Shown one piece after another: positions 1 to 43,054 of a DNA stretch of 43,054 nucleotides. Under the pieces are notes generated by a model. The model did not search any database and was not told where the DNA came from. It worked only from the letters and a program-made list of their open reading frames with translations. The stretch is from positions 1 through 43,054 of the forward strand of contig CAZOVJ010000002.1 in NCBI GenBank assembly GCA_964583685.1, in the 5' to 3' direction. Origin of the DNA: an uncultured Gammaproteobacteria bacterium. GTDB lineage: Bacteria; Patescibacteriota; Microgenomatia; UBA8517. Made by a program: the position numbers and the translations under genes. Position 1 is the stretch's first letter. Each line of letters starts with the position of its first letter.

Positions 1-21
1 TATCCTTTTAGGACAAACAAG

Positions 22-714
22 TTAGATTCTGTTCCTGTGCATTTCTGAAAGCTGATTAGACGAAACTTTTTCATCTATAGTTGCAAGGAAAAAACCTATT
101 CCTAGTGTACCTTCAGTTACGATTTGTCGCCACCTTTCTCTTAAGGTTCTTTTCGAAGTAAAAACAATGCAATCTAGGGGGTTTTCGTTCCAATGCTCAA
201 GGGAAGGCATAAGAAAGTCGGGTTTCCCATTTATCACCTTCTGTTCATCAAATTTGTAGTCAAGCAGTTTAAAAAGAGAATTATGTATGTTTTCAAAAGA
301 TTTACCGGCTCGGGCTTTCCTCGATTGACTCAAAGATAGAAAAAACTTATCAAAGACGTTAAAATATACGCCTAAGATATTTCCCATACTAGAAAGCTCG
401 GAAATTTCATTATTTTCAATTAAGTAGGCAGTGAAGGCTTTAAAAACCTTTGTCCCGTACTCTTTTTCCGACTCAAGATATATTCTGTAGGCTTCTTTCT
501 CTGTTTCCTCTAGGAGATTATCAAAATTTTCTTTTACCTGCTCAACTGTATAATTATATTTACGAGCGATATTATCACGAGCTTCGTCCGCAATTTCTTT
601 TTGAGGTTTAAGAACTATTTCTCTTTCTTTGGCAAATTGCTTCAAATCTTGAACTGCAGGCATATGTAAAAACATTATAACAAAACTGATAAAATAATGT
701 TGCCGCGATGACAA
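22..714 (-). CDS. PD-(D/E)XK type II restriction endonuclease-like protein (EcoRII-C/SsoII/PspGI-like core). True start is more likely an internal Met near 672 or 660
   Basis: 230-aa ORF. The motifs SRKARAGKSFEN, KPDFLMP and FTSKRTLRERWRQIVTEG resemble, from memory, the SRxGxxFE / PDF / KxTxK(D/E)RWRQ core of EcoRII-C-type nucleases. No methyltransferase is visible in the window. Confidence 0.5.
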   Translation of the reverse strand: MSSRQHYFISFVIMFLHMPAVQDLKQFAKEREIVLKPQKEIADEARDNIARKYNYTVEQVKENFDNLLEETEKEAYRIYLESEKEYGTKVFKAFTAYLIENNEISELSSMGNILGVYFNVFDKFFLSLSQSRKARAGKSFENIHNSLFKLLDYKFDEQKVINGKPDFLMPSLEHWNENPLDCIVFTSKRTLRERWRQIVTEGTLGIGFFLATIDEKVSSNQLSEMHRNRI

Positions 715-1394
715 GACAAAACAAAATTAACTATCGGAGTCCGCTTGCCCAAAATCTATTTTTGCTCAGCCAAAACAAGAATTTCATCCAAGATCTTAAA
801 ACGATCAAGAGAGAACATCAAAAAGAGTTAGCTGCTCTCAAAAAGAATCGACAAATTCCATTTTTAATCGGGGGGGAAACCGGAAGCAAAAAACTACAAC
901 GCGATATTGAGTGCATCATTAGAAAATCTCCTCTTTACCCAACCCCTAAGATGAAAATTCTGAGATCGTTCGCCGTTTTCCTCCTGGTTGGAAACGACAC
1001 CCAACCGATATTGAAAGGCATCGAAGAAGACAAAGAGATAAATATGCTTATCCCACCTATCCCGGTAAAAATAATACCGGAAGAAAACAATATCACCATC
1101 ACTCTTTCATTTACTCCCTATCACACAAAAACGGACGCGAAAAAAGCGATTGACAAAAATTGGTTTCGGGTGGACAAGGTAACAGAAAAATATAAAGCAA
1201 AAACAACTCTTAAAATAAAGAAGCCGCAACCGATTACAGATTTCGAGAGAGATTGGAAAATATATCAAGGTAAAACAGTTAAAAAACAAACCTACAAGGA
1301 TCTCGCAGACAATTTCGGCGAAACATTTGTAAATGTGGTAGAAATCGTAAAGCAAATTCGGAAAAGAATATCCTCCCTATACCCTTCAAAATAA
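708..1394 (+). CDS. Hypothetical protein, Lys-rich, possible C-terminal helix-turn-helix
   Basis: 228-aa ORF divergent from the nuclease-like gene and followed by a hairpin terminator. The C-terminal segment KQTYKDLADNFGETFVNVVEIVKQIRKRI looks HTH-like. No family recognised. Confidence 0.45.
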   Translation: MTRQNKINYRSPLAQNLFLLSQNKNFIQDLKTIKREHQKELAALKKNRQIPFLIGGETGSKKLQRDIECIIRKSPLYPTPKMKILRSFAVFLLVGNDTQPILKGIEEDKEINMLIPPIPVKIIPEENNITITLSFTPYHTKTDAKKAIDKNWFRVDKVTEKYKAKTTLKIKKPQPITDFERDWKIYQGKTVKKQTYKDLADNFGETFVNVVEIVKQIRKRISSLYPSK

Positions 1395-1422
1395 CTAACT
1401 TAAATTGGTAGACCTTTTTTGT

Positions 1423-1454
1423 AAAAAAGCCCTTTAAAGACAGGGGCTTTTTTT
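1423..1454. terminator. Rho-independent-type hairpin (A-tract / GCCC ... GGGC / T-tract), potentially bidirectional
   Basis: The sequence aaaaaagccc-tttaaagacag-gggcttttttt lies directly after the stop at 1394. Confidence 0.5.
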
Positions 1455-1586
1455 CTTGCTGTAATCGGATTGTGACAAAACAAGACAATACGACCAAAAA
1501 GGTAAAGGTTGAAAATAAACCAATTACCGACGATTTAGTCAGATTTTTTGCCACGCTTATAAAAATCGACAAAAGGAGACAAAAAT

Positions 1587-1829
1587 ATGGATACATACAA
1601 AACAAAAGACATCTTTGAAGCCGCTTGGATCTACTCACAAGAAATTTCTCTACTCAGACTTGACCCGGACGAGAAATACTCCTGGTTTGTTTTTGCCGAC
1701 AAGGAACGCTGTGAAGCTCTATCTAATGATTATTGGGGCCGTAAGGCAGTCGGAAATATCAAACAGTTTGTCAGTAGTCTAAAAAGTTTAAAAGACTTGG
1801 TATTTTCAAAGAATCGAAATAAGTCGTGA
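1587..1829 (+). CDS. DUF5659-like small protein
   Basis: 80 aa with an aaggag RBS upstream. The pattern DIFEAAWIYSQ...LLRLD...KYSWFVF...EALSNDYW...VGNIKQFVSSLKSLKDLV matches my recollection of the DUF5659 fold common in CPR phage/mobile DNA. Confidence 0.5.
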   Translation: MDTYKTKDIFEAAWIYSQEISLLRLDPDEKYSWFVFADKERCEALSNDYWGRKAVGNIKQFVSSLKSLKDLVFSKNRNKS

Positions 1830-2016
1830 GGGTTCTGACCGTTACAGGCGATCAAGCGACATTAAATAAGTTGACGAAGACTAACGGCGACCGACCAAAG
1901 CGATCGACACCTATACAGATTTAACCGTTAAGACACCTCAGGCGACCGCCTAGGAGAAAATCTGGAAGGGAGAGAGAGCAGAAGGAGGGAGGAGTTCTAG
2001 GGAGAAAGGAAAAAAT

Positions 2017-2211
2017 ATGAAGAATCGACAAATCGACCAAAAAACGACAAAACAGATCCGAATAGACGCAGGCCTACATAAGATACTAAAGACTTATGCC
2101 GCAGAGTCCGAAATGAGCATTAAGGCGCTTCTAGAAGATTATTTATCAGACTTATTAGCAATCGATAAAAACAAAACCTACATTCCAGAGAAAAAAGGCG
2201 GTAAAAAATGA
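2017..2211 (+). CDS. Ribbon-helix-helix (Arc/CopG-like) DNA-binding protein
   Basis: 64 aa. The segment QIRIDAGLHKILKTYAAESEMSIKALLEDYLSDLL has a beta-strand then two-helix RHH pattern. It is preceded by a purine-rich SD-like tract. Confidence 0.5.
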   Translation: MKNRQIDQKTTKQIRIDAGLHKILKTYAAESEMSIKALLEDYLSDLLAIDKNKTYIPEKKGGKK

Positions 2212-2212
2212 T

Positions 2213-2317
2213 TTACGAAGACTTTTTGCGCTTAAGGCTAAAAATGGCAAGAAAATGGCAAGAAAAGGGTGGGGAAAATATGTTACGAAGGTTTTTGTCA
2301 CTCAAGGCTAAAAATGG
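2213..2317. repeat. Iteron-like repeats: a 35-nt imperfect direct repeat (2213-2247 and 2283-2317, 29/35 identical) plus an 11-bp tandem AAAATGGCAAG x2 (2241-2262) with a degenerate third copy
   Basis: Read directly. The core AAGGCTAAAAATGG is identical in both copies, and the copies sit 70 bp apart. Confidence 0.7.
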
Positions 2318-2363
2318 GTGTTTAAACGGTGTAAGAACGTGGGAAATTGACCAAAAAGTTTTT

Positions 2364-2393
2364 TTGAAAAATATGTCCAAAGTAGGTTATAAT
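2364..2393 (+). promoter_or_regulatory. Sigma-70-like promoter TTGAAA-18 nt-TATAAT
   Basis: TTGAAA at 2364-2369 and TATAAT at 2388-2393. The predicted start is about 2400, immediately before the 13-bp inverted repeat. Confidence 0.35.
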
Positions 2394-2403
2394 CATCATA
2401 GAA

Positions 2404-2482
2404 ATCAACAGCGACGGGATACTATCCAGTATCGAGCCCAAAAAGGGGCTACCTTCATAGGGCTTGATACGTCGCTGTTGAT
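2404..2482 (+). repeat. Perfect 13-bp inverted repeat (ATCAACAGCGACG / CGTCGCTGTTGAT) enclosing two small hairpins. Either a structured RNA or a DNA recognition site
   Basis: Arms at 2404-2416 and 2470-2482. Inner hairpins are gatact-atcc-agtatc and agccc-aaaaag-gggct. A second gggct at about 2459-2464 could pair alternatively. Confidence 0.6.
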
Positions 2483-2550
2483 AGTACCGGGGGTAGTCCC
2501 TTTTTGTTGACTAAACACCCCCGAAGCTGAAAGGGGGTGAGAAAGACAAT

Positions 2551-2940
2551 ATGAAGAAAAAAGTAATCATTATCGCAATCGTTGCCCTACTCGGGATCGT
2601 TCTTATAGCTAATTCCGGAAAAGAAGAAAACCAATCAACCGGAATCTCGACTTCACCGACGGCTATCCAGGTTCAAGAGAAAAACAGATTTACTGTCTTA
2701 AGCGGAATAGAGAGAGATCCGCAATCAGATGCTTATAGTGAGTTAGTCGTTCCGGAAATCAATATCTGGGAAGACGCCGGGCCGGATAGAGGCAAAACAG
2801 TAGGAACAATTTCTCACGATACCAAAGTGAAAATCTTGGAAGAAAAGACAACCGATCAACTCTACTACCGGGTTGAATCACCCGACGGTTTAACTGGTTG
2901 GGTTTCCGAGTTGTTTGCGACGGAGGTGATCGAAGAGTGA
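2551..2940 (+). CDS. Secreted or membrane-anchored SH3b-domain protein
   Basis: N-terminal hydrophobic signal/anchor MKKKVIIIAIVALLGIVLIA. The C-terminal segment GTISHDTKVKILEEKTTDQLYYRVESPDGLTGWVSELF is bacterial SH3-like. Confidence 0.55.
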   Translation: MKKKVIIIAIVALLGIVLIANSGKEENQSTGISTSPTAIQVQEKNRFTVLSGIERDPQSDAYSELVVPEINIWEDAGPDRGKTVGTISHDTKVKILEEKTTDQLYYRVESPDGLTGWVSELFATEVIEE

Positions 2941-4514
2941 AAAAATATATTGCCTACTACCGAAAATCGACTGATGTCGAAGACAAACAAGTCCTTTCTT
3001 TGGGGGATCAGGCTCGAGTTGTTCGGGAATTTTCTAAGTCAAAGGATCTATATGTTCCGAGGAAGTTAGAATTTGAAGAAAGCTATTCGGCCAAAGCTCC
3101 GGGAAGACCGGTTTTTGATAAAGTTGTTAGTCTTTTGCGTCAAAAAAAAGCCCAAGGAATTATCTCATATAAGGCAGATCGATTAACCAGAAACTATACA
3201 GACCTCGGAACCTTAGTCCAGCTTTTAGAAAATGAGATTGAAATTTGGACGACTGGTTTTGGTCAATACAAAAATGATGCTAACGGAATGATGTTTCTTG
3301 GCATCAATACCGTGATGGCTAAAAGGAAAATTGATGACCTTTCCGAAGATACGAAAAGAGGAATGGAAGGAAGAACAAAAAATGGCTGGTGGGCCGGACA
3401 GGCTAGGCTTGGCTACTTGAATGTCGACAAATATGGCAGAATTGTTCCTAAACAATACACGGCAGAAAAACAAAAACTTTTAGACCGACTTAAAAGATCT
3501 CTTTATCCAATAGAAAAAGATCCTCTAGTTGCTCCTTTTATCAAAAAAGCCTACGAGCTTTATTACTATCAGGACTATAGTCTTAAAACCTTAAGCGCCA
3601 TGCTTTACAAAGAAGGACTAAGGAGTAGATGTGGAAATAAAGTGGTAAAAACCTCGCTTTCTCAAATGCTTAAAAACCCTTTTTATTATGGAGTGAGCCT
3701 TTGGAAAAAAGAAATTAGAGACGATGCAAAACATCAACCGATTATTTCAAAAGAGCTTTATGATTTAGTTCAAGAGAAACTTTCCGGCAAATCGCCCTTC
3801 CAACCTCAACCTCAAAAGTTAGATTTTCTTTACCGAGGATTACTCTTTTGCGGGGAGTGCGGATGCTCAATTACTGCTGAAAGGCACACCAAAAAGATGA
3901 AGAACGGCAATGTCCACCGCTATATCTATTATCGTTGCACAAAAACAAAAGGGAATTGTAATCAGAGCTATATTAGTGAGGACAAACTTGAATTAGAACT
4001 CGGTAAAATCTTTAAAAACTTCATTCTTTCCAAAAAACGGGCTAATGCTATCCAATGCAAGCTCCGAGAGCTTTTCCAAGATGATCTAAGATACCAAGAC
4101 ACTCAGGAAAAAACCCTTAAAGATCGCTTAGAAGCCTTAAAAGAGGAAAAGAAAAAGATCTATCGTAAAATGGCTACCGACAAACTGCCAGACCAAGACA
4201 CTTACCTTGAGGTTAACAACGATATTCAAAATGAAATCGTCAATCTTCAGGAGAAGCTATCTAACATCGGCAGGCATTCTAAAGAGTGGCTAGAGCATTC
4301 TTCGAACCTTATCTACCTAGCTAAAAACGCTGATAAATTATTCTTAGAGGGAACAAAAGAGGAAAAACACACTTTGATAAACTGCGCGGCTTCGAACCTT
4401 TTTTTGAAAGACAGAAAAGTCTCTTTTAGCCTCAAAAAACCCTTCGCTATACTCGCTGAAAGTCAAAAAAGTACGACCTTGCTCCCCCGGTGGGATTCGA
4501 ACAATATATTATAA
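2937..4514 (+). CDS. Large serine recombinase (resolvase catalytic domain, recombinase domain, zinc ribbon, coiled coil)
   Basis: YYRKST catalytic-Ser motif near the N-terminus. Zinc ribbon CGECGCS...YYRCTK...GNC, followed by a coiled-coil region. The likely GTG start at 2937 overlaps the upstream TGA (GTGA). The ORF track starts it at 2898. Confidence 0.9.
   Translation: MKKYIAYYRKSTDVEDKQVLSLGDQARVVREFSKSKDLYVPRKLEFEESYSAKAPGRPVFDKVVSLLRQKKAQGIISYKADRLTRNYTDLGTLVQLLENEIEIWTTGFGQYKNDANGMMFLGINTVMAKRKIDDLSEDTKRGMEGRTKNGWWAGQARLGYLNVDKYGRIVPKQYTAEKQKLLDRLKRSLYPIEKDPLVAPFIKKAYELYYYQDYSLKTLSAMLYKEGLRSRCGNKVVKTSLSQMLKNPFYYGVSLWKKEIRDDAKHQPIISKELYDLVQEKLSGKSPFQPQPQKLDFLYRGLLFCGECGCSITAERHTKKMKNGNVHRYIYYRCTKTKGNCNQSYISEDKLELELGKIFKNFILSKKRANAIQCKLRELFQDDLRYQDTQEKTLKDRLEALKEEKKKIYRKMATDKLPDQDTYLEVNNDIQNEIVNLQEKLSNIGRHSKEWLEHSSNLIYLAKNADKLFLEGTKEEKHTLINCAASNLFLKDRKVSFSLKKPFAILAESQKSTTLLPRWDSNNIL
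4480..4502 (-). other. tRNA 3'-end fragment (T-loop to acceptor 3' strand), a candidate att remnant
   Basis: The minus strand reads GTTCGAATCCCACCGGGGGAGCA, which is a T-loop TTCGAAT, a 5-nt stem half, a 7-nt acceptor half and a discriminator. No matching 5' stem halves lie upstream. The fragment sits inside the last codons of the recombinase ORF. Confidence 0.4.
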
Positions 4515-4580
4515 ATAAATGAATTAAAGTTGACTTTTGGCCTAGATTTTGGTTAAATTCAGCAAGCAAGTAATTTAAAG

Positions 4581-4604
4581 ACTGCCTTAATCGGCAGTTT
4601 TTTT
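4581..4604 (+). terminator. Rho-independent terminator after the recombinase gene
   Basis: actgcc-ttaatc-ggcagt followed by a T-run. Confidence 0.6.
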
Positions 4605-4657
4605 ACAAATTAAGAATACTGCTCATAACCTCTGCCCTGTATTAAGGAGGTGAGGGT

Positions 4658-4984
4658 ATGAGAACAATCTTATTATTTAAATCGCTTCTTATCACTGCCT
4701 TGATTACTGCTTCCAGCGTATATGCCCAGTCCGACGATATTGCCAAGGTGGAAAACTTCATGCAAAACATAATTCAAACTTTGCTTACGCTTGCCGGGAT
4801 TTTGGCGGCACTTTTTTTTGTCTGGGGCGGGGTAGGCTATATCACAAGCTCGGGAAATCCGGAAAACCTTGAAAAGTCAAAAAAGACAATATTTTATTCG
4901 GGACTCGGTTTGGCAATAAGCATGGGAGCATACGTGTTAAGCAATATTGTAGTACAGCTTGCCCAAGGCGCATTTGGCAGATGA
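4658..4984 (+). CDS. TrbC/VirB2-like T4SS pilin
   Basis: Strong RBS aaggaggtga. Signal peptide ending VYAQ, then two hydrophobic helices around GYITSSGNPENLEKSKKTI, giving a typical VirB2 architecture. Confidence 0.7.
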   Translation: MRTILLFKSLLITALITASSVYAQSDDIAKVENFMQNIIQTLLTLAGILAALFFVWGGVGYITSSGNPENLEKSKKTIFYSGLGLAISMGAYVLSNIVVQLAQGAFGR

Positions 4985-6279
4985 TAAAGACAATTTTATC
5001 GATATTGGGAAGCATTATACTTTTCTTTGCCTTGGCCACGCCATCCTTCGCCCAAACCCCAAATCCCCAGGTAGAAGCTTTTTCTTCCGAAGTCTTAAGC
5101 GTAATAACTGTAATAGCTTTGATTTTTTCTGTTTTTGTTCTTATCAAAGGAGGCTATCTTTACATAACCTCGACCGGCAGACCCGAAGCCCTTGAAAACG
5201 CCAAAAGAACGATCAAGCATGCTTTAATGGGACTGATCCTTGTTCTTTCGGCAAGTGTATTTGCTTCTCTTTTATCCCATGCCTTTACAACGCCAAACAT
5301 CCCGGCGCTTGAAAGCCAAATTGTGCTTCAGCCAATTGAGCCCGAAACACCCAGCGACGGCTTGACCCAAATCCTTTTGGAAGCGGTTGCCGGATTTTTG
5401 CAAAGCATAATCCAGAGCGCAACCAAACCGATAACCGATGCAATCATTAGTTTTCTGACGACAACCCCTCTTGTTTCCACCAACTCGGTCATTTTCAACT
5501 TCTGGCTTGTCATCTTAGGAATAGCCGACGCCCTGTTTGTCGTAGTTATCGCCCTTTTGGGTCTTCAGTTTATGAGCACCTCAGCCTTCGGTTTTGAAGA
5601 ACTTGACTTGAAACACGTTCTGCCAAGATTGGGCCTTGCCTTTCTTGGAGCCAACGTATCCATTTATTTTATTGACTGGATAATAAGGGCAAGCAACGTC
5701 CTGGTGAATGCCGTTTTGTCTTCAACGGGTGGGATAAACGACGCCTGGATTTTAAATGCCTTTGACCCGGTCAATTTATCGATAGCCGGCGTAACCACAA
5801 TAACCCTTATTTTTATGGTGTTATTTATTATTCTTGCCACCGTCCTTTTGCTTTTTTATATCTCGAGGCTTATCATAATAGCCTTCGGCGCGGTAGTGGC
5901 TCCTTTGATTTTTCTTTTGTGGGCAATCCCTAAATTTTCCGACTTTGCCGAAATATCAAGTAAGGCCTATTTAACCGTCGTCTTTTCCGTCTTTGTCCAC
6001 GTTGTTATTATTCAGCTTGCCTCGGCATTTTTGTCCACAGGTAGCGGAACAGGTTCAACAACTATAATTCCCATCCTTGTCGGGATCGGTCTTTTTGTAA
6101 CCCTTTTGAAAGCTCAAGGCCTGATGATCCAGTTTACCTTCTACAACACGGGGAGGGCGGCTGTTAAAAAATTCGGTGGCCAAGTAATAAATGTCTTGAC
6201 CGCAAGACAAACTGAAAGCACAACCGAAACCGCCAAAAAATCGGCCGTTAAAAAGGCCAGAAAGGTGATTAGAGCATGA
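4981..6279 (+). CDS. VirB6/TrbL-like polytopic membrane protein with an N-terminal VirB2-like pilin module
   Basis: ATGA overlap with the upstream gene. Residues 1-105 are paralogous to the preceding pilin (YITSTGRPEALENAKRTI versus YITSSGNPENLEKSKKTI). The remainder has at least 5 TM helices and a basic C-terminal tail. Confidence 0.65.
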   Translation: MIKTILSILGSIILFFALATPSFAQTPNPQVEAFSSEVLSVITVIALIFSVFVLIKGGYLYITSTGRPEALENAKRTIKHALMGLILVLSASVFASLLSHAFTTPNIPALESQIVLQPIEPETPSDGLTQILLEAVAGFLQSIIQSATKPITDAIISFLTTTPLVSTNSVIFNFWLVILGIADALFVVVIALLGLQFMSTSAFGFEELDLKHVLPRLGLAFLGANVSIYFIDWIIRASNVLVNAVLSSTGGINDAWILNAFDPVNLSIAGVTTITLIFMVLFIILATVLLLFYISRLIIIAFGAVVAPLIFLLWAIPKFSDFAEISSKAYLTVVFSVFVHVVIIQLASAFLSTGSGTGSTTIIPILVGIGLFVTLLKAQGLMIQFTFYNTGRAAVKKFGGQVINVLTARQTESTTETAKKSAVKKARKVIRA

Positions 6280-6770
6280 AGACAACCGTTATACCGGCGC
6301 AAATTACAACCGTCGAGGACAAAATTGCTGGTAACTTAAATTTAACCCAGATAATTCTTCTACTCTCCTCCCTTTTTGTCGGAACCTTCGTCTACACGGT
6401 TCTGCCGAACAAAATGCAGTTCACCGCCTACAAAATACCTCTTATCATTTTTGAGTTTGCCTTGTTTGCCGGCTTATCTATAAGAATAAAGGGGAGAATT
6501 GTACTTCAGTGGCTGATTGTCCTTATTAGATACTGGATGCGCCCCAGAATTTACATTTTCAACAAAAATGAATTGTATTTAAGAAAAGTTGAAAGCCGCA
6601 ATAAAAAATCAGATAAAAGCGCGCTTAGCTTTTCCAAACAAAAAACAAAAGCCAAAAAGGAAAGCAAAAACACGCTTTCGGAAATACTGACACTTCTTTC
6701 AGATAAACAAAAAAAGTTTGGTTTTAAATTAGGTAAGAAGGGAAAATTGAATTTGGCTGTTTATGATTAG
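6276..6770 (+). CDS. PrgI/VirB3-like small membrane protein
   Basis: ATGA overlap with the upstream gene. The N-terminal EDKIAGNLNLTQIILLL segment is followed by two TM helices and RYWMRP, which is PrgI-family-like. Confidence 0.55.
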   Translation: MKTTVIPAQITTVEDKIAGNLNLTQIILLLSSLFVGTFVYTVLPNKMQFTAYKIPLIIFEFALFAGLSIRIKGRIVLQWLIVLIRYWMRPRIYIFNKNELYLRKVESRNKKSDKSALSFSKQKTKAKKESKNTLSEILTLLSDKQKKFGFKLGKKGKLNLAVYD

Positions 6771-7356
6771 AAAACATTCGTCAAGAAGACAAATAGACAT
6801 TAAAGAGGTAAGAGACGGGGTTCTCATTTTGCCGGGAGGAAAATACAGAACCTTACTTGAGGCCTCCTCGGTCAACTTTGAACTTAAAAGCGACGAGGAG
6901 CAGGATGTTTTGATTGATAACTTCCAGAATTTCCTAAACTCCCTTCCTTATCCCATCCAGATTCTGATAAGAATAAGGGAAATAGACATCGACGATTATC
7001 TTAATAAGTTATCGGAAAAAGGCAAAAGCGAAAAAGAAAAGGTTTATATCAAACAAATCAAAAACTACTCCAAGTTTGTCAAAAAGCTCGTTTCGGGAAA
7101 TAAGATTCTCTCCAGACGCTTTTATGTTGTTATCCCCTACGAGTCCGAAGACGGAAAAGGCGAGTTCAGTCTGGTAAGGGAGCAGATAAAACTCAATCAA
7201 GACATTGTGGTAAAGGGGCTTGAAAGACTGGGTATGAAGACAAAACACCTTGATTCAATCGACGTTCTGGAGCTTTTTTACAGTTTTTATAATCCGGCCC
7301 AAAGCAAAACCCAGCAGCTTAAGGAAAAGACCTTTGAATTTTTAACAAATGTTTAA
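6763..7356 (+). CDS. VirB4/PrgJ-family ATPase, N-terminal domain as a separate ORF
   Basis: QIDIKEVRDGVLILPGGKYRTLLEASSVNFELKSDEEQDVLIDNFQNFLNSLPYPIQILIR matches the N-terminal region of Gram-positive VirB4 homologues. The ORF overlaps its neighbours by 8 nt on each side. Confidence 0.6.
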   Translation: MIRKHSSRRQIDIKEVRDGVLILPGGKYRTLLEASSVNFELKSDEEQDVLIDNFQNFLNSLPYPIQILIRIREIDIDDYLNKLSEKGKSEKEKVYIKQIKNYSKFVKKLVSGNKILSRRFYVVIPYESEDGKGEFSLVREQIKLNQDIVVKGLERLGMKTKHLDSIDVLELFYSFYNPAQSKTQQLKEKTFEFLTNV

Positions 7357-9151
7357 CGGAAAGCTAAATTTTAAAAGAATTAAAAAAGTACTCGTTAGCA
7401 AGACAAACGGCGGGAAAAACGGTCCTTTTAAGAGGGTTCGGAAGTTTGAATTTGGAGAGCAGGATTTGATCGACCTTATCTCCTACTCGGGCATTAAAGA
7501 ACGTCCCAACTACATAAGGATGGGTAATAAGTACATACGAACGCTTTTTATCTCGGGCTATCCTTATGTAGCTTCAACCGGGTGGCTTAATATGCTTATC
7601 AACTTTAACCACAACGTCGATATTTCCTACCATATAGAACAAATTGACCCTCTTTTAGCCCTTCCCAAACTAAACAGGAAAATAACCGAGCTTGAGTCAA
7701 CCAGGCGCAGTATGCAACAGCAGGGCAAGATAATAGGTTCTGAACTCACCGACCCTTTAAAGTCGGCTGTAGAACTTAAGGAGGCTATTTTAAGGGGCCA
7801 GGAGAAGCTTTTCCAGATATCAATTTACATAGCCGCGATTGCAGATACTCTCATTGAGCTTGACAAGATAACCACTCTTTTAGAAACGACACTGGCTACA
7901 AAACTTTTTTATACAAAAACGGCCAGCTTTCAGCAACTTGAAGGCCTTCAGTCGGTCCTCCCGAGAGGAGAAAACCTGCTTTCGCAAAAAAGAAACCTTG
8001 ACAGCTCATCTGCCTCTTTGACTTTTCCTTTCATTTCAAGCGAGTTTGTCCAGGAGTCCGGAATTCTCTACGGGATTAACAAGTCAAATAACTCCCTTGT
8101 CATGATTGACAGATTTTCCCTGAACAACGCAAACAGCATTACCTTTGCCCAATCGGGAAGTGGCAAAAGCTACGCCGCAAAGGTGGAAATTCTAAGACAG
8201 CTCATGCAAAAGACAAAAGTAATCGTCATTGACCCGGAAAGAGAATACAAGCAGCTGACCGATTCTTTGAAAGGAACCTACATCAAGCTTTCGGCAAGGT
8301 CCAAAGAAAAGATAAACCCCTTTGATTTTTCTGTCGGCTTCCATGGAGACGGAAATCTGGCGGAACACATCCAGGACTTAACCGAGATAATCTTCCTGAT
8401 GGTCGATGGTTTAACGGCCCAGGAAAAAGCCGTAATTGATAAAGCAATTATTGCAACCTACAAAAAACACGGCTGGTCGATAAAAGGTAAAAACACCCGT
8501 AGCAAAGGAAAAACCTTCCCTCTTTTAAAAGACCTTTATAAAAATCTTCGTTCGACAAGGCACAAAAAGCTTTACACCAGAATGGAGAAATTCATCAAAG
8601 GCTCGCTGTCAAGCGTTTTTGACAGCCCGACAAACATCAAGCTTGACAACCGGCTGGTTGTTTTTGACATCAAAGACCTGCCCGAATCAATCAGACAGAT
8701 AATGATGGTAATTATTGCCAATTATGTCTATAACCAGGTTAAAAAAGAACCCCAAAAAAGGCTTCTTGTAATTGACGAGGCCTGGATGCTTTTGGAGCAC
8801 GAAGAAAGCGCAAGGTTTATTGCCGGCCTGACAAGAAGAGCAAGAAAATATTACCTGGGAGTAAGCATCATTTCACAACAGGCCAACGACTTTTTAAACA
8901 ACGAATACGGAAAAGCCATTGCCTCCCAAGCATCACTTAGGCTTTTAATGCGCCAAGATACGACAACCATTAATGAAGTAGTCGAGCAGTTTAAGTTAAG
9001 TGAATACGAGCATAAATATCTTTTGACCTGCGACAAGGGAGAGGCTTTGATTATCGCCGATTCAAACCACGTTGCTTTGAAAATAGTTGCGTCCAAAAAA
9101 GAGCACCCACTGATAACTACTCACCCTGCCGAAATATATCCAACCCCATGA
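7349..9151 (+). CDS. virB4: VirB4/TraC/PrgJ-family T4SS ATPase (central and ATPase domains)
   Basis: Walker A SGSGKSY and Walker B LLVIDEAW. The RTLFISGYP...GWL motif is typical of the VirB4 middle domain. Confidence 0.85.
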   Translation: MFNGKLNFKRIKKVLVSKTNGGKNGPFKRVRKFEFGEQDLIDLISYSGIKERPNYIRMGNKYIRTLFISGYPYVASTGWLNMLINFNHNVDISYHIEQIDPLLALPKLNRKITELESTRRSMQQQGKIIGSELTDPLKSAVELKEAILRGQEKLFQISIYIAAIADTLIELDKITTLLETTLATKLFYTKTASFQQLEGLQSVLPRGENLLSQKRNLDSSSASLTFPFISSEFVQESGILYGINKSNNSLVMIDRFSLNNANSITFAQSGSGKSYAAKVEILRQLMQKTKVIVIDPEREYKQLTDSLKGTYIKLSARSKEKINPFDFSVGFHGDGNLAEHIQDLTEIIFLMVDGLTAQEKAVIDKAIIATYKKHGWSIKGKNTRSKGKTFPLLKDLYKNLRSTRHKKLYTRMEKFIKGSLSSVFDSPTNIKLDNRLVVFDIKDLPESIRQIMMVIIANYVYNQVKKEPQKRLLVIDEAWMLLEHEESARFIAGLTRRARKYYLGVSIISQQANDFLNNEYGKAIASQASLRLLMRQDTTTINEVVEQFKLSEYEHKYLLTCDKGEALIIADSNHVALKIVASKKEHPLITTHPAEIYPTP

Positions 9152-9759
9152 CCCCCCAGCTTCTCCTTGCACTTTTTTCTTTCAGAAAAGAAATAACTTA
9201 CGTATTGACAGCCTTTTTGCTGGTCATACTTTTGCCAATAATCGCCGTAATTGTCATAACCAGAGTCGGAATTGATGTGGTATCGGACAGGCTGGTTGAG
9301 TATGATAGCGTTACCGGATCGGTTTTAATTAAAAATCCAAAAGACGGTTCTGTTTATAAGGAAATAAAAGGAACCTTTGTTTGGCCGGTTAAAGGAGTAA
9401 TTACTTTAGAATTCGGTGAATCAAGCATTTTCCAGCCATTTCATACCGGGATTGATATAGCAAACCCAGAAGGTAAAAAAGGGGATCCGATTACTCCGTT
9501 TATGCCAGGCAAGGTTATCTATGCTGGACGGATTTTCTGGGGATTCGGCAAACATGTAATAGTCGACCATGGAGATAACCTGACCTCAATTTATGCGCAT
9601 CTGGATACAATAAATGTCGAAAAGGGCCAAGACGTTAAGCCTGGAAACGTAATCGGAACAGAAGGCCGTACAGGTTGGGCAACAGGACCCCATCTTCACT
9701 TTCAAATAAATGTCTTTGGAATACCCGTAAACCCGAGGGTGTTCTTAGGAAGTTCCTGA
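9148..9759 (+). CDS. Membrane-anchored M23/LytM peptidase (candidate T4SS cell-wall hydrolase)
   Basis: An N-terminal TM helix, then the HTGIDIA and HLHFQI zinc-ligand motifs. Confidence 0.85.
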   Translation: MTPQLLLALFSFRKEITYVLTAFLLVILLPIIAVIVITRVGIDVVSDRLVEYDSVTGSVLIKNPKDGSVYKEIKGTFVWPVKGVITLEFGESSIFQPFHTGIDIANPEGKKGDPITPFMPGKVIYAGRIFWGFGKHVIVDHGDNLTSIYAHLDTINVEKGQDVKPGNVIGTEGRTGWATGPHLHFQINVFGIPVNPRVFLGSS

Positions 9760-10091
9760 CAAAGTTTACCATAACTCCCAAACCAGCCTTAGCTAATATA
9801 ATGTCATCGGAGATTTTTTCCATTATGAAAAGGTTATTAATTGGTTAATTTCGCAGACTCTGGGCATCTTGTTAGGGTTTTTCGGACTATTAGCAACTGG
9901 TTATGTTAATGAGCTTTTTACTAAAAGAGCCGAAGATAGAAAAGCAAAGAGGGATTTACTTGAAGAGTTTGGGGACATTCTTATAGAAGCCGAAAAAGTG
10001 GTTGGCGCACCACCAAGGCTTAGGTGTTGGGGATGGCGAAGACGAAGACGTTGAGGTAGATCAATTACACCTTGAAGGTATGAAATAATAA

Positions 10092-10394
10092 TCAATAGGT
10101 TGGTTCAACCGGGCCATCTTTAACAATATTTCTTCCGTTAACCGGCACCTTGAGCACCCAACCAAGAGTGTTGGCAACTGAAACACCAACTCGAAGACCG
10201 GTAAAAGAACCAGGCCCCCTATTAACTTCTATTTCCGAAATCTCCTCTATTTTCATTCCTTGCTTTTTCAACAGCTCATCAATAAAAGAAAGCAGCTTTT
10301 GAGATTTTTCCTCCCTGGCGTCGGTTTTAAATCTTTCTTCATCAATGCCAACAATTACTTTCTCAGAATTAGAGGTGTCGATATATAATTTCAT
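10092..10394 (-). CDS. tsaB: TsaB-like protein, N-terminal half only
   Basis: IDTS...NRGPGSFTGLRVGVSVANTLG is the YeaZ/TsaB N-terminal subdomain. The ORF is 100 aa, against roughly 200-230 aa in the versions I recall. Confidence 0.7.
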   Translation of the reverse strand: MKLYIDTSNSEKVIVGIDEERFKTDAREEKSQKLLSFIDELLKKQGMKIEEISEIEVNRGPGSFTGLRVGVSVANTLGWVLKVPVNGRNIVKDGPVEPTY

Positions 10395-10399
10395 ATTAT

Positions 10400-11383
10400 T
10401 TAGTCCTGGTATCCCCTAGGATGTTTTTTGTGCCATTTATGAGCTGTTTCTATAATCTCCTTTAATCCATATTTCGGCTCCCAACCCAAATCTTTAGTGA
10501 TTTTATCTATTGAAGCATAAAGGGTATCTGCATCGCCTGGTCTTCGAGGACCGATTTTGATTTTAAAATCGCGACCACTAATCTCTTTAATTAATTGAAC
10601 TACCTCTTTATTAGAGTAGCCCTTACCTGCTCCGGCATTATAAAAATCAGAACTTGCACCCTTAATTAATGCCTCAAGTGCCAAAGTATGCGAACTAGCT
10701 AAATCCAAAACATGAACATAATCCCTGACACAAGTCCCATCAGGAGTTTGATAATCATCTCCAAAAAGGGTAAATTCTTTATCTTCAAGGGCTGCTTTCA
10801 TGGCCAAAGGAATGAGATGGCTCTCATGAGGATGGTCTTCGCCAATGGAACCGTCCAGGGCCGCACCGGCAGCATTAAAATATCTGATACTGATAAATTT
10901 AAGGTCATGGGCCTTATCAGACCAAGAAAGTATTTTTTCAATCATCAATTTTGTTTCTCCATAAGGATTGAGTGGATTCTTGGGAGCATTTTCTTTAATT
11001 GGAAACCTGTGAGGATTACCATAAACCCCGGCTGAAGAAGAGAAGACCATCCTCAAAACCCTATATTTAAGCATTACTTGCAATAAATTTAGAGTTCCAA
11101 CCAGATTATTCTCAAAATATTTAAGAGGCTTTTGAAAAGATTCTCCCATTTGAATAAAACTGGCCATATGGATAACTCCCCCAAACTTCTCTTTTTCAAA
11201 AACTTTCTCTAATTTATCTTTGTCTCTCACCAAATCGAGTTTGAGAAGTTTAAATCCTTTAACTGCTTCTTTATGACCTTGAGATAAATTGTCAACAATA
11301 ACTGGCTTAAATCCATCCCTTCTCAACTGCCTAACAATAAAACTACCAATGTATCCAGCTCCGCCGGTAACAAGAATTTTCAT
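10400..11383 (-). CDS. galE: UDP-glucose 4-epimerase
   Basis: GGAGYIGS Rossmann motif and YGETK (YxxxK). Full-length similarity to GalE. Confidence 0.85.
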   Translation of the reverse strand: MKILVTGGAGYIGSFIVRQLRRDGFKPVIVDNLSQGHKEAVKGFKLLKLDLVRDKDKLEKVFEKEKFGGVIHMASFIQMGESFQKPLKYFENNLVGTLNLLQVMLKYRVLRMVFSSSAGVYGNPHRFPIKENAPKNPLNPYGETKLMIEKILSWSDKAHDLKFISIRYFNAAGAALDGSIGEDHPHESHLIPLAMKAALEDKEFTLFGDDYQTPDGTCVRDYVHVLDLASSHTLALEALIKGASSDFYNAGAGKGYSNKEVVQLIKEISGRDFKIKIGPRRPGDADTLYASIDKITKDLGWEPKYGLKEIIETAHKWHKKHPRGYQD

Positions 11384-11865
11384 ATAAATTTAAATTGCCT
11401 AATACTTATTTTGCGCTTGTTATTTCCGAGATTCTTGAACTTCAGCCAAATTGTATTCTTGGGCAGAATATTTTTAATTTTTTCCGCCCATTCAATGGCC
11501 AGGAGATTCTCCTTTTTTGACCAAATCTCATCAATCCCCAAGTTTTTAATTTCCAAGGCAAGATTCTTTTCCAATCTATACAAATCTAGGTGGAAGAAGC
11601 TGGTGAACAGTGAACGGTGAACAGTGGACCGTGGAATTTGGTATCCCCTCAACAGGATAAAACTTGGAGAGATAACCCTTTTCCTTATTCCCAATCCCTG
11701 AGCCAACCCTTGAATAAAGGTTGTCTTGCCGCTTCCCAAATCGCCGGTCAAAGCCAGGATAAGTCCTTGTCTTTTTCCTCTATACTTCGCTTTACTAGTT
11801 AGAACAATTGCAAATTTTTTGCCCAGCTCTTTAGTTTCTTTGGCGCTTTTGGTAACAATTTCCAT
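11380..11865 (-). CDS. tsaE: tRNA t6A ATPase TsaE
   Basis: GDLGSGKTTF P-loop, SPSF and HLDLYRL motifs. Confidence 0.85.
   Translation of the reverse strand: MEIVTKSAKETKELGKKFAIVLTSKAKYRGKRQGLILALTGDLGSGKTTFIQGLAQGLGIRKRVISPSFILLRGYQIPRSTVHRSLFTSFFHLDLYRLEKNLALEIKNLGIDEIWSKKENLLAIEWAEKIKNILPKNTIWLKFKNLGNNKRKISIRQFKFI
11603..11637. repeat. Heptanucleotide tract GTGAACA GTGAACG GTGAACA GTGGACC GTGGAAT inside tsaE
   Basis: Read directly. It coincides with an extra loop (PRSTVHRSLFTS) relative to E. coli TsaE as I recall it. Confidence 0.8.
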
Positions 11866-12239
11866 AAAATATAAATTGCCAGGATAGCCCCAATTGTATC
11901 AAAACCAACATCACGAATTCGAGATTCTCTTCCCGGAGTAAAGGATTGGTGAAATTCATCCGTCATACCGTATAGGACGGCTATCAAAATTGAAAAAAGG
12001 CCAGCCCTTTCTTTATCCACCCCTCCTTCCTTTAAGGCCCGATATAAAAGTACGGCAAAGATTCCATATTCAACAACATGGGCAGTTTTCTTAATAATAA
12101 AATCCTGCCAATAGATTTCTATATTTCGAGTAGTAGGTAATGAAGAAAACAAAAAGATTACCATTGCCCAGATAATCGGAGGGGTCCAAAATCTAATTAT
12201 TTGTTTGGTCTTCTGAATCGACAGGAATCTCTTCATCAC
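11799..12239 (-). CDS. VanZ-family membrane protein
   Basis: KTAHVVEYGIFAVLL and DEFHQSFTPGR...DV..D motifs with 4 TM helices. Confidence 0.7.
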   Translation of the reverse strand: MMKRFLSIQKTKQIIRFWTPPIIWAMVIFLFSSLPTTRNIEIYWQDFIIKKTAHVVEYGIFAVLLYRALKEGGVDKERAGLFSILIAVLYGMTDEFHQSFTPGRESRIRDVGFDTIGAILAIYILWKLLPKAPKKLKSWAKNLQLF

Positions 12240-12384
12240 CTTTATTATATCTTTTAAACTTGTTTTTGAGAAAAGGAAAAGCGGCTATTGCCAAAAACAC
12301 AACTAAAAATAAAAAGAATAAAAAATACAGGGAGGAAAGTATACTCAAACTGCATTTTGGGCAGTCATGAAATTCAATAAAAAC

Positions 12385-13563
12385 TTAATAAAAACTAATA
12401 AGACGCAGGGTTTTAATATCAGAAAGACTATATTTATCACTTAGAGGTCGATTATTTCCGTTCTCCATAAAGGGATCGTGCATTATATAATTGTCTCCGC
12501 TTTTCTCTTTAATAACAATGAAATGTCCAGGCCCCGAATAAAGACCAGCTATTACTGGTCTACCTGCATCAAGTTCGCCATCAAGCAAAGAGGCTGAAAC
12601 ATGATTTTTTCTAACATTTATTCCATTAACAACAAAAGAATCTGAAAGGTAGGCCGTATTCCCAAAAAAGGCACTTGGATTCGATGCTATATCCAATGGC
12701 TTAATATTTATTCCATAATGTGAGGCTATCATTGCAACCGATGAGACCAAACAACCATATTCTGCCATAGGCAAGCCACTTAATCCCATTGATTGATTTC
12801 CCCATAGAGAATCACGCTGGTTATAATAACAACCCCAGTCATCACATACTGTCTGATTATGCAAAATGGAAGCTCCACCCTGCCCAGTAATAAATCTTAA
12901 GAACGCTTCCTTTTGAGCAATCGCTTGGGCAAGTAAAGATTGATATCTTTTCTCATCATTCTTGGTAACCGTTAAGAGATTGGCTTTGGCTGTTTTTTGG
13001 ACACCGAGAACTTTTTTCTGGTCTTCCAGCTCTTCTTGGAGCTCCTCCTGGTCTGTTTTCTCTTCCTTATAAGTGCTCTGAGCCTCCTGTAAGCGGGCCA
13101 GTAAATCTCGGTCTGCTTCCTGAATCCGCTGCAAATAATGATAGCGTGAGAATAGTTCTGCCAAATCGCGGACTGAAACCAAGAGGAACATTGGGTCTTC
13201 AATCCGAGACATTTTATAGGTCTCGACCGCTCTTGAAGAAAAGGCATTAGAAAGTGCATCCAGGGAAATTGTCAATTGGTCAATCCGGCCGCCTAAAAGA
13301 AGGATTTTGCTTTCTGTCTGAAAAATTTTTAATTCTGCCAGCCGAATTTGGGCATTAAACTGAGCAATCTGGTTGGCCAAAGTATTCGCTTGAGATTGCA
13401 ATCTGCTAATCTCTTGTTGATATTCTTCAATCTCCTGATTAAGTCGAACTAATTCGGCGGGCAGGTCTTCTGCCTTTATTTGAAGATTTCCAATCCCGAA
13501 TAGTAAAAGGGGAAAAATTAAGATTGATAAAACAGGCCAAAGTTTTGCATTTTTTCTACTCAT
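12385..13563 (-). CDS. Secreted coiled-coil protein with a C-terminal papain-like (peptidase C39-like/CHAP-like) domain. Candidate FtsEX-controlled cell-wall hydrolase
   Basis: Signal/anchor sequence, then about 200 aa of heptad-rich coiled coil. The C-terminal domain has Cys (EYGCLVSSVAMIASHYG), His (GPGHFIVI) and Asp (HDP). Its start overlaps the ftsX stop. Confidence 0.65.
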   Translation of the reverse strand: MSRKNAKLWPVLSILIFPLLLFGIGNLQIKAEDLPAELVRLNQEIEEYQQEISRLQSQANTLANQIAQFNAQIRLAELKIFQTESKILLLGGRIDQLTISLDALSNAFSSRAVETYKMSRIEDPMFLLVSVRDLAELFSRYHYLQRIQEADRDLLARLQEAQSTYKEEKTDQEELQEELEDQKKVLGVQKTAKANLLTVTKNDEKRYQSLLAQAIAQKEAFLRFITGQGGASILHNQTVCDDWGCYYNQRDSLWGNQSMGLSGLPMAEYGCLVSSVAMIASHYGINIKPLDIASNPSAFFGNTAYLSDSFVVNGINVRKNHVSASLLDGELDAGRPVIAGLYSGPGHFIVIKEKSGDNYIMHDPFMENGNNRPLSDKYSLSDIKTLRLISFY

Positions 13564-14474
13564 TTTTTAGCCCGCGCCCGTGATACGGCCAGCAAACTCC
13601 CTCCAAGGGCAATTAAAATTCCAATCAAAAATTCACCAAACAAGATTACTAACAATAATCCAAAGAAGAAAAGGGGAGTCTTGGGAAGAACGGGAATTTC
13701 ACCAAAATAAGCAATGATTGCCGGCGTTGAATACAAAACAAGAATAAGGGCTAGCAACCAACCCACGATTACTCCTAAAAAGGCATAGCTTATTGCCTCA
13801 AGGACAATAGGTGCCCTGATAAATGCTGTTGTTGCCCCAATTAAGTCCAGGCTTTCAATCTCCGAGCGTCGAGTTGCAATTCTTAAACTGATAACCACCA
13901 AAAGGACTAAAAATGAAGTTATTCCCAAAACCGAAAAGATCACTAGCCCGCCAATTCGAATGTAAAAAGTTATGCTCTTTAAGCGCTCAAGAACATCGCC
14001 TAAATTTGCCTCACTTCCCAAACTGGCAGTAAAACCAACACTATCAACAACTCCTTCTTTTTTAACTTCATCGATAACCTCATTTGCGTACTGGAGATCA
14101 GAAACCGAAAATTCAAGACTGGCTGGAAAAATAGAAGGGCTGACAAGTTCACCTAAAAGAGGATTGTCAGCTGTGGCACTTTTATAAATTTCAAGAGCTT
14201 CCTCTTTGGAAACATAATGGAGATTCTTGATGCGAATATCAGCATTTAATTTTTTTTGAAGAGCATCTATTGCCTCAGGTGTTGCCTCATCTTTCAAAAA
14301 AGCGATAACCTGTGGCCTGGTTTCAAAATAAGTCAAAACTTTGTTTGATGAATAAACAAAAATTGCCAAAATCGTGGCCACGAAAAAGGTTAATCCCAAG
14401 ACGCTCACTGCGGCCAGGGCCTGAAAAGGAGCCCGTCTTATATAATTAAAGGCTGTTTTAAAATGAATGTTCAT
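13560..14474 (-). CDS. ftsX: Cell division permease FtsX
   Basis: An N-terminal TM helix, an extracellular loop domain and 3 C-terminal TM helices. Overlaps the ftsE stop. Confidence 0.85.
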   Translation of the reverse strand: MNIHFKTAFNYIRRAPFQALAAVSVLGLTFFVATILAIFVYSSNKVLTYFETRPQVIAFLKDEATPEAIDALQKKLNADIRIKNLHYVSKEEALEIYKSATADNPLLGELVSPSIFPASLEFSVSDLQYANEVIDEVKKEGVVDSVGFTASLGSEANLGDVLERLKSITFYIRIGGLVIFSVLGITSFLVLLVVISLRIATRRSEIESLDLIGATTAFIRAPIVLEAISYAFLGVIVGWLLALILVLYSTPAIIAYFGEIPVLPKTPLFFFGLLLVILFGEFLIGILIALGGSLLAVSRARAKK

Positions 14475-15121
14475 TTAATAATCCTTCCCTCTTTTAATTC
14501 AATCACCCGCTTCTTGAGCTTACTTATTATAACCTTATGGTGTGAGGCGACAATAATAGTTTTCCCTTTCTTATTCGCTTTAAGCAAAAGGTTGACAATT
14601 GACTCAGCTGTTTCCCAATCCAGATTTCCAGTTGGTTCATCAGCAAAAATCACCTGAGGATTAACCACTAAAGCTCGAGCCAGACAAGTCCTCTGGATCT
14701 CACCGCCTGAAAGTTGGCTAGGAAAGAGATCTCCTTTATCAAAAAGCCCAACCAGTTTGAGAACGTCGTCAACTCTTTCTTCCCACTCTTCTTTTTTTAT
14801 ACCCTTGACAGCCAAAGCCACCTGAATGTTCTCCCTGACTGTTCGCTCGGGAAGCAACCTAAAATCCTGAAAAACTATACCAATTTTCTGCCTTAGAAGG
14901 GCAATCTCTTTCTTCTTGAGTTGGGAGCTTGCTTGTCCATCAAAAATGACTTCACCCGAAGTTGGTAGTACCTCTCGTAAAAGAAGCTTTAGTATTGTTG
15001 TTTTCCCAGACCCGGATGGGCCCATGATAAAGACAAATTCTCCTTTTTCAATTTTGAAGGATATATTCTGAAGGGCCTTGATACTGCCGAAACTTTTGCT
15101 GACCTTTTTGAATTCTATCAT
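14471..15121 (-). CDS. ftsE: Cell division ATP-binding protein FtsE
   Basis: Walker A GPSGSGKTT, ABC signature LSGGE and Walker B VIFADEPTG. Confidence 0.9.
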   Translation of the reverse strand: MIEFKKVSKSFGSIKALQNISFKIEKGEFVFIMGPSGSGKTTILKLLLREVLPTSGEVIFDGQASSQLKKKEIALLRQKIGIVFQDFRLLPERTVRENIQVALAVKGIKKEEWEERVDDVLKLVGLFDKGDLFPSQLSGGEIQRTCLARALVVNPQVIFADEPTGNLDWETAESIVNLLLKANKKGKTIIVASHHKVIISKLKKRVIELKEGRIIK

Positions 15122-15140
15122 CGCTATTAAGCATGAGTAT

Positions 15141-15701
15141 TTATTCCCCTATAATCTTCACTCTGCCGACATCCATCAGCCAGCCGGCTGTTCTACCAGC
15201 AATAGTCTCCCCCCAAACCTGAATTTTCTTTCCCTTAAAGGAATCTAAATCAATAACCGTTGAAGTCAAATAGACGTATTGAGACTCACCACCTTCGCGA
15301 ACAAGATGGTGAGTTCCTTCTCCCTCAATTCCCCCTTCTTCTAGAACACCTTCAGCAGAATCTCTGAAAGTTGATTCATCAGCCAGCCCAACTTCCTTTG
15401 TACTGGTTTTTACCCCGGGAGCGGCTATGCCTCCTGGGCTGATACCTAATTTCTTCCCTTGCTTTCTTGATAACAACCAGCCTGTTCCAACCCCAGCTAA
15501 AACGAGCAAAACGACCATCACAACCAAAGCAGGCTTACCTGTTATTTTTGTACCAGGTTTTGGGAACTTTTTGAGAATCTCTTGGGCCTGACCTTGTTTT
15601 TTTATCTCTGGAGCCTGTTCTTGCTCCAAAACTGCATCTTTTGATTGCTGACTCTGTTGCATCTGAACTTTTTGGGCCGGAACCTGAACAACCTTTTCCA
15701 T
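15141..15701 (-). CDS. Hypothetical membrane-anchored protein (Gln-rich N-terminus, single TM helix)
   Basis: 186-aa ORF with the TM segment ALVVMVVLLVLAGVGTGWLL. No family recognised. Confidence 0.45.
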   Translation of the reverse strand: MEKVVQVPAQKVQMQQSQQSKDAVLEQEQAPEIKKQGQAQEILKKFPKPGTKITGKPALVVMVVLLVLAGVGTGWLLSRKQGKKLGISPGGIAAPGVKTSTKEVGLADESTFRDSAEGVLEEGGIEGEGTHHLVREGGESQYVYLTSTVIDLDSFKGKKIQVWGETIAGRTAGWLMDVGRVKIIGE

Positions 15702-15720
15702 ACAAATTAATATAACAGAG

Positions 15721-15762
15721 ATAAGTGATAAGTGACAAGTGATAAGTAATAAGTAATAAGCA
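15721..15762. repeat. Intergenic heptanucleotide tandem repeat, six units (ATAAGTG ATAAGTG ACAAGTG ATAAGTA ATAAGTA ATAAGCA)
   Basis: Read directly. It fills most of the gap between the prfB stop (15765) and the next gene's start (15701). Confidence 0.85.
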
Positions 15763-15764
15763 AG

Positions 15765-16820
15765 TTATCCTTTATTGCCTGTTTTCAGTTCAGCTTCGAT
15801 AAACTGATCAAGGTTGCCGTCAAGAACTGCTTCTGTATCAGAAGTTTCTATGTTGGTCCTCAGGTCTTTAACCATTTTGTAGGGATGGAGAACATAGGAA
15901 CGAATCTGGGTTCCCCAAGTAGCCGGTATATATTCACCTTTAATCTCCTTTTTGGTTTTCTCAGCTTTTGTCTGCTCTAAAGCCCAAAGCTTTGCCCGAA
16001 GTAAATTAAGGGCAATTCTTCTGTTTTGTTCCTGAAAACGCTCTGTCTGGCTAGTAACCACAATTCCAGTAGGCTTGTGTTTCAATCTGACAGCAGTCGA
16101 GACTTTTTGTACATTCTGTCCACCTTGGCTTGATGCTCTAAAGAACTGCCATTCTAGGTCCTCGTCTTTGGGTTGAATATCAGGCAAATCTATCTCCTCA
16201 AACTCAGGTAGAACCTCTACCAGGGCAAAGGAGGTTTGGCGTAACTTGTCGGCATTAAAAGGAGATTGGCGGACAAGTCTATGACTTCCTACCTCACCTT
16301 TAAGATATCCGTAAGCAAAATTCCCCTTTACCTTGAAAGTAACACTCTTAATTCCCGCTTCTTCTCCAGATGTCATGTTCAAAACCTCAGTCTTCCAGGC
16401 GCGCCGTTCAGAAAACCGCAAATACATTCTCAAAAGCATGCTCGCCCAGTCCATGGCTTCGGTCCCGCCCTGGCCCGCATGAATTGCCACTAGGGCATTC
16501 TTCCTATCATACTTTCCAGAAAGATAGGTTTTAAATTCAAGTTTTTCTAAGCGCTCTGTCAGTTTTAAAACTTCCTTTGGCGATTCAACCAAGCTCTTAA
16601 TTTCTTCTCCCAAATCTTCAATTTCTTTAATCTCTTGCTTTAGATTTCCCAATTCCTGCATCAGTTTCCTGGCAAAACTCTGGTTTTCCCATAGACTGGG
16701 GTCAGCCGATTTAGCTTCAAGTTCGGCAAGTTTTTTTCTTTTCTCTGCTAAATTGAAGGCTTTTTTAAAATCCTCAAATCGCCTGGTTAAACTCTTAATC
16801 CTTGCTTTCAAATCCTCCAT
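15765..16820 (-). CDS. prfB: Peptide chain release factor 2, one uninterrupted ORF
   Basis: SPF tripeptide (RQSPFNA) and GGQ (SSQGGQNVQKV). There is no in-frame stop near codon 25. Confidence 0.9.
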   Translation of the reverse strand: MEDLKARIKSLTRRFEDFKKAFNLAEKRKKLAELEAKSADPSLWENQSFARKLMQELGNLKQEIKEIEDLGEEIKSLVESPKEVLKLTERLEKLEFKTYLSGKYDRKNALVAIHAGQGGTEAMDWASMLLRMYLRFSERRAWKTEVLNMTSGEEAGIKSVTFKVKGNFAYGYLKGEVGSHRLVRQSPFNADKLRQTSFALVEVLPEFEEIDLPDIQPKDEDLEWQFFRASSQGGQNVQKVSTAVRLKHKPTGIVVTSQTERFQEQNRRIALNLLRAKLWALEQTKAEKTKKEIKGEYIPATWGTQIRSYVLHPYKMVKDLRTNIETSDTEAVLDGNLDQFIEAELKTGNKG

Positions 16821-16828
16821 ATAAATTA

Positions 16829-16837
16829 ATTATACCA
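16829..16837 (-). promoter_or_regulatory. Extended -10 element (TGgTATAAT) for prfB, implying a leaderless or near-leaderless mRNA
   Basis: The minus strand reads ttggtataattaatttatATG. The -10 ends 8 nt before the ATG and there is no SD sequence. Confidence 0.35.
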
Positions 16838-16874
16838 ATTTCAGTTTTCAAATCCCTTACTCAAGCTAGGTTTG

Positions 16875-17302
16875 CTATTCAGCCTTTTGACGAAAGGCAA
16901 CGAGTAAAAAAGCGGCCGTTACTTCTCCCATCCCACAACCACCTCTTCTCCTAAGCTGATGAGGGGACATCTTGCGTAAATCGCCAATTGTTTCAAGTCC
17001 TGGAGTACGCATTGCAAACCCTGTGGCTCTCACCAGGTTCATCCTTTCCACCCGTGTAATCTCTCTCCATAACTCAGACCATTCCTCATCATGGCTGTCA
17101 TTTAGAATAGTATCTTTAGAACAGTATCTAAGGAATAGAACAAATCAGGCAATGATAGATCATCACCTAAAGTTGCTCCCACCTTATTTACCCTTTCGGC
17201 AAATTCAAGAGTCAGGGTGGCCTCGGGGGCCGTTCGCCGGGATAAAGTGGTTTCAGCTTCTTTAGTGGACATAAATGTTTCCTTATGGGTCGAAAATACC
17301 AT
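16875..17302 (-). pseudogene. Small gene split by a 14-bp tandem duplication (or two short ORFs). Product unknown
   Basis: The 66-aa ORF 17302-17102 ends within the tandem units 17102-17115 and 17116-17129. Deleting either unit fuses it in frame to a stop-free 76-codon frame ending at TAG 16877-16875. Confidence 0.45.
17102..17129. repeat. 14-bp tandem duplication TTAGAATAGTATCT / TTAGAACAGTATCT
   Basis: Read directly. There is one mismatch between the units. Confidence 0.85.
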
Positions 17303-17332
17303 AAGAAAGGACTAAAATCAATTTAAGTAGTT

Positions 17333-17797
17333 TTATTGACCTGGAGAACAGATGGCGGAACGGACTTCTTCAGCTTCTTCGGGTTCTAGAGATTGAAAAA
17401 TTTCAATCAACTCTTCAAGTTTTATTTCTTGAGTTGCAAAGGAAAAGGGGACCTCTTCTTTAATCCCCAAGACATCAACCATTTTTTCTCTGCCCCTGTC
17501 TAAAGTAGTCTGTATCGGCTTGGGAGCATTTTTCCAGCCCAAAATCTCAGTCAAAACTGTCCTGCCCCCGATAAGCAAAAAGCCCTCTAAAACCAAGGCA
17601 ATAAGAAATCCGATAAAAAACCAGGCACTGGCTGCTTTGAATGACCATCTCACAAAGATTCTTCTTGTCCTGGCCAAAGCCAGAACCAAAACAAAAAGTA
17701 AAAAAACAATCGCTCCTGCCTTTAAATATCTTGAAGGAATGCCTAAATTCTTTATCTGTAAAAGAAGACCTTGCAATAATTCCTGGACAGTTCCCAT
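17333..17797 (-). CDS. Hypothetical membrane protein (2-3 TM helices)
   Basis: 154-aa ORF with the hydrophobic segments AGAIVFLLFVLVLAL and AWFFIGFLIALVLEGFLLIGG. Confidence 0.45.
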   Translation of the reverse strand: MGTVQELLQGLLLQIKNLGIPSRYLKAGAIVFLLFVLVLALARTRRIFVRWSFKAASAWFFIGFLIALVLEGFLLIGGRTVLTEILGWKNAPKPIQTTLDRGREKMVDVLGIKEEVPFSFATQEIKLEELIEIFQSLEPEEAEEVRSAICSPGQ

Positions 17798-17856
17798 CTA
17801 GAATTATTTTATCACAACTAACTCTAGTTCTCTCAAATTTGTCAAGCTTAATTAAT

Positions 17857-18510
17857 TCACCCTGTCGGAGTAGCACCCGGGCTGGCAGTCGGAGTCACTT
17901 CTGGACTGGGAGATGCTGTGGGTTTGGGGGTAGCCCCTTTCCGCAATCCTGTGGTTATTAAAATATCTTCCTCTTCCAGTGAAGCAGATTTTTTTGTGTT
18001 CACATCTTTATATAAACCTAGAAGTTCATCGGTTACTTCATCAACTATTTCTTCGGAAAGAGAAGAGGAAAAAGTGAGGTTGGTGATAGTATAATTCTGC
18101 TCATCCGCATTTCCCAGCTCAATTTCACTATAACCTAACCCTTTCAAATGACCCTGAAGAAAGGCGGCTTCACCGGAAATACCCGTTCCATTGAGTATTC
18201 TTATTTTGATTAAACTTTTGTCAGCAGGTTCAGGACTGGATGCTGGTGTGGCCTCTAAACCTTCAATGTAAGGAGTAAGGGTTGCAGCAGGAGTAGGAGA
18301 AGGTTCTGGACTACCTGGTTTTTTGAAAATGAACCAAACTCCTACCATCAAACCAATGGCAATCAGAATAAGAAAAACTATAAAAATCTTTTTGCTTGAC
18401 TTACGCTTTTGTTTTTCAGTAGAAGGAAAGGTCACCTCGGGCTTGGGAGAAACTTCAGGGATATTTTCCATTTCTTGATGTTCTTCCATAATCACCCGAT
18501 AGTTAAACAC
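17857..18510 (-). CDS. LytR_C (LytR/CpsA/Psr C-terminal) domain membrane protein
   Basis: A TM anchor and a Pro/Thr-rich linker, then IKIRILNGTGISGEAAFLQGHLKGLGYSEIELGNAD, which is typical of LytR_C. Confidence 0.6.
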   Translation of the reverse strand: MFNYRVIMEEHQEMENIPEVSPKPEVTFPSTEKQKRKSSKKIFIVFLILIAIGLMVGVWFIFKKPGSPEPSPTPAATLTPYIEGLEATPASSPEPADKSLIKIRILNGTGISGEAAFLQGHLKGLGYSEIELGNADEQNYTITNLTFSSSLSEEIVDEVTDELLGLYKDVNTKKSASLEEEDILITTGLRKGATPKPTASPSPEVTPTASPGATPTG

Positions 18511-18537
18511 AGAAACTTAAAATTGTCAAATCTTTCA

Positions 18538-19104
18538 TTAGTCATTGCCGGGTTTCCATTTGATATTGCAGCCAGCGCTTGGTTTTTGATTTTGACTCAT
18601 TGACTTGCCAGCTAACACATTATCTAAAGCTTGCCTTAAATCTTCACCGGTTACAGGAATATTATTCCCTGGCCGGCTACTATCAATCTGTCCCCTATAA
18701 ACTAACTTTTGCTTGTTGTCAAAAAGGAAAAAATCTGGGGTGCAGGCTGCGGTAAAAGATTTTGCCACCTCTTGAGTTTCGTCGAATAAATAGGGATAGC
18801 TAAATTGCAGTTCCTTTGCCTGTTCAGCCAAACTTTCCGGCCTGTCTTCAAAATCATAATCTGGGTCATTTGAACTTATTGCCACAATTGCTACATCACC
18901 ATCTTTATAATCTTGACCAATCTTGGCAAGCTCCTTCTCAACATGTTTTACATAAGGGCAATGCCGACAAATAAACATCACCAAAAGTGCTTTTTTATTG
19001 GCAAGAGTCTCCAGAGAAACCGACTTTCCAGACACAACATCGGGAAGACTAAAATCCGGCGCTTTTGTCCCAAGCGCCATCATTGTTGACTGGGTTAATA
19101 CCAT
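18538..19104 (-). CDS. Thioredoxin-fold thiol-disulfide oxidoreductase (AhpC/TSA-like)
   Basis: CRHCPYV CxxC motif in a thioredoxin-fold context (ALLVMFICRHCPYVKH). Confidence 0.7.
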   Translation of the reverse strand: MVLTQSTMMALGTKAPDFSLPDVVSGKSVSLETLANKKALLVMFICRHCPYVKHVEKELAKIGQDYKDGDVAIVAISSNDPDYDFEDRPESLAEQAKELQFSYPYLFDETQEVAKSFTAACTPDFFLFDNKQKLVYRGQIDSSRPGNNIPVTGEDLRQALDNVLAGKSMSQNQKPSAGCNIKWKPGND

Positions 19105-19143
19105 TCCTTCTCACCTCCTTCTCGCAGAGAAATTCTACCATGT

Positions 19144-19413
19144 TCAAGAATATATTTGATTATGAGTGCCAATATCAACAAAAATAACTCTTTCTTTTGT
19201 CTCTCTTGAATAAACTATCCTAATATCTCCAGTGATGGAAAATGCACGAAAACCCTTAAGTCTCCCGATTAATCTATGATCTTTTAAAGCAGGTGAAGAA
19301 GGGTTCTTGATAAAAAGTTTAATTCTTTGATCAAATCGATCATGAATTTTGGGGTAAGGTTTAATGCGGGCCTTAAAATTTTTTACAAAGCGTCTTGAGT
19401 ATTGGATCTTCAT
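19144..19413 (-). CDS. RelE/YafQ/ParE-superfamily type II toxin
   Basis: 89 aa. The segments YSRRFVKNFK...LKDHRLIGRLKGFRAFSITGDIRIVY are RelE-like. Overlaps the upstream antitoxin gene by 4 nt. Confidence 0.7.
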   Translation of the reverse strand: MKIQYSRRFVKNFKARIKPYPKIHDRFDQRIKLFIKNPSSPALKDHRLIGRLKGFRAFSITGDIRIVYSRETKERVIFVDIGTHNQIYS

Positions 19414-19706
19414 GCCCTGCGAAGATGGTCAACCATTTCTTTAGTATGCTTTGCGGTATAACTTTTACCTTCTTTAATATCCTTTTTGGCCTGGAGATAT
19501 TTTTTAGTAAGTATTTCCTCTTGTTTAGATGTCAAAAACTCATCACTCTCCCCAGGGGCAAGACGAACTGTTACAGTACGATTAGCCAGTTGGGTTAAAA
19601 ACAATCTTACAACTTCCTGCAAAGATGAAAATCCATACTCTTTGGCAACTTTTGCAGAAGCAGTCTTTAACGATTTATCAACAGGTACCTGCAATGTTAT
19701 CTTCAT
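19410..19706 (-). CDS. Type II antitoxin (RelB/DinJ-like)
   Basis: 98-aa ORF translationally coupled upstream of the toxin. It has an N-terminal beta-strand/helix pattern. Confidence 0.55.
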   Translation of the reverse strand: MKITLQVPVDKSLKTASAKVAKEYGFSSLQEVVRLFLTQLANRTVTVRLAPGESDEFLTSKQEEILTKKYLQAKKDIKEGKSYTAKHTKEMVDHLRRA

Positions 19707-19786
19707 GATAATATAATTATACTGTTTTAATATTCTCTGTCAAGAGCCCGGGTTCGCGCCGCACACCTTGGGGTGTGAAGCCTATC

Positions 19787-22528
19787 TTAACCATATTTTG
19801 GATAGCAGCACTTCTTGTATTTTTTACCTGAGCCACAGGGGCAAGGGTCATTGCGGCCAACTTTTTTCTTTTTAGTAAATGCAGTATCTCCTGATTTGGC
19901 TGTTTCATCAGCCCCTGTTTGAGCCAGACCCATGGCATCAGCCCTATCAATATTGGCCCGCGCCTGTTCAAGAGGAATTTCCGGTTGAGGTTGAGCCACT
20001 CCAATTCTAAATATTCGACGGGATAATTCATCATCAATCCTATCTATTAAGCCTTCAAAAAGACCATAGGCCTCATTTTTAAACTCTATCAAAGGATCCC
20101 TCTGTCCATAGGCACGAAGACTAATTCCTTCTCTTAAATCATCTATCTGATCAATATGATCAATCCATAAATGATCAATTGCTCCAAGATAAGCATATTT
20201 CTCTATCTGCCTCATAATTTTATCACCCACTTGTTTTTCGCGCGCCCGATGAACATCTTCCAAGGCCTTAAGCAAAAACTTCTTAGTTTCTTCTCTGTCT
20301 TTTAATTGTTTAAGCCGCTTTTTGACTCCCTCTTTTGTTCTCTCGTCAAAGGGAATAATCTCTAAAAGACCAACAATAACCTTCTCATTGATTAGTTTTT
20401 GCTCTGACTCCCCAACAGCTTCGGGCGAGGCGGGCCATGAAGAAAGTAAAATCCTATCAATTTGATGTCTTAATTTATTTAAAACTTCTTCCTTAACGTT
20501 TTCTGACTCCAAAACCCTCTGACGAAGCTTGTAGACAATTTCTCTTTGCTGATTGGCAATATCATCAAATTCAACCAAGCGCTTTCTCATATCAAAGTGA
20601 AATCCTTCTACTTTAACTTGCGCTTGTTCTATTGCCCGAGAAACAAGCCTATTTTCAATGGCCTGATTTTCAGGAATCTTTAAAGTATTCATCAGGTTTC
20701 CAATTTGTTCTCCCCCAAAAATCCTCATCAAATCATCCTCTAAAGAAAGAAAAAAACGAGAAGACCCGGGATCTCCCTGGCGACCCGAACGCCCCCTAAG
20801 CTGATTGTCAATTCTTCTTGATTCATGTCTTTCCGTGCCAATAACATGGAGGCCACCGGCCTTAATCACTTCCTTGTGCAACCTCTGCCATTTTTTATAT
20901 TCATTGCTTTTCAAAAATTGCCCATGGGTTACTCCCCCAGGCTTATCGGGGACAGAACCTCCAAGAACAATATCAACTCCTCGACCGGCCATGTTTGTAG
21001 CTACAGTCACCCCTCCCGGCTTACCGGCTTCAGTAATAATCATCGCCTCTCGTTCATGGTTTTTGGCATTCAAAACATTGTGAGGTATTTTCTTGTGTTT
21101 TAGATATTGAGAGATAATTTCATTCTTCTCAATTGAAGTTGTTCCCACCAAAATAGGTTGTCCTTTTTGTTGTCGCTTTTCAATGTCTTCAACAACCGCG
21201 CCATATTTGGCTCTGAGGGTTTTATAGATAAGGTCAGGGTTATCTTTCCTAATCATGGGCTCGTTAGTGGGCACCACGACAACATCCAATTTGTAGATTT
21301 TTTTAAACTCCTCGGCCTCGGTAGCAGCAGTACCGGTCATTCCCGCTAAAACTTCATACATCCTAAAATAATTCTGGAAAGAGATTGTGGCCAGAGTTTT
21401 TGATTCCTGTTGAATAACCACATTTTCTTTTGCTTCAACTGCCTGATGTAAACCGTCACTCCATCGTCTACCAGTCATTAATCTACCGGTAAATTCATCG
21501 ACGATAATAACCTTGTCCTCTTTGACGATATAGTCCTTGTCTCTTTGAAAAAGTGTTTTTGCCCTAAGACCATTCTCAATATGGTGTATTGACTCAAAAT
21601 CCTTTTCATAAAGATTTTCAACCCCCAATATCTTTTCCACTTTCCTAATACCATGCTCTGTTAGAGAAGCACTCTTTGCTTTCTCATCAACCGTATAATC
21701 AGTATCCAAATTTAACTTACCAACCATCTCAGCAAATTTATAATATTTTTCAGTCGGTTCTGTATCTGGGGCAGAAATAATCAAAGGCGTTCTTGCCTCG
21801 TCAATGAGGACTGAATCTACCTCGTCAACAATGACATAATAATGTCCCCTCTGGACCATCTGCTCCAAAGAGGGAGCCATGTTGTCTCGCAAATAATCAA
21901 AGCCAAACTCATTATTTGTCCCATAAGTAATGTCTGCCTGATAAACAAGTTTTCTTCCAACCGGCCGCAAGTGAGCAAGGCGTTCATCCCCATGGCTAGT
22001 GTCTTCATACTCGGGATCATAAAGGAAAGATTTCATTTCCTGAACAATTGAGCCAATACTCAAACCCAAAAGATGGAAGATTGGCCCATTCCAGCCAGCA
22101 TCTCGGCGGGCCAAATAATCATTAACCGTAACCAGATGGACACCTTTCCCGGTTAGGCCACGAAGATAGAGAGGTAAAACGGCGGATAAGGTTTTACCTT
22201 CTCCAGTTTTCTGCTCTACTGCTTTGCCTTCAAAAAGAGCAATAGCGGCCACAAGCTGAACATCAAAAGGTCGAAGGCCAATTGTCCGCCAAGAAGCTTC
22301 TCTGGCTAAAGCAAAGGCCTCCGGTAAAATCTGTTCTAATGATTCTCCCTTCTTAATACGCTTTTTAAATTCCTCTGTTTTCTTGGCAAAATCAGGTTCC
22401 TTGAGTTTTTTGACCTTAGGCTCAAAGGTGTTAATTTTATCAACAACCTTACTTAGACGATTCAGCTCTTTCTTGTTAACATCAAGCAATCCGGAAAATA
22501 TTTTAAACATTGATATATATCTTACCAA
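19787..22528 (-). CDS. secA: Preprotein translocase ATPase SecA
   Basis: Full-length similarity to SecA. Walker A GEGKT, DEVD box and the C-terminal zinc motif CPCGSGKKYKKCC. Confidence 0.95.
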   Translation of the reverse strand: MVRYISMFKIFSGLLDVNKKELNRLSKVVDKINTFEPKVKKLKEPDFAKKTEEFKKRIKKGESLEQILPEAFALAREASWRTIGLRPFDVQLVAAIALFEGKAVEQKTGEGKTLSAVLPLYLRGLTGKGVHLVTVNDYLARRDAGWNGPIFHLLGLSIGSIVQEMKSFLYDPEYEDTSHGDERLAHLRPVGRKLVYQADITYGTNNEFGFDYLRDNMAPSLEQMVQRGHYYVIVDEVDSVLIDEARTPLIISAPDTEPTEKYYKFAEMVGKLNLDTDYTVDEKAKSASLTEHGIRKVEKILGVENLYEKDFESIHHIENGLRAKTLFQRDKDYIVKEDKVIIVDEFTGRLMTGRRWSDGLHQAVEAKENVVIQQESKTLATISFQNYFRMYEVLAGMTGTAATEAEEFKKIYKLDVVVVPTNEPMIRKDNPDLIYKTLRAKYGAVVEDIEKRQQKGQPILVGTTSIEKNEIISQYLKHKKIPHNVLNAKNHEREAMIITEAGKPGGVTVATNMAGRGVDIVLGGSVPDKPGGVTHGQFLKSNEYKKWQRLHKEVIKAGGLHVIGTERHESRRIDNQLRGRSGRQGDPGSSRFFLSLEDDLMRIFGGEQIGNLMNTLKIPENQAIENRLVSRAIEQAQVKVEGFHFDMRKRLVEFDDIANQQREIVYKLRQRVLESENVKEEVLNKLRHQIDRILLSSWPASPEAVGESEQKLINEKVIVGLLEIIPFDERTKEGVKKRLKQLKDREETKKFLLKALEDVHRAREKQVGDKIMRQIEKYAYLGAIDHLWIDHIDQIDDLREGISLRAYGQRDPLIEFKNEAYGLFEGLIDRIDDELSRRIFRIGVAQPQPEIPLEQARANIDRADAMGLAQTGADETAKSGDTAFTKKKKVGRNDPCPCGSGKKYKKCCYPKYG

Positions 22529-22591
22529 AATAAGTACGCCCTATGATATAATAAAAACTATGAACAAGTTTCTCGGAGATGGAGACGGTGG

Positions 22592-24340
22592 TTAGTCAAG
22601 TTCAACCCCTTCACCAGAGACAAAAACGCGCTCGCTATCTTGGGAATTGATTGGGAAAAGATAAACCCCATCAGCATCAGCATAGGTCCAGGCAATTGGT
22701 TCATGTTTAGCGGAAACAATGACCCAAATCCAAGTCAGTAAGTCTCCATAATCTATTCTTTCTCTCCGGATTCTCTGAAAAAAGTTCTTTGAATAAAAAA
22801 GCACGGCTGAACCGGGTTCAGCTCTTCCCGCCATCAGGGCTGAATTATTAGCCAAAGCCTTTTCTTTATTAAAAACAAGCCTTTCTTCAAAATCTTCTCC
22901 TCTCTTTTTAAGTGAATAAACAAATATTCTTTTCCCCGGACTCTCTATGACGGCTAAATCAAAAATATAATCTTTAAATAATTCCTTTGTTTCCGAAACT
23001 CCAAATCTTGCCAGGGAAGTAATATGTAAATTATTGCCAACATAGAGCATATAAGGAGCAAGGACCGCCTGAAAATCAATAAAAACCTTTTTGTTCTCAG
23101 CTAAAAAATCTTCGATGACTTGGAAGTTATCTTGACCAACCCAAAAGATTCTTCCGTCATAAAAGGTAAAGGGCTGATGATAATGAGTCTGAATCAGTAC
23201 ATTACCCGGAGGTAAACCCTTCTCCAAACGATGCATCAAAACCAGGGGCATATCCGCTCTGGTAGAAACATAAAGTAAGCCATTTGCCAGAGCAATCGGT
23301 AGTAAATATAAAAGCAAGAAGACCGCTTTTTTAGAAAACCTCTGAACAATCAGCAAAGCAAATAAAACTCCGGCAAATACCGTCCTTCGCATCATAAAAT
23401 CACCTGTCCAGACCGCTCCGAGAATGAAAAGGGAAATGATAAAAAGCAAACAACCAAAGAGAAAAAACTTTTCTTTTCTCTTTAAAAAGGCAATAACTAA
23501 AACAATAATCGGGGTTAAAGAACCAAATCCCCGCAAGAGCGAGAAAAGAAAATTCCTCAACATACGAAAAATTCCATCAATACTGAAAAAATCAAAGTGT
23601 TCTCCAAGTCTGGCAAAAAAAAGCTCTCTTAGCTTCAAAACAACATTTTGCCCGGAGAAGGCAAAAATCAGAGCATAAAGCAAAATTGAAAGTAAAAGGC
23701 TAAACAAAGAAAGGGAAAGGAGAAACAGCAAGTTTTTCCTTTTAGATTGCTCTGGTCTTTGCCTGAGAAGAAAGGGGAAAGCAAAAAGAGCCGGAAGCCA
23801 AAAAATTGCCTGAATATGGACACCAAACATGGCCACGACTGACAAGATGTATAAAAGTGCATTGAGCTTTTTCGGTTTTTCGAGGAATCTTAAAAAAAGT
23901 AGACTAGACAAAAGAAAAAAAGTAAGCAGCAAGGACTCCACCATGAGGTTGGTATTTATAATCCAAACCGCCGGAAAAAGGCAAAAGATAAGCAAGGCCA
24001 AATATCTCCCTTTTTCTTTTAAAAAGAACTTGCTTAATTGAAAGAAAAGGAAAATAGAAACAATTCCAAAAACAAAGGCGCTGAGATTGGCACTGTATTC
24101 CCAGGAAATTCCCCCAAAAAATCTCAACAATCTTGAAATCAACCATAAAACAGCGATAAAGAAAGGGTGAATCGGTTGATGTCCCAAACCTAGAGACTGG
24201 CAAAAACCATTTTCTGAGATTATCCGAACAAACTCCGGAGCGTCATAGAAAAGCAAAATCCTCGGTGTGGTGAGAAAAAGGGCAAATGAAATCAGAAGAA
24301 AGAAAAAGATAAACCCTCTTTTACTTATCATTTGCTGCAA
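22592..24340 (-). CDS. Polytopic GT-C-like glycosyltransferase (ArnT/PMT/DUF2723-like) with a C-terminal soluble domain
   Basis: At least 10 TM helices. An acidic first-loop motif (YDAPEF) and about 190 aa of non-membrane C-terminus. Confidence 0.5.
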   Translation of the reverse strand: MQQMISKRGFIFFFLLISFALFLTTPRILLFYDAPEFVRIISENGFCQSLGLGHQPIHPFFIAVLWLISRLLRFFGGISWEYSANLSAFVFGIVSIFLFFQLSKFFLKEKGRYLALLIFCLFPAVWIINTNLMVESLLLTFFLLSSLLFLRFLEKPKKLNALLYILSVVAMFGVHIQAIFWLPALFAFPFLLRQRPEQSKRKNLLFLLSLSLFSLLLSILLYALIFAFSGQNVVLKLRELFFARLGEHFDFFSIDGIFRMLRNFLFSLLRGFGSLTPIIVLVIAFLKRKEKFFLFGCLLFIISLFILGAVWTGDFMMRRTVFAGVLFALLIVQRFSKKAVFLLLYLLPIALANGLLYVSTRADMPLVLMHRLEKGLPPGNVLIQTHYHQPFTFYDGRIFWVGQDNFQVIEDFLAENKKVFIDFQAVLAPYMLYVGNNLHITSLARFGVSETKELFKDYIFDLAVIESPGKRIFVYSLKKRGEDFEERLVFNKEKALANNSALMAGRAEPGSAVLFYSKNFFQRIRRERIDYGDLLTWIWVIVSAKHEPIAWTYADADGVYLFPINSQDSERVFVSGEGVELD

Positions 24341-24981
24341 ACAAAAAAAATATTGGCCTCCGGAGTAATCGCTTTCACCCGAGGAAAAAATTTCTCCAAT
24401 TTCTCTCCAAATCTCGCTGATTGAGGCCTTTTCTCTCCATAATAAAGCCTGTTAAAAACAGCTACTCCTCCTTTGTTTAAAAGGCTGGACACCAACTGCA
24501 AAAATCTTTTTTGTTCAAATTTCTCGGGCATTCTATCGCCAACATAGATACCAATTAAGATAAGGTCGTAGTCAGTCAACAGTGAAGAGTGAACAGTACA
24601 AAATTCAAAGGCATCTTGAATAATTATTTCTGTTTTTGTCTTGTCTAAACCCAAATACTTTTTTCCTAACTTAATCATAATCGGGTCAATTTCCACTCCA
24701 GTAATCTGCGCCTCTGGCCAAAATTTACGAACCAGCTTGGCCGCACTTCCGCCACCCAGACCAAGAATTAAACAAGTTTTGACATTTGGGATTTGCTTTT
24801 TGAGTTTTTTCAACGTGCTTTTCCAAACATCCCTAACCACCCCCCCAGACTGGGTCGTCCCATCAGCCTTCAGATAAATCCCCCAAGCAAGATCCCGTAT
24901 AACCGTCAATTTGCCATTAATAGGCGACTCAACCTCGGCTAAAACCTTTCTGCCTCCTAGTAAATCTCCTGCCCTATTCAT
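24328..24981 (-). CDS. Spermidine synthase-like SAM-dependent methyltransferase-fold protein
   Basis: LILGLGGGS glycine-rich loop, VEIDPIMI and DLILIGIY motifs. Confidence 0.65.
   Translation of the reverse strand: MNRAGDLLGGRKVLAEVESPINGKLTVIRDLAWGIYLKADGTTQSGGVVRDVWKSTLKKLKKQIPNVKTCLILGLGGGSAAKLVRKFWPEAQITGVEIDPIMIKLGKKYLGLDKTKTEIIIQDAFEFCTVHSSLLTDYDLILIGIYVGDRMPEKFEQKRFLQLVSSLLNKGGVAVFNRLYYGEKRPQSARFGEKLEKFFPRVKAITPEANIFFVCSK
24578..24598. repeat. Three heptads AACAGTG AAGAGTG AACAGTA, related to the tsaE tract
   Basis: Read directly. They encode CTVHSSLLT on the minus strand, compared with STVHRSLFT in TsaE. Confidence 0.7.
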
Positions 24982-25050
24982 AACCTTAATTATAACTTAA
25001 TAATTTTGGGCCTTCACTTCGTCTTTTATTTGGGTATAAAATGGATAACC

Positions 25051-26280
25051 ATGGTTCAACCGCCATTAGCTGATAGATTAAGGCCTAAAAAGCTTAGTGA
25101 ATTCGTTGGCCAAAAGCATTTGGTCGGCAAAGAAAAAATTATTAGAAAACTTCTTAGTAATGCTGAATCCAGCGGCCCGCCTGCCGGCGAGGCAGGCTTT
25201 TTCCCTTCCTTAATCTTTTGGGGTCCTCCGGGAAGCGGCAAAACAACCCTGGCTAAAATAATTGCCAATAGATTGAAAAGAGATTTTTATGAGTTCTCGG
25301 CTGTCAATACTTCAATCAAAGATATTGAAGAAATAATTAACAAATCTATTGCCGCCCAGGAAACTCAACAAATACCACTTGTTGCTAAAGGTCTTGCCCC
25401 CATCATTCTTATCGATGAAATTCATAGATTCAACAAGGCTCAACAAGACAAGCTTCTTCCTTATGTCGAAAGGGGAAACATAATCTTAATAGGTTCCACA
25501 ACGGAAAATCCTTCTTTTGAAATAATCGGGCCAATGCTTTCTCGATGCAGAATCCTTACTCTTGAACAACTAAAGGAAAAGGATTTGGAAAAAATTATGG
25601 AAAGAGCCACTAAATATCTCTCAGTCAACTTAGCAAAAAACTCAAAAAAGTTTCTTGTAGAATCCGCCAATGGCGATGCCCGGGTTTTATTGAATGTTTT
25701 GGAAATCGCCTCAAATATAACCAAGGTTGGTAAAAGAATCACGTTTAAGAATTTGGAGGAAGCACTCCAAAAAAGACAGTTGACTTTTGACAGACAAGGC
25801 GAAGAATTCTATAACGTCATCAGTGCCTTCATTAAATCCATGCGGGCAAGCAACATCGATGCCGCTCTTTATTACCTAGCCAGAATGGTTGAAGCCGGAC
25901 AAGACCCGCTTTATATTGCCAGGCGAATGGTTATCTTCGCCAGTGAAGATATTGGCATGGCTCAACCCACAGCCTTGGTAGTGGCCAACGAAGTTTTCAG
26001 AGCCTGTGAAATAATTGGTTACCCCGAATGCGCCATTAACCTAGCTCACGGAACAGTTTATTTGGCAAAAGCAGCCAAAAACCGCTCTGCTTATAATGCT
26101 TATTTTGAGGCAGTGGCTGACGTCCGAAAACATGGCAATCTACCCGTTCCCAAAAACCTAAGAAACCCCGTTACCAAACTGATGAAGGCAGAAGGCTATG
26201 GTGAAGGCTACGACCCCTATACCAAAGAATCCCTCCTGCCGGAAAAATTAAAAGATAAAAAGTATTACAAAGAAGAATAG
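25051..26280 (+). CDS. rarA: Replication-associated recombination protein A (RarA/MgsA)
   Basis: LADRLRP, GPPGSGKTT and DEIHRFNK motifs, an arginine sensor, and the C-terminal MgsA domain (DPLYIARR, NAPTKLMK-like NPVTKLMK). Start chosen at ATG 25051. The ORF track starts at 25006 with TTG. Confidence 0.9.
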   Translation: MVQPPLADRLRPKKLSEFVGQKHLVGKEKIIRKLLSNAESSGPPAGEAGFFPSLIFWGPPGSGKTTLAKIIANRLKRDFYEFSAVNTSIKDIEEIINKSIAAQETQQIPLVAKGLAPIILIDEIHRFNKAQQDKLLPYVERGNIILIGSTTENPSFEIIGPMLSRCRILTLEQLKEKDLEKIMERATKYLSVNLAKNSKKFLVESANGDARVLLNVLEIASNITKVGKRITFKNLEEALQKRQLTFDRQGEEFYNVISAFIKSMRASNIDAALYYLARMVEAGQDPLYIARRMVIFASEDIGMAQPTALVVANEVFRACEIIGYPECAINLAHGTVYLAKAAKNRSAYNAYFEAVADVRKHGNLPVPKNLRNPVTKLMKAEGYGEGYDPYTKESLLPEKLKDKKYYKEE

Positions 26281-26363
26281 CCCTTTTCTACTCCTTTCTG
26301 GAAATCCTGCTTCTCAACGCTTCAACAAAGCTAATGAAAGAGCTGTGATAAGATAGAAACAAT

Positions 26364-26765
26364 ATGAGAATCCCGAATGAAGTAAGAGATTTTTTTGAAT
26401 CAGTGTCAATAATGGCATTTTCTACAACAGATAAAAACGGAACTCCGAATGTCGTGGCAATTGGCTCAAAAAAGATTGTTAATAAAGATACAATTTGGGT
26501 AATTGACACCTTTTTTAAGAAAACAAAGAAAAACTTTTTACAGAACAATAAGGTAGCAATTGCTATGTGGAAGGGACTCAAGGGTTACCAAATTAAGGGG
26601 AGAGTAAAAAGGTATCACTCTAAAGGAGAAATATATGATGAAGCTAAAAAGTGGATATTGAAATTGAAACCAAATAAAATTGTCAAAGGTGTTGTAGAAA
26701 TAAAAGCCACTGAAGTTTACTCAATTACCCCAACTTATAATGAAGCGGGTAAAAGAATTATATGA
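26364..26765 (+). CDS. Pyridoxamine 5'-phosphate oxidase-like FMN-binding split-barrel protein
   Basis: AFSTTDKNGTPNVVAIGS...VAIAMW...GYQIKGRV pattern. Confidence 0.6.
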   Translation: MRIPNEVRDFFESVSIMAFSTTDKNGTPNVVAIGSKKIVNKDTIWVIDTFFKKTKKNFLQNNKVAIAMWKGLKGYQIKGRVKRYHSKGEIYDEAKKWILKLKPNKIVKGVVEIKATEVYSITPTYNEAGKRII

Positions 26766-26988
26766 GAAAAAATGCTCTCGTTGGAAAAAGGTCTGGTCTA
26801 AACTTACAATCACCCCATGGAAATACAACTAATTCTAAGCCATAAAACAAAAGAGCTTGGAGTAGAAAAATTCTCTCTTAACCTTAACCTTCTTTATCCA
26901 GAAAAAAACAATAGAGAAAAATTTGAAACAAGATGGAAACAATTCCGGTATTGTAAACGATAGATTTATTTGTTAATATAATCTCTAT

Positions 26989-27372
26989 ATGGCAGAGGAA
27001 GTATCTGGAAAAGACCAACAGGCAGCCCATCCAGAGAGAGGAAAAGTCTATTTTGGAGATGGAACCTTGGATAGAATTATGCGAGAACAGGGTTGGATAA
27101 TGGCAGGAGATATTTTTGGGGAAGATGGACAAATAATCCCTTTTAATAAACCAGAAGGGGTCAAGGTTGTAGAGATAAAACCTTTTGATCTTCCAAAGGG
27201 GATACTAAATAACTTTATTTGTTACGATCCTCAATTGGCAGAAGTAAGAAAAGTTGATTGGCATCAAGAAGGAAAAGCTATAGCTGGTCAATTACTACAA
27301 GAAGGGTGGCGTCTTATGGATAGCAATAAAGAAAGAGGAGTTCTTGTTCGGAGTATTCCCCAAGGGAAATAA
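26989..27372 (+). CDS. Hypothetical protein
   Basis: 127-aa ORF with no recognisable motifs and reasonable composition. Confidence 0.35.
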   Translation: MAEEVSGKDQQAAHPERGKVYFGDGTLDRIMREQGWIMAGDIFGEDGQIIPFNKPEGVKVVEIKPFDLPKGILNNFICYDPQLAEVRKVDWHQEGKAIAGQLLQEGWRLMDSNKERGVLVRSIPQGK

Positions 27373-27388
27373 CTTTCTTTTATCAACA

Positions 27389-28621
27389 CTACGGGGTAAT
27401 CCTATCTTTACCAACCCACTTTTGAAGCACTTTGGGAATAACAATTGAGCCGTCTTTTTGTTGGTAGTTCTCCAATATGGCAATAATTGTCCTGCCAATA
27501 GCGAAGGCTGTTCCGTTCAAGGTATAGACAAAATCTGTTTTGCCTTTTTCTCGATATTTAATATTCAGTCTTCTTGCTTGAAAATCAGTTGTATTAGAAG
27601 TTGAGGTTACTTCTCTATACTTGCCTTGTCCGGGCATCCAAGCTTCCAAATCATATTTTCTGGCCGCAGGTGCACCTAGATCTCCGCTACACATCTTGAC
27701 TATCTGATAAGGAATCTCTAAAGCTTGGAAAAGCTTCTCTTCTAAAGAAAGCAGGTATTCGTGCTCCTTGTCAGAATCTTCAGGCCGGGTATAAGAGAAC
27801 ATTTCCACTTTATCAAACTGGTGCACCCTTAAAATCCCCCGTGTGTCTTTACCGTAGGTTCCAGCCTCTCGTCTTAAACAAGCAGAAAATCCAAGATATC
27901 TTTTTGGTAAATCCTTGGCCTGAAAAACCTCGCCCGCGTGCATTGGCCCAATTGACTGCTCAGAAGTGCCGACTAAAACCAAGCTATCTTTATCCAAAAT
28001 ATACATATCCTCTTTTCCTCCATGTTCCATATAACCCATCCCCTCCATCGATTCTTTTTTAATTAAAACCGGCGGGACAATTGGAATAAATCCTTCTTTT
28101 GTCAGAGTTTCGAAAGCGTATTGCACTAGGCCGAATTCAAGAAGGACAGCATCACCTTTTAAATAACCAAAACGGGTCCCTGAAACCTTGGCTGCTCGCT
28201 TGACATCAATAATGTCTAATGCTTCTCCTAGTTCCAAATGATCTTTGGCCTTGAAGTCAAACTTTCCTTGCTCACCCCATTGGCGCAAAACTTCATTTTC
28301 AGCCTCATCTTTACCAAGGAAAACATCCTCTGCCGGAAGATTTGGAATCAGATAAAGGGCTTCTTTATACTCATTTTTGATTTTTGCCAATTCTGGTTCT
28401 TTATTTTGAAGCTCCTTTTTTACTTTCCTTCCTCCTTCAACGTCTTTTTCTTTAGCTAGCTTATTTCTCCTGGCTCTAAGTTTTTCAACCTCCTCCAAGA
28501 GACTGCGTCTCTTTTTATCCAAATCCAAGACCTTGTCAACCATCTCAGGGTCAAGGCCTTTAGCTCCAACTCCCTTTTTAACTTTTTCTGGATTTTTTCG
28601 AATAAAGTCAATATCAAGCAT
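27389..28621 (-). CDS. serS: Seryl-tRNA synthetase
   Basis: N-terminal coiled-coil arm plus the class II core (RREAG, GTAFAIGRT motifs). Confidence 0.95.
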   Translation of the reverse strand: MLDIDFIRKNPEKVKKGVGAKGLDPEMVDKVLDLDKKRRSLLEEVEKLRARRNKLAKEKDVEGGRKVKKELQNKEPELAKIKNEYKEALYLIPNLPAEDVFLGKDEAENEVLRQWGEQGKFDFKAKDHLELGEALDIIDVKRAAKVSGTRFGYLKGDAVLLEFGLVQYAFETLTKEGFIPIVPPVLIKKESMEGMGYMEHGGKEDMYILDKDSLVLVGTSEQSIGPMHAGEVFQAKDLPKRYLGFSACLRREAGTYGKDTRGILRVHQFDKVEMFSYTRPEDSDKEHEYLLSLEEKLFQALEIPYQIVKMCSGDLGAPAARKYDLEAWMPGQGKYREVTSTSNTTDFQARRLNIKYREKGKTDFVYTLNGTAFAIGRTIIAILENYQQKDGSIVIPKVLQKWVGKDRITP

Positions 28622-28622
28622 T

Positions 28623-29189
28623 TTATAATCCTAAATTCTCTGCAATTGATTGCATAGCCCCAAGAGCAATTTTGATAAATTGCTTCAAAGGAATTTCCAG
28701 GCGCAGCTCACATTCTTCAATCTGTTCCCTTTTGACGCCGCTGGCAAAGGATTTCTGGCCCCATTTTTTCAAAATCGAATCAACAGTAATTGAAGCCAGT
28801 TTTTTATCTGGATGAACCAGGGTAACGGCAACAATAAAACCAGTCAACTCATCACAACAATACAAAGACCATTCAAGATTATTTTTAGGTAGGTTTTGTC
28901 CCGTGTGGGCATAGTTATGTGATAAAATTGCGCTAATTATTTCCTCATCAGTTTCGCCCACTTCTTTCAACCAACCAACAGTCATCAGGGTATGTTTTTT
29001 CGGCTTATCTTTTGTCATTTCATAATCAGCATCGTGTAAAAGACCAACAATGCCCCACTTCTCTTCATCTTCCCCGAAACGTCTGGCTAAGGCTCTCATC
29101 ACCGCTTCAACAGCATAACAATGCCGCCTTAAATTCTGATTCTCCATATGTCCATGCAAAAGCTCGAGGGCTTGCTCTCTGGTAATCAT
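28623..29189 (-). CDS. HD-domain phosphohydrolase
   Basis: H...HD motif (RRHCYAVE...GLLHDADYE). Confidence 0.7.
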   Translation of the reverse strand: MITREQALELLHGHMENQNLRRHCYAVEAVMRALARRFGEDEEKWGIVGLLHDADYEMTKDKPKKHTLMTVGWLKEVGETDEEIISAILSHNYAHTGQNLPKNNLEWSLYCCDELTGFIVAVTLVHPDKKLASITVDSILKKWGQKSFASGVKREQIEECELRLEIPLKQFIKIALGAMQSIAENLGL

Positions 29190-30646
29190 TTTTCTGGCCT
29201 AAGAGTAGGGAAAAGAATCGTTTCTTTTATAGTATGTTTGTCAGTTAAAATGGCCGTAAAGCGGTCAATTCCCAATCCCCAGCCGGCTGTTGGTGGCATG
29301 CCATATTCCAAAGCTCGAATATAGTCTTCATCCAATACCTGGTATTCTTCGGCACCAGCTTTAGCTCGTTTCATGTCTTCTTGCCAACGTTCTTTCTGGT
29401 CTTGGGGGTCGTTAAGCTCTGAATAAGCGTTTGTAAGCTCTGCTCCAACAGCTATTAATTGGACACTTTCGACTTTGGAAGGATTATCTTCATGCCTTTT
29501 TGCTAAAGGTTTCATTGAATAAGGATGGTCAATAATAAATGTTGGTTTAAGAATATTCGGCCTGACAACTATTTTGTAAAGCGCATCCAAAATACTAGGG
29601 ATGTCTCTTGTTTTGTCCAGCTTCACCTTAATCTTTTTTTCCTTAACGGCTTTCTTTAACTTATTAACTGTCTCCTGCTTATCAATGTCAATGCCTGTCC
29701 GTTCTAGAACCGCATCTCGAAAGGCCAGTCTTTTCCAGGGTCTTGAAAAATCAATCTCCGACTTTCCATATTTGACCTTTAAAGAACCGGTAACCTTCTT
29801 AACAATTCCGGAAAGCATGTCCTCTGTCATCTCCATCAAATCCTTATAATCAGCGTAAGCCCAGTAAAACTCAAGCTGACTAAATTCTGGATTATGCCAG
29901 CGATCAATGCCCTCATTCCTAAAATCCGGGCAAATTTCGTAGATCTTCTCAAAACCTCCCACTATAAGTCGCTTGAGGTACAGTTCGTCGGCAATTCTCA
30001 AATAGAGGTCAATATCTAAAGCATTATGATGAGTGATAAAAGGCTTGGCAGTTGCACCACCATAAATTGGTTGCAGGGCTGGAGTTTTCACTTCTAAAAA
30101 GCCATGCTCGTCTAAATATTTTCTTAGAAGCTTAATAATCTGGGCTCTTTTTTCAAAAACCTGCCTGACTTCTTTATTTAGTAAAAGGTCAAGATAACGC
30201 TGGCGGTAGCGTTCCTCAATATCTTTAAAACCATGCCATTTACTGGGAAGAGGACGAGTCGTTTTAGTTAAAACCTGAAATTTCTCAACATCAACAGTCA
30301 CTTCTCCTGCTTTTGTTTTAAAAACCTTCCCCTTTACTAGAATAAAGTCGCCGATGTCTAAAAGCTTTAATAGACTAAACTGCTCACCTAGATTTTTCTT
30401 TTGGAAAAAAAGCTGAATCTTACCAGTTTCATCTTTAAGGTCGGCAAAAACAGAACCCCCATGCTCTCTCCAGGCCCAAATCCTAGCGGCAATAACAACC
30501 TTTTCCCCCATTTTTTTTCTAGCACCAGAAATAGCTTCTGGTTTCTCATCAACTTTTGAAGGGTAAGGGTTTATTCCTAATTGCCTTAATTTTCTAACTT
30601 TTCCCTGACGAATCTTACGGATTTTCGCCAGTCTTCCCACTGCCAT
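29186..30646 (-). CDS. lysS: Lysyl-tRNA synthetase, class II
   Basis: OB-fold N-terminal domain, then class II motifs (FRNEG, GWGLGIDR). Confidence 0.95.
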   Translation of the reverse strand: MAVGRLAKIRKIRQGKVRKLRQLGINPYPSKVDEKPEAISGARKKMGEKVVIAARIWAWREHGGSVFADLKDETGKIQLFFQKKNLGEQFSLLKLLDIGDFILVKGKVFKTKAGEVTVDVEKFQVLTKTTRPLPSKWHGFKDIEERYRQRYLDLLLNKEVRQVFEKRAQIIKLLRKYLDEHGFLEVKTPALQPIYGGATAKPFITHHNALDIDLYLRIADELYLKRLIVGGFEKIYEICPDFRNEGIDRWHNPEFSQLEFYWAYADYKDLMEMTEDMLSGIVKKVTGSLKVKYGKSEIDFSRPWKRLAFRDAVLERTGIDIDKQETVNKLKKAVKEKKIKVKLDKTRDIPSILDALYKIVVRPNILKPTFIIDHPYSMKPLAKRHEDNPSKVESVQLIAVGAELTNAYSELNDPQDQKERWQEDMKRAKAGAEEYQVLDEDYIRALEYGMPPTAGWGLGIDRFTAILTDKHTIKETILFPTLRPEK

Positions 30647-30667
30647 GGATTAAGTATAAGCTTGAAG

Positions 30668-31135
30668 CTATTCTATGGCAAGAATTTCGTAAACAACTTT
30701 ACCGGCCGGGGCTTCTATCTCCACTCGGTCACCTACTCTTTTACCAATCAAAACCTTACCCAGGGGAGACTGGTGGGAAATCTTATTATTCTTCGGATCA
30801 GCTTCCCATTCTCCAACAACACGGTAAATTTGCTGCCTGTCCTTAATCTTCAGACTTACTTTAACGCCGACAACAACATGACTATTTTTTCTTTTACTTT
30901 TGACAATCTGGGCATTCTTTAATACCTGTCTCAACTCGCTAATCCTTCCATCTAAAAACTCTAGTTCGTCCTTGGCATTCGTATAATCACTATTCTCCGC
31001 CAAATCACCCTCTTCTCGAGCACGAGACAGCCGCTCGACCATCTTAGGTCTTTTTTCATTAACCAGCTTGGCGAGCTCTTTAGTAAGAGAGTTAAACCCC
31101 TCTCTAGTAATTTGTACCTTCCTATGTTTATCCAT
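30668..31135 (-). CDS. greA: Transcription elongation factor GreA
   Basis: Coiled-coil N-terminus with the acidic tip (DLAENSDY) and an FKBP-like C-terminal domain. Confidence 0.9.
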   Translation of the reverse strand: MDKHRKVQITREGFNSLTKELAKLVNEKRPKMVERLSRAREEGDLAENSDYTNAKDELEFLDGRISELRQVLKNAQIVKSKRKNSHVVVGVKVSLKIKDRQQIYRVVGEWEADPKNNKISHQSPLGKVLIGKRVGDRVEIEAPAGKVVYEILAIE

Positions 31136-31284
31136 TTTCGCTCTCCCTAAAAAGACAAACCCCCGCTCTTCTCAATGAAGATTTCGCAAATAAATAACAA
31201 GGGTGTTTCTTCTATGAAGATTCTAACGATATTGGGTAGTTTATCTCTTTAATAAAATTTTGTCAATGACATCCTCCCCATATA

Positions 31285-31992
31285 TTAAAATCTTTTGGTT
31301 TGGTAAGTGTAGCCACTTTGTGATCTTTTCAAATAAATGCTTTTAAGCCAACAATAAATTGTTTGCCAGTAGCCAGCCTTATCAAATCCCCTTGAAGAAT
31401 AGTGAATAAGCATCCCGGGATTAAAAACACCCTTGTGCCTGCCAGATTGCCAAAATTTTCGAGTCAACCAATAGTCCTCAGCCACAAAAGGCTCCCAGCC
31501 ACCAAGCCGCCAAAAAAACTTTTTTCTGATTGCCAAATTATTACCCACCAAATAAAGCCGTGAGAAAAAGAAATTCAAAATTAAGACATTAAAATAAACG
31601 GCCAGGGTATAAAGGTTATACCAAACTTTTTTGATTAAGCTTTTATGGGTAAGGAGATTTAATCCTGAAACAGCCACTACATCCCGGTCAGATAGAGCTT
31701 TCTTGCTTTCTTTTAACCAATTTTTGGATAAAATCCCGTCTGCATCAATAAAGCAAAAAACGTCTCCCCTGGCCATTTCCGCCCCCTTGTTTCTGGCATA
31801 ACTTATCCCCCTTCTGGCTTCTTTATAAACCCTGCATCCCAATTTTCGAGCTATTTTGGCGGTCCGATCGCTGCTACCATTATCAACAACAACAATCTCG
31901 TCGCTAGACCCAATCTGTACCTGAATAGATTTAACACATTCAGCCAGATAGTCCTCTTCATTTAAGGCGGGGATAATAAAGGAAAACTTCAT
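31285..31992 (-). CDS. Family 2 glycosyltransferase
   Basis: SFIIPALNEE, VVDNGSSDRT and IDAD (DxD) motifs. Start chosen at ATG 31992. Confidence 0.8.
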   Translation of the reverse strand: MKFSFIIPALNEEDYLAECVKSIQVQIGSSDEIVVVDNGSSDRTAKIARKLGCRVYKEARRGISYARNKGAEMARGDVFCFIDADGILSKNWLKESKKALSDRDVVAVSGLNLLTHKSLIKKVWYNLYTLAVYFNVLILNFFFSRLYLVGNNLAIRKKFFWRLGGWEPFVAEDYWLTRKFWQSGRHKGVFNPGMLIHYSSRGFDKAGYWQTIYCWLKSIYLKRSQSGYTYQTKRF

Positions 31993-32033
31993 AAACAAAT
32001 TATATCCCAAGCATATATAATAACTGCCAAGAA

Positions 32034-34301
32034 ATGAAGAAACTAATTTTTCTACTCTTTGCCCTTTCCGGAGCAGTAGGGCTCACCTACCAAATTGTCT
32101 GGGCGCGTCTCTTGGTTTTAGTTTTCGGCAACACTACCCATTCCCTGACAATCATACTTTCAGTCTTCATGGCTGGTTTGGCTAGCGGGGCTGCAGTCTT
32201 TGGTTTTATTTCAGACAAACTAAAAAAACATATCAAAGTCTGGGGTATTTTAGAAATACTCATCGGAATTAATGCTTTTTTTATGCTTTATTCCCTACCT
32301 TATATAAAGGAAATATATATGCCCTTTATGTCTGCTTCAAAATTTCTCCTCACTGCCGCCATAATCTTCCCGGCCACATTTTTTATGGGCGGAACCCTGC
32401 CTTTACTTATTAAGGCATTTTCCTTGGGGAAAAAAGATGTTGCTACTGAAACTTCAAAACTTTATTTCTTCAATACCTTTGGAGCTTTTGCCGGCACCCT
32501 GGTTTCTGCCTTTGTCTTGATAGAACTCTTTGGTCTGAGAACATCTGCACTTATCGGTGTTTTTATCAACATTGGCATCGGCATCCTTGCCCTGTTCTGT
32601 ATCAATCTAGAGAAAGAAAAAGCTCAGATATCTTATTTAGAAACAGAGGAAGAGAAAACCTCAAATATAATTCCTAGTAAATATAATTTACCGAAAATAC
32701 TCTTTGTTCTGTTTGCTTTCTTTTTATCCGGAGCAATTTCTCTTTCCTACGAAATTCTCTGGACCAGGCTACTCATTCCCTCATTGGGAACTTTTGTCTA
32801 CGCATTCTCCCTTATTCTCTCTTTGATTCTGTTGGGAATTAGCCTTGGGTCTGCCTTGACAAAATATCTCATCCCCAAAACTCCTTATAAACTTTTCCTC
32901 CTCGGTAGTATTGAGTTTGGCATAGGATTCTTTGCCATCCTCTCCTTGCTCGCCAGTGGTAGTTCCATCAAGTTAGCCAGTAGCCTAAAACTCCTGGCAA
33001 TACTTCTACCTGCCTCTTTACTCATGGGAACAACCTTTCCTGTTGTCAGCTCTTTGTTTAATAATCCTAAGCGCAGCGGAAGCAATATAGGCGGGGCCTA
33101 TGCAGCCAATACTGCTGGCTCAATTATCGGACCAGTTGTAACCGGCTTTTTCTTAATACCCTATATTGGGACCTCAAACAGCTTGATTACACTTGCCCTC
33201 TTGAATATCACCTTGGGAGCAATCCTCGTCATTCTGGAAAATAAAAAATTCTTTTTTCTCTTATCGCTAAGTTTTGTAGCCTTCTTTTTCCTGACTTTAA
33301 TTCTTACTAAAAAATCGCCAAGTCTCTTTATTGAAAAAAGTTTGGCCGACAGAATCGCTTCCTACCAACAAAAAGGGTGGTCTTACCAACTTCTTGAAGA
33401 CGAGGTGGCAACAACTCTGGCTTTTGGTAGTCAGAGTCCATCACCTGACGAAAAGGGACTGATTATTGATGGAGTACAGACAACAAGTCTGACTTTACAA
33501 ACAAAACTCTTGGCCCACCTTCCTTTGCTAGTCCACAGTAATCCTCAAGATGTTCTGATTGTTGCCTTTGGTATGGGTACTACTTTCAGGTCAGCTCTGG
33601 CTTATGAGGTGAATGTTGACGCTGTCGAACTTGTATCATCGGTTCCCAAAACCTTTCCTCTTTTTTACTCAGATGCCCAGTCGGTTCTGGAAAACCCAAG
33701 GGGCCATATTTATATTAATGATGGCCGAAACTATGTTCTTTTTTCCCAAAAACAATATGACATCATCGTGGTTGACCCGCCCCCACCAATTAATGCGGCT
33801 GGAACAACTGTTCTTTATTCAAAAGAATTTTATCAAGATGCCAAAAAAATTCTCAAAAAGGGAGGTATTTTTGTCCAATGGTTTTGGTATGGGGCCAGTG
33901 CAGAAGATTTCAAAATGCTCTTCGCCAGCTTCCAGGAAGTCTTTCCCAATATCCTTGTTGCCGTCTCACCAGAAGGAACCGGTGTCTTTTTCCTCGGTTC
34001 AGAAACGCCTCTAAAAATCAATAAAGAAAATCTTGCTCAAAGGTATAACGGTAAAGTCTATCAAGACCTTAATGAGTGGAATAAAGAAGCATTTACTCTA
34101 GACAAACTTCTCGGATTTTTTGTTGGTAATGAAAAGACGGTCAAGCGATTTGTCGGTCAAACCCCAGCAGTGACCGATGATTTACCAAGAACTGAATACT
34201 TTTACTTACGCCACAAATTCCGACCGCTGGCCAATATCTCGGCCGACTGGGTCCACCCCATCGACCCGGAGTTTGATAAAGAACTGGGTATTCGGAGATG
34301 A
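32034..34301 (+). CDS. Fused polytopic membrane / spermidine synthase-like protein
   Basis: About 12 TM helices, then VLIVAFGMGTT, VELVSSV, INDGRNYV and DIIVVDPPPP (spermidine-synthase fold). Confidence 0.8.
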   Translation: MKKLIFLLFALSGAVGLTYQIVWARLLVLVFGNTTHSLTIILSVFMAGLASGAAVFGFISDKLKKHIKVWGILEILIGINAFFMLYSLPYIKEIYMPFMSASKFLLTAAIIFPATFFMGGTLPLLIKAFSLGKKDVATETSKLYFFNTFGAFAGTLVSAFVLIELFGLRTSALIGVFINIGIGILALFCINLEKEKAQISYLETEEEKTSNIIPSKYNLPKILFVLFAFFLSGAISLSYEILWTRLLIPSLGTFVYAFSLILSLILLGISLGSALTKYLIPKTPYKLFLLGSIEFGIGFFAILSLLASGSSIKLASSLKLLAILLPASLLMGTTFPVVSSLFNNPKRSGSNIGGAYAANTAGSIIGPVVTGFFLIPYIGTSNSLITLALLNITLGAILVILENKKFFFLLSLSFVAFFFLTLILTKKSPSLFIEKSLADRIASYQQKGWSYQLLEDEVATTLAFGSQSPSPDEKGLIIDGVQTTSLTLQTKLLAHLPLLVHSNPQDVLIVAFGMGTTFRSALAYEVNVDAVELVSSVPKTFPLFYSDAQSVLENPRGHIYINDGRNYVLFSQKQYDIIVVDPPPPINAAGTTVLYSKEFYQDAKKILKKGGIFVQWFWYGASAEDFKMLFASFQEVFPNILVAVSPEGTGVFFLGSETPLKINKENLAQRYNGKVYQDLNEWNKEAFTLDKLLGFFVGNEKTVKRFVGQTPAVTDDLPRTEYFYLRHKFRPLANISADWVHPIDPEFDKELGIRR

Positions 34302-34343
34302 GAAGCAAGTGCCTAGCAAGGGGGTCCCCTTACTTCTCATCTC
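34294..34343. terminator. Nested hairpin between convergent genes (11-bp outer stem GAGATGAGAAG / CTTCTCATCTC, inner GGGG/CCCC stem)
   Basis: Read directly. The left arm overlaps the TGA stop at 34299-34301. Confidence 0.5.
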
Positions 34344-34352
34344 TATTTCTAT

Positions 34353-34673
34353 TCAATTGTTCTGTGCCTCGCTAGTTGGGATCAGCTCCTCCGGATGCAT
34401 TCCGACCTCGCCCGGCTGCTTCTTTGCCTCCTCCATCTTCACCATACCCTTGGCGGCATATCTAGTGAGGAAGGCGAAGGCCAGGTCAATCGGGACAAAC
34501 ACCCAATCGCCGGTGGCGAAGGCCAGTACGACTAGCAACAGCGCGCCTATGGTGGCGATGCGGAGGCCCGGATCCAGAGGATCGTCTCGAAATAACATGG
34601 CCAGAAAGATCCAGTAGACCAGCGCCCAGTGCAGACAGATCATGAACGTACTAACAGTCCAACTGGCGTCCAT
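34353..34673 (-). CDS. Small three-TM membrane protein in a GC-rich patch, likely foreign
   Basis: A canonical AAGGAGG lies 6 nt upstream of the ATG. It has hydrophobic helices and is visibly GC-richer than its flanks. Confidence 0.6.
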   Translation of the reverse strand: MDASWTVSTFMICLHWALVYWIFLAMLFRDDPLDPGLRIATIGALLLVVLAFATGDWVFVPIDLAFAFLTRYAAKGMVKMEEAKKQPGEVGMHPEELIPTSEAQNN

Positions 34674-34886
34674 AGTCTTCCTCCTTTATGGACTGCGGGG
34701 GCGAGAAAGTTACTGCACAAGAGAACTAAATACCCAAAGCAATGATGGGTATCCTCAAGCTCGCAATCACTTCCTGACCCTATTTTAAAGAATAATCTAT
34801 TGACATATTAGCAAAATTTCTTGGGAAAATCAATATTATAAGGCTTCTTTGTATTTAGCTAGGAAATAGGCTAAAATAAGCCTTGC

Positions 34887-34959
34887 GGCCCTGTCGTCTA
34901 GTGGACCAGGACACTGGGTTCTCATCCCAGAAACCGGGGTTCGACTCCCCGCAGGGTCA
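34887..34959 (+). tRNA. tRNA-Glu (anticodon CTC)
   Basis: Manual cloverleaf: acceptor GGCCCTG/CAGGGTC, D-arm GTCTAGTGGACCAGGAC, anticodon stem CTGGG/CCCAG with loop TTCTCAT, T-arm CGGGG-TTCGACT-CCCCG. It is collinear with E. coli tRNA-Glu. No CCA is encoded. Confidence 0.85.
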
Positions 34960-35385
34960 CCCATTAAACTTCAAAAAATTTAATATAACTTCTTTATGAT
35001 CAAGTGCAATATCAAGCTCAGCTAGTTCTTCTTCAGAGAAAAAACCTATTTCAGATATTTCCCTAGTGTCAATCTCACCAAGAACAGCTTTACTTTCTAC
35101 CCTACCTCCAAAATAAAAAGTATTCCAACGAGAACCCATACTCGTATCAGGGTTTAGAATTTCCCTATAAAAAGTCGGTTCAAAAACCAAACCAATTTCC
35201 TCTTCCGTTTCTCTTTTTATTGCCTCCAGCTTAGTCTCTCCAGAATCAGGCTTACCTCCTACTAAACACCACTTTCCCTCCTCGACTGTTCCTTTTGCTC
35301 TCCTTGCAAGTAAAACTCTCCCTTCTTCATCAAGCAAAATTAGCCTGACTACAACCCTAACTGGAATTTCGTTCTCTTTCTCCAT
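34957..35385 (-). CDS. NUDIX hydrolase
   Basis: Nudix box GGKPDSGETKLEAIKRETEEEIGL. Start chosen at Met 29 of the tracked ORF (ATG 35385). The stop codon overlaps the last 3 nt of the tRNA on the other strand. Confidence 0.8.
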   Translation of the reverse strand: MEKENEIPVRVVVRLILLDEEGRVLLARRAKGTVEEGKWCLVGGKPDSGETKLEAIKRETEEEIGLVFEPTFYREILNPDTSMGSRWNTFYFGGRVESKAVLGEIDTREISEIGFFSEEELAELDIALDHKEVILNFLKFNG

Positions 35386-35732
35386 AGTGGCCTGATTATA
35401 ACAACTTGGATTAGATTGTGGTGGAAGATATAATATAGCCGAGTTAAGTAATCTTGAAGCGAGTTCCATTTCACGGATATTTGGGTCACCCAGTAAAATT
35501 TCTCAAGCTCCCAAGATTTGCATCAGTTCTCCGGGGGAAACTACTTTGAAGTCTTTCAGTTCTTTACTCTCTCTTTCATCTAGGTCAAAAACTTCTTTAA
35601 TTCATCATCTCTATAGCCGCGGACAGGATATGGAAGAACTTTAATTTGTTCTTCTTGAATTAGATCTTTCATAGTTTCCAACTTCCCATATCTTAGAAGA
35701 AATAATCAACTCTGCCAACCCCTGAAAGAAAA

Positions 35733-35766
35733 CTGTCGTTAGCGGACCAGAAAACTGGGTCCTCAT
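35733..35766 (+). repeat. Degenerate partial copy of tRNA-Glu (positions about 5-38: D-arm through anticodon loop)
   Basis: ctgtcgttagcggaccagaaaactgggtcctcat compared with ctgtcgtctagtggaccaggacactgggttctcat at 34891-34925 gives about 29-30 of 35 positions identical with one 1-nt gap. Confidence 0.6.
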
Positions 35767-35781
35767 TTTCTTAAATTGTCC

Positions 35782-35810
35782 TTGACAATGTATTATTTAG
35801 TATATACAAT
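35782..35810 (+). promoter_or_regulatory. Consensus sigma-70 promoter TTGACA-17 nt-TACAAT with overlapping palindromes, for brnTA
   Basis: TTGACA at 35782-35787 and TACAAT at 35805-35810. The palindromes ATTGTC-ctt-GACAAT and ACAATATTGT overlap the -35 and -10 elements. The GTG start at 35817 lies about 7 nt after the -10. Confidence 0.55.
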
Positions 35811-35816
35811 ATTGTT

Positions 35817-36113
35817 GTGCTCAGGATTAAGGAACCAATTAAATTTGTTTGGGATAAGGGAAATATCGACAAGAATTGGAAGAACCATCAGGTAACCAAT
35901 CAGGAGTGTGAAGAGATTTTCTTTGATGAAAATAAAAAAATCTCGAAAGATGTATTACATTCTAAAAAGGAAAAAAGATATATCCTTTTGGGAAAAACTA
36001 AAAAAGACAGATTATTATTTGTTATTTTTACATTGAGAAACAAGAAAGTAAGAATCATTTCAGCAAGAGATATTAACAGAAAAGAGGTGAAACTTTATGA
36101 AAAAACAACTTAA
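35817..36113 (+). CDS. brnT: BrnT-family (DUF497) type II toxin
   Basis: FVWDKGNIDKNWKNHQVTNQECEEIFFD...RLLFVIFTLRNKKVRIISARDINRKE matches the BrnT pattern. Confidence 0.8.
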   Translation: MLRIKEPIKFVWDKGNIDKNWKNHQVTNQECEEIFFDENKKISKDVLHSKKEKRYILLGKTKKDRLLFVIFTLRNKKVRIISARDINRKEVKLYEKTT

Positions 36114-36357
36114 ACTACCCAAATTCAAAAATGAAGACCAAGAAAGAAAGTTCTGGGCTAAAGTTGATTTGGCTGAATACTTTGAGCCAGCTGATTTTCA
36201 GCCAGTTTCTTTTCCTAACCTAAAACCAACGACTCGTTCAATTTCTATTCGACTACCTGAGTATTTAATCGACAGGATTAAAGAACAGGCGAATGAGATT
36301 AGTGTTCCTTATCAGTCTCTTATTAAGGGTTATTTAAAAAAGGCTGTTTTTAAATAA
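36097..36357 (+). CDS. brnA: BrnA-family antitoxin (RHH/CopG-like C-terminus)
   Basis: Overlaps brnT by 17 nt. The segments FW...RSISIRLPEYLIDRIKEQANEISVPYQSLIKGYL are BrnA-like. Confidence 0.7.
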   Translation: MKKQLKLPKFKNEDQERKFWAKVDLAEYFEPADFQPVSFPNLKPTTRSISIRLPEYLIDRIKEQANEISVPYQSLIKGYLKKAVFK

Positions 36358-36415
36358 GTTTAAGGATAGCATCATCTAAGGGAGCAGAAGACTGGGCTAT
36401 AATAAAAGATAAGAG

Positions 36416-37708
36416 ATGAGCCAGTTTTATAAAATTGCCAGCAAGGTTAAGCGGGAAAAACATATTGTCTGCATTGGCCATCTGGACCATGGGAAGTCGA
36501 CTCTTTTGGGTCGGCTTTTTTACGATTTAGGAAAGATTGATAAAGAAGTGATGAATCGAATTAAGAAACATGCCCAAGTTTTTGGTCAGGAAAAATTTGA
36601 TTTTGCTTATCTTATGGACCAGCTTAAGGAAGAACGAGCGCGGGGAATTACAATTGACTTGGCACACAAAAAGCTGGAGACGAAAAAGGCCTCGATCACC
36701 TTTGGCGATGCCCCTGGCCACCATGATTTCTTGAAAAACATGCTGGTGGGCGCGGCTGAATCAAACGCCGCTGTTTTAGTGGTGGCTGTTGACGAGGGAG
36801 TGAAAAGGCAAACAGAGGAGCATTTGTTTTTGGCAAAGATGCTTGGTTTAGCCAATGTCATTATCTGCATCAATAAAATGGACTTGGTTGATTATCAAAA
36901 AACTCCTTTTAACAAAGTTAAAAATCAAGCAGTCTCTCTTCTGAAAAAAGTGGGTTATTCTCCTCAAGAGGTGCCGATTATTCCCACTTCCGCCTTATAT
37001 GGAGAAAATATTGTTAAAAGGAGCAGAAAGAGCAAATGGTTTAAGGGCCCCAGTATTTTGGGGACGATTGAAAACTTACCGCCAACAAAGATCCCCACTG
37101 ATTTACCCCTCCGCTTGCCTGTTCAAGATATTTACCAAATTAAAAAAAGGTTGGTGGTCATTGGCCGTTTAGTTTCCGGGGTTTTAAGAAAAAGAGATGA
37201 GATGGTTATCTTCCCAAAAAAGAAAAAGTTGGCGGTTGAAAAGATATTTATTCAAGATAAAGAAATTAAAAAAGCTATAGCTGGGGATAATCTTTATTTG
37301 TATCTGAAAGGTTTAAAAAAAGGCCTAGTAAAAAGAGGTGATATGATTACCTTGGCAAAAAATCCACCGTTGATAACAAAGAAATTTAGGGCCCAAATCA
37401 TTGCCTTTGGTCTTTCTCAAAACATTAAATCAGGATTTCAGTTTGTTTTTGAGATGTTAACCGAGGAAACACCGGCAGTAATTAAGAAAATCATCCGCAA
37501 AATTGATACCACCACAGGAGCAACAATTAAAGGAAGAAAATTAAAAGATAATGAAGCCGGGGAAGTAATAATCACCAGCAAAAAACCGATTTTTATTGAA
37601 GCCCAAAGCCAACTAGCTCCCCTGGCCAGCTTTCGTTTAAAAACTAAGAAGAAGATAATAGGAATGGGGATTTGTCTGGAGGTGCTTGATGAAAAGAAAA
37701 AAAGTTAA
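36416..37708 (+). CDS. EF-1alpha/CysN-family translational-type GTPase, candidate sulfate adenylyltransferase GTPase subunit
   Basis: G1 GHLDHGKST, G3 DAPGH, G4 NKMD and G5 SAL. FDFAYLMDQLKEERARGITID is typical of the EF1A/CysN clade. 430 aa with beta-barrel domains II and III. It is encoded in the same operon as the cysD-like gene, two genes upstream of it. Confidence 0.8.
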   Translation: MSQFYKIASKVKREKHIVCIGHLDHGKSTLLGRLFYDLGKIDKEVMNRIKKHAQVFGQEKFDFAYLMDQLKEERARGITIDLAHKKLETKKASITFGDAPGHHDFLKNMLVGAAESNAAVLVVAVDEGVKRQTEEHLFLAKMLGLANVIICINKMDLVDYQKTPFNKVKNQAVSLLKKVGYSPQEVPIIPTSALYGENIVKRSRKSKWFKGPSILGTIENLPPTKIPTDLPLRLPVQDIYQIKKRLVVIGRLVSGVLRKRDEMVIFPKKKKLAVEKIFIQDKEIKKAIAGDNLYLYLKGLKKGLVKRGDMITLAKNPPLITKKFRAQIIAFGLSQNIKSGFQFVFEMLTEETPAVIKKIIRKIDTTTGATIKGRKLKDNEAGEVIITSKKPIFIEAQSQLAPLASFRLKTKKKIIGMGICLEVLDEKKKS

Positions 37709-38471
37709 ATTAATGGTTGTCGGCCTTGATGCCGCTACCTGGAAGGTTATTAAGCCAAATTTGGAGCAATTGCCTAATTTTGCTCAGTTAATGAAAGAGG
37801 GCAGTCATAAAACCCTAACAGTTCCAGACAAAGATGCGATTCTTTCACCGCCAATCTGGTGCTCTATTTTCTCGGGCAAGACCCAAGAAGAACACGGTCA
37901 TAAAAAATACGTGGTTGATAACAAGCTACAAACAAGAAAAGATATTAAAGTTGACTTTATCTGGGATATTTTGGAGAGAAAAGGAATTAAGGTGGCTGCT
38001 CTTCAAATTCCTTTTGTGATGCCGCCTTACAATTTCAATTGTCATTACCAGCCGGTGGGGTACGGCATTTCATCCGATTTAAGTGAGTTGGCCGAAGATA
38101 CTGATAGAGTATTTTTTAAATCTTTAGAGGTTCTCAAAAAACAAAAGCTGGAAGTATTTATCGTTGTCTTTTCTAGCCTGGACCGAATTCAGCATTTCCA
38201 TTGGGGTGAGCCATTGATTTTACCTTGGTACAAAAAATTCGACAAAATCTTAGGCGTTCTTAAGAACTATGGAGAGAAACTAATTATTATTTCTGACCAT
38301 GGTTTTTGCGGAATTGGCGAGGCAAGGGTAAAAACTCTACCTGAAAAAAATGAAAAAGGGGAGAAATTAAAAGGTGACCACCACCAAGATGCAATTTTAA
38401 TCAGCAAAAACATCAATTACAAGATTAAAGAACACAAAGATATTTTTGAGGCTATTTTAGGAGAAATTTAA
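37689..38471 (+). CDS. Alkaline-phosphatase-superfamily protein (nucleotide pyrophosphatase/phosphodiesterase-like), short paralog
   Basis: VVGLDAATW, DRIQHFHW and ISDHGF metal-ligand-type motifs. GGAGG RBS before ATG 37689. Overlaps the upstream stop. Confidence 0.6.
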   Translation: MKRKKVKLMVVGLDAATWKVIKPNLEQLPNFAQLMKEGSHKTLTVPDKDAILSPPIWCSIFSGKTQEEHGHKKYVVDNKLQTRKDIKVDFIWDILERKGIKVAALQIPFVMPPYNFNCHYQPVGYGISSDLSELAEDTDRVFFKSLEVLKKQKLEVFIVVFSSLDRIQHFHWGEPLILPWYKKFDKILGVLKNYGEKLIIISDHGFCGIGEARVKTLPEKNEKGEKLKGDHHQDAILISKNINYKIKEHKDIFEAILGEI

Positions 38472-38472
38472 A

Positions 38473-39165
38473 ATGCAAAACCCCTTAGAAAGCCAGAGTG
38501 AATTTATTATTAAAGAGGCCAAGGCACGATTTAAAAACCCGGTCCTGCTTTGGGCCGGGGGCAAAGACAGCACGACCATGCTGACGATTGGCCGAAAAGC
38601 CTTTTCTAGGCTAGTAAAATTTCCTTTTCCGGTCATGCTCATTGACACCAGTTATCAATTTAAAGAGACCTACCAATATATAGAGAAGTATGCCAAGCAA
38701 TGGAAACTTGAATTGATTCGTTTTAAAAATGAAAAGGCTTTAAAAAAAGGAATTAATCCCTTTACTACCAATCATTTTCAGTGCTGCCATGCTTTAAAAA
38801 CAGAAGCACTGGCCATGGCCATTAGGCAATATAAATTTGATGCTGTTTTAGTCGGTATTCGTTGGGATGAACACGGCGTTCGGGGAAAGGAAAGTTATTT
38901 TTCCTGGCGAGATAACCCGCCCCATATGAGAATTCACCCGATGCTCAATTGGTCAGAAAAAGAAATCTGGAGTTATCTGAAAAAAAATAAAATTCCTTAC
39001 AATCCTCTATACGATCGAGTAGAACATGGGAATTTAATCTACCGGAGTATTGGCTGCTGGCCATGCACCAAACCGGTTTCCCGAGAAACCCTAGAGGAAC
39101 GCGGCGGCCGAGCTCTGGATAAGGAAGAATTAATGGAAGACCTTCGTGCCCTAGGTTATATGTAA
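38473..39165 (+). CDS. cysD: CysD-like PP-loop ATP pyrophosphatase (sulfate adenylyltransferase small-subunit family) with extra CC...CxxC cysteines
   Basis: PP-loop WAGGKDST. KTEALAMAIRQYKFDAVLVGIRWDE, FSWRD and the C-terminal ERGGRALD...LGYM are collinear with E. coli CysD as I recall it. Cys104-Cys105 and Cys195-x-x-Cys198 are present. Confidence 0.8.
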   Translation: MQNPLESQSEFIIKEAKARFKNPVLLWAGGKDSTTMLTIGRKAFSRLVKFPFPVMLIDTSYQFKETYQYIEKYAKQWKLELIRFKNEKALKKGINPFTTNHFQCCHALKTEALAMAIRQYKFDAVLVGIRWDEHGVRGKESYFSWRDNPPHMRIHPMLNWSEKEIWSYLKKNKIPYNPLYDRVEHGNLIYRSIGCWPCTKPVSRETLEERGGRALDKEELMEDLRALGYM

Positions 39166-39552
39166 TTAAAAATAGCCAAGGTTTCGCAGCCTTTGTTTCA
39201 CTTTTGCCTCCTCTTTTACCTTCTTCTCTCCTTTCTCCTTATCGAGGAACTTCTTAATCATCCGGCAAAGGTCGTTTCTCGACTGAGCTCCAACTTTTCT
39301 TTGAACCTCTTTTCCCTTTTTGAAAACAACAAACGTCGGCACGCCGGTAATATGGTACTGGGAAGAGAAGATGGGGTTTCTATCAAGATTGATTTTGACT
39401 ACCTTAAATTTCCCTTGATAATCCTTTCCCATCTCTTGCAAAAGAAGATTAGTCGTTTGGCAGGGCAAACACCAGGAAGCCCAAAATTCCACTAAAACAG
39501 GTAGCTTAGATTGTAAAACTTCTTTGGCAAACTCCTGGCTAGTAATATCCAT
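39166..39552 (-). CDS. Thioredoxin with a Lys/Glu-rich C-terminal extension ending LRNLGYF
   Basis: WCLPC active site in an FWASWCLPCQ context with a thioredoxin fold of about 105 aa, plus a tail of about 23 aa. Confidence 0.85.
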   Translation of the reverse strand: MDITSQEFAKEVLQSKLPVLVEFWASWCLPCQTTNLLLQEMGKDYQGKFKVVKINLDRNPIFSSQYHITGVPTFVVFKKGKEVQRKVGAQSRNDLCRMIKKFLDKEKGEKKVKEEAKVKQRLRNLGYF

Positions 39553-39555
39553 TGT

Positions 39556-41058
39556 CTAAATGTCAAGCTTTGCCTGATATCCTTTCTTCTTCTTCCTCCC
39601 TGGTCGGTAGACTTCTAAAACCTCAGATTTTTTCTTCTCTCCTGACCACCTAGTTTTCGGCCAAATAACACGTGCCTTAGCCTCGATTCTTTTTTTGATT
39701 TCAGCCTTTGTTAAAAGCTTAAACATTCGGGAAATTTCCTTTTCCAAACTAATTTTTGGTCTGAAACCCAGTCCTCGAGGTAAGTTTTGCGAGACAACCT
39801 CAAAAGGATGCACCTCTGCTTCAACCCTCGGGTTTTCTAATCTCTGAATCCTTACTTTAAGTCCGAACTCCTTCCCTACTTTAGCCACTATTTCCGCTAA
39901 ATCTATTATTTTGTGTAGGCCGGAAACTTGGTTAACGACCGCATACTGTCCTGGTTCTGGTGGTGAGGCAATTAACCTCACCATACACTCCATCGCGTCT
40001 TCTAAGGCAATCATCCCTCTTATCTGGTCACCACTACCATAAACAGTTAAAGGAAGACCCAAAATGGCTTGGGCGACAAATCTGTTAACGACTGTCCCAA
40101 ACCACTCGTCAATATCAAGCCGAGTCCGAAGCCCGGGATCAGTCACTACTTCCTTGGTGTAAACACCATAGATAACGCCCTGCATGACATCATAGGAACG
40201 CAACCACCAATATTTACAGGCCTCGTAAACATTAAAGGTATCTTGAACCTTACTAACGTGATAAAAGCTGACCGGATCCCGGGGAGTCAATTCGCCGCCC
40301 AAACTCCATTCTCTCTTATCCCATTTGAGAACAGCGTCAGCAGGGAACATTCCTTCAAAAAGTGGCCTACCAGTCAGGGGCGTCCCATATTCTCCCATCG
40401 TGCCAAGTTTAATCAGAGAGGCGTTCGGTACTGTGTCTTTCATTGCCCATAAAAGACCAAGGGTTCCCAAAACATTATTTCTTTGGACTTCAATGGCATG
40501 GTTAGCATCAATCATACTATAAGGAGCAGAGGGAATTTCTGCGTAGTGGACAATCGCTTCTGGTTTTTCTTCGTCTAAGAAATCTTTTAGCTTTTCTTTA
40601 TCATTGATATCCATTTTGCGGAAGTTGATATCAATACCCAATACATCTTTGGCAAGCTTGAGGCGCTCAGTCATTCGGCTAATGGGAACTATTGTCTGGG
40701 CCCCTCTTTCCATCACACAGTCTCTTCGATAATAATTGTCAATCCCGCTAACCTTACATCCTAATCTGGCTAACTTTAAAGCAAGAGTCCAGCCGAGATA
40801 ACCATCTATCCCTAAAATCATCACCCTCATCCCCCGAAGTAAGTAGCCATAATTTGTCTTTCGCCATTGGGAACATTGCTCGAAAGTGATGTTAGGTTCG
40901 TAAAGTCCCAACTCTGGTCTTCGGTGACATTCAATCACTATCTGTCCTTCACCCCTCAAACTCTCAATCTTCTTTTCCTGGCCACAAGCACGAAAATCAA
41001 CATTGCCTTTAAATTTAGCAGCCGGGCAATTCCAGCAAGTTCTATTTTTGTTATGCAT
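39556..41058 (-). CDS. sqdB: UDP-sulfoquinovose synthase (SQD1/SqdB/Agl3 family) with a Cys-rich N-terminal extension of about 78 aa
   Basis: Collinear with plant SQD1 as I recall it: GIDGYLGW, SAPYSMID, NNVLGTLGLL, KLGTMGEYGTP, SFYHVSKV (Tyr-His-x-Ser-Lys), NRF..QA..G.PLTVYG.G.Q.RG and NPRVEAE. Confidence 0.85.
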   Translation of the reverse strand: MHNKNRTCWNCPAAKFKGNVDFRACGQEKKIESLRGEGQIVIECHRRPELGLYEPNITFEQCSQWRKTNYGYLLRGMRVMILGIDGYLGWTLALKLARLGCKVSGIDNYYRRDCVMERGAQTIVPISRMTERLKLAKDVLGIDINFRKMDINDKEKLKDFLDEEKPEAIVHYAEIPSAPYSMIDANHAIEVQRNNVLGTLGLLWAMKDTVPNASLIKLGTMGEYGTPLTGRPLFEGMFPADAVLKWDKREWSLGGELTPRDPVSFYHVSKVQDTFNVYEACKYWWLRSYDVMQGVIYGVYTKEVVTDPGLRTRLDIDEWFGTVVNRFVAQAILGLPLTVYGSGDQIRGMIALEDAMECMVRLIASPPEPGQYAVVNQVSGLHKIIDLAEIVAKVGKEFGLKVRIQRLENPRVEAEVHPFEVVSQNLPRGLGFRPKISLEKEISRMFKLLTKAEIKKRIEAKARVIWPKTRWSGEKKKSEVLEVYRPGRKKKKGYQAKLDI

Positions 41059-42319
41059 AAGTTTTATCTAAAAGAGAAACAAAATCTTCTACACTGAGAT
41101 TTTTTGCTAGAGTTTTTATGCGAGGGCTTTTAACAAAGAGAAAAGCATCCTCTAGAGTATGACTGCCGGTGAAAATATCTTTTTCAAAGAGAGTTTCTTT
41201 ATCAATCGCCCCTTTCAATCTGAAGCCAGGATTGGGCAAAAGGACTAAATCCGGCGCCCAATCCAGAAATTTGCCATGATAAATTTCTTCTTGGCGATAG
41301 ATCCTTTTAATTACTTTTTTACCTCGGTATTTCAATTTGTTAAAAATCTCTACCATTCCATTAATAACATCGCCTGCTTCGGCCTTGGTCACTTTACCTC
41401 GCGGATATTTCCCTTTTTCATGGACGTAAATTCTGGCAGGATCTAAAGCAAATGCTTTAGTCTTAGCTGTAATTTGATTATAACTTTTAAGGGTTTTGTC
41501 TAAATCTAAAAGCCCCTTTTGCTTTAAGAAAACATTAATATTAACGTTTATCTTCATCCTTCCCATCCCGTGGTCTGAAAGCATCAGTAAGGAATCGTCT
41601 TCCTCCAGCCGTTCCTTAATCTCGCCAATGACAACATCTATTCTCTGAAAATAATGAATAAAGTCTGAGTGATATTGATGATTCTCTTCTTGATAAGCGT
41701 CCCAGAGAAAATGGCCCAGTCTATCAGAGCCTGTAAAAACAAGCATCAAGACATCCCAGTCTTCTTTTTGCCAAAAATAACGATAAGCTTTAATTCGCGC
41801 CTCAAGGGTCTCTGACAACTTTTTTAAAAATAAACTTTTTGATTGATGGGCTAAGGCAGAATCAACATCCACCCTATAATTTAATTCTTTCAATTTAGGG
41901 AGATATTTTTGAGGATAAAGTGCTTTCTCTAAATCTAAGGAGATAAAGCCAGAAATATGAACTCCATTTAAGGGCTGGGCTGGATAAGTGGAAGGAACAT
42001 TAATAATCACATATTTTTTATTTCCCTTCTTCTGCCAAAAAGGAGGACAACGAAGGCTGGTAAAATCAGGGAAAGAGAGGCTGTAAGTTCCCGGGATAAA
42101 TTCCATAAAGCCAAAAATGCCATGCTGGGCTGGGTTTTTGCCGGTAATAATAGAGCTCCAGGCGATGGAGGAGATCGGTGGAATAGAAGAACGCATTTTT
42201 TGGAAAAGACCTTCCTTTTTCAGGCTCTTAAAATTTGGCATTACTCCCTTTTCCGACAAGTCCTCCATCAACCCGTAAGGTGCCCCGTCAATACCGATAA
42301 TAACTGTTCTTTTCTTCAT
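41051..42319 (-). CDS. Alkaline-phosphatase-superfamily protein (COG3379-like phosphodiesterase/pyrophosphatase), long paralog
   Basis: IIGIDGAPYG, PPISSIAWSSIITGKNPAQHGIF, GSDRLGHF and LSDHGM motifs. Overlaps the sqdB start by 8 nt. Confidence 0.7.
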   Translation of the reverse strand: MKKRTVIIGIDGAPYGLMEDLSEKGVMPNFKSLKKEGLFQKMRSSIPPISSIAWSSIITGKNPAQHGIFGFMEFIPGTYSLSFPDFTSLRCPPFWQKKGNKKYVIINVPSTYPAQPLNGVHISGFISLDLEKALYPQKYLPKLKELNYRVDVDSALAHQSKSLFLKKLSETLEARIKAYRYFWQKEDWDVLMLVFTGSDRLGHFLWDAYQEENHQYHSDFIHYFQRIDVVIGEIKERLEEDDSLLMLSDHGMGRMKINVNINVFLKQKGLLDLDKTLKSYNQITAKTKAFALDPARIYVHEKGKYPRGKVTKAEAGDVINGMVEIFNKLKYRGKKVIKRIYRQEEIYHGKFLDWAPDLVLLPNPGFRLKGAIDKETLFEKDIFTGSHTLEDAFLFVKSPRIKTLAKNLSVEDFVSLLDKTYA

Positions 42320-42438
42320 GATAAAAGGTTCTCAATTTATCTATCTTTCGTCAAACCAAGGAGATTGTCAAGAAAGATCCCATTTGCCACAGTTGTCCTT
42401 CAAACTCCTTGCAGATATAATATAACCGAGTTAAAGGA

Positions 42439-43054
42439 ATGGCCAAAAAGGCAATTTTTAGTATAATATTTTTGCTTGGAGCCTTGACGTTATTGCTGAC
42501 TTTTAATCTTTTCAAAAAAGAAAAAACTCAGCCGGAATTATCAAAAACCGTGACCGAAAAAGCAGTTTCCATCATTACCATTTACGACAACTATCAGGTA
42601 GACCCTCGTTTGCAAACTGGCTGGGGTTTTGCCTGCCTAATAAAAGCATCTGGAAAAAATCTATTGTTTGATACCGGGGCCGATAGCCCTACTTTACTTT
42701 CTAATCTAGAGCAACTCAATATCGCTCTTGAAGAAATAGACGTTGTTGTTCTCTCTCATATTCACCAAGACCATGTTGGAGGATTACCAGGCCTGCTGGA
42801 AAGAAAGGGAGAGGTGGAGGTCTACATCCCCAGCTCTTTCCCAAATTCTATAAGAGAAACAATAGAATCTCATGGAGGAAAATATTTTGACATCTCGGAC
42901 TCAAGAGAGATTATAGAGGGAATTTATTCTACCGGTGAACTGGGAAACATCATTAAGGAACAATCTTTAATTATTAATACCAATAAAGGATTAGTCATTA
43001 TCACTGGTTGTGCCCATCCCGGAGTTGTCAATATTATCAAGAAAATAAAAGAAA
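42439..43054 (+). CDS. Metallo-beta-lactamase-fold protein with an N-terminal membrane anchor (partial, runs off the window)
   Basis: HIHQDHVGG (HxHxDH) motif and GWGFACLI...LLFDTGA. The frame is open from ATG 42439 to the window end. Confidence 0.7.
   Translation, partial: MAKKAIFSIIFLLGALTLLLTFNLFKKEKTQPELSKTVTEKAVSIITIYDNYQVDPRLQTGWGFACLIKASGKNLLFDTGADSPTLLSNLEQLNIALEEIDVVVLSHIHQDHVGGLPGLLERKGEVEVYIPSSFPNSIRETIESHGGKYFDISDSREIIEGIYSTGELGNIIKEQSLIINTNKGLVIITGCAHPGVVNIIKKIKE

What the first reader, a model, noticed from the sequence alone, without database searches (positions are those of the whole stretch)
4658..9759. Minimal, translationally coupled T4SS-like operon without relaxase or coupling protein in view
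Seven ORFs on one strand overlap each other by 4 or 8 nt. They are a VirB2-like pilin, a pilin-VirB6 fusion, a PrgI/VirB3-like protein, VirB4 in two pieces, and a membrane-anchored M23 peptidase in the position of the cell-wall hydrolase of Gram-positive-type systems. No VirD4/TcpA-type coupling ATPase, relaxase, VirB8/VirB10-type scaffold or surface adhesin is present in the 10 kb around it. The operon follows a serine recombinase and a tRNA fragment, and it precedes a half-length tsaB. This could be a stripped-down conjugation apparatus on an integrated element. It could also be a DNA/protein exchange or attachment device in an episymbiotic CPR-type cell. T4SS-like genes have been noted in Saccharibacteria, but their function is poorly defined.
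Basis: partly seen in the sequence, partly recalled or inferred. Interest (0 to 1): 0.7.

Follow-up and report, generated by a model that had tools for sequence, protein, structure and literature searches.

The report
Patescibacterial type IV secretion gene cassette
This is a real, intact six-gene type IV secretion (pilus plus ATPase) operon of the kind already described as nearly universal in the ultra-small CPR/Patescibacteria bacteria, so it is a good example of a known system and not a new one.

Summary
There are six (not seven) + strand ORFs at 4658-9759, overlapping by 4, 4, 8, 8 and 4 nt. They are a VirB2-like pilin, a pilin-domain/VirB6-like fusion, PrgI/VirB3, a TrsD-like protein (the VirB4 N-domain as a separate gene), a VirB4 ATPase and a membrane-anchored M23 peptidase. 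No coupling protein or relaxase lies in the 43-kb window or in 4.3 kb further left.

The same six genes in the same order occur in essentially all 80 related loci fetched from Microgenomates-type CPR genomes. They are under strong purifying selection (dN/dS 0.05-0.13). This is the "Patescibacteria-clade" T4SS already published (Wang 2023; Quinonero-Coronel 2025). That system has pilin arrays, TrsD and PrgI, usually no relaxase, and is essential for epibiotic growth in a Saccharibacterium.

- The 100-aa tsaB is the normal length in this lineage.
- The tRNA-like fragment belongs to the end of a separate serine-recombinase element that abuts the cassette at about 4505-4523.

In relatives the flanks are highly variable. 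About 12-15% carry a T4CP + MOBC (Replic_Relax) relaxase module next to the cassette, so a conjugative role is not excluded.

Verdict: a new member of a known kind, of moderate-low interest.

The parts
4524..4657 (+). Conserved upstream leader of the cassette. It holds a sigma-70-like site (TTGACT-18-TAAATT, 4530-4559), a strong hairpin followed by T7 (about 4577-4605), and the RBS AAGGAGG before the pilin ATG.
   Evidence: 87% DNA identity with the closest relative (GCA_018823885.1) starts at 4524 and not before. The hairpin folds at -14.5 kcal/mol, z = -4.95. The promoter match is consensus-level only; such matches are no more frequent here than in shuffles.
4658..4984 (+). VirB2/TrbC-like T4SS pilin, 108 aa: Sec-type signal peptide (..SVYA/QS) plus two hydrophobic helices.
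   Evidence: PF04956 40.7 bits and PF18895 40.6 bits, above cut-offs. NCBIfam Mbov_0395 pilin-like 34.5 bits, below its cut-off of 40. Present in 63 of the related loci.
4981..6279 (+). Fusion protein, 432 aa: signal peptide, VirB2-like pilin domain (about 25-104), low-confidence linker (about 105-127), and a polytopic VirB6/TrbL-like domain (about 128-413).
   Evidence: T4SS_pilin 38.5 bits. The pilin domain is 32% identical to ORF1, E = 1e-14. Homologues P0030, P0033 and P0039 (56-60% identity, full length) hit TrbL_4 PF19597 above the cut-off over residues about 125-406. The AF2 model has pLDDT 72.8. The top Foldseek PDB hits are chains of the R388 TrwJ/VirB5-TrwI/VirB6 stalk, but weakly: E = 0.024-0.45, TM 0.37-0.43. 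Present in 73 related loci.
6276..6770 (+). PrgI/VirB3-like small membrane protein, 164 aa, with two N-terminal hydrophobic segments and a basic C-terminal tail.
   Evidence: PF12666 PrgI 28.5 bits vs cut-off 27. Hydropathy. The 4-nt overlap with ORF2 is conserved in 70 of 73 loci.
6763..7356 (+). TrsD-like protein, 197 aa: the N-terminal domain of VirB4 encoded as a separate gene.
   Evidence: NCBIfam CD1110 VirB4 model positions 11-177 (E = 3e-10), Mbov_0397 VirB4 positions 126-285 (E = 6e-12), TrsD/TraD E = 2e-4. It is a separate ORF in 79 of 81 loci. dN/dS = 0.067.
7349..9151 (+). VirB4-type T4SS ATPase, 600 aa, with Walker A (GSGKS) and Walker B (LLVIDEAW).
   Evidence: NCBIfam conju_CD1110 356 bits (cut-off 325), model positions 185-734. 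Pfam P-loop_TraG and AAA_10. 220 relatives in genome contigs, the best 80 at 66-78% identity. The best plasmid hit is 36% identical.
9148..9759 (+). Membrane-anchored M23 (LytM-type) peptidoglycan metallo-endopeptidase, 203 aa. The HxxxD (HTGID) and HxH (HLH) motifs are intact.
   Evidence: PF01551 100.6 bits. N-terminal hydrophobic segment at 14-50. Follows VirB4 in 77 of the related loci.
2898..4514 (+). NEIGHBOUR, not part of the cassette: a large serine recombinase (called as 525 aa in the public annotation) at the right-hand end of a separate element lying to the left.
   Evidence: Resolvase + Recombinase + Zn_ribbon_recom. Absent from the closest relative's locus. Only 23-30% identical to the recombinases seen in other loci.
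4472..4505 (-). NEIGHBOUR: a tRNA-like 3' fragment (T-loop, T-stem 3' half, acceptor 3' strand) that overlaps the last codons of the recombinase gene. Inferred to be an att-site remnant of the recombinase element.
   Evidence: Read directly from the sequence. It is unique in the window and not called by ARAGORN or Rfam. Four distantly related (23-30% identical) recombinases of the same BLAST cluster, in L003, L011, L024 and L082, overlap complete tRNA genes in the same geometry.

Best explanation
The block at 4524-9759 is a stand-alone chromosomal copy of the Patescibacteria-type (MPF-FATA-related, monoderm) type IV secretion system, in a Microgenomates/Woesebacteria-like CPR bacterium.

Proposed working (homology and conservation are shown; the steps are inferred from characterised T4SSs):
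1. One translationally coupled transcript yields fixed ratios of six proteins.
2. The 108-aa VirB2-like pilin is Sec-exported and stored in the membrane.
3. The VirB6-like polytopic protein forms the membrane platform or stalk base. Its own N-terminal pilin domain may prime or cap pilin polymerisation, since no VirB5 is present.
4. PrgI/VirB3 and the TrsD-like domain dock the VirB4 ATPase at the membrane. VirB4 powers pilin extraction, assembly and substrate passage.
5. The membrane-tethered M23 endopeptidase opens the peptidoglycan locally.
6. The result is a pilus or channel used at the contact with a host or partner cell.

The substrate is unknown. This copy does not itself transfer an element, because it has no adjacent coupling protein, relaxase or att-bounded element. 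The serine recombinase and tRNA-like fragment to its left belong to a different mobile element that merely abuts it.
For: - All six components have profile support.
- The six-gene order, the split VirB4 and the gene overlaps are conserved in about 80 related loci from Levy-, Davies-, Woese-, Roizman-, Shapiro- and Gottesman-bacteria, WWE3 and others.
- dN/dS is 0.05-0.13 against the closest relative.
- ATPase and peptidase catalytic motifs are intact.
- The host is CPR: the named SecA relatives among the best hits (71-76% identical; the single best, 81%, is unnamed) are Woesebacteria, Microgenomates or Patescibacteria.
- No T4CP, relaxase, Replic_Relax, DUF2958 or PLD homologue occurs in the window or in 4.3 kb to its left.
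- 31 of 40 relatives with at least 6 kb on both sides also lack a T4CP nearby.
- Literature: this system is present in 2417 of 3035 Patescibacteria genomes. TrsD is its commonest component, pilin arrays are common, and relaxases are rare (PMC12102498). The Southlakia T4SS cluster, including its pilins, is essential for epibiotic growth and lacks recognisable T4CP and relaxase (PMC10633639; PMC12857230).
- The left boundary at 4524 is defined by the sister locus.
- tsaB is not truncated.
Against: - No experiment exists for any Microgenomates member. The function is extrapolated from one Saccharibacterium.
- In relatives of this particular VirB4, the flanks look like mobile-element cargo: R-M systems, metal resistance, recombinases.
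- 11-12 of 80 relatives have a T4CP + MOBC-type relaxase next to the cassette.
- One contig carries two cassettes.
- The closest cassette (87% DNA identity) sits in an unrelated context.
- That same NCBI genome appears to have no SecA closer than about 76%.
- Together these points favour mobility or a conjugative role. The rest of the source genome could not be searched for a T4CP or relaxase acting in trans.
- The VirB6 call for the window protein itself rests on homologues and a weak fold match.
Confidence: 0.6

Rival explanations
1. The cassette is the mating-pore (MPF) module of a conjugative system. Either it is the remnant core of an ICE whose T4CP/relaxase module has been lost or replaced, or it is a resident pore exploited in trans by integrative mobilisable elements that carry a T4CP, a MOBC (Replic_Relax) relaxase and a serine recombinase.
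For: - In 11 of 80 related loci (9 of 40 with full flanks) an 866-aa T4CP (TrwB_AAD_bind, TraG-D_C) lies next to the cassette.
- In 10 of those 11 loci it is paired with a Replic_Relax protein. Twelve loci in all carry a member of that protein cluster, and 11 of the 12 members hit PF13814, best E = 1.5e-15. PF13814 is the MOBC relaxase superfamily (PMC5357655).
- DUF2958 accompanies the module in 6 loci, and a serine recombinase accompanies T4CP + Replic_Relax in 5. Four recombinases of that cluster have a 3' end overlapping a tRNA gene.
- The flanks are cargo-rich and unrelated even between close relatives.
- Two cassettes lie on one contig.
- The closest characterised relatives of VirB4 are conjugative-element ATPases.
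Against: - The window and 4.3 kb beyond it have no T4CP, relaxase or DUF2958.
- Most relatives lack them too.
- A decaying ICE would not keep all six genes at dN/dS of about 0.1 with conserved coupling.
- Phylum-wide, relaxases occur in only 103 of 3035 genomes, against VirB4 in 2417 (PMC12102498).
- In Southlakia the T4SS is essential while the T4CP is not (as cited in PMC12102498).
- The T4CP module sits on either side of the cassette and in either orientation, as an independent unit would.
Confidence: 0.25
2. It is a DNA uptake or release machine, by analogy with archaeal Ced/Ted, Helicobacter ComB or the gonococcal GGI. It would supply nucleotides or DNA to a cell that cannot make them.
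For: - Weak VirB4 similarity to CedB and CedD (42 and 29 bits).
- A PLD-family (Nuc-like) nuclease gene recurs downstream of the cassette in 50 of 80 relatives.
- CPR cells lack nucleotide synthesis (PMC12102498 introduction).
Against: - The CedB and CedD scores are far below the family cut-offs of 700 and 600.
- The window copy has no PLD nuclease.
- In Southlakia, competence depends on ComEC and T4P, and a comEC deletion abolishes competence without affecting viability, so DNA import is not the essential function (PMC12857230).
Confidence: 0.07
3. It is a non-functional leftover: the split VirB4 would be a frameshifted pseudogene and the operon would be decaying.
For: VirB4 is in two ORFs. 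There is no VirB8-like scaffold, T4CP or relaxase nearby.
Against: - The split is conserved in 79 of 81 loci, with the same 8-nt overlap in 40.
- The N-terminal piece is a recognised separate family, TrsD (PMC12102498).
- dN/dS is 0.047-0.128.
- The catalytic motifs are intact.
Confidence: 0.03

Closest known systems
Patescibacteria-clade T4SS (Quinonero-Coronel et al. 2025, PMC12102498); prototype cluster SEML1_0006-0019 of Ca. Southlakia epibionticum ML1 (Wang et al. 2023, PMC10633639)
   Same: MPF-FATA-type VirB4, a separate TrsD-like gene directly upstream, PrgI/VirB3, VirB2-like pilins inside the cluster, VirB6, a peptidase downstream of virB4 in place of a classical VirB1, no relaxase or T4CP next to it, a CPR host, chromosomal location.
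   Different: - Only two pilin-domain genes here, against six in Southlakia.
- The second pilin domain is fused to the VirB6-like protein. The 2025 survey reports VirB6 as 'scarce' in Microgenomatia.
- No lysozyme partner is seen next to the M23.
- The cassette is not near dnaA/dnaN within this window.
- No experimental data exist for this lineage.
pGO1/pSK41 Trs system of Staphylococcus (MPF-FATA subclass with TrsC-TrsD-TrsE-TrsG)
   Same: It is the only characterised subclass in which the VirB4 N-domain homologue (TrsD) is a separate gene before the VirB4 ATPase (TrsE), preceded by a VirB3-like TrsC. The system is monoderm.
   Different: pGO1 has a relaxase (Nes), a T4CP (TrsK), a VirB1-like TrsG with SLT/CHAP domains and no VirB2-like pilin. 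The TrsD model hit here is weak (21 bits).
Mycoplasma ICE proteins (Mbov_0395 pilin-like, Mbov_0397 VirB4) and the Clostridioides CD1110-family VirB4 of CTn-type ICEs
   Same: These are the best NCBIfam models for the pilin domains (34.5 and 26.3 bits) and for VirB4 (356 and 282 bits). They come from wall-less or monoderm hosts.
   Different: Those are parts of self-transmissible ICEs with a T4CP plus a relaxase or DDE transposase. Identity to real Bacillota proteins is only about 30-36%. The pilin scores are below the equivalog cut-off.
Unnamed cluster on the Pontibacillus sp. ALD_SL1 megaplasmid NZ_CP062975.1 (356 kb region)
   Same: It has the best VirB4 hit in the plasmid collection (36%). 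The gene order is the same: Mbov_0395-type pilin-like, hypothetical, 779-aa protein, 116-aa, 274-aa, VirB4 (CD1110 family), M23 DD-metalloendopeptidase. No annotated T4CP or relaxase lies within 9 kb.
   Different: The host is a Bacillota and the M23 protein is much larger (1050 aa). The middle genes were not compared by profile here, and the function is unknown.
TrwI/VirB6 of the R388 T4SS stalk (PDB 7O3V, 8RT9, 8RTD)
   Same: The five best Foldseek PDB matches to the ORF2 model are chains of this complex (probability up to 0.99). Homologues of ORF2 hit Pfam TrbL_4.
   Different: The match is weak (E = 0.024 at best, TM 0.37-0.43, 10-16% identity). R388 VirB6 has no fused pilin domain and works with VirB5, which is absent here.

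Membership tests
Patescibacteria-clade (MPF-FATA-related) T4SS | VirB4 ATPase of the MPF-FATA/CD1110 type with an intact P-loop | tested here: met
   NCBIfam conju_CD1110 356 bits, above the 325 cut-off. Walker A and B motifs are read from the translation.
Patescibacteria-clade (MPF-FATA-related) T4SS | Separate TrsD-like (VirB4 N-domain) gene adjacent to virB4 | tested here: met
   ORF 6763-7356 matches VirB4 model positions 11-177 and TrsD. It is a separate gene in 79 of 81 loci.
Patescibacteria-clade (MPF-FATA-related) T4SS | PrgI/VirB3-like membrane protein | tested here: met
   PF12666 28.5 bits vs gathering score 27, so only just above threshold. The position is conserved in 77 loci.
Patescibacteria-clade (MPF-FATA-related) T4SS | VirB2-like pilin gene(s) within the cluster | tested here: met
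   PF04956 and PF18895 above cut-offs for ORF1, and PF18895 for the ORF2 N-terminus. The two pilin domains are paralogous, E = 1e-14.
Patescibacteria-clade (MPF-FATA-related) T4SS | VirB6/TrbL-like polytopic membrane protein | tested here: met
   The window protein has no direct Pfam hit. Full-length homologues at 56-60% identity hit TrbL_4 above the cut-off. The top Foldseek hits are R388 VirB5/VirB6 stalk chains, weakly.
Patescibacteria-clade (MPF-FATA-related) T4SS | Host is a Patescibacterium and VirB4 falls in the monophyletic Patescibacteria clade | tested here: inconclusive
   Host: the named SecA relatives among the best hits (71-76% identical) are Woesebacteria, Microgenomates or Patescibacteria. 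All correctly labelled relatives of VirB4 are CPR MAGs, and the best plasmid homologue is 36% identical. No tree with reference MPF classes was built.
Patescibacteria-clade (MPF-FATA-related) T4SS | Required for epibiotic growth or host interaction | not testable with these tools
   Shown only for Southlakia epibionticum by Tn-seq (PMC10633639).
Self-transmissible integrative conjugative element (ICE) | Type IV coupling protein (VirD4/TcpA type) | tested here: not met
   No Pfam hit in any ORF of at least 100 aa in the window or in L001's left extension. tblastn with the relatives' T4CPs gives nothing below E = 0.1. The rest of the genome was not searchable.
Self-transmissible integrative conjugative element (ICE) | Relaxase | tested here: not met
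   No relaxase family hit. There is no homologue of the Replic_Relax/MOBC proteins found in relatives.
Self-transmissible integrative conjugative element (ICE) | Integrase or recombinase at one end, and att repeats bounding the element that contains the T4SS genes | tested here: not met
   - A serine recombinase is adjacent, but its att-like tRNA fragment lies between it and the cassette.
- The sister cassette lacks the recombinase.
- No repeat of the fragment exists in the window or in L001.
- tsaB on the right is full length for the lineage.
Classical Gram-positive conjugative T4SS (pCF10/pIP501 type) | VirB8-like scaffold (PrgL/TraM), SLT/CHAP VirB1-like hydrolase, surface adhesin (PrgB) | tested here: not met
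   None is detected by Pfam or NCBIfam in or around the operon. The hydrolase is M23-only. A very divergent VirB8-like fold cannot be excluded by sequence.
Archaeal Ced/Ted DNA-import systems | CedB/CedD-type ATPase with CedA-type membrane proteins | tested here: not met
   CedB 42 bits (cut-off 700) and CedD 29 bits (cut-off 600). No CedA-like gene is present.

The most novel reading that the evidence does not exclude
In this Microgenomates sub-lineage the six-gene cassette may be a horizontally exchanged, self-contained pore-and-pilus module. Its VirB6 would carry a built-in pilin domain that nucleates a VirB2-type pilus in a monoderm, replacing VirB5. The module would double as the mating bridge for small serine-recombinase elements that bring only a T4CP, a MOBC (Replic_Relax) relaxase and DUF2958. 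On this reading the 'relaxase-less' CPR T4SS is truly conjugative in trans as well as host-directed.
Probability: 0.2. Interest if true: 0.6.

Novelty: new member of a known kind. Interest (0 to 1): 0.3.

Why it matters
The T4SS of Patescibacteria is one of the few envelope machines known to be essential for the epibiotic lifestyle of this very large uncultured radiation, and its substrate is unknown. This window adds a clean, minimal Microgenomates example. It has two pilin domains, one of them fused to the VirB6-like platform, and that fusion explains why VirB6 looked 'scarce' in that class.

The comparison with 80 relatives shows three things about this sub-lineage:
- The cassette sits in variable, cargo-rich surroundings.
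- It is sometimes duplicated.
- In about 12-15% of cases it lies next to T4CP + MOBC relaxase + serine-recombinase modules.

That keeps open the question of whether the system is purely host-directed or also conjugative, and it points to concrete loci where the question can be tested. The finding itself, however, is an instance of an already published system.

Tried and rejected
- I looked for DNA further left than L001 by an exact-pattern scan of metagenome contigs with L001's end sequence. There was no match.
- I searched for direct repeats of the tRNA-like fragment, or of the tRNA 3' ends next to recombinases in L003, L011 and L024, to define element ends. None were found. This is expected if serine recombinases with 2-bp crossovers are involved, so it is uninformative.
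- An Rfam scan of 4300-10500 gave only two chance-level hits.
- A PDB sequence-profile search with the ORF2 family alignment gave nothing meaningful.
- The listing of cluster members on housekeeping proteins, to name the organism, returned no named members. The SecA homologue search was used instead.
- I tried to recover the SecA of the sister genome (GCA_018823885.1) through P0283, but that protein belongs to another MAG. The 'cassette more similar than SecA' argument therefore stays suggestive only.
- I looked for strain variants lacking the block through exact look-ups of tsaB and M23. All contigs show the same arrangement.
- I rejected the idea that tsaB was cut by an insertion and the idea that VirB4 is a frameshifted pseudogene.
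- GC content shows no compositional island at 4.6-9.8 kb.

Full report
OBSERVATION. The region 4658-9759 holds six + strand ORFs: 4658-4984, 4981-6279, 6276-6770, 6763-7356, 7349-9151 and 9148-9759. Successive ORFs overlap by 4, 4, 8, 8 and 4 nt. The only other ORF nearby is a 61-aa TTG ORF at 9869-10054, which does not overlap and has no counterpart in any related locus.

Profile searches support every component call:
- ORF1 is a TrbC/VirB2 and T4SS_pilin protein, above the Pfam cut-offs.
- ORF2 has an N-terminal T4SS_pilin domain (38.5 bits).
- ORF3 is PrgI, only just above the cut-off (28.5 vs 27).
- ORF4 matches the N-terminal 170 positions of VirB4 models and the TrsD family.
- ORF5 is a CD1110-family VirB4 (356 bits, above the equivalog cut-off) covering model positions 185-734. 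Its Walker A and B motifs are intact.
- ORF6 is a membrane-anchored M23 peptidase (100.6 bits) with intact HxxxD and HxH motifs.

THE VirB6 CALL. ORF2's polytopic C-terminal two-thirds has no Pfam hit of its own. Full-length homologues 56-60% identical to it hit TrbL_4 (PF19597, 'conjugal transfer protein TrbL') above the gathering score over residues about 125-406. An AlphaFold2 model built on 76 homologues (pLDDT 72.8) gives chains of the R388 TrwJ/VirB5-TrwI/VirB6 stalk as its five best PDB matches. The match is weak: best E = 0.024, probability 0.99, TM 0.37-0.43. The pilin domain of ORF2 is a paralogue of ORF1 (32% identity, E = 1e-14). I accept 'pilin-VirB6 fusion' as supported.

NOT CHANCE, NOT DECAY.
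- A scan of one-genome-per-species bacterial contigs found 220 relatives of the VirB4 piece.
- In the best 80 (66-78% identical), the same six genes occur in the same order in essentially every locus long enough to show them.
- VirB4 is split into the same two ORFs in 79 of 81 loci.
- The B6/PrgI 4-nt overlap is kept in 70 of 73 loci, and the TrsD/VirB4 8-nt overlap in 40 of 79.
- Against the closest relative (GCA_018823885.1, 87% DNA identity), dN/dS is 0.047-0.128 for the five genes that can be compared.
- The arrangement in the window is reproduced in assemblies from six independent samples.

SURROUNDINGS IN THE WINDOW. Pfam scans of all ORFs of at least 100 aa show ordinary housekeeping genes to the right of the operon: tsaB, galE, tsaE, VanZ, C39 peptidase, FtsX/FtsE, RF2, SecA, SerRS, LysRS, GreA and others. 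To the left lie small hypothetical genes, an RHH protein, an SH3 protein and a large serine recombinase.

A public contig identical to the window (L001) extends 4.3 kb further left. It adds an EcoRII-C/Dcm/Vsr restriction-modification cassette, two hypothetical genes and a truncated gene with a weak nucleotidyltransferase signal. No T4CP, relaxase, VirB8/VirB10-type protein or adhesin was found. tblastn with the T4CP, Replic_Relax, DUF2958, PLD and XRE proteins of relatives found nothing. GC content is unremarkable across the block.

TWO CONTEXT CLUES THAT DO NOT HOLD.
1. The 100-aa TsaB is not a truncation. More than 100 homologues at 65-84% identity are all 100-139 aa (nearly all 100-117), and the 332 bp between M23 and tsaB contain no TsaB C-terminal remnant in any frame.
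2. The tRNA-like fragment (4472-4505, minus strand) overlaps the last codons of the recombinase gene. In L003, L011, L024 and L082, recombinases of the same BLAST cluster (only 23-30% identical to the window's) have their 3' ends overlapping complete tRNA-Glu, -Gly, -Arg and -Ala genes on the opposite strand. The geometry is the same. The fragment is therefore best read as the att-side end of a recombinase element that extends to the LEFT.
3. DNA homology with the sister cassette starts at 4524, ten bases after the recombinase stop, and nothing left of that is shared. So the cassette unit starts at about 4524.
4. Its leader contains a strong hairpin followed by T7 (-14.5 kcal/mol, z = -4.95) that is conserved in the sister.

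WHAT RELATIVES SHOW. The flanks are not conserved. They are rich in type I/II/III R-M genes, copper ATPases, multicopper oxidase, ArsR, BlaI/BlaR, Fic, reverse transcriptase and similar cargo. The following patterns recur:
- A 155-aa PLD-family nuclease on the opposite strand, 0.9-5 kb downstream of M23, in 50 of 80 loci. It is often preceded by an XRE regulator. The window lacks it.
- A module in 11 to 12 of 80 loci (9 of 40 with at least 6 kb on both sides), made up of an 866-aa T4CP (TrwB_AAD_bind, TraG-D_C), a 255-aa Replic_Relax protein (11 of 12 members hit PF13814, best E = 1.5e-15), and less regularly DUF2958 (6 loci) and a serine recombinase (with T4CP + Replic_Relax in 5 loci). PF13814 corresponds to the MOBC relaxase superfamily (PMC5357655). 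The module lies on either side of the cassette and in either orientation, so it behaves as an independent integrative element.
- One contig (CAJQIG010000001.1) carries two cassettes whose VirB4s are 92% identical.
- The sister cassette is 88-92% identical in protein. No SecA in the database is more than 81% identical to the window's, and none from an NCBI genome more than 76%. This suggests the cassette has moved, but the sister MAG may simply lack secA, so the point is only suggestive.

COMPARISON WITH WHAT IS KNOWN. The system is published.
- Wang et al. 2023 (PMC10633639) found an essential T4SS cluster with essential pilins and no recognisable T4CP or relaxase in Ca. Southlakia epibionticum.
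- Quinonero-Coronel et al. 2025 (PMC12102498) found VirB4 in 2417 of 3035 Patescibacteria genomes. Most fall in one clade nested in MPF-FATA. TrsD is the most abundant associated component, with PrgI/VirB3, VirB2 arrays and M23/lysozyme in place of VirB1. T4CPs are mostly far from virB4. Only 109 relaxases were found, MOBC being the commonest. VirB6 was 'scarce' in Microgenomatia, which they attributed to divergence.
- A 2025 review (PMC12857230) presents the system as the first T4SS essential for its bearer and as possibly pilus-forming.
- Outside CPR, the best VirB4 match in 72,556 plasmids is 36% identical (Pontibacillus megaplasmid). That locus has the same gene order, from an Mbov_0395-type pilin-like gene to an M23 peptidase.

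MECHANISM. Homology, conservation and absence of neighbours are shown. The steps are inferred by analogy with R388, pCF10 and pGO1.
1. A coupled operon gives fixed stoichiometry.
2. The pilin is Sec-exported and pooled in the membrane.
3. The VirB6-like platform, with its own pilin domain, forms the stalk base and possibly the first pilin layer. No VirB5 is present.
4. PrgI and TrsD anchor VirB4, which energises assembly and transport.
5. The tethered M23 opens the wall.
6. The substrate is unknown.

I rate the host-contact pilus or channel reading for this stand-alone copy at about 0.6. A conjugative pore, either an ICE remnant or a pore used in trans by T4CP/MOBC elements, gets about 0.25. 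DNA import or export gets about 0.07, and a dead remnant about 0.03.

VERDICT. It is a new member of an already described kind.

The small additions are these:
- The pilin-VirB6 fusion as the 'missing' VirB6 of Microgenomates.
- The precise left boundary of the cassette.
- The short TsaB.
- The enrichment of T4CP + MOBC + recombinase modules and PLD nucleases next to this sub-lineage's cassettes.

Interest: 0.3.

Noticed in passing
L001 2613-2659 and 4984-5030 (the latter = window 708-754); R-M genes at L001 2808-4951 (window 22-714 is the cut end of the EcoRII-C gene): An EcoRII-C / Dcm methylase / Vsr cassette is bracketed by a 47-nt direct repeat (89% identical). The repeat duplicates the first codons of the 228-aa ORF at window 708-1394. 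This looks like a discrete insertion of the R-M unit.
   Followed up: partly
window 10092-10394 (-): TsaB is only 100 aa, matching the N-terminal half of the 212-position TIGR03725 model. The same short form is found in more than 100 homologues at 65-84% identity, so it is a lineage-wide short TsaB and not a truncation.
   Followed up: yes
window 4577-4605 (+): A strong hairpin followed by T7 (-14.5 kcal/mol, z = -4.95) lies between a promoter-like site and the pilin start codon, and it is conserved in the sister genome. It may be an insulator or attenuator for the operon.
   Followed up: partly
L003-L082, e.g. L009:6473-6940(-) and L007:15460-15687(+): A 155-aa PLD-family (HKD, Nuc-like) nuclease gene on the opposite strand recurs 0.9-5 kb downstream of the M23 gene in 50 of 80 related loci. 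It is often accompanied by an XRE regulator and a 77-100-aa protein. Variable cargo lies between it and the cassette. The window has none of these.
   Followed up: partly
L003:601-6131, L011:928-6847, L024:95-5979, L077:14625-20637, L082:2818-6350 and others: An independent-looking integrative module sits beside the T4SS cassette in 10-12 of 80 relatives. It consists of a serine recombinase, a small protein, a T4CP (866 aa), a Replic_Relax (MOBC-type relaxase) and DUF2958. In four loci the 3' end of the recombinase overlaps a complete tRNA gene on the opposite strand.
   Followed up: partly
L051 and L069 (both on CAJQIG010000001.1); also L045/L059 and L007/L075: Two complete cassettes lie on one 378-kb contig (VirB4 92% identical), with different cargo on their flanks. 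Two other MAGs also carry two copies, at 83% and 68% identity.
   Followed up: partly
record titles of L004-L075: Many TPA MAGs that carry this CPR cassette are titled 'uncultured Gammaproteobacteria/Pseudomonadales', and one each 'Chitinophagales', 'Methylococcaceae', 'Nevskiaceae' and 'Micrarchaeota'. These are almost certainly taxonomic mislabels or mis-binned contigs.
   Followed up: no
L094 (NZ_CP062975.1 351801-361354): A Pontibacillus megaplasmid typed 'non-mobilizable' carries the same gene order: Mbov_0395 pilin-like ... VirB4 CD1110 family, then a 1050-aa M23 peptidase. No annotated T4CP or relaxase lies within 9 kb, and the cluster sits next to flagellar genes.
   Followed up: no
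window 36416-39165 and 41051-42319: An EF-Tu/eEF1A-like GTPase (430 aa) lies next to a PAPS-reductase-family protein, a pairing like CysN/CysD, together with two type I phosphodiesterase/nucleotide pyrophosphatase genes. This is an unexpected sulfate-activation-like set for a CPR genome.
   Followed up: no
window 1-10000 versus 10000-35000: GC skew and gene orientation change sign around 4-10 kb: + strand genes with positive skew on the left, - strand genes with negative skew on the right. The cassette and the recombinase element sit at this switch.
   Followed up: no
window 32034-34301 (+): A 755-aa ORF combines an MFS-transporter-like N-terminal part with a spermidine-synthase-like domain. 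A second spermine-synthase-like methyltransferase lies at 24328-24981.
   Followed up: no

Follow-up and report, generated by a model that had tools for sequence, protein, structure and literature searches.

A compact block of six genes on the 43-kb stretch of DNA analysed here (the window) more probably represents a dedicated pathway from sulfate to UDP-sulfoquinovose for a surface glycan, in which phosphatase-like (AlkP) enzymes and a thioredoxin would serve in the reduction. This reading as a whole is given a probability of about 0.6. The module-level function is considered quite likely, and the AlkP-dependent reduction mechanism is put forward tentatively, at rather less than even odds. 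With such a gene set, a tiny-genome bacterium would most likely make UDP-sulfoquinovose from sulfate for its cell-surface glycans, and the AlkP-dependent route would be a CysH-independent sulfonucleotide reduction. No description of this system was found in the literature searched.

Organization of the locus

Six ORFs were confirmed between positions 36416 and 42319 of the window. Profile searches agree with the domain identities proposed in the earlier note, and the two tightly packed convergent operons described there were verified in coordinates, overlaps and gaps. The features are as follows.

36416..37708, plus strand: CysN-like GTPase, 430 aa (GTP_EFTU)
37689..38471, plus strand: short NPP-type AlkP-superfamily enzyme (sAlkP), 260 aa (PF01663)
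38473..39165, plus strand: short CysD-like PP-loop protein, 230 aa (PAPS_reduct)
39142..39162, plus strand: CysD tail ...LRALGYM, C-terminus of the PP-loop protein (alignment with the CysH ECGLH tail)
39166..39552, minus strand: thioredoxin, 128 aa, WCLPC, C-terminal extension of about 25 aa (Thioredoxin; TIGR01068)
39169..39189, minus strand: CysD-like tail ...LRNLGYF, end of the thioredoxin (sequence)
39556..41058, minus strand: SDR, whole gene, 500 aa (NF041015)
39556..40830, minus strand: predicted SQD1/Agl3-type UDP-sulfoquinovose synthase core, residues 77-500 (NF041015, 1I24)
40831..41058, minus strand: N-terminal Cys5 domain of the SDR, 75 aa (five invariant Cys; without Pfam match)
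41051..42319, minus strand: long NPP-type AlkP-superfamily enzyme (lAlkP), 422 aa (PF01663)

The operons meet stop-to-stop (TAA followed directly by TTA) with zero intergenic bases. From its ATG start in public gene calls, the sAlkP gene overlaps the GTPase gene by 20 nt and lies 1 nt from the PP-loop gene; thioredoxin and SDR genes are 3 nt apart, and SDR and lAlkP genes overlap by 8 nt. An identical six-gene block, with the convergent zero-gap packing preserved, occurs on independent contigs from three sources. As each half is also conserved far beyond the source organism, the arrangement is not due to chance. Conservation of the block, which the earlier note had named as a possible point of refutation, holds for the genes but in the form of two separable modules, not of one six-gene unit.

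Predicted UDP-sulfoquinovose synthase module

The SDR matches the UDP-sulfoquinovose synthase model NF041015 with 424 bits, while no other SDR family exceeds 48 bits, and its residues 75-472 match SQD1 (PDB 1I24) with 269 bits; the score is below the curated NCBIfam cutoff of 575. A set of 75 homologs retains the motifs GxxGxxG, KLGTMGEYG (T145 and Met), SFYHVSK (Y182, H183, K186), and VHY (His). Work on Agl3 and SQD1 names these T/Y/H/K, His, and Met residues and also an essential Arg in EQRSAPYSM (Agl3: PMC4388408), at the site of which the SDR has Pro, as do shorter SQD1-like paralogs of about 400 aa. With this family score and the catalytic residues retained, the SDR is by sequence unambiguously assigned as SQD1/Agl3-type, and the earlier assignment stands. 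Its closest synthases, with which it shares the extended-SDR core, the GxxGxxG NAD motif, the catalytic Thr/Tyr/Lys, His183, and the Agl3-essential His and Met, are SQD1 (Arabidopsis, PDB 1I24/1QRR), SqdB (cyanobacteria), and Agl3 (Sulfolobus acidocaldarius; PMC4388408). As with Agl3, its product is probably destined for glycans, not for thylakoid sulfolipid. Besides the Pro and the score below cutoff, the SDR differs from these enzymes in its 75-aa Cys5 domain and in always sharing an operon with an NPP-type AlkP and a thioredoxin; no SqdX/SqdD/Agl16-type partner was identified.

The Cys5 domain has invariant C8, C11, C25, C44, and C62 and no Pfam match. Only 41 representative clusters among 1.84 billion proteins carry it, including stand-alone proteins of 68-85 aa. 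It is proposed to be a metal-binding or sulfo-carrier/redox module.

The lAlkP-SDR-thioredoxin trio is strongly conserved as an operon, in 52 of 54 evaluable metagenomic loci from CPR bacteria and many archaea, usually within glycan-synthesis clusters, and it was also found in Nitrospinae, Hydrothermarchaeales, and on one 1.4-Mb genome contig. The script counted lAlkP as the immediate upstream neighbour of the SDR in 57 of 59 loci; one of these (L022) holds a pseudogene remnant, so that an intact gene is present in 56 of 59. Thioredoxin follows directly downstream in 67 of 68 loci, mostly with WCPPC or WCLPC at the active site; that of the window scores 100.2 against the TIGR01068 cutoff of 96.8. 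The CysD-like tail is present in 6 of about 70 distinct trio thioredoxins, attached via unrelated linkers; among 4602 ORFs, 49 end in the motif, against none in the reversed-sequence control. Neighbours of the trio include genes for a second epimerase-type SDR, GT2, GT4, and flippase-like proteins. The link to GT-C/GT2 genes at 22.6-34.3 kb, suggested earlier, finds a hint in the window's GT2, which is 42% identical over 86 aa to the trio-associated GT2 family.

Predicted sulfate-activation module

The PP-loop protein scores 160 bits with PAPS_reduct, 191.5 with the CysD model NF003587 (cutoff 195), and 129 bits with CysD of 1ZUN. Invariant in its family are GGKDS, C104, C105, C195, C198, and the C-terminal tail. 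This tail lines up with the catalytic ECGLH tail of CysH and is invariant in all three CysD-like subfamilies. As in CysD-CysN, the heterodimeric ATP sulfurylase of E. coli and P. syringae (PDB 1ZUN), a PP-loop subunit and an EF-1α-derived GTPase share one operon, and the N-terminal half and the ER.GR..D...GY[FM] tail of CysD are retained. Unlike CysD, the window subunit lacks two CysD inserts, which makes it about 70 aa shorter, and it has CC...CxxC Fe-S ligands that are absent from the E. coli protein; an AlkP gene lies between the subunits, and no APS kinase is fused or adjacent. With CysH, the thioredoxin-dependent APS/PAPS reductase (E. coli; P. aeruginosa, PDB 2GOY), it shares the PAPS_reduct fold and the four Fe-S Cys, but its ATP-type PP-loop is intact and its tail is without the catalytic ECG[LI]H Cys, so any reduction here must use a different nucleophile. 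Relatives of 56-59% identity adjoin APS kinase in sulfotransferase-containing glycan clusters without another ATP sulfurylase.

The GTPase has G1, G3, and G4 motifs GHLDHGKS, DAPGH, and NKMD. It scores 418 bits with the NCBIfam EF-1α model and 265 bits with CysN, both below cutoffs, and 317 and 196 bits with aEF1A and CysN structures in PDB. Its pairwise identity is 40% with aEF1A, 27% with E. coli CysN, and 30-35% with CysN-likes of the loci. In a neighbour-joining tree, the GTPase and its DPANN ortholog branch outside canonical CysN, as sister to all CysN (92.5% bootstrap). By sequence it is assigned as a CysN-like regulatory GTPase still very close to archaeal EF-1α.

The sAlkP family has 663 members of 252-265 aa with invariant D14, S53, D165, H169, D203, H204, D230, and H231; conservation reaches 98% for C207, which immediately follows SDHGF, and 91% for C58. 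The gene adjoins a PAPS_reduct gene in the window and in L005, L101, and L102, with about 1 kb between them in L100; in these five independent contexts its CysD-like neighbours, adjacent or close by, cover all three subfamilies. Such pairs also occur without an SDR nearby, and therefore the sAlkP product need not be sulfite. Because sAlkP is a fixed partner of CysD-likes and takes the operon slot of APS kinase in sister clusters, it most likely acts on APS, and it is proposed as the APS-handling partner of the CysD-like protein.

The two AlkP families

lAlkP matches PF01663 with 141 bits. Its family (1699 matches, archaea and bacteria) has invariant D11, S50/S51, D199, H203, D249, H250, and H387; no conserved Cys was found in the family comparison. 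The AF2 models have pLDDT of 95.5 (lAlkP) and 97 (sAlkP), with PhnA and ENPP1, and PhnA and NPP/ENPP, respectively, as nearest structures. The two enzymes are only 21% identical and are therefore taken by sequence as distant paralogs of two separate conserved families, both annotated only as 'AlkP superfamily phosphohydrolase/phosphomutase'; we know of no biochemical activity for either. By residues and models, both are predicted to be catalytically complete, with nucleotide-binding NPP/PhnA-type folds. They share fold (TM 0.6-0.7), binuclear metal ligands, and the Ser nucleophile with the nucleotide pyrophosphatase-phosphodiesterases (NPP/ENPP) and the phosphonoacetate hydrolase PhnA, which belong to the PF01663 clade within the alkaline phosphatase superfamily, at 12-17% identity; sAlkP differs in its stripped-down 260-aa core and near-invariant Cys by the metal site. 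Enzymes of the NPP/ENPP/PhnA kind are nucleotide-binding and split phosphoanhydride or phosphodiester bonds, and mammalian NPPs also hydrolyse APS/PAPS-type anhydrides; these nearest structures typically attack phosphorus, not sulfur. lAlkP is the SDR's obligate operon partner and a candidate participant in sulfite supply. Neither AlkP sequence shows a signal peptide, and both enzymes seem to be cytoplasmic. Some glycan clusters encode further AlkP paralogs with a CysD-type tail.

Reduction step and proposed mechanism

As the earlier note had claimed, APS kinase, ECGLH-type CysH, sulfite reductase, and SqdX/SqdD-type transferase are absent across the 43-kb window; a canonical CysH could lie elsewhere in the genome of at least 350 kb. 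Among 21 long loci, none has a CysH-type gene near the trio, and in about 85 loci only one was found (L022), where a gene for a canonical Fe-S APS reductase immediately precedes that of the SDR. In this locus lAlkP is a pseudogene that has lost an internal part and has N in place of metal ligand D11; the replacement is seen on a single 3.6-kb contig, which may be misassembled or represent a locus in decay. Genes of CysD/CysN-type, CysD-like, Sat or APS kinase lie within 8 kb of the trio in 8 of the 21 long loci, in varied arrangements: L096 has a colinear CysD-CysN-lAlkP-SDR-thioredoxin operon, L017 (a Saccharibacteria MAG) has CysD-like-lAlkP-SDR-thioredoxin, and in L085 a TauE/SafE permease is between CysD and CysN. 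The route from sulfate via APS and sulfite to UDP-sulfoquinovose, hypothesized earlier, is supported by the SDR, CysD/CysN, and their co-location, because sulfate-activation genes recur by the trio and CysH only once, beside the lAlkP pseudogene. That it is 'self-contained' is unproven, because no enzyme for APS to sulfite was found in the window by homology. This reduction is probably non-canonical, and the step that CysH normally catalyses seems to fall to the phosphatase-like enzymes and thioredoxin.

In the plus-strand module, as judged from homology and context, the Fe-S CysD-like protein would adenylate sulfate to APS, driven by the basal CysN-like GTPase, and sAlkP would act on APS. In the minus-strand module, the SQD1-type SDR, homologous and complete in catalytic residues, would join sulfite to UDP-glucose, and thioredoxin would give two electrons, needed because any route from sulfate (S+6) to sulfonate (S+4) requires them; CysH chemistry, APS and reduced thioredoxin to sulfite, is just what the pathway needs, and the window has a dedicated thioredoxin. 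The NPP-type AlkPs may bind APS, split the phosphosulfate bond, and pass the sulfo group to a thiol of sAlkP Cys207, the SDR Cys5 domain, or thioredoxin, which would then free sulfite at or near the synthase. UDP-sulfoquinovose would feed the surface glycan.

Alternative explanations

Two other readings are about equally improbable. The genes may form a split APS reductase, in which the CysD-like protein makes and holds APS, thioredoxin docks via its CysD-type tail and attacks the APS sulfur to give sulfite, and the AlkPs are accessory hydrolases pulling the unfavourable sulfurylase equilibrium, e.g., by PPi or AMP removal. Retention of the CC...CxxC ligands diagnostic of Fe-S APS reductases, alignment of the CysD and CysH tails, and the ...LGYF tail of a thioredoxin encoded stop-to-stop with the PP-loop gene (and of thioredoxins in five further loci) fit this. 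However, only the few trio thioredoxins mentioned have the tail, the same ligands are invariant in CysD-likes paired with APS kinase, where reduction is not needed, CysD-likes without the four Cys stand directly upstream of the trio in L017 and L070, and the near-universal lAlkP is left unexplained. The two halves may instead be separate side-by-side modules, the plus trio making APS for another use, e.g., glycan O-sulfation by AlkP-type sulfuryl transferases, and the SDR taking sulfite from an unlinked CysH or the environment, with thioredoxin and lAlkP keeping the Cys5 domain in its proper redox state or turning over nucleotide sugars. The trios are indeed separable, as the GTPase-sAlkP-PP-loop trio recurs without the SDR arm in a DPANN archaeon (L005), and 13 of the 21 long SDR loci have no activation genes within 8 kb. 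The closest large contig, a 406-kb record, holds orthologs of both PP-loop protein (P0004) and lAlkP (P0122), yet in L018 no PP-loop gene was found closer than 10 kb to the SDR; the tailed AlkP paralogs of glycan clusters also suit this reading. Against it are activation genes of four kinds near the trio in 8 of 21 loci versus no CysH, the colinear operons of L096 and L017, the packing kept on independent contigs, and the near-constant thioredoxin, a sign that the trio itself includes a redox step.

It is improbable to a greater degree that the 500-aa SDR does not add sulfite and makes another 6-modified UDP-hexose, e.g., by adding thiol or sulfide onto the 4-keto-5,6-ene intermediate, with the Cys5 domain and thioredoxin handling the sulfur donor. 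The score below the curated cutoff, the Pro for Arg, the unique Cys5 domain, the obligate thioredoxin, and the naming of some carrier records as sediment metagenomes, where sulfide would be plentiful, would suit such an enzyme; conservation of all oxidation, dehydration, and enolisation residues and of His183 speaks against it, and the recurrent sulfate-activation linkage points to an oxidised sulfur donor. A fortuitous neighbour from a non-sulfate system (tRNA thiolation, DNA/RNA modification) is very improbable for the PP-loop/GTPase pair, even though PAPS_reduct proteins 52-54% identical to that of the window occur in a phage 7-deazaguanine cluster and on a virus-like contig, and the GTPase scores best on translation-factor models. 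The PP-loop protein matches CysD most strongly, its family keeps the CysD-specific tail throughout, APS kinase and sulfotransferases turn up repeatedly in the surroundings of its relatives, the GTPase branches as the sister of CysN, and TilS-type models match only weakly (E 6e-4); this pair groups with CysD/CysN and not with tRNA thiolation, the grouping that would have counted against the sulfate reading.

The sulfate to UDP-sulfoquinovose reading has a parallel in the yitABCD sulfolactate cluster of Bacillus subtilis, which reportedly has a classical Sat and a CysH-type reductase. Both would place a private sulfate-derived sulfite supply beside a C-S bond-forming enzyme, but in the window the reductase slot is held by unrelated proteins.

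Organization of the six-gene block

Two convergent operons of three genes each make up the block. An earlier note, prepared from the sequence alone, read it as a sulfate-activation and UDP-sulfoquinovose cluster; all six ORFs were found at its positions, and each of its gene assignments is upheld by Pfam and NCBIfam. The genes of the block are as follows.

36416-37708, plus strand, CysN-like GTPase
37689-38471, plus strand, sAlkP, short AlkP-superfamily protein of 260 aa; 20-nt overlap with the GTPase gene
38473-39165, plus strand, CysD-like PP-loop protein; 1-nt gap after sAlkP
39166-39552, minus strand, thioredoxin (Trx)
39556-41058, minus strand, UDP-sulfoquinovose synthase-type SDR; 3-nt gap to the thioredoxin gene
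41051-42319, minus strand, lAlkP, long AlkP-superfamily protein of 422 aa; 8-nt overlap with the SDR gene

As the note had it, the operons meet stop-to-stop, with 0 bases between the convergent stop codons, and neither APS kinase, CysH, sulfite reductase nor SqdX-type transferase was found in the 43-kb window. The block is not an arrangement of a single contig, as the same block is present on independent JGI, Logan, and ENA contigs. The terminator scan was uninformative (count equal to the shuffle expectation), as was the promoter scan, and the Rfam scan gave one tRNA and nothing else.

The minus-strand trio across genomes

In a metagenome scan of one collection, the SDR had 231 relatives, of which 80 loci with 66-83% identity over the full length were fetched; the six proteins of the window were mapped onto them for the counts of the trio. 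The lAlkP gene is directly upstream of the SDR gene and on the same strand in 57/59 evaluable loci (56 intact genes and one pseudogene remnant), a thioredoxin gene is directly downstream in 67/68, and the complete lAlkP-SDR-Trx trio is present in 52 of 54 loci. It was also found in a Saccharibacteria MAG (L017), a Nitrospinae contig, a Hydrothermarchaeales genome, and a 1.4-Mb genome contig. CPR, DPANN, Bathyarchaeia, Asgard, Hydrothermarchaeota, and Nitrospinae are among its carriers. Among the sources named for the 1699 lAlkP relatives are Woesearchaeota, Bathyarchaeia, Promethearchaeota, and Desulfatiglandales. When lAlkP was searched against species-representative genomes, L017 was the one locus recovered, because single-protein queries reach close relatives only. 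The thioredoxin has a WCLPC active site and scores 100.2 against TIGR01068 (cutoff 96.8). The cluster defines a widespread operon that ties the synthase to a thioredoxin and to an NPP-type enzyme as yet uncharacterised.

The trio is usually flanked by a gene for a second epimerase-type SDR of about 315 aa, GT2 and GT4 genes, and a gene for a flippase-like membrane protein; therefore, its product most likely goes into a glycan.

UDP-sulfoquinovose synthase-type SDR and its N-terminal domain

The SDR (500 aa) reaches 424 bits with the UDP-sulfoquinovose synthase model NF041015, and no other SDR family scores above 48 bits, which rules out a GalE or dTDP-glucose-dehydratase identity; the score is below the NCBIfam equivalog cutoff of 575 bits. 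Among solved structures, Arabidopsis SQD1 is the best match with 269 bits (residues 75-472), and the next structure has 45 bits. Across 75 homologs, conservation is at least 90% for GIDGYLG (the GxxGxxG NAD site), KLGTMGEYG, and SFYHVSK, and the catalytic set is kept as Thr145, Tyr182, His183, and Lys186 (SQD1 numbering), the Met of KLGTMGEYG, and the His of VHY (catalytic residues of Agl3/SQD1 according to PMC4388408). Of the Agl3-essential residues His95, Arg101, and Met145, the clade keeps His and Met, and Arg is replaced by Pro: EQRSAPYSM of Agl3 reads E.PSAPYSM, with the Pro invariant. This replacement was rejected as a signature of the Cys5-bearing clade; it marks a broader one, because SQD1-like paralogs of about 400 aa without the Cys5 domain have the same Pro. 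From its sequence, the SDR is a member of a divergent clade within the SQD1/Agl3-type synthases, in agreement with the identity first proposed for it, and by homology it would form UDP-sulfoquinovose from UDP-glucose and sulfite.

The N-terminal extension of 75 aa, here called the Cys5 domain, has five invariant cysteines (C8, C11, C25, C44, and C62) and no Pfam match. An exhaustive search returned only 41 representative clusters, in which the domain occurs at SDR N-termini, in one intein-bearing SDR, and as stand-alone proteins of 68-85 aa (P0369, P0382, P0385, P0393, P0397, P0398, and P0400); the Cys5 domain is therefore an autonomous module. Fusions to CysH or AlkP enzymes, sought as a clue to function, were absent from the 41 clusters. 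The 845-aa SDR homolog P0364 carries an intein-like insertion of about 345 aa exactly at the catalytic KLG/TMGEYG site.

Probable sulfate-activation unit

The PP-loop protein aligns with the CysD structure 1ZUN_A at 129 bits overall, 105 bits of which come from domain 1 (residues 4-150). It scores 191.5 with NF003587 (cutoff 195) and 151 with TIGR02039 (cutoff 397). With 230 aa it is about 70 aa shorter than CysD (about 300 aa), and two inserts are missing. The PP-loop motif, AGGKDS in the protein of the window, is invariant across the family. The tail ER.GR..D...GY[FM] is common to this protein and E. coli CysD and aligns with the catalytic ECGLH tail of CysH; in the window's protein it ends in LRALGYM, that is, without the catalytic Cys of ECG[LI]H, and no ECG[LI]H ORF was found in the locus. 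Four cysteines in the pattern CC...CxxC (C104, C105, C195, and C198) are invariant in the family; this is the [4Fe-4S] ligand pattern of APS reductases, and it aligns with the ligands of a bona fide APS reductase in locus L022. Relatives with 56-59% identity adjoin APS kinase in sulfotransferase-containing glycan clusters without any other ATP sulfurylase, which argues that the family makes APS. The sulfate-system grouping suggested earlier for the PP-loop/GTPase pair is borne out by the CysD scores, the CysD tail, and these APS-kinase contexts, and tRNA thiolation and other PP-loop roles are ruled out by the same evidence.

In a small tree, the CysD-like proteins fall into three subfamilies, every one with the tail: long Fe-S forms paired with CysN-like GTPases, inside which E. 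coli CysD is nested; short Fe-S forms, including the PP-loop protein of the window; and forms without the four cysteines. Short Fe-S forms 52-54% identical to that of the window were also seen on phage or virus-like contigs (L009:8001-8654 and L010; L014/L015:8001-8696). The phage contig context includes the 7-deazaguanine genes QueC, GCHY-1, and PTPS and a radical-SAM gene, and the virus-like contig context includes glycosyltransferases. Phage genes of this type annotated as 'PAPS reductase/cysH' have the CysD tail without the catalytic Cys.

The GTPase gene is in the same operon as the PP-loop gene, and its translation has intact GHLDHGKS, DAPGH, and NKMD motifs. Its scores are higher for EF-1α than for CysN, both in NCBIfam (418 vs. 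265 bits) and in the PDB (317 vs. 196 bits). In a neighbor-joining tree of only 12 sequences, the GTPase and its DPANN ortholog form the sister group of all CysN (92.5% bootstrap) and are not nested in aEF1A. Unlike it, the CysN-like protein of locus L042 has about equal EF-1α and CysN scores.

AlkP-superfamily proteins

sAlkP and lAlkP are 21% identical. Both belong to PF01663 and have the full AlkP/NPP catalytic set, with binuclear metal ligands, a Ser/Thr nucleophile, and invariant D/S/D-H/D-H/H residues. Their folds were predicted with pLDDT 97 (sAlkP) and 95.5 (lAlkP), and the best Foldseek matches of both are PhnA (phosphonoacetate hydrolase) and NPP/ENPP nucleotide pyrophosphatases. This placement in the NPP/PhnA clade rules out an affinity with sulfatases or phosphomutases (iPGM/PPM). 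A sequence search of the PDB gave only PhnA for lAlkP (E 1e-4) and no match for sAlkP.

The sAlkP family is tight and mostly archaeal (663 members). C207, directly after the SDHGF metal motif, is conserved in 98% of them, and C58, close to the nucleophile helix, in 91%. A conserved Cys of lAlkP as a thioredoxin target was also considered, and none exists. Five independent contexts place sAlkP near a CysD-like gene (the window, the DPANN archaeon L005, L100, L101, and L102); the two genes are directly adjacent in four of them and about 1 kb apart in L100. The partners represent every one of the three CysD-like subfamilies, and a GTPase may or may not be present. In L077, a short AlkP of more distant kinship adjoins Sat and APS kinase. 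The operon slot of sAlkP is held by APS kinase in sister clusters, so that APS is its probable substrate.

Linkage of activation genes to the trio

Sulfate-activation genes are near the trio in 8 of the 21 loci with long flanks, and their types are heterogeneous. A Fe-S CysD with a CysN-like GTPase is present in L042, L055, L072, L085, and L096, the last of which is colinear (CysD-CysN-lAlkP-SDR-Trx). A CysD-like gene without the four cysteines is directly upstream of lAlkP in L017 and L070/L071, and in L100 such a gene lies on the opposite strand, about 0.6 kb downstream of Trx. Sat, mostly with APS kinase, is near the trio in L020, L024, L065, and L077. Between CysD and CysN, a TauE/SafE permease is coded in L085 (6807-7691), a DUF2061 protein with the tail and a HIT-family protein in L042 (14252-14955), and a HIT protein in L055; these proteins are candidates for additional components of archaeal sulfate-activation operons.

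A CysH-type gene with an ECG[LI]H tail was found in 0/21 long loci and in one of about 85 loci, L022 (Ga0209976_10018963). There, a canonical ECGIH Fe-S APS reductase is directly upstream, the SDR is intact, and between them lies a lAlkP pseudogene (1784-1945), in which the first 30 codons are joined out of frame to the last 14 or so and the metal ligand D11 is changed to N. On this one 3.6-kb contig, it looks like lAlkP was naturally replaced by a canonical reductase.

C-terminal tail peptide

Across all sequence collected for the analysis, 49 of 4602 ORFs end in the motif L[RK]x[LMIV][GD]Y plus 0-2 residues, against none in the reversed-sequence control. Besides the CysD-like proteins, it ends six thioredoxins, including that of the window, three larger AlkP paralogs (L018/L066/L069), the APS kinase of L077, the DUF2061 membrane protein of L042, and small RHH proteins that adjoin CysD or Sat. 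The consensus is an acidic linker followed by RL[RK]xLGY[MFLI]. The tail has the look of a modular peptide by which proteins may dock to the sulfate-activation machinery. Its sites also include the following.

Window 39142-39189, tail peptide
L020, L024, L038, L042, L055, and L072, tail peptide of RHH proteins

Proposed route from APS to sulfite

Sulfoquinovose is among the most abundant organosulfur compounds in nature. To our knowledge, no more is understood of its synthesis than SQD1 plus free sulfite, and sulfite delivery has been open since the plant SQD1 work. Conversion of sulfate to a sulfonate requires a two-electron reduction by any route, and the SQD1 reaction is redox-neutral; together with the near-universal thioredoxin, this points to a thiol-dependent reduction within the trio.

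In the route we propose, APS would be made by the CysD-like protein and the GTPase. Having bound the nucleotide, the NPP-type AlkPs would split its phosphosulfate bond and leave the sulfo group on a thiol, for which C207 of sAlkP, the Cys5 domain of the SDR, and thioredoxin are candidates. Thioredoxin could then resolve the sulfo-thiol intermediate and release sulfite beside the synthase. Homology underlies only the names given to the SDR, CysD-like protein, GTPase, and thioredoxin; the roles of the AlkPs are deduced from gene context and from the step that the pathway lacks.

The main alternative is a split APS reductase, composed of the CysD-like protein with its Fe-S cluster and a thioredoxin bearing the tail. 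The cysteine pattern and the tail of the window's thioredoxin fit this, but the tail is limited to 6 of about 70 thioredoxins, Fe-S CysDs serve APS-kinase pathways too, and CysD-like proteins without the four cysteines also precede the trio, so this explanation is weakened. Sulfite may also come from an unlinked CysH or from an exogenous source, as the sequence surveyed is 43 kb. In the most far-reaching reading, the sAlkP and lAlkP families would be a new sulfonucleotide-processing class, which with a dedicated thioredoxin and the Cys5 carrier would reduce APS to sulfite in the absence of CysH and pass the sulfite straight to the SQD1-type synthase; assembly would be by the shared C-terminal RLRxLGY[MFL] peptide, derived from the CysD/CysH lid; and the Fe-S CysD and the EF-1α-like GTPase would be surviving early forms of the CysDN ATP sulfurylase. 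It is tentative as a whole, with a probability of about 0.3.

A dedicated sulfite supply beside a sulfonate-forming enzyme, SQD1 chemistry, and CysDN activation are already known. In the literature searched, no published description was found of the obligate AlkP-SDR-thioredoxin operon, the Cys5 domain, the sAlkP/CysD-like pairing, the Fe-S CysD, the basal GTPase, or the shared tail, and nothing relevant on sulfoquinovose in Patescibacteria or DPANN or on AlkP-superfamily enzymes acting on phosphosulfate. If the proposal is true, there would be a new enzymatic route from APS to sulfite and a function for two large families of 'AlkP superfamily phosphohydrolase/phosphomutase'. Reduced-genome symbionts would be credited with sulfate activation and sulfonated glycans, and candidate evolutionary intermediates would be at hand for CysD (Fe-S-bearing) and CysN (EF-1α-like).

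Other features of the window

The rest of the window resembles a small-genome bacterium, in line with the reduced-genome host proposed before. It also encodes SecA, RF, three aaRS genes, GreA, and a T4SS/pilin island, and the nearest database homologs carry Patescibacteria labels. The mobile-element-like island at 2898-9759 contains genes for a large serine recombinase, two TrbC/VirB2-type T4SS pilins, a PrgI-like protein, a VirB4/TraG-type ATPase, and an M23 peptidase. An ORF with an EcoRII C-terminal (restriction endonuclease) domain is at the window edge (22-714).

At 22592-24981, a spermine-synthase-like methyltransferase-fold protein is coded after a GT-C (PMT_2) membrane protein, and 32034-34301 codes for a 755-aa MFS-spermine-synthase-like fusion. 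The GT2 gene beside this fusion (31285-32010) codes for a protein with weak kinship to the GT2 family accompanying the trio (42% over 86 aa). A tRNA-Glu(CTC) gene at 34887-34961 overlaps the longest NUDIX ORF (34957-35469), for which public gene calls have a shorter product of 142 aa. Just upstream of the GTPase operon is a pair of BrnT toxin and CopG-type BrnA antitoxin genes (35817-36357), preceded by the top sigma-70-like promoter match of the region (35782-35810, 11/12).
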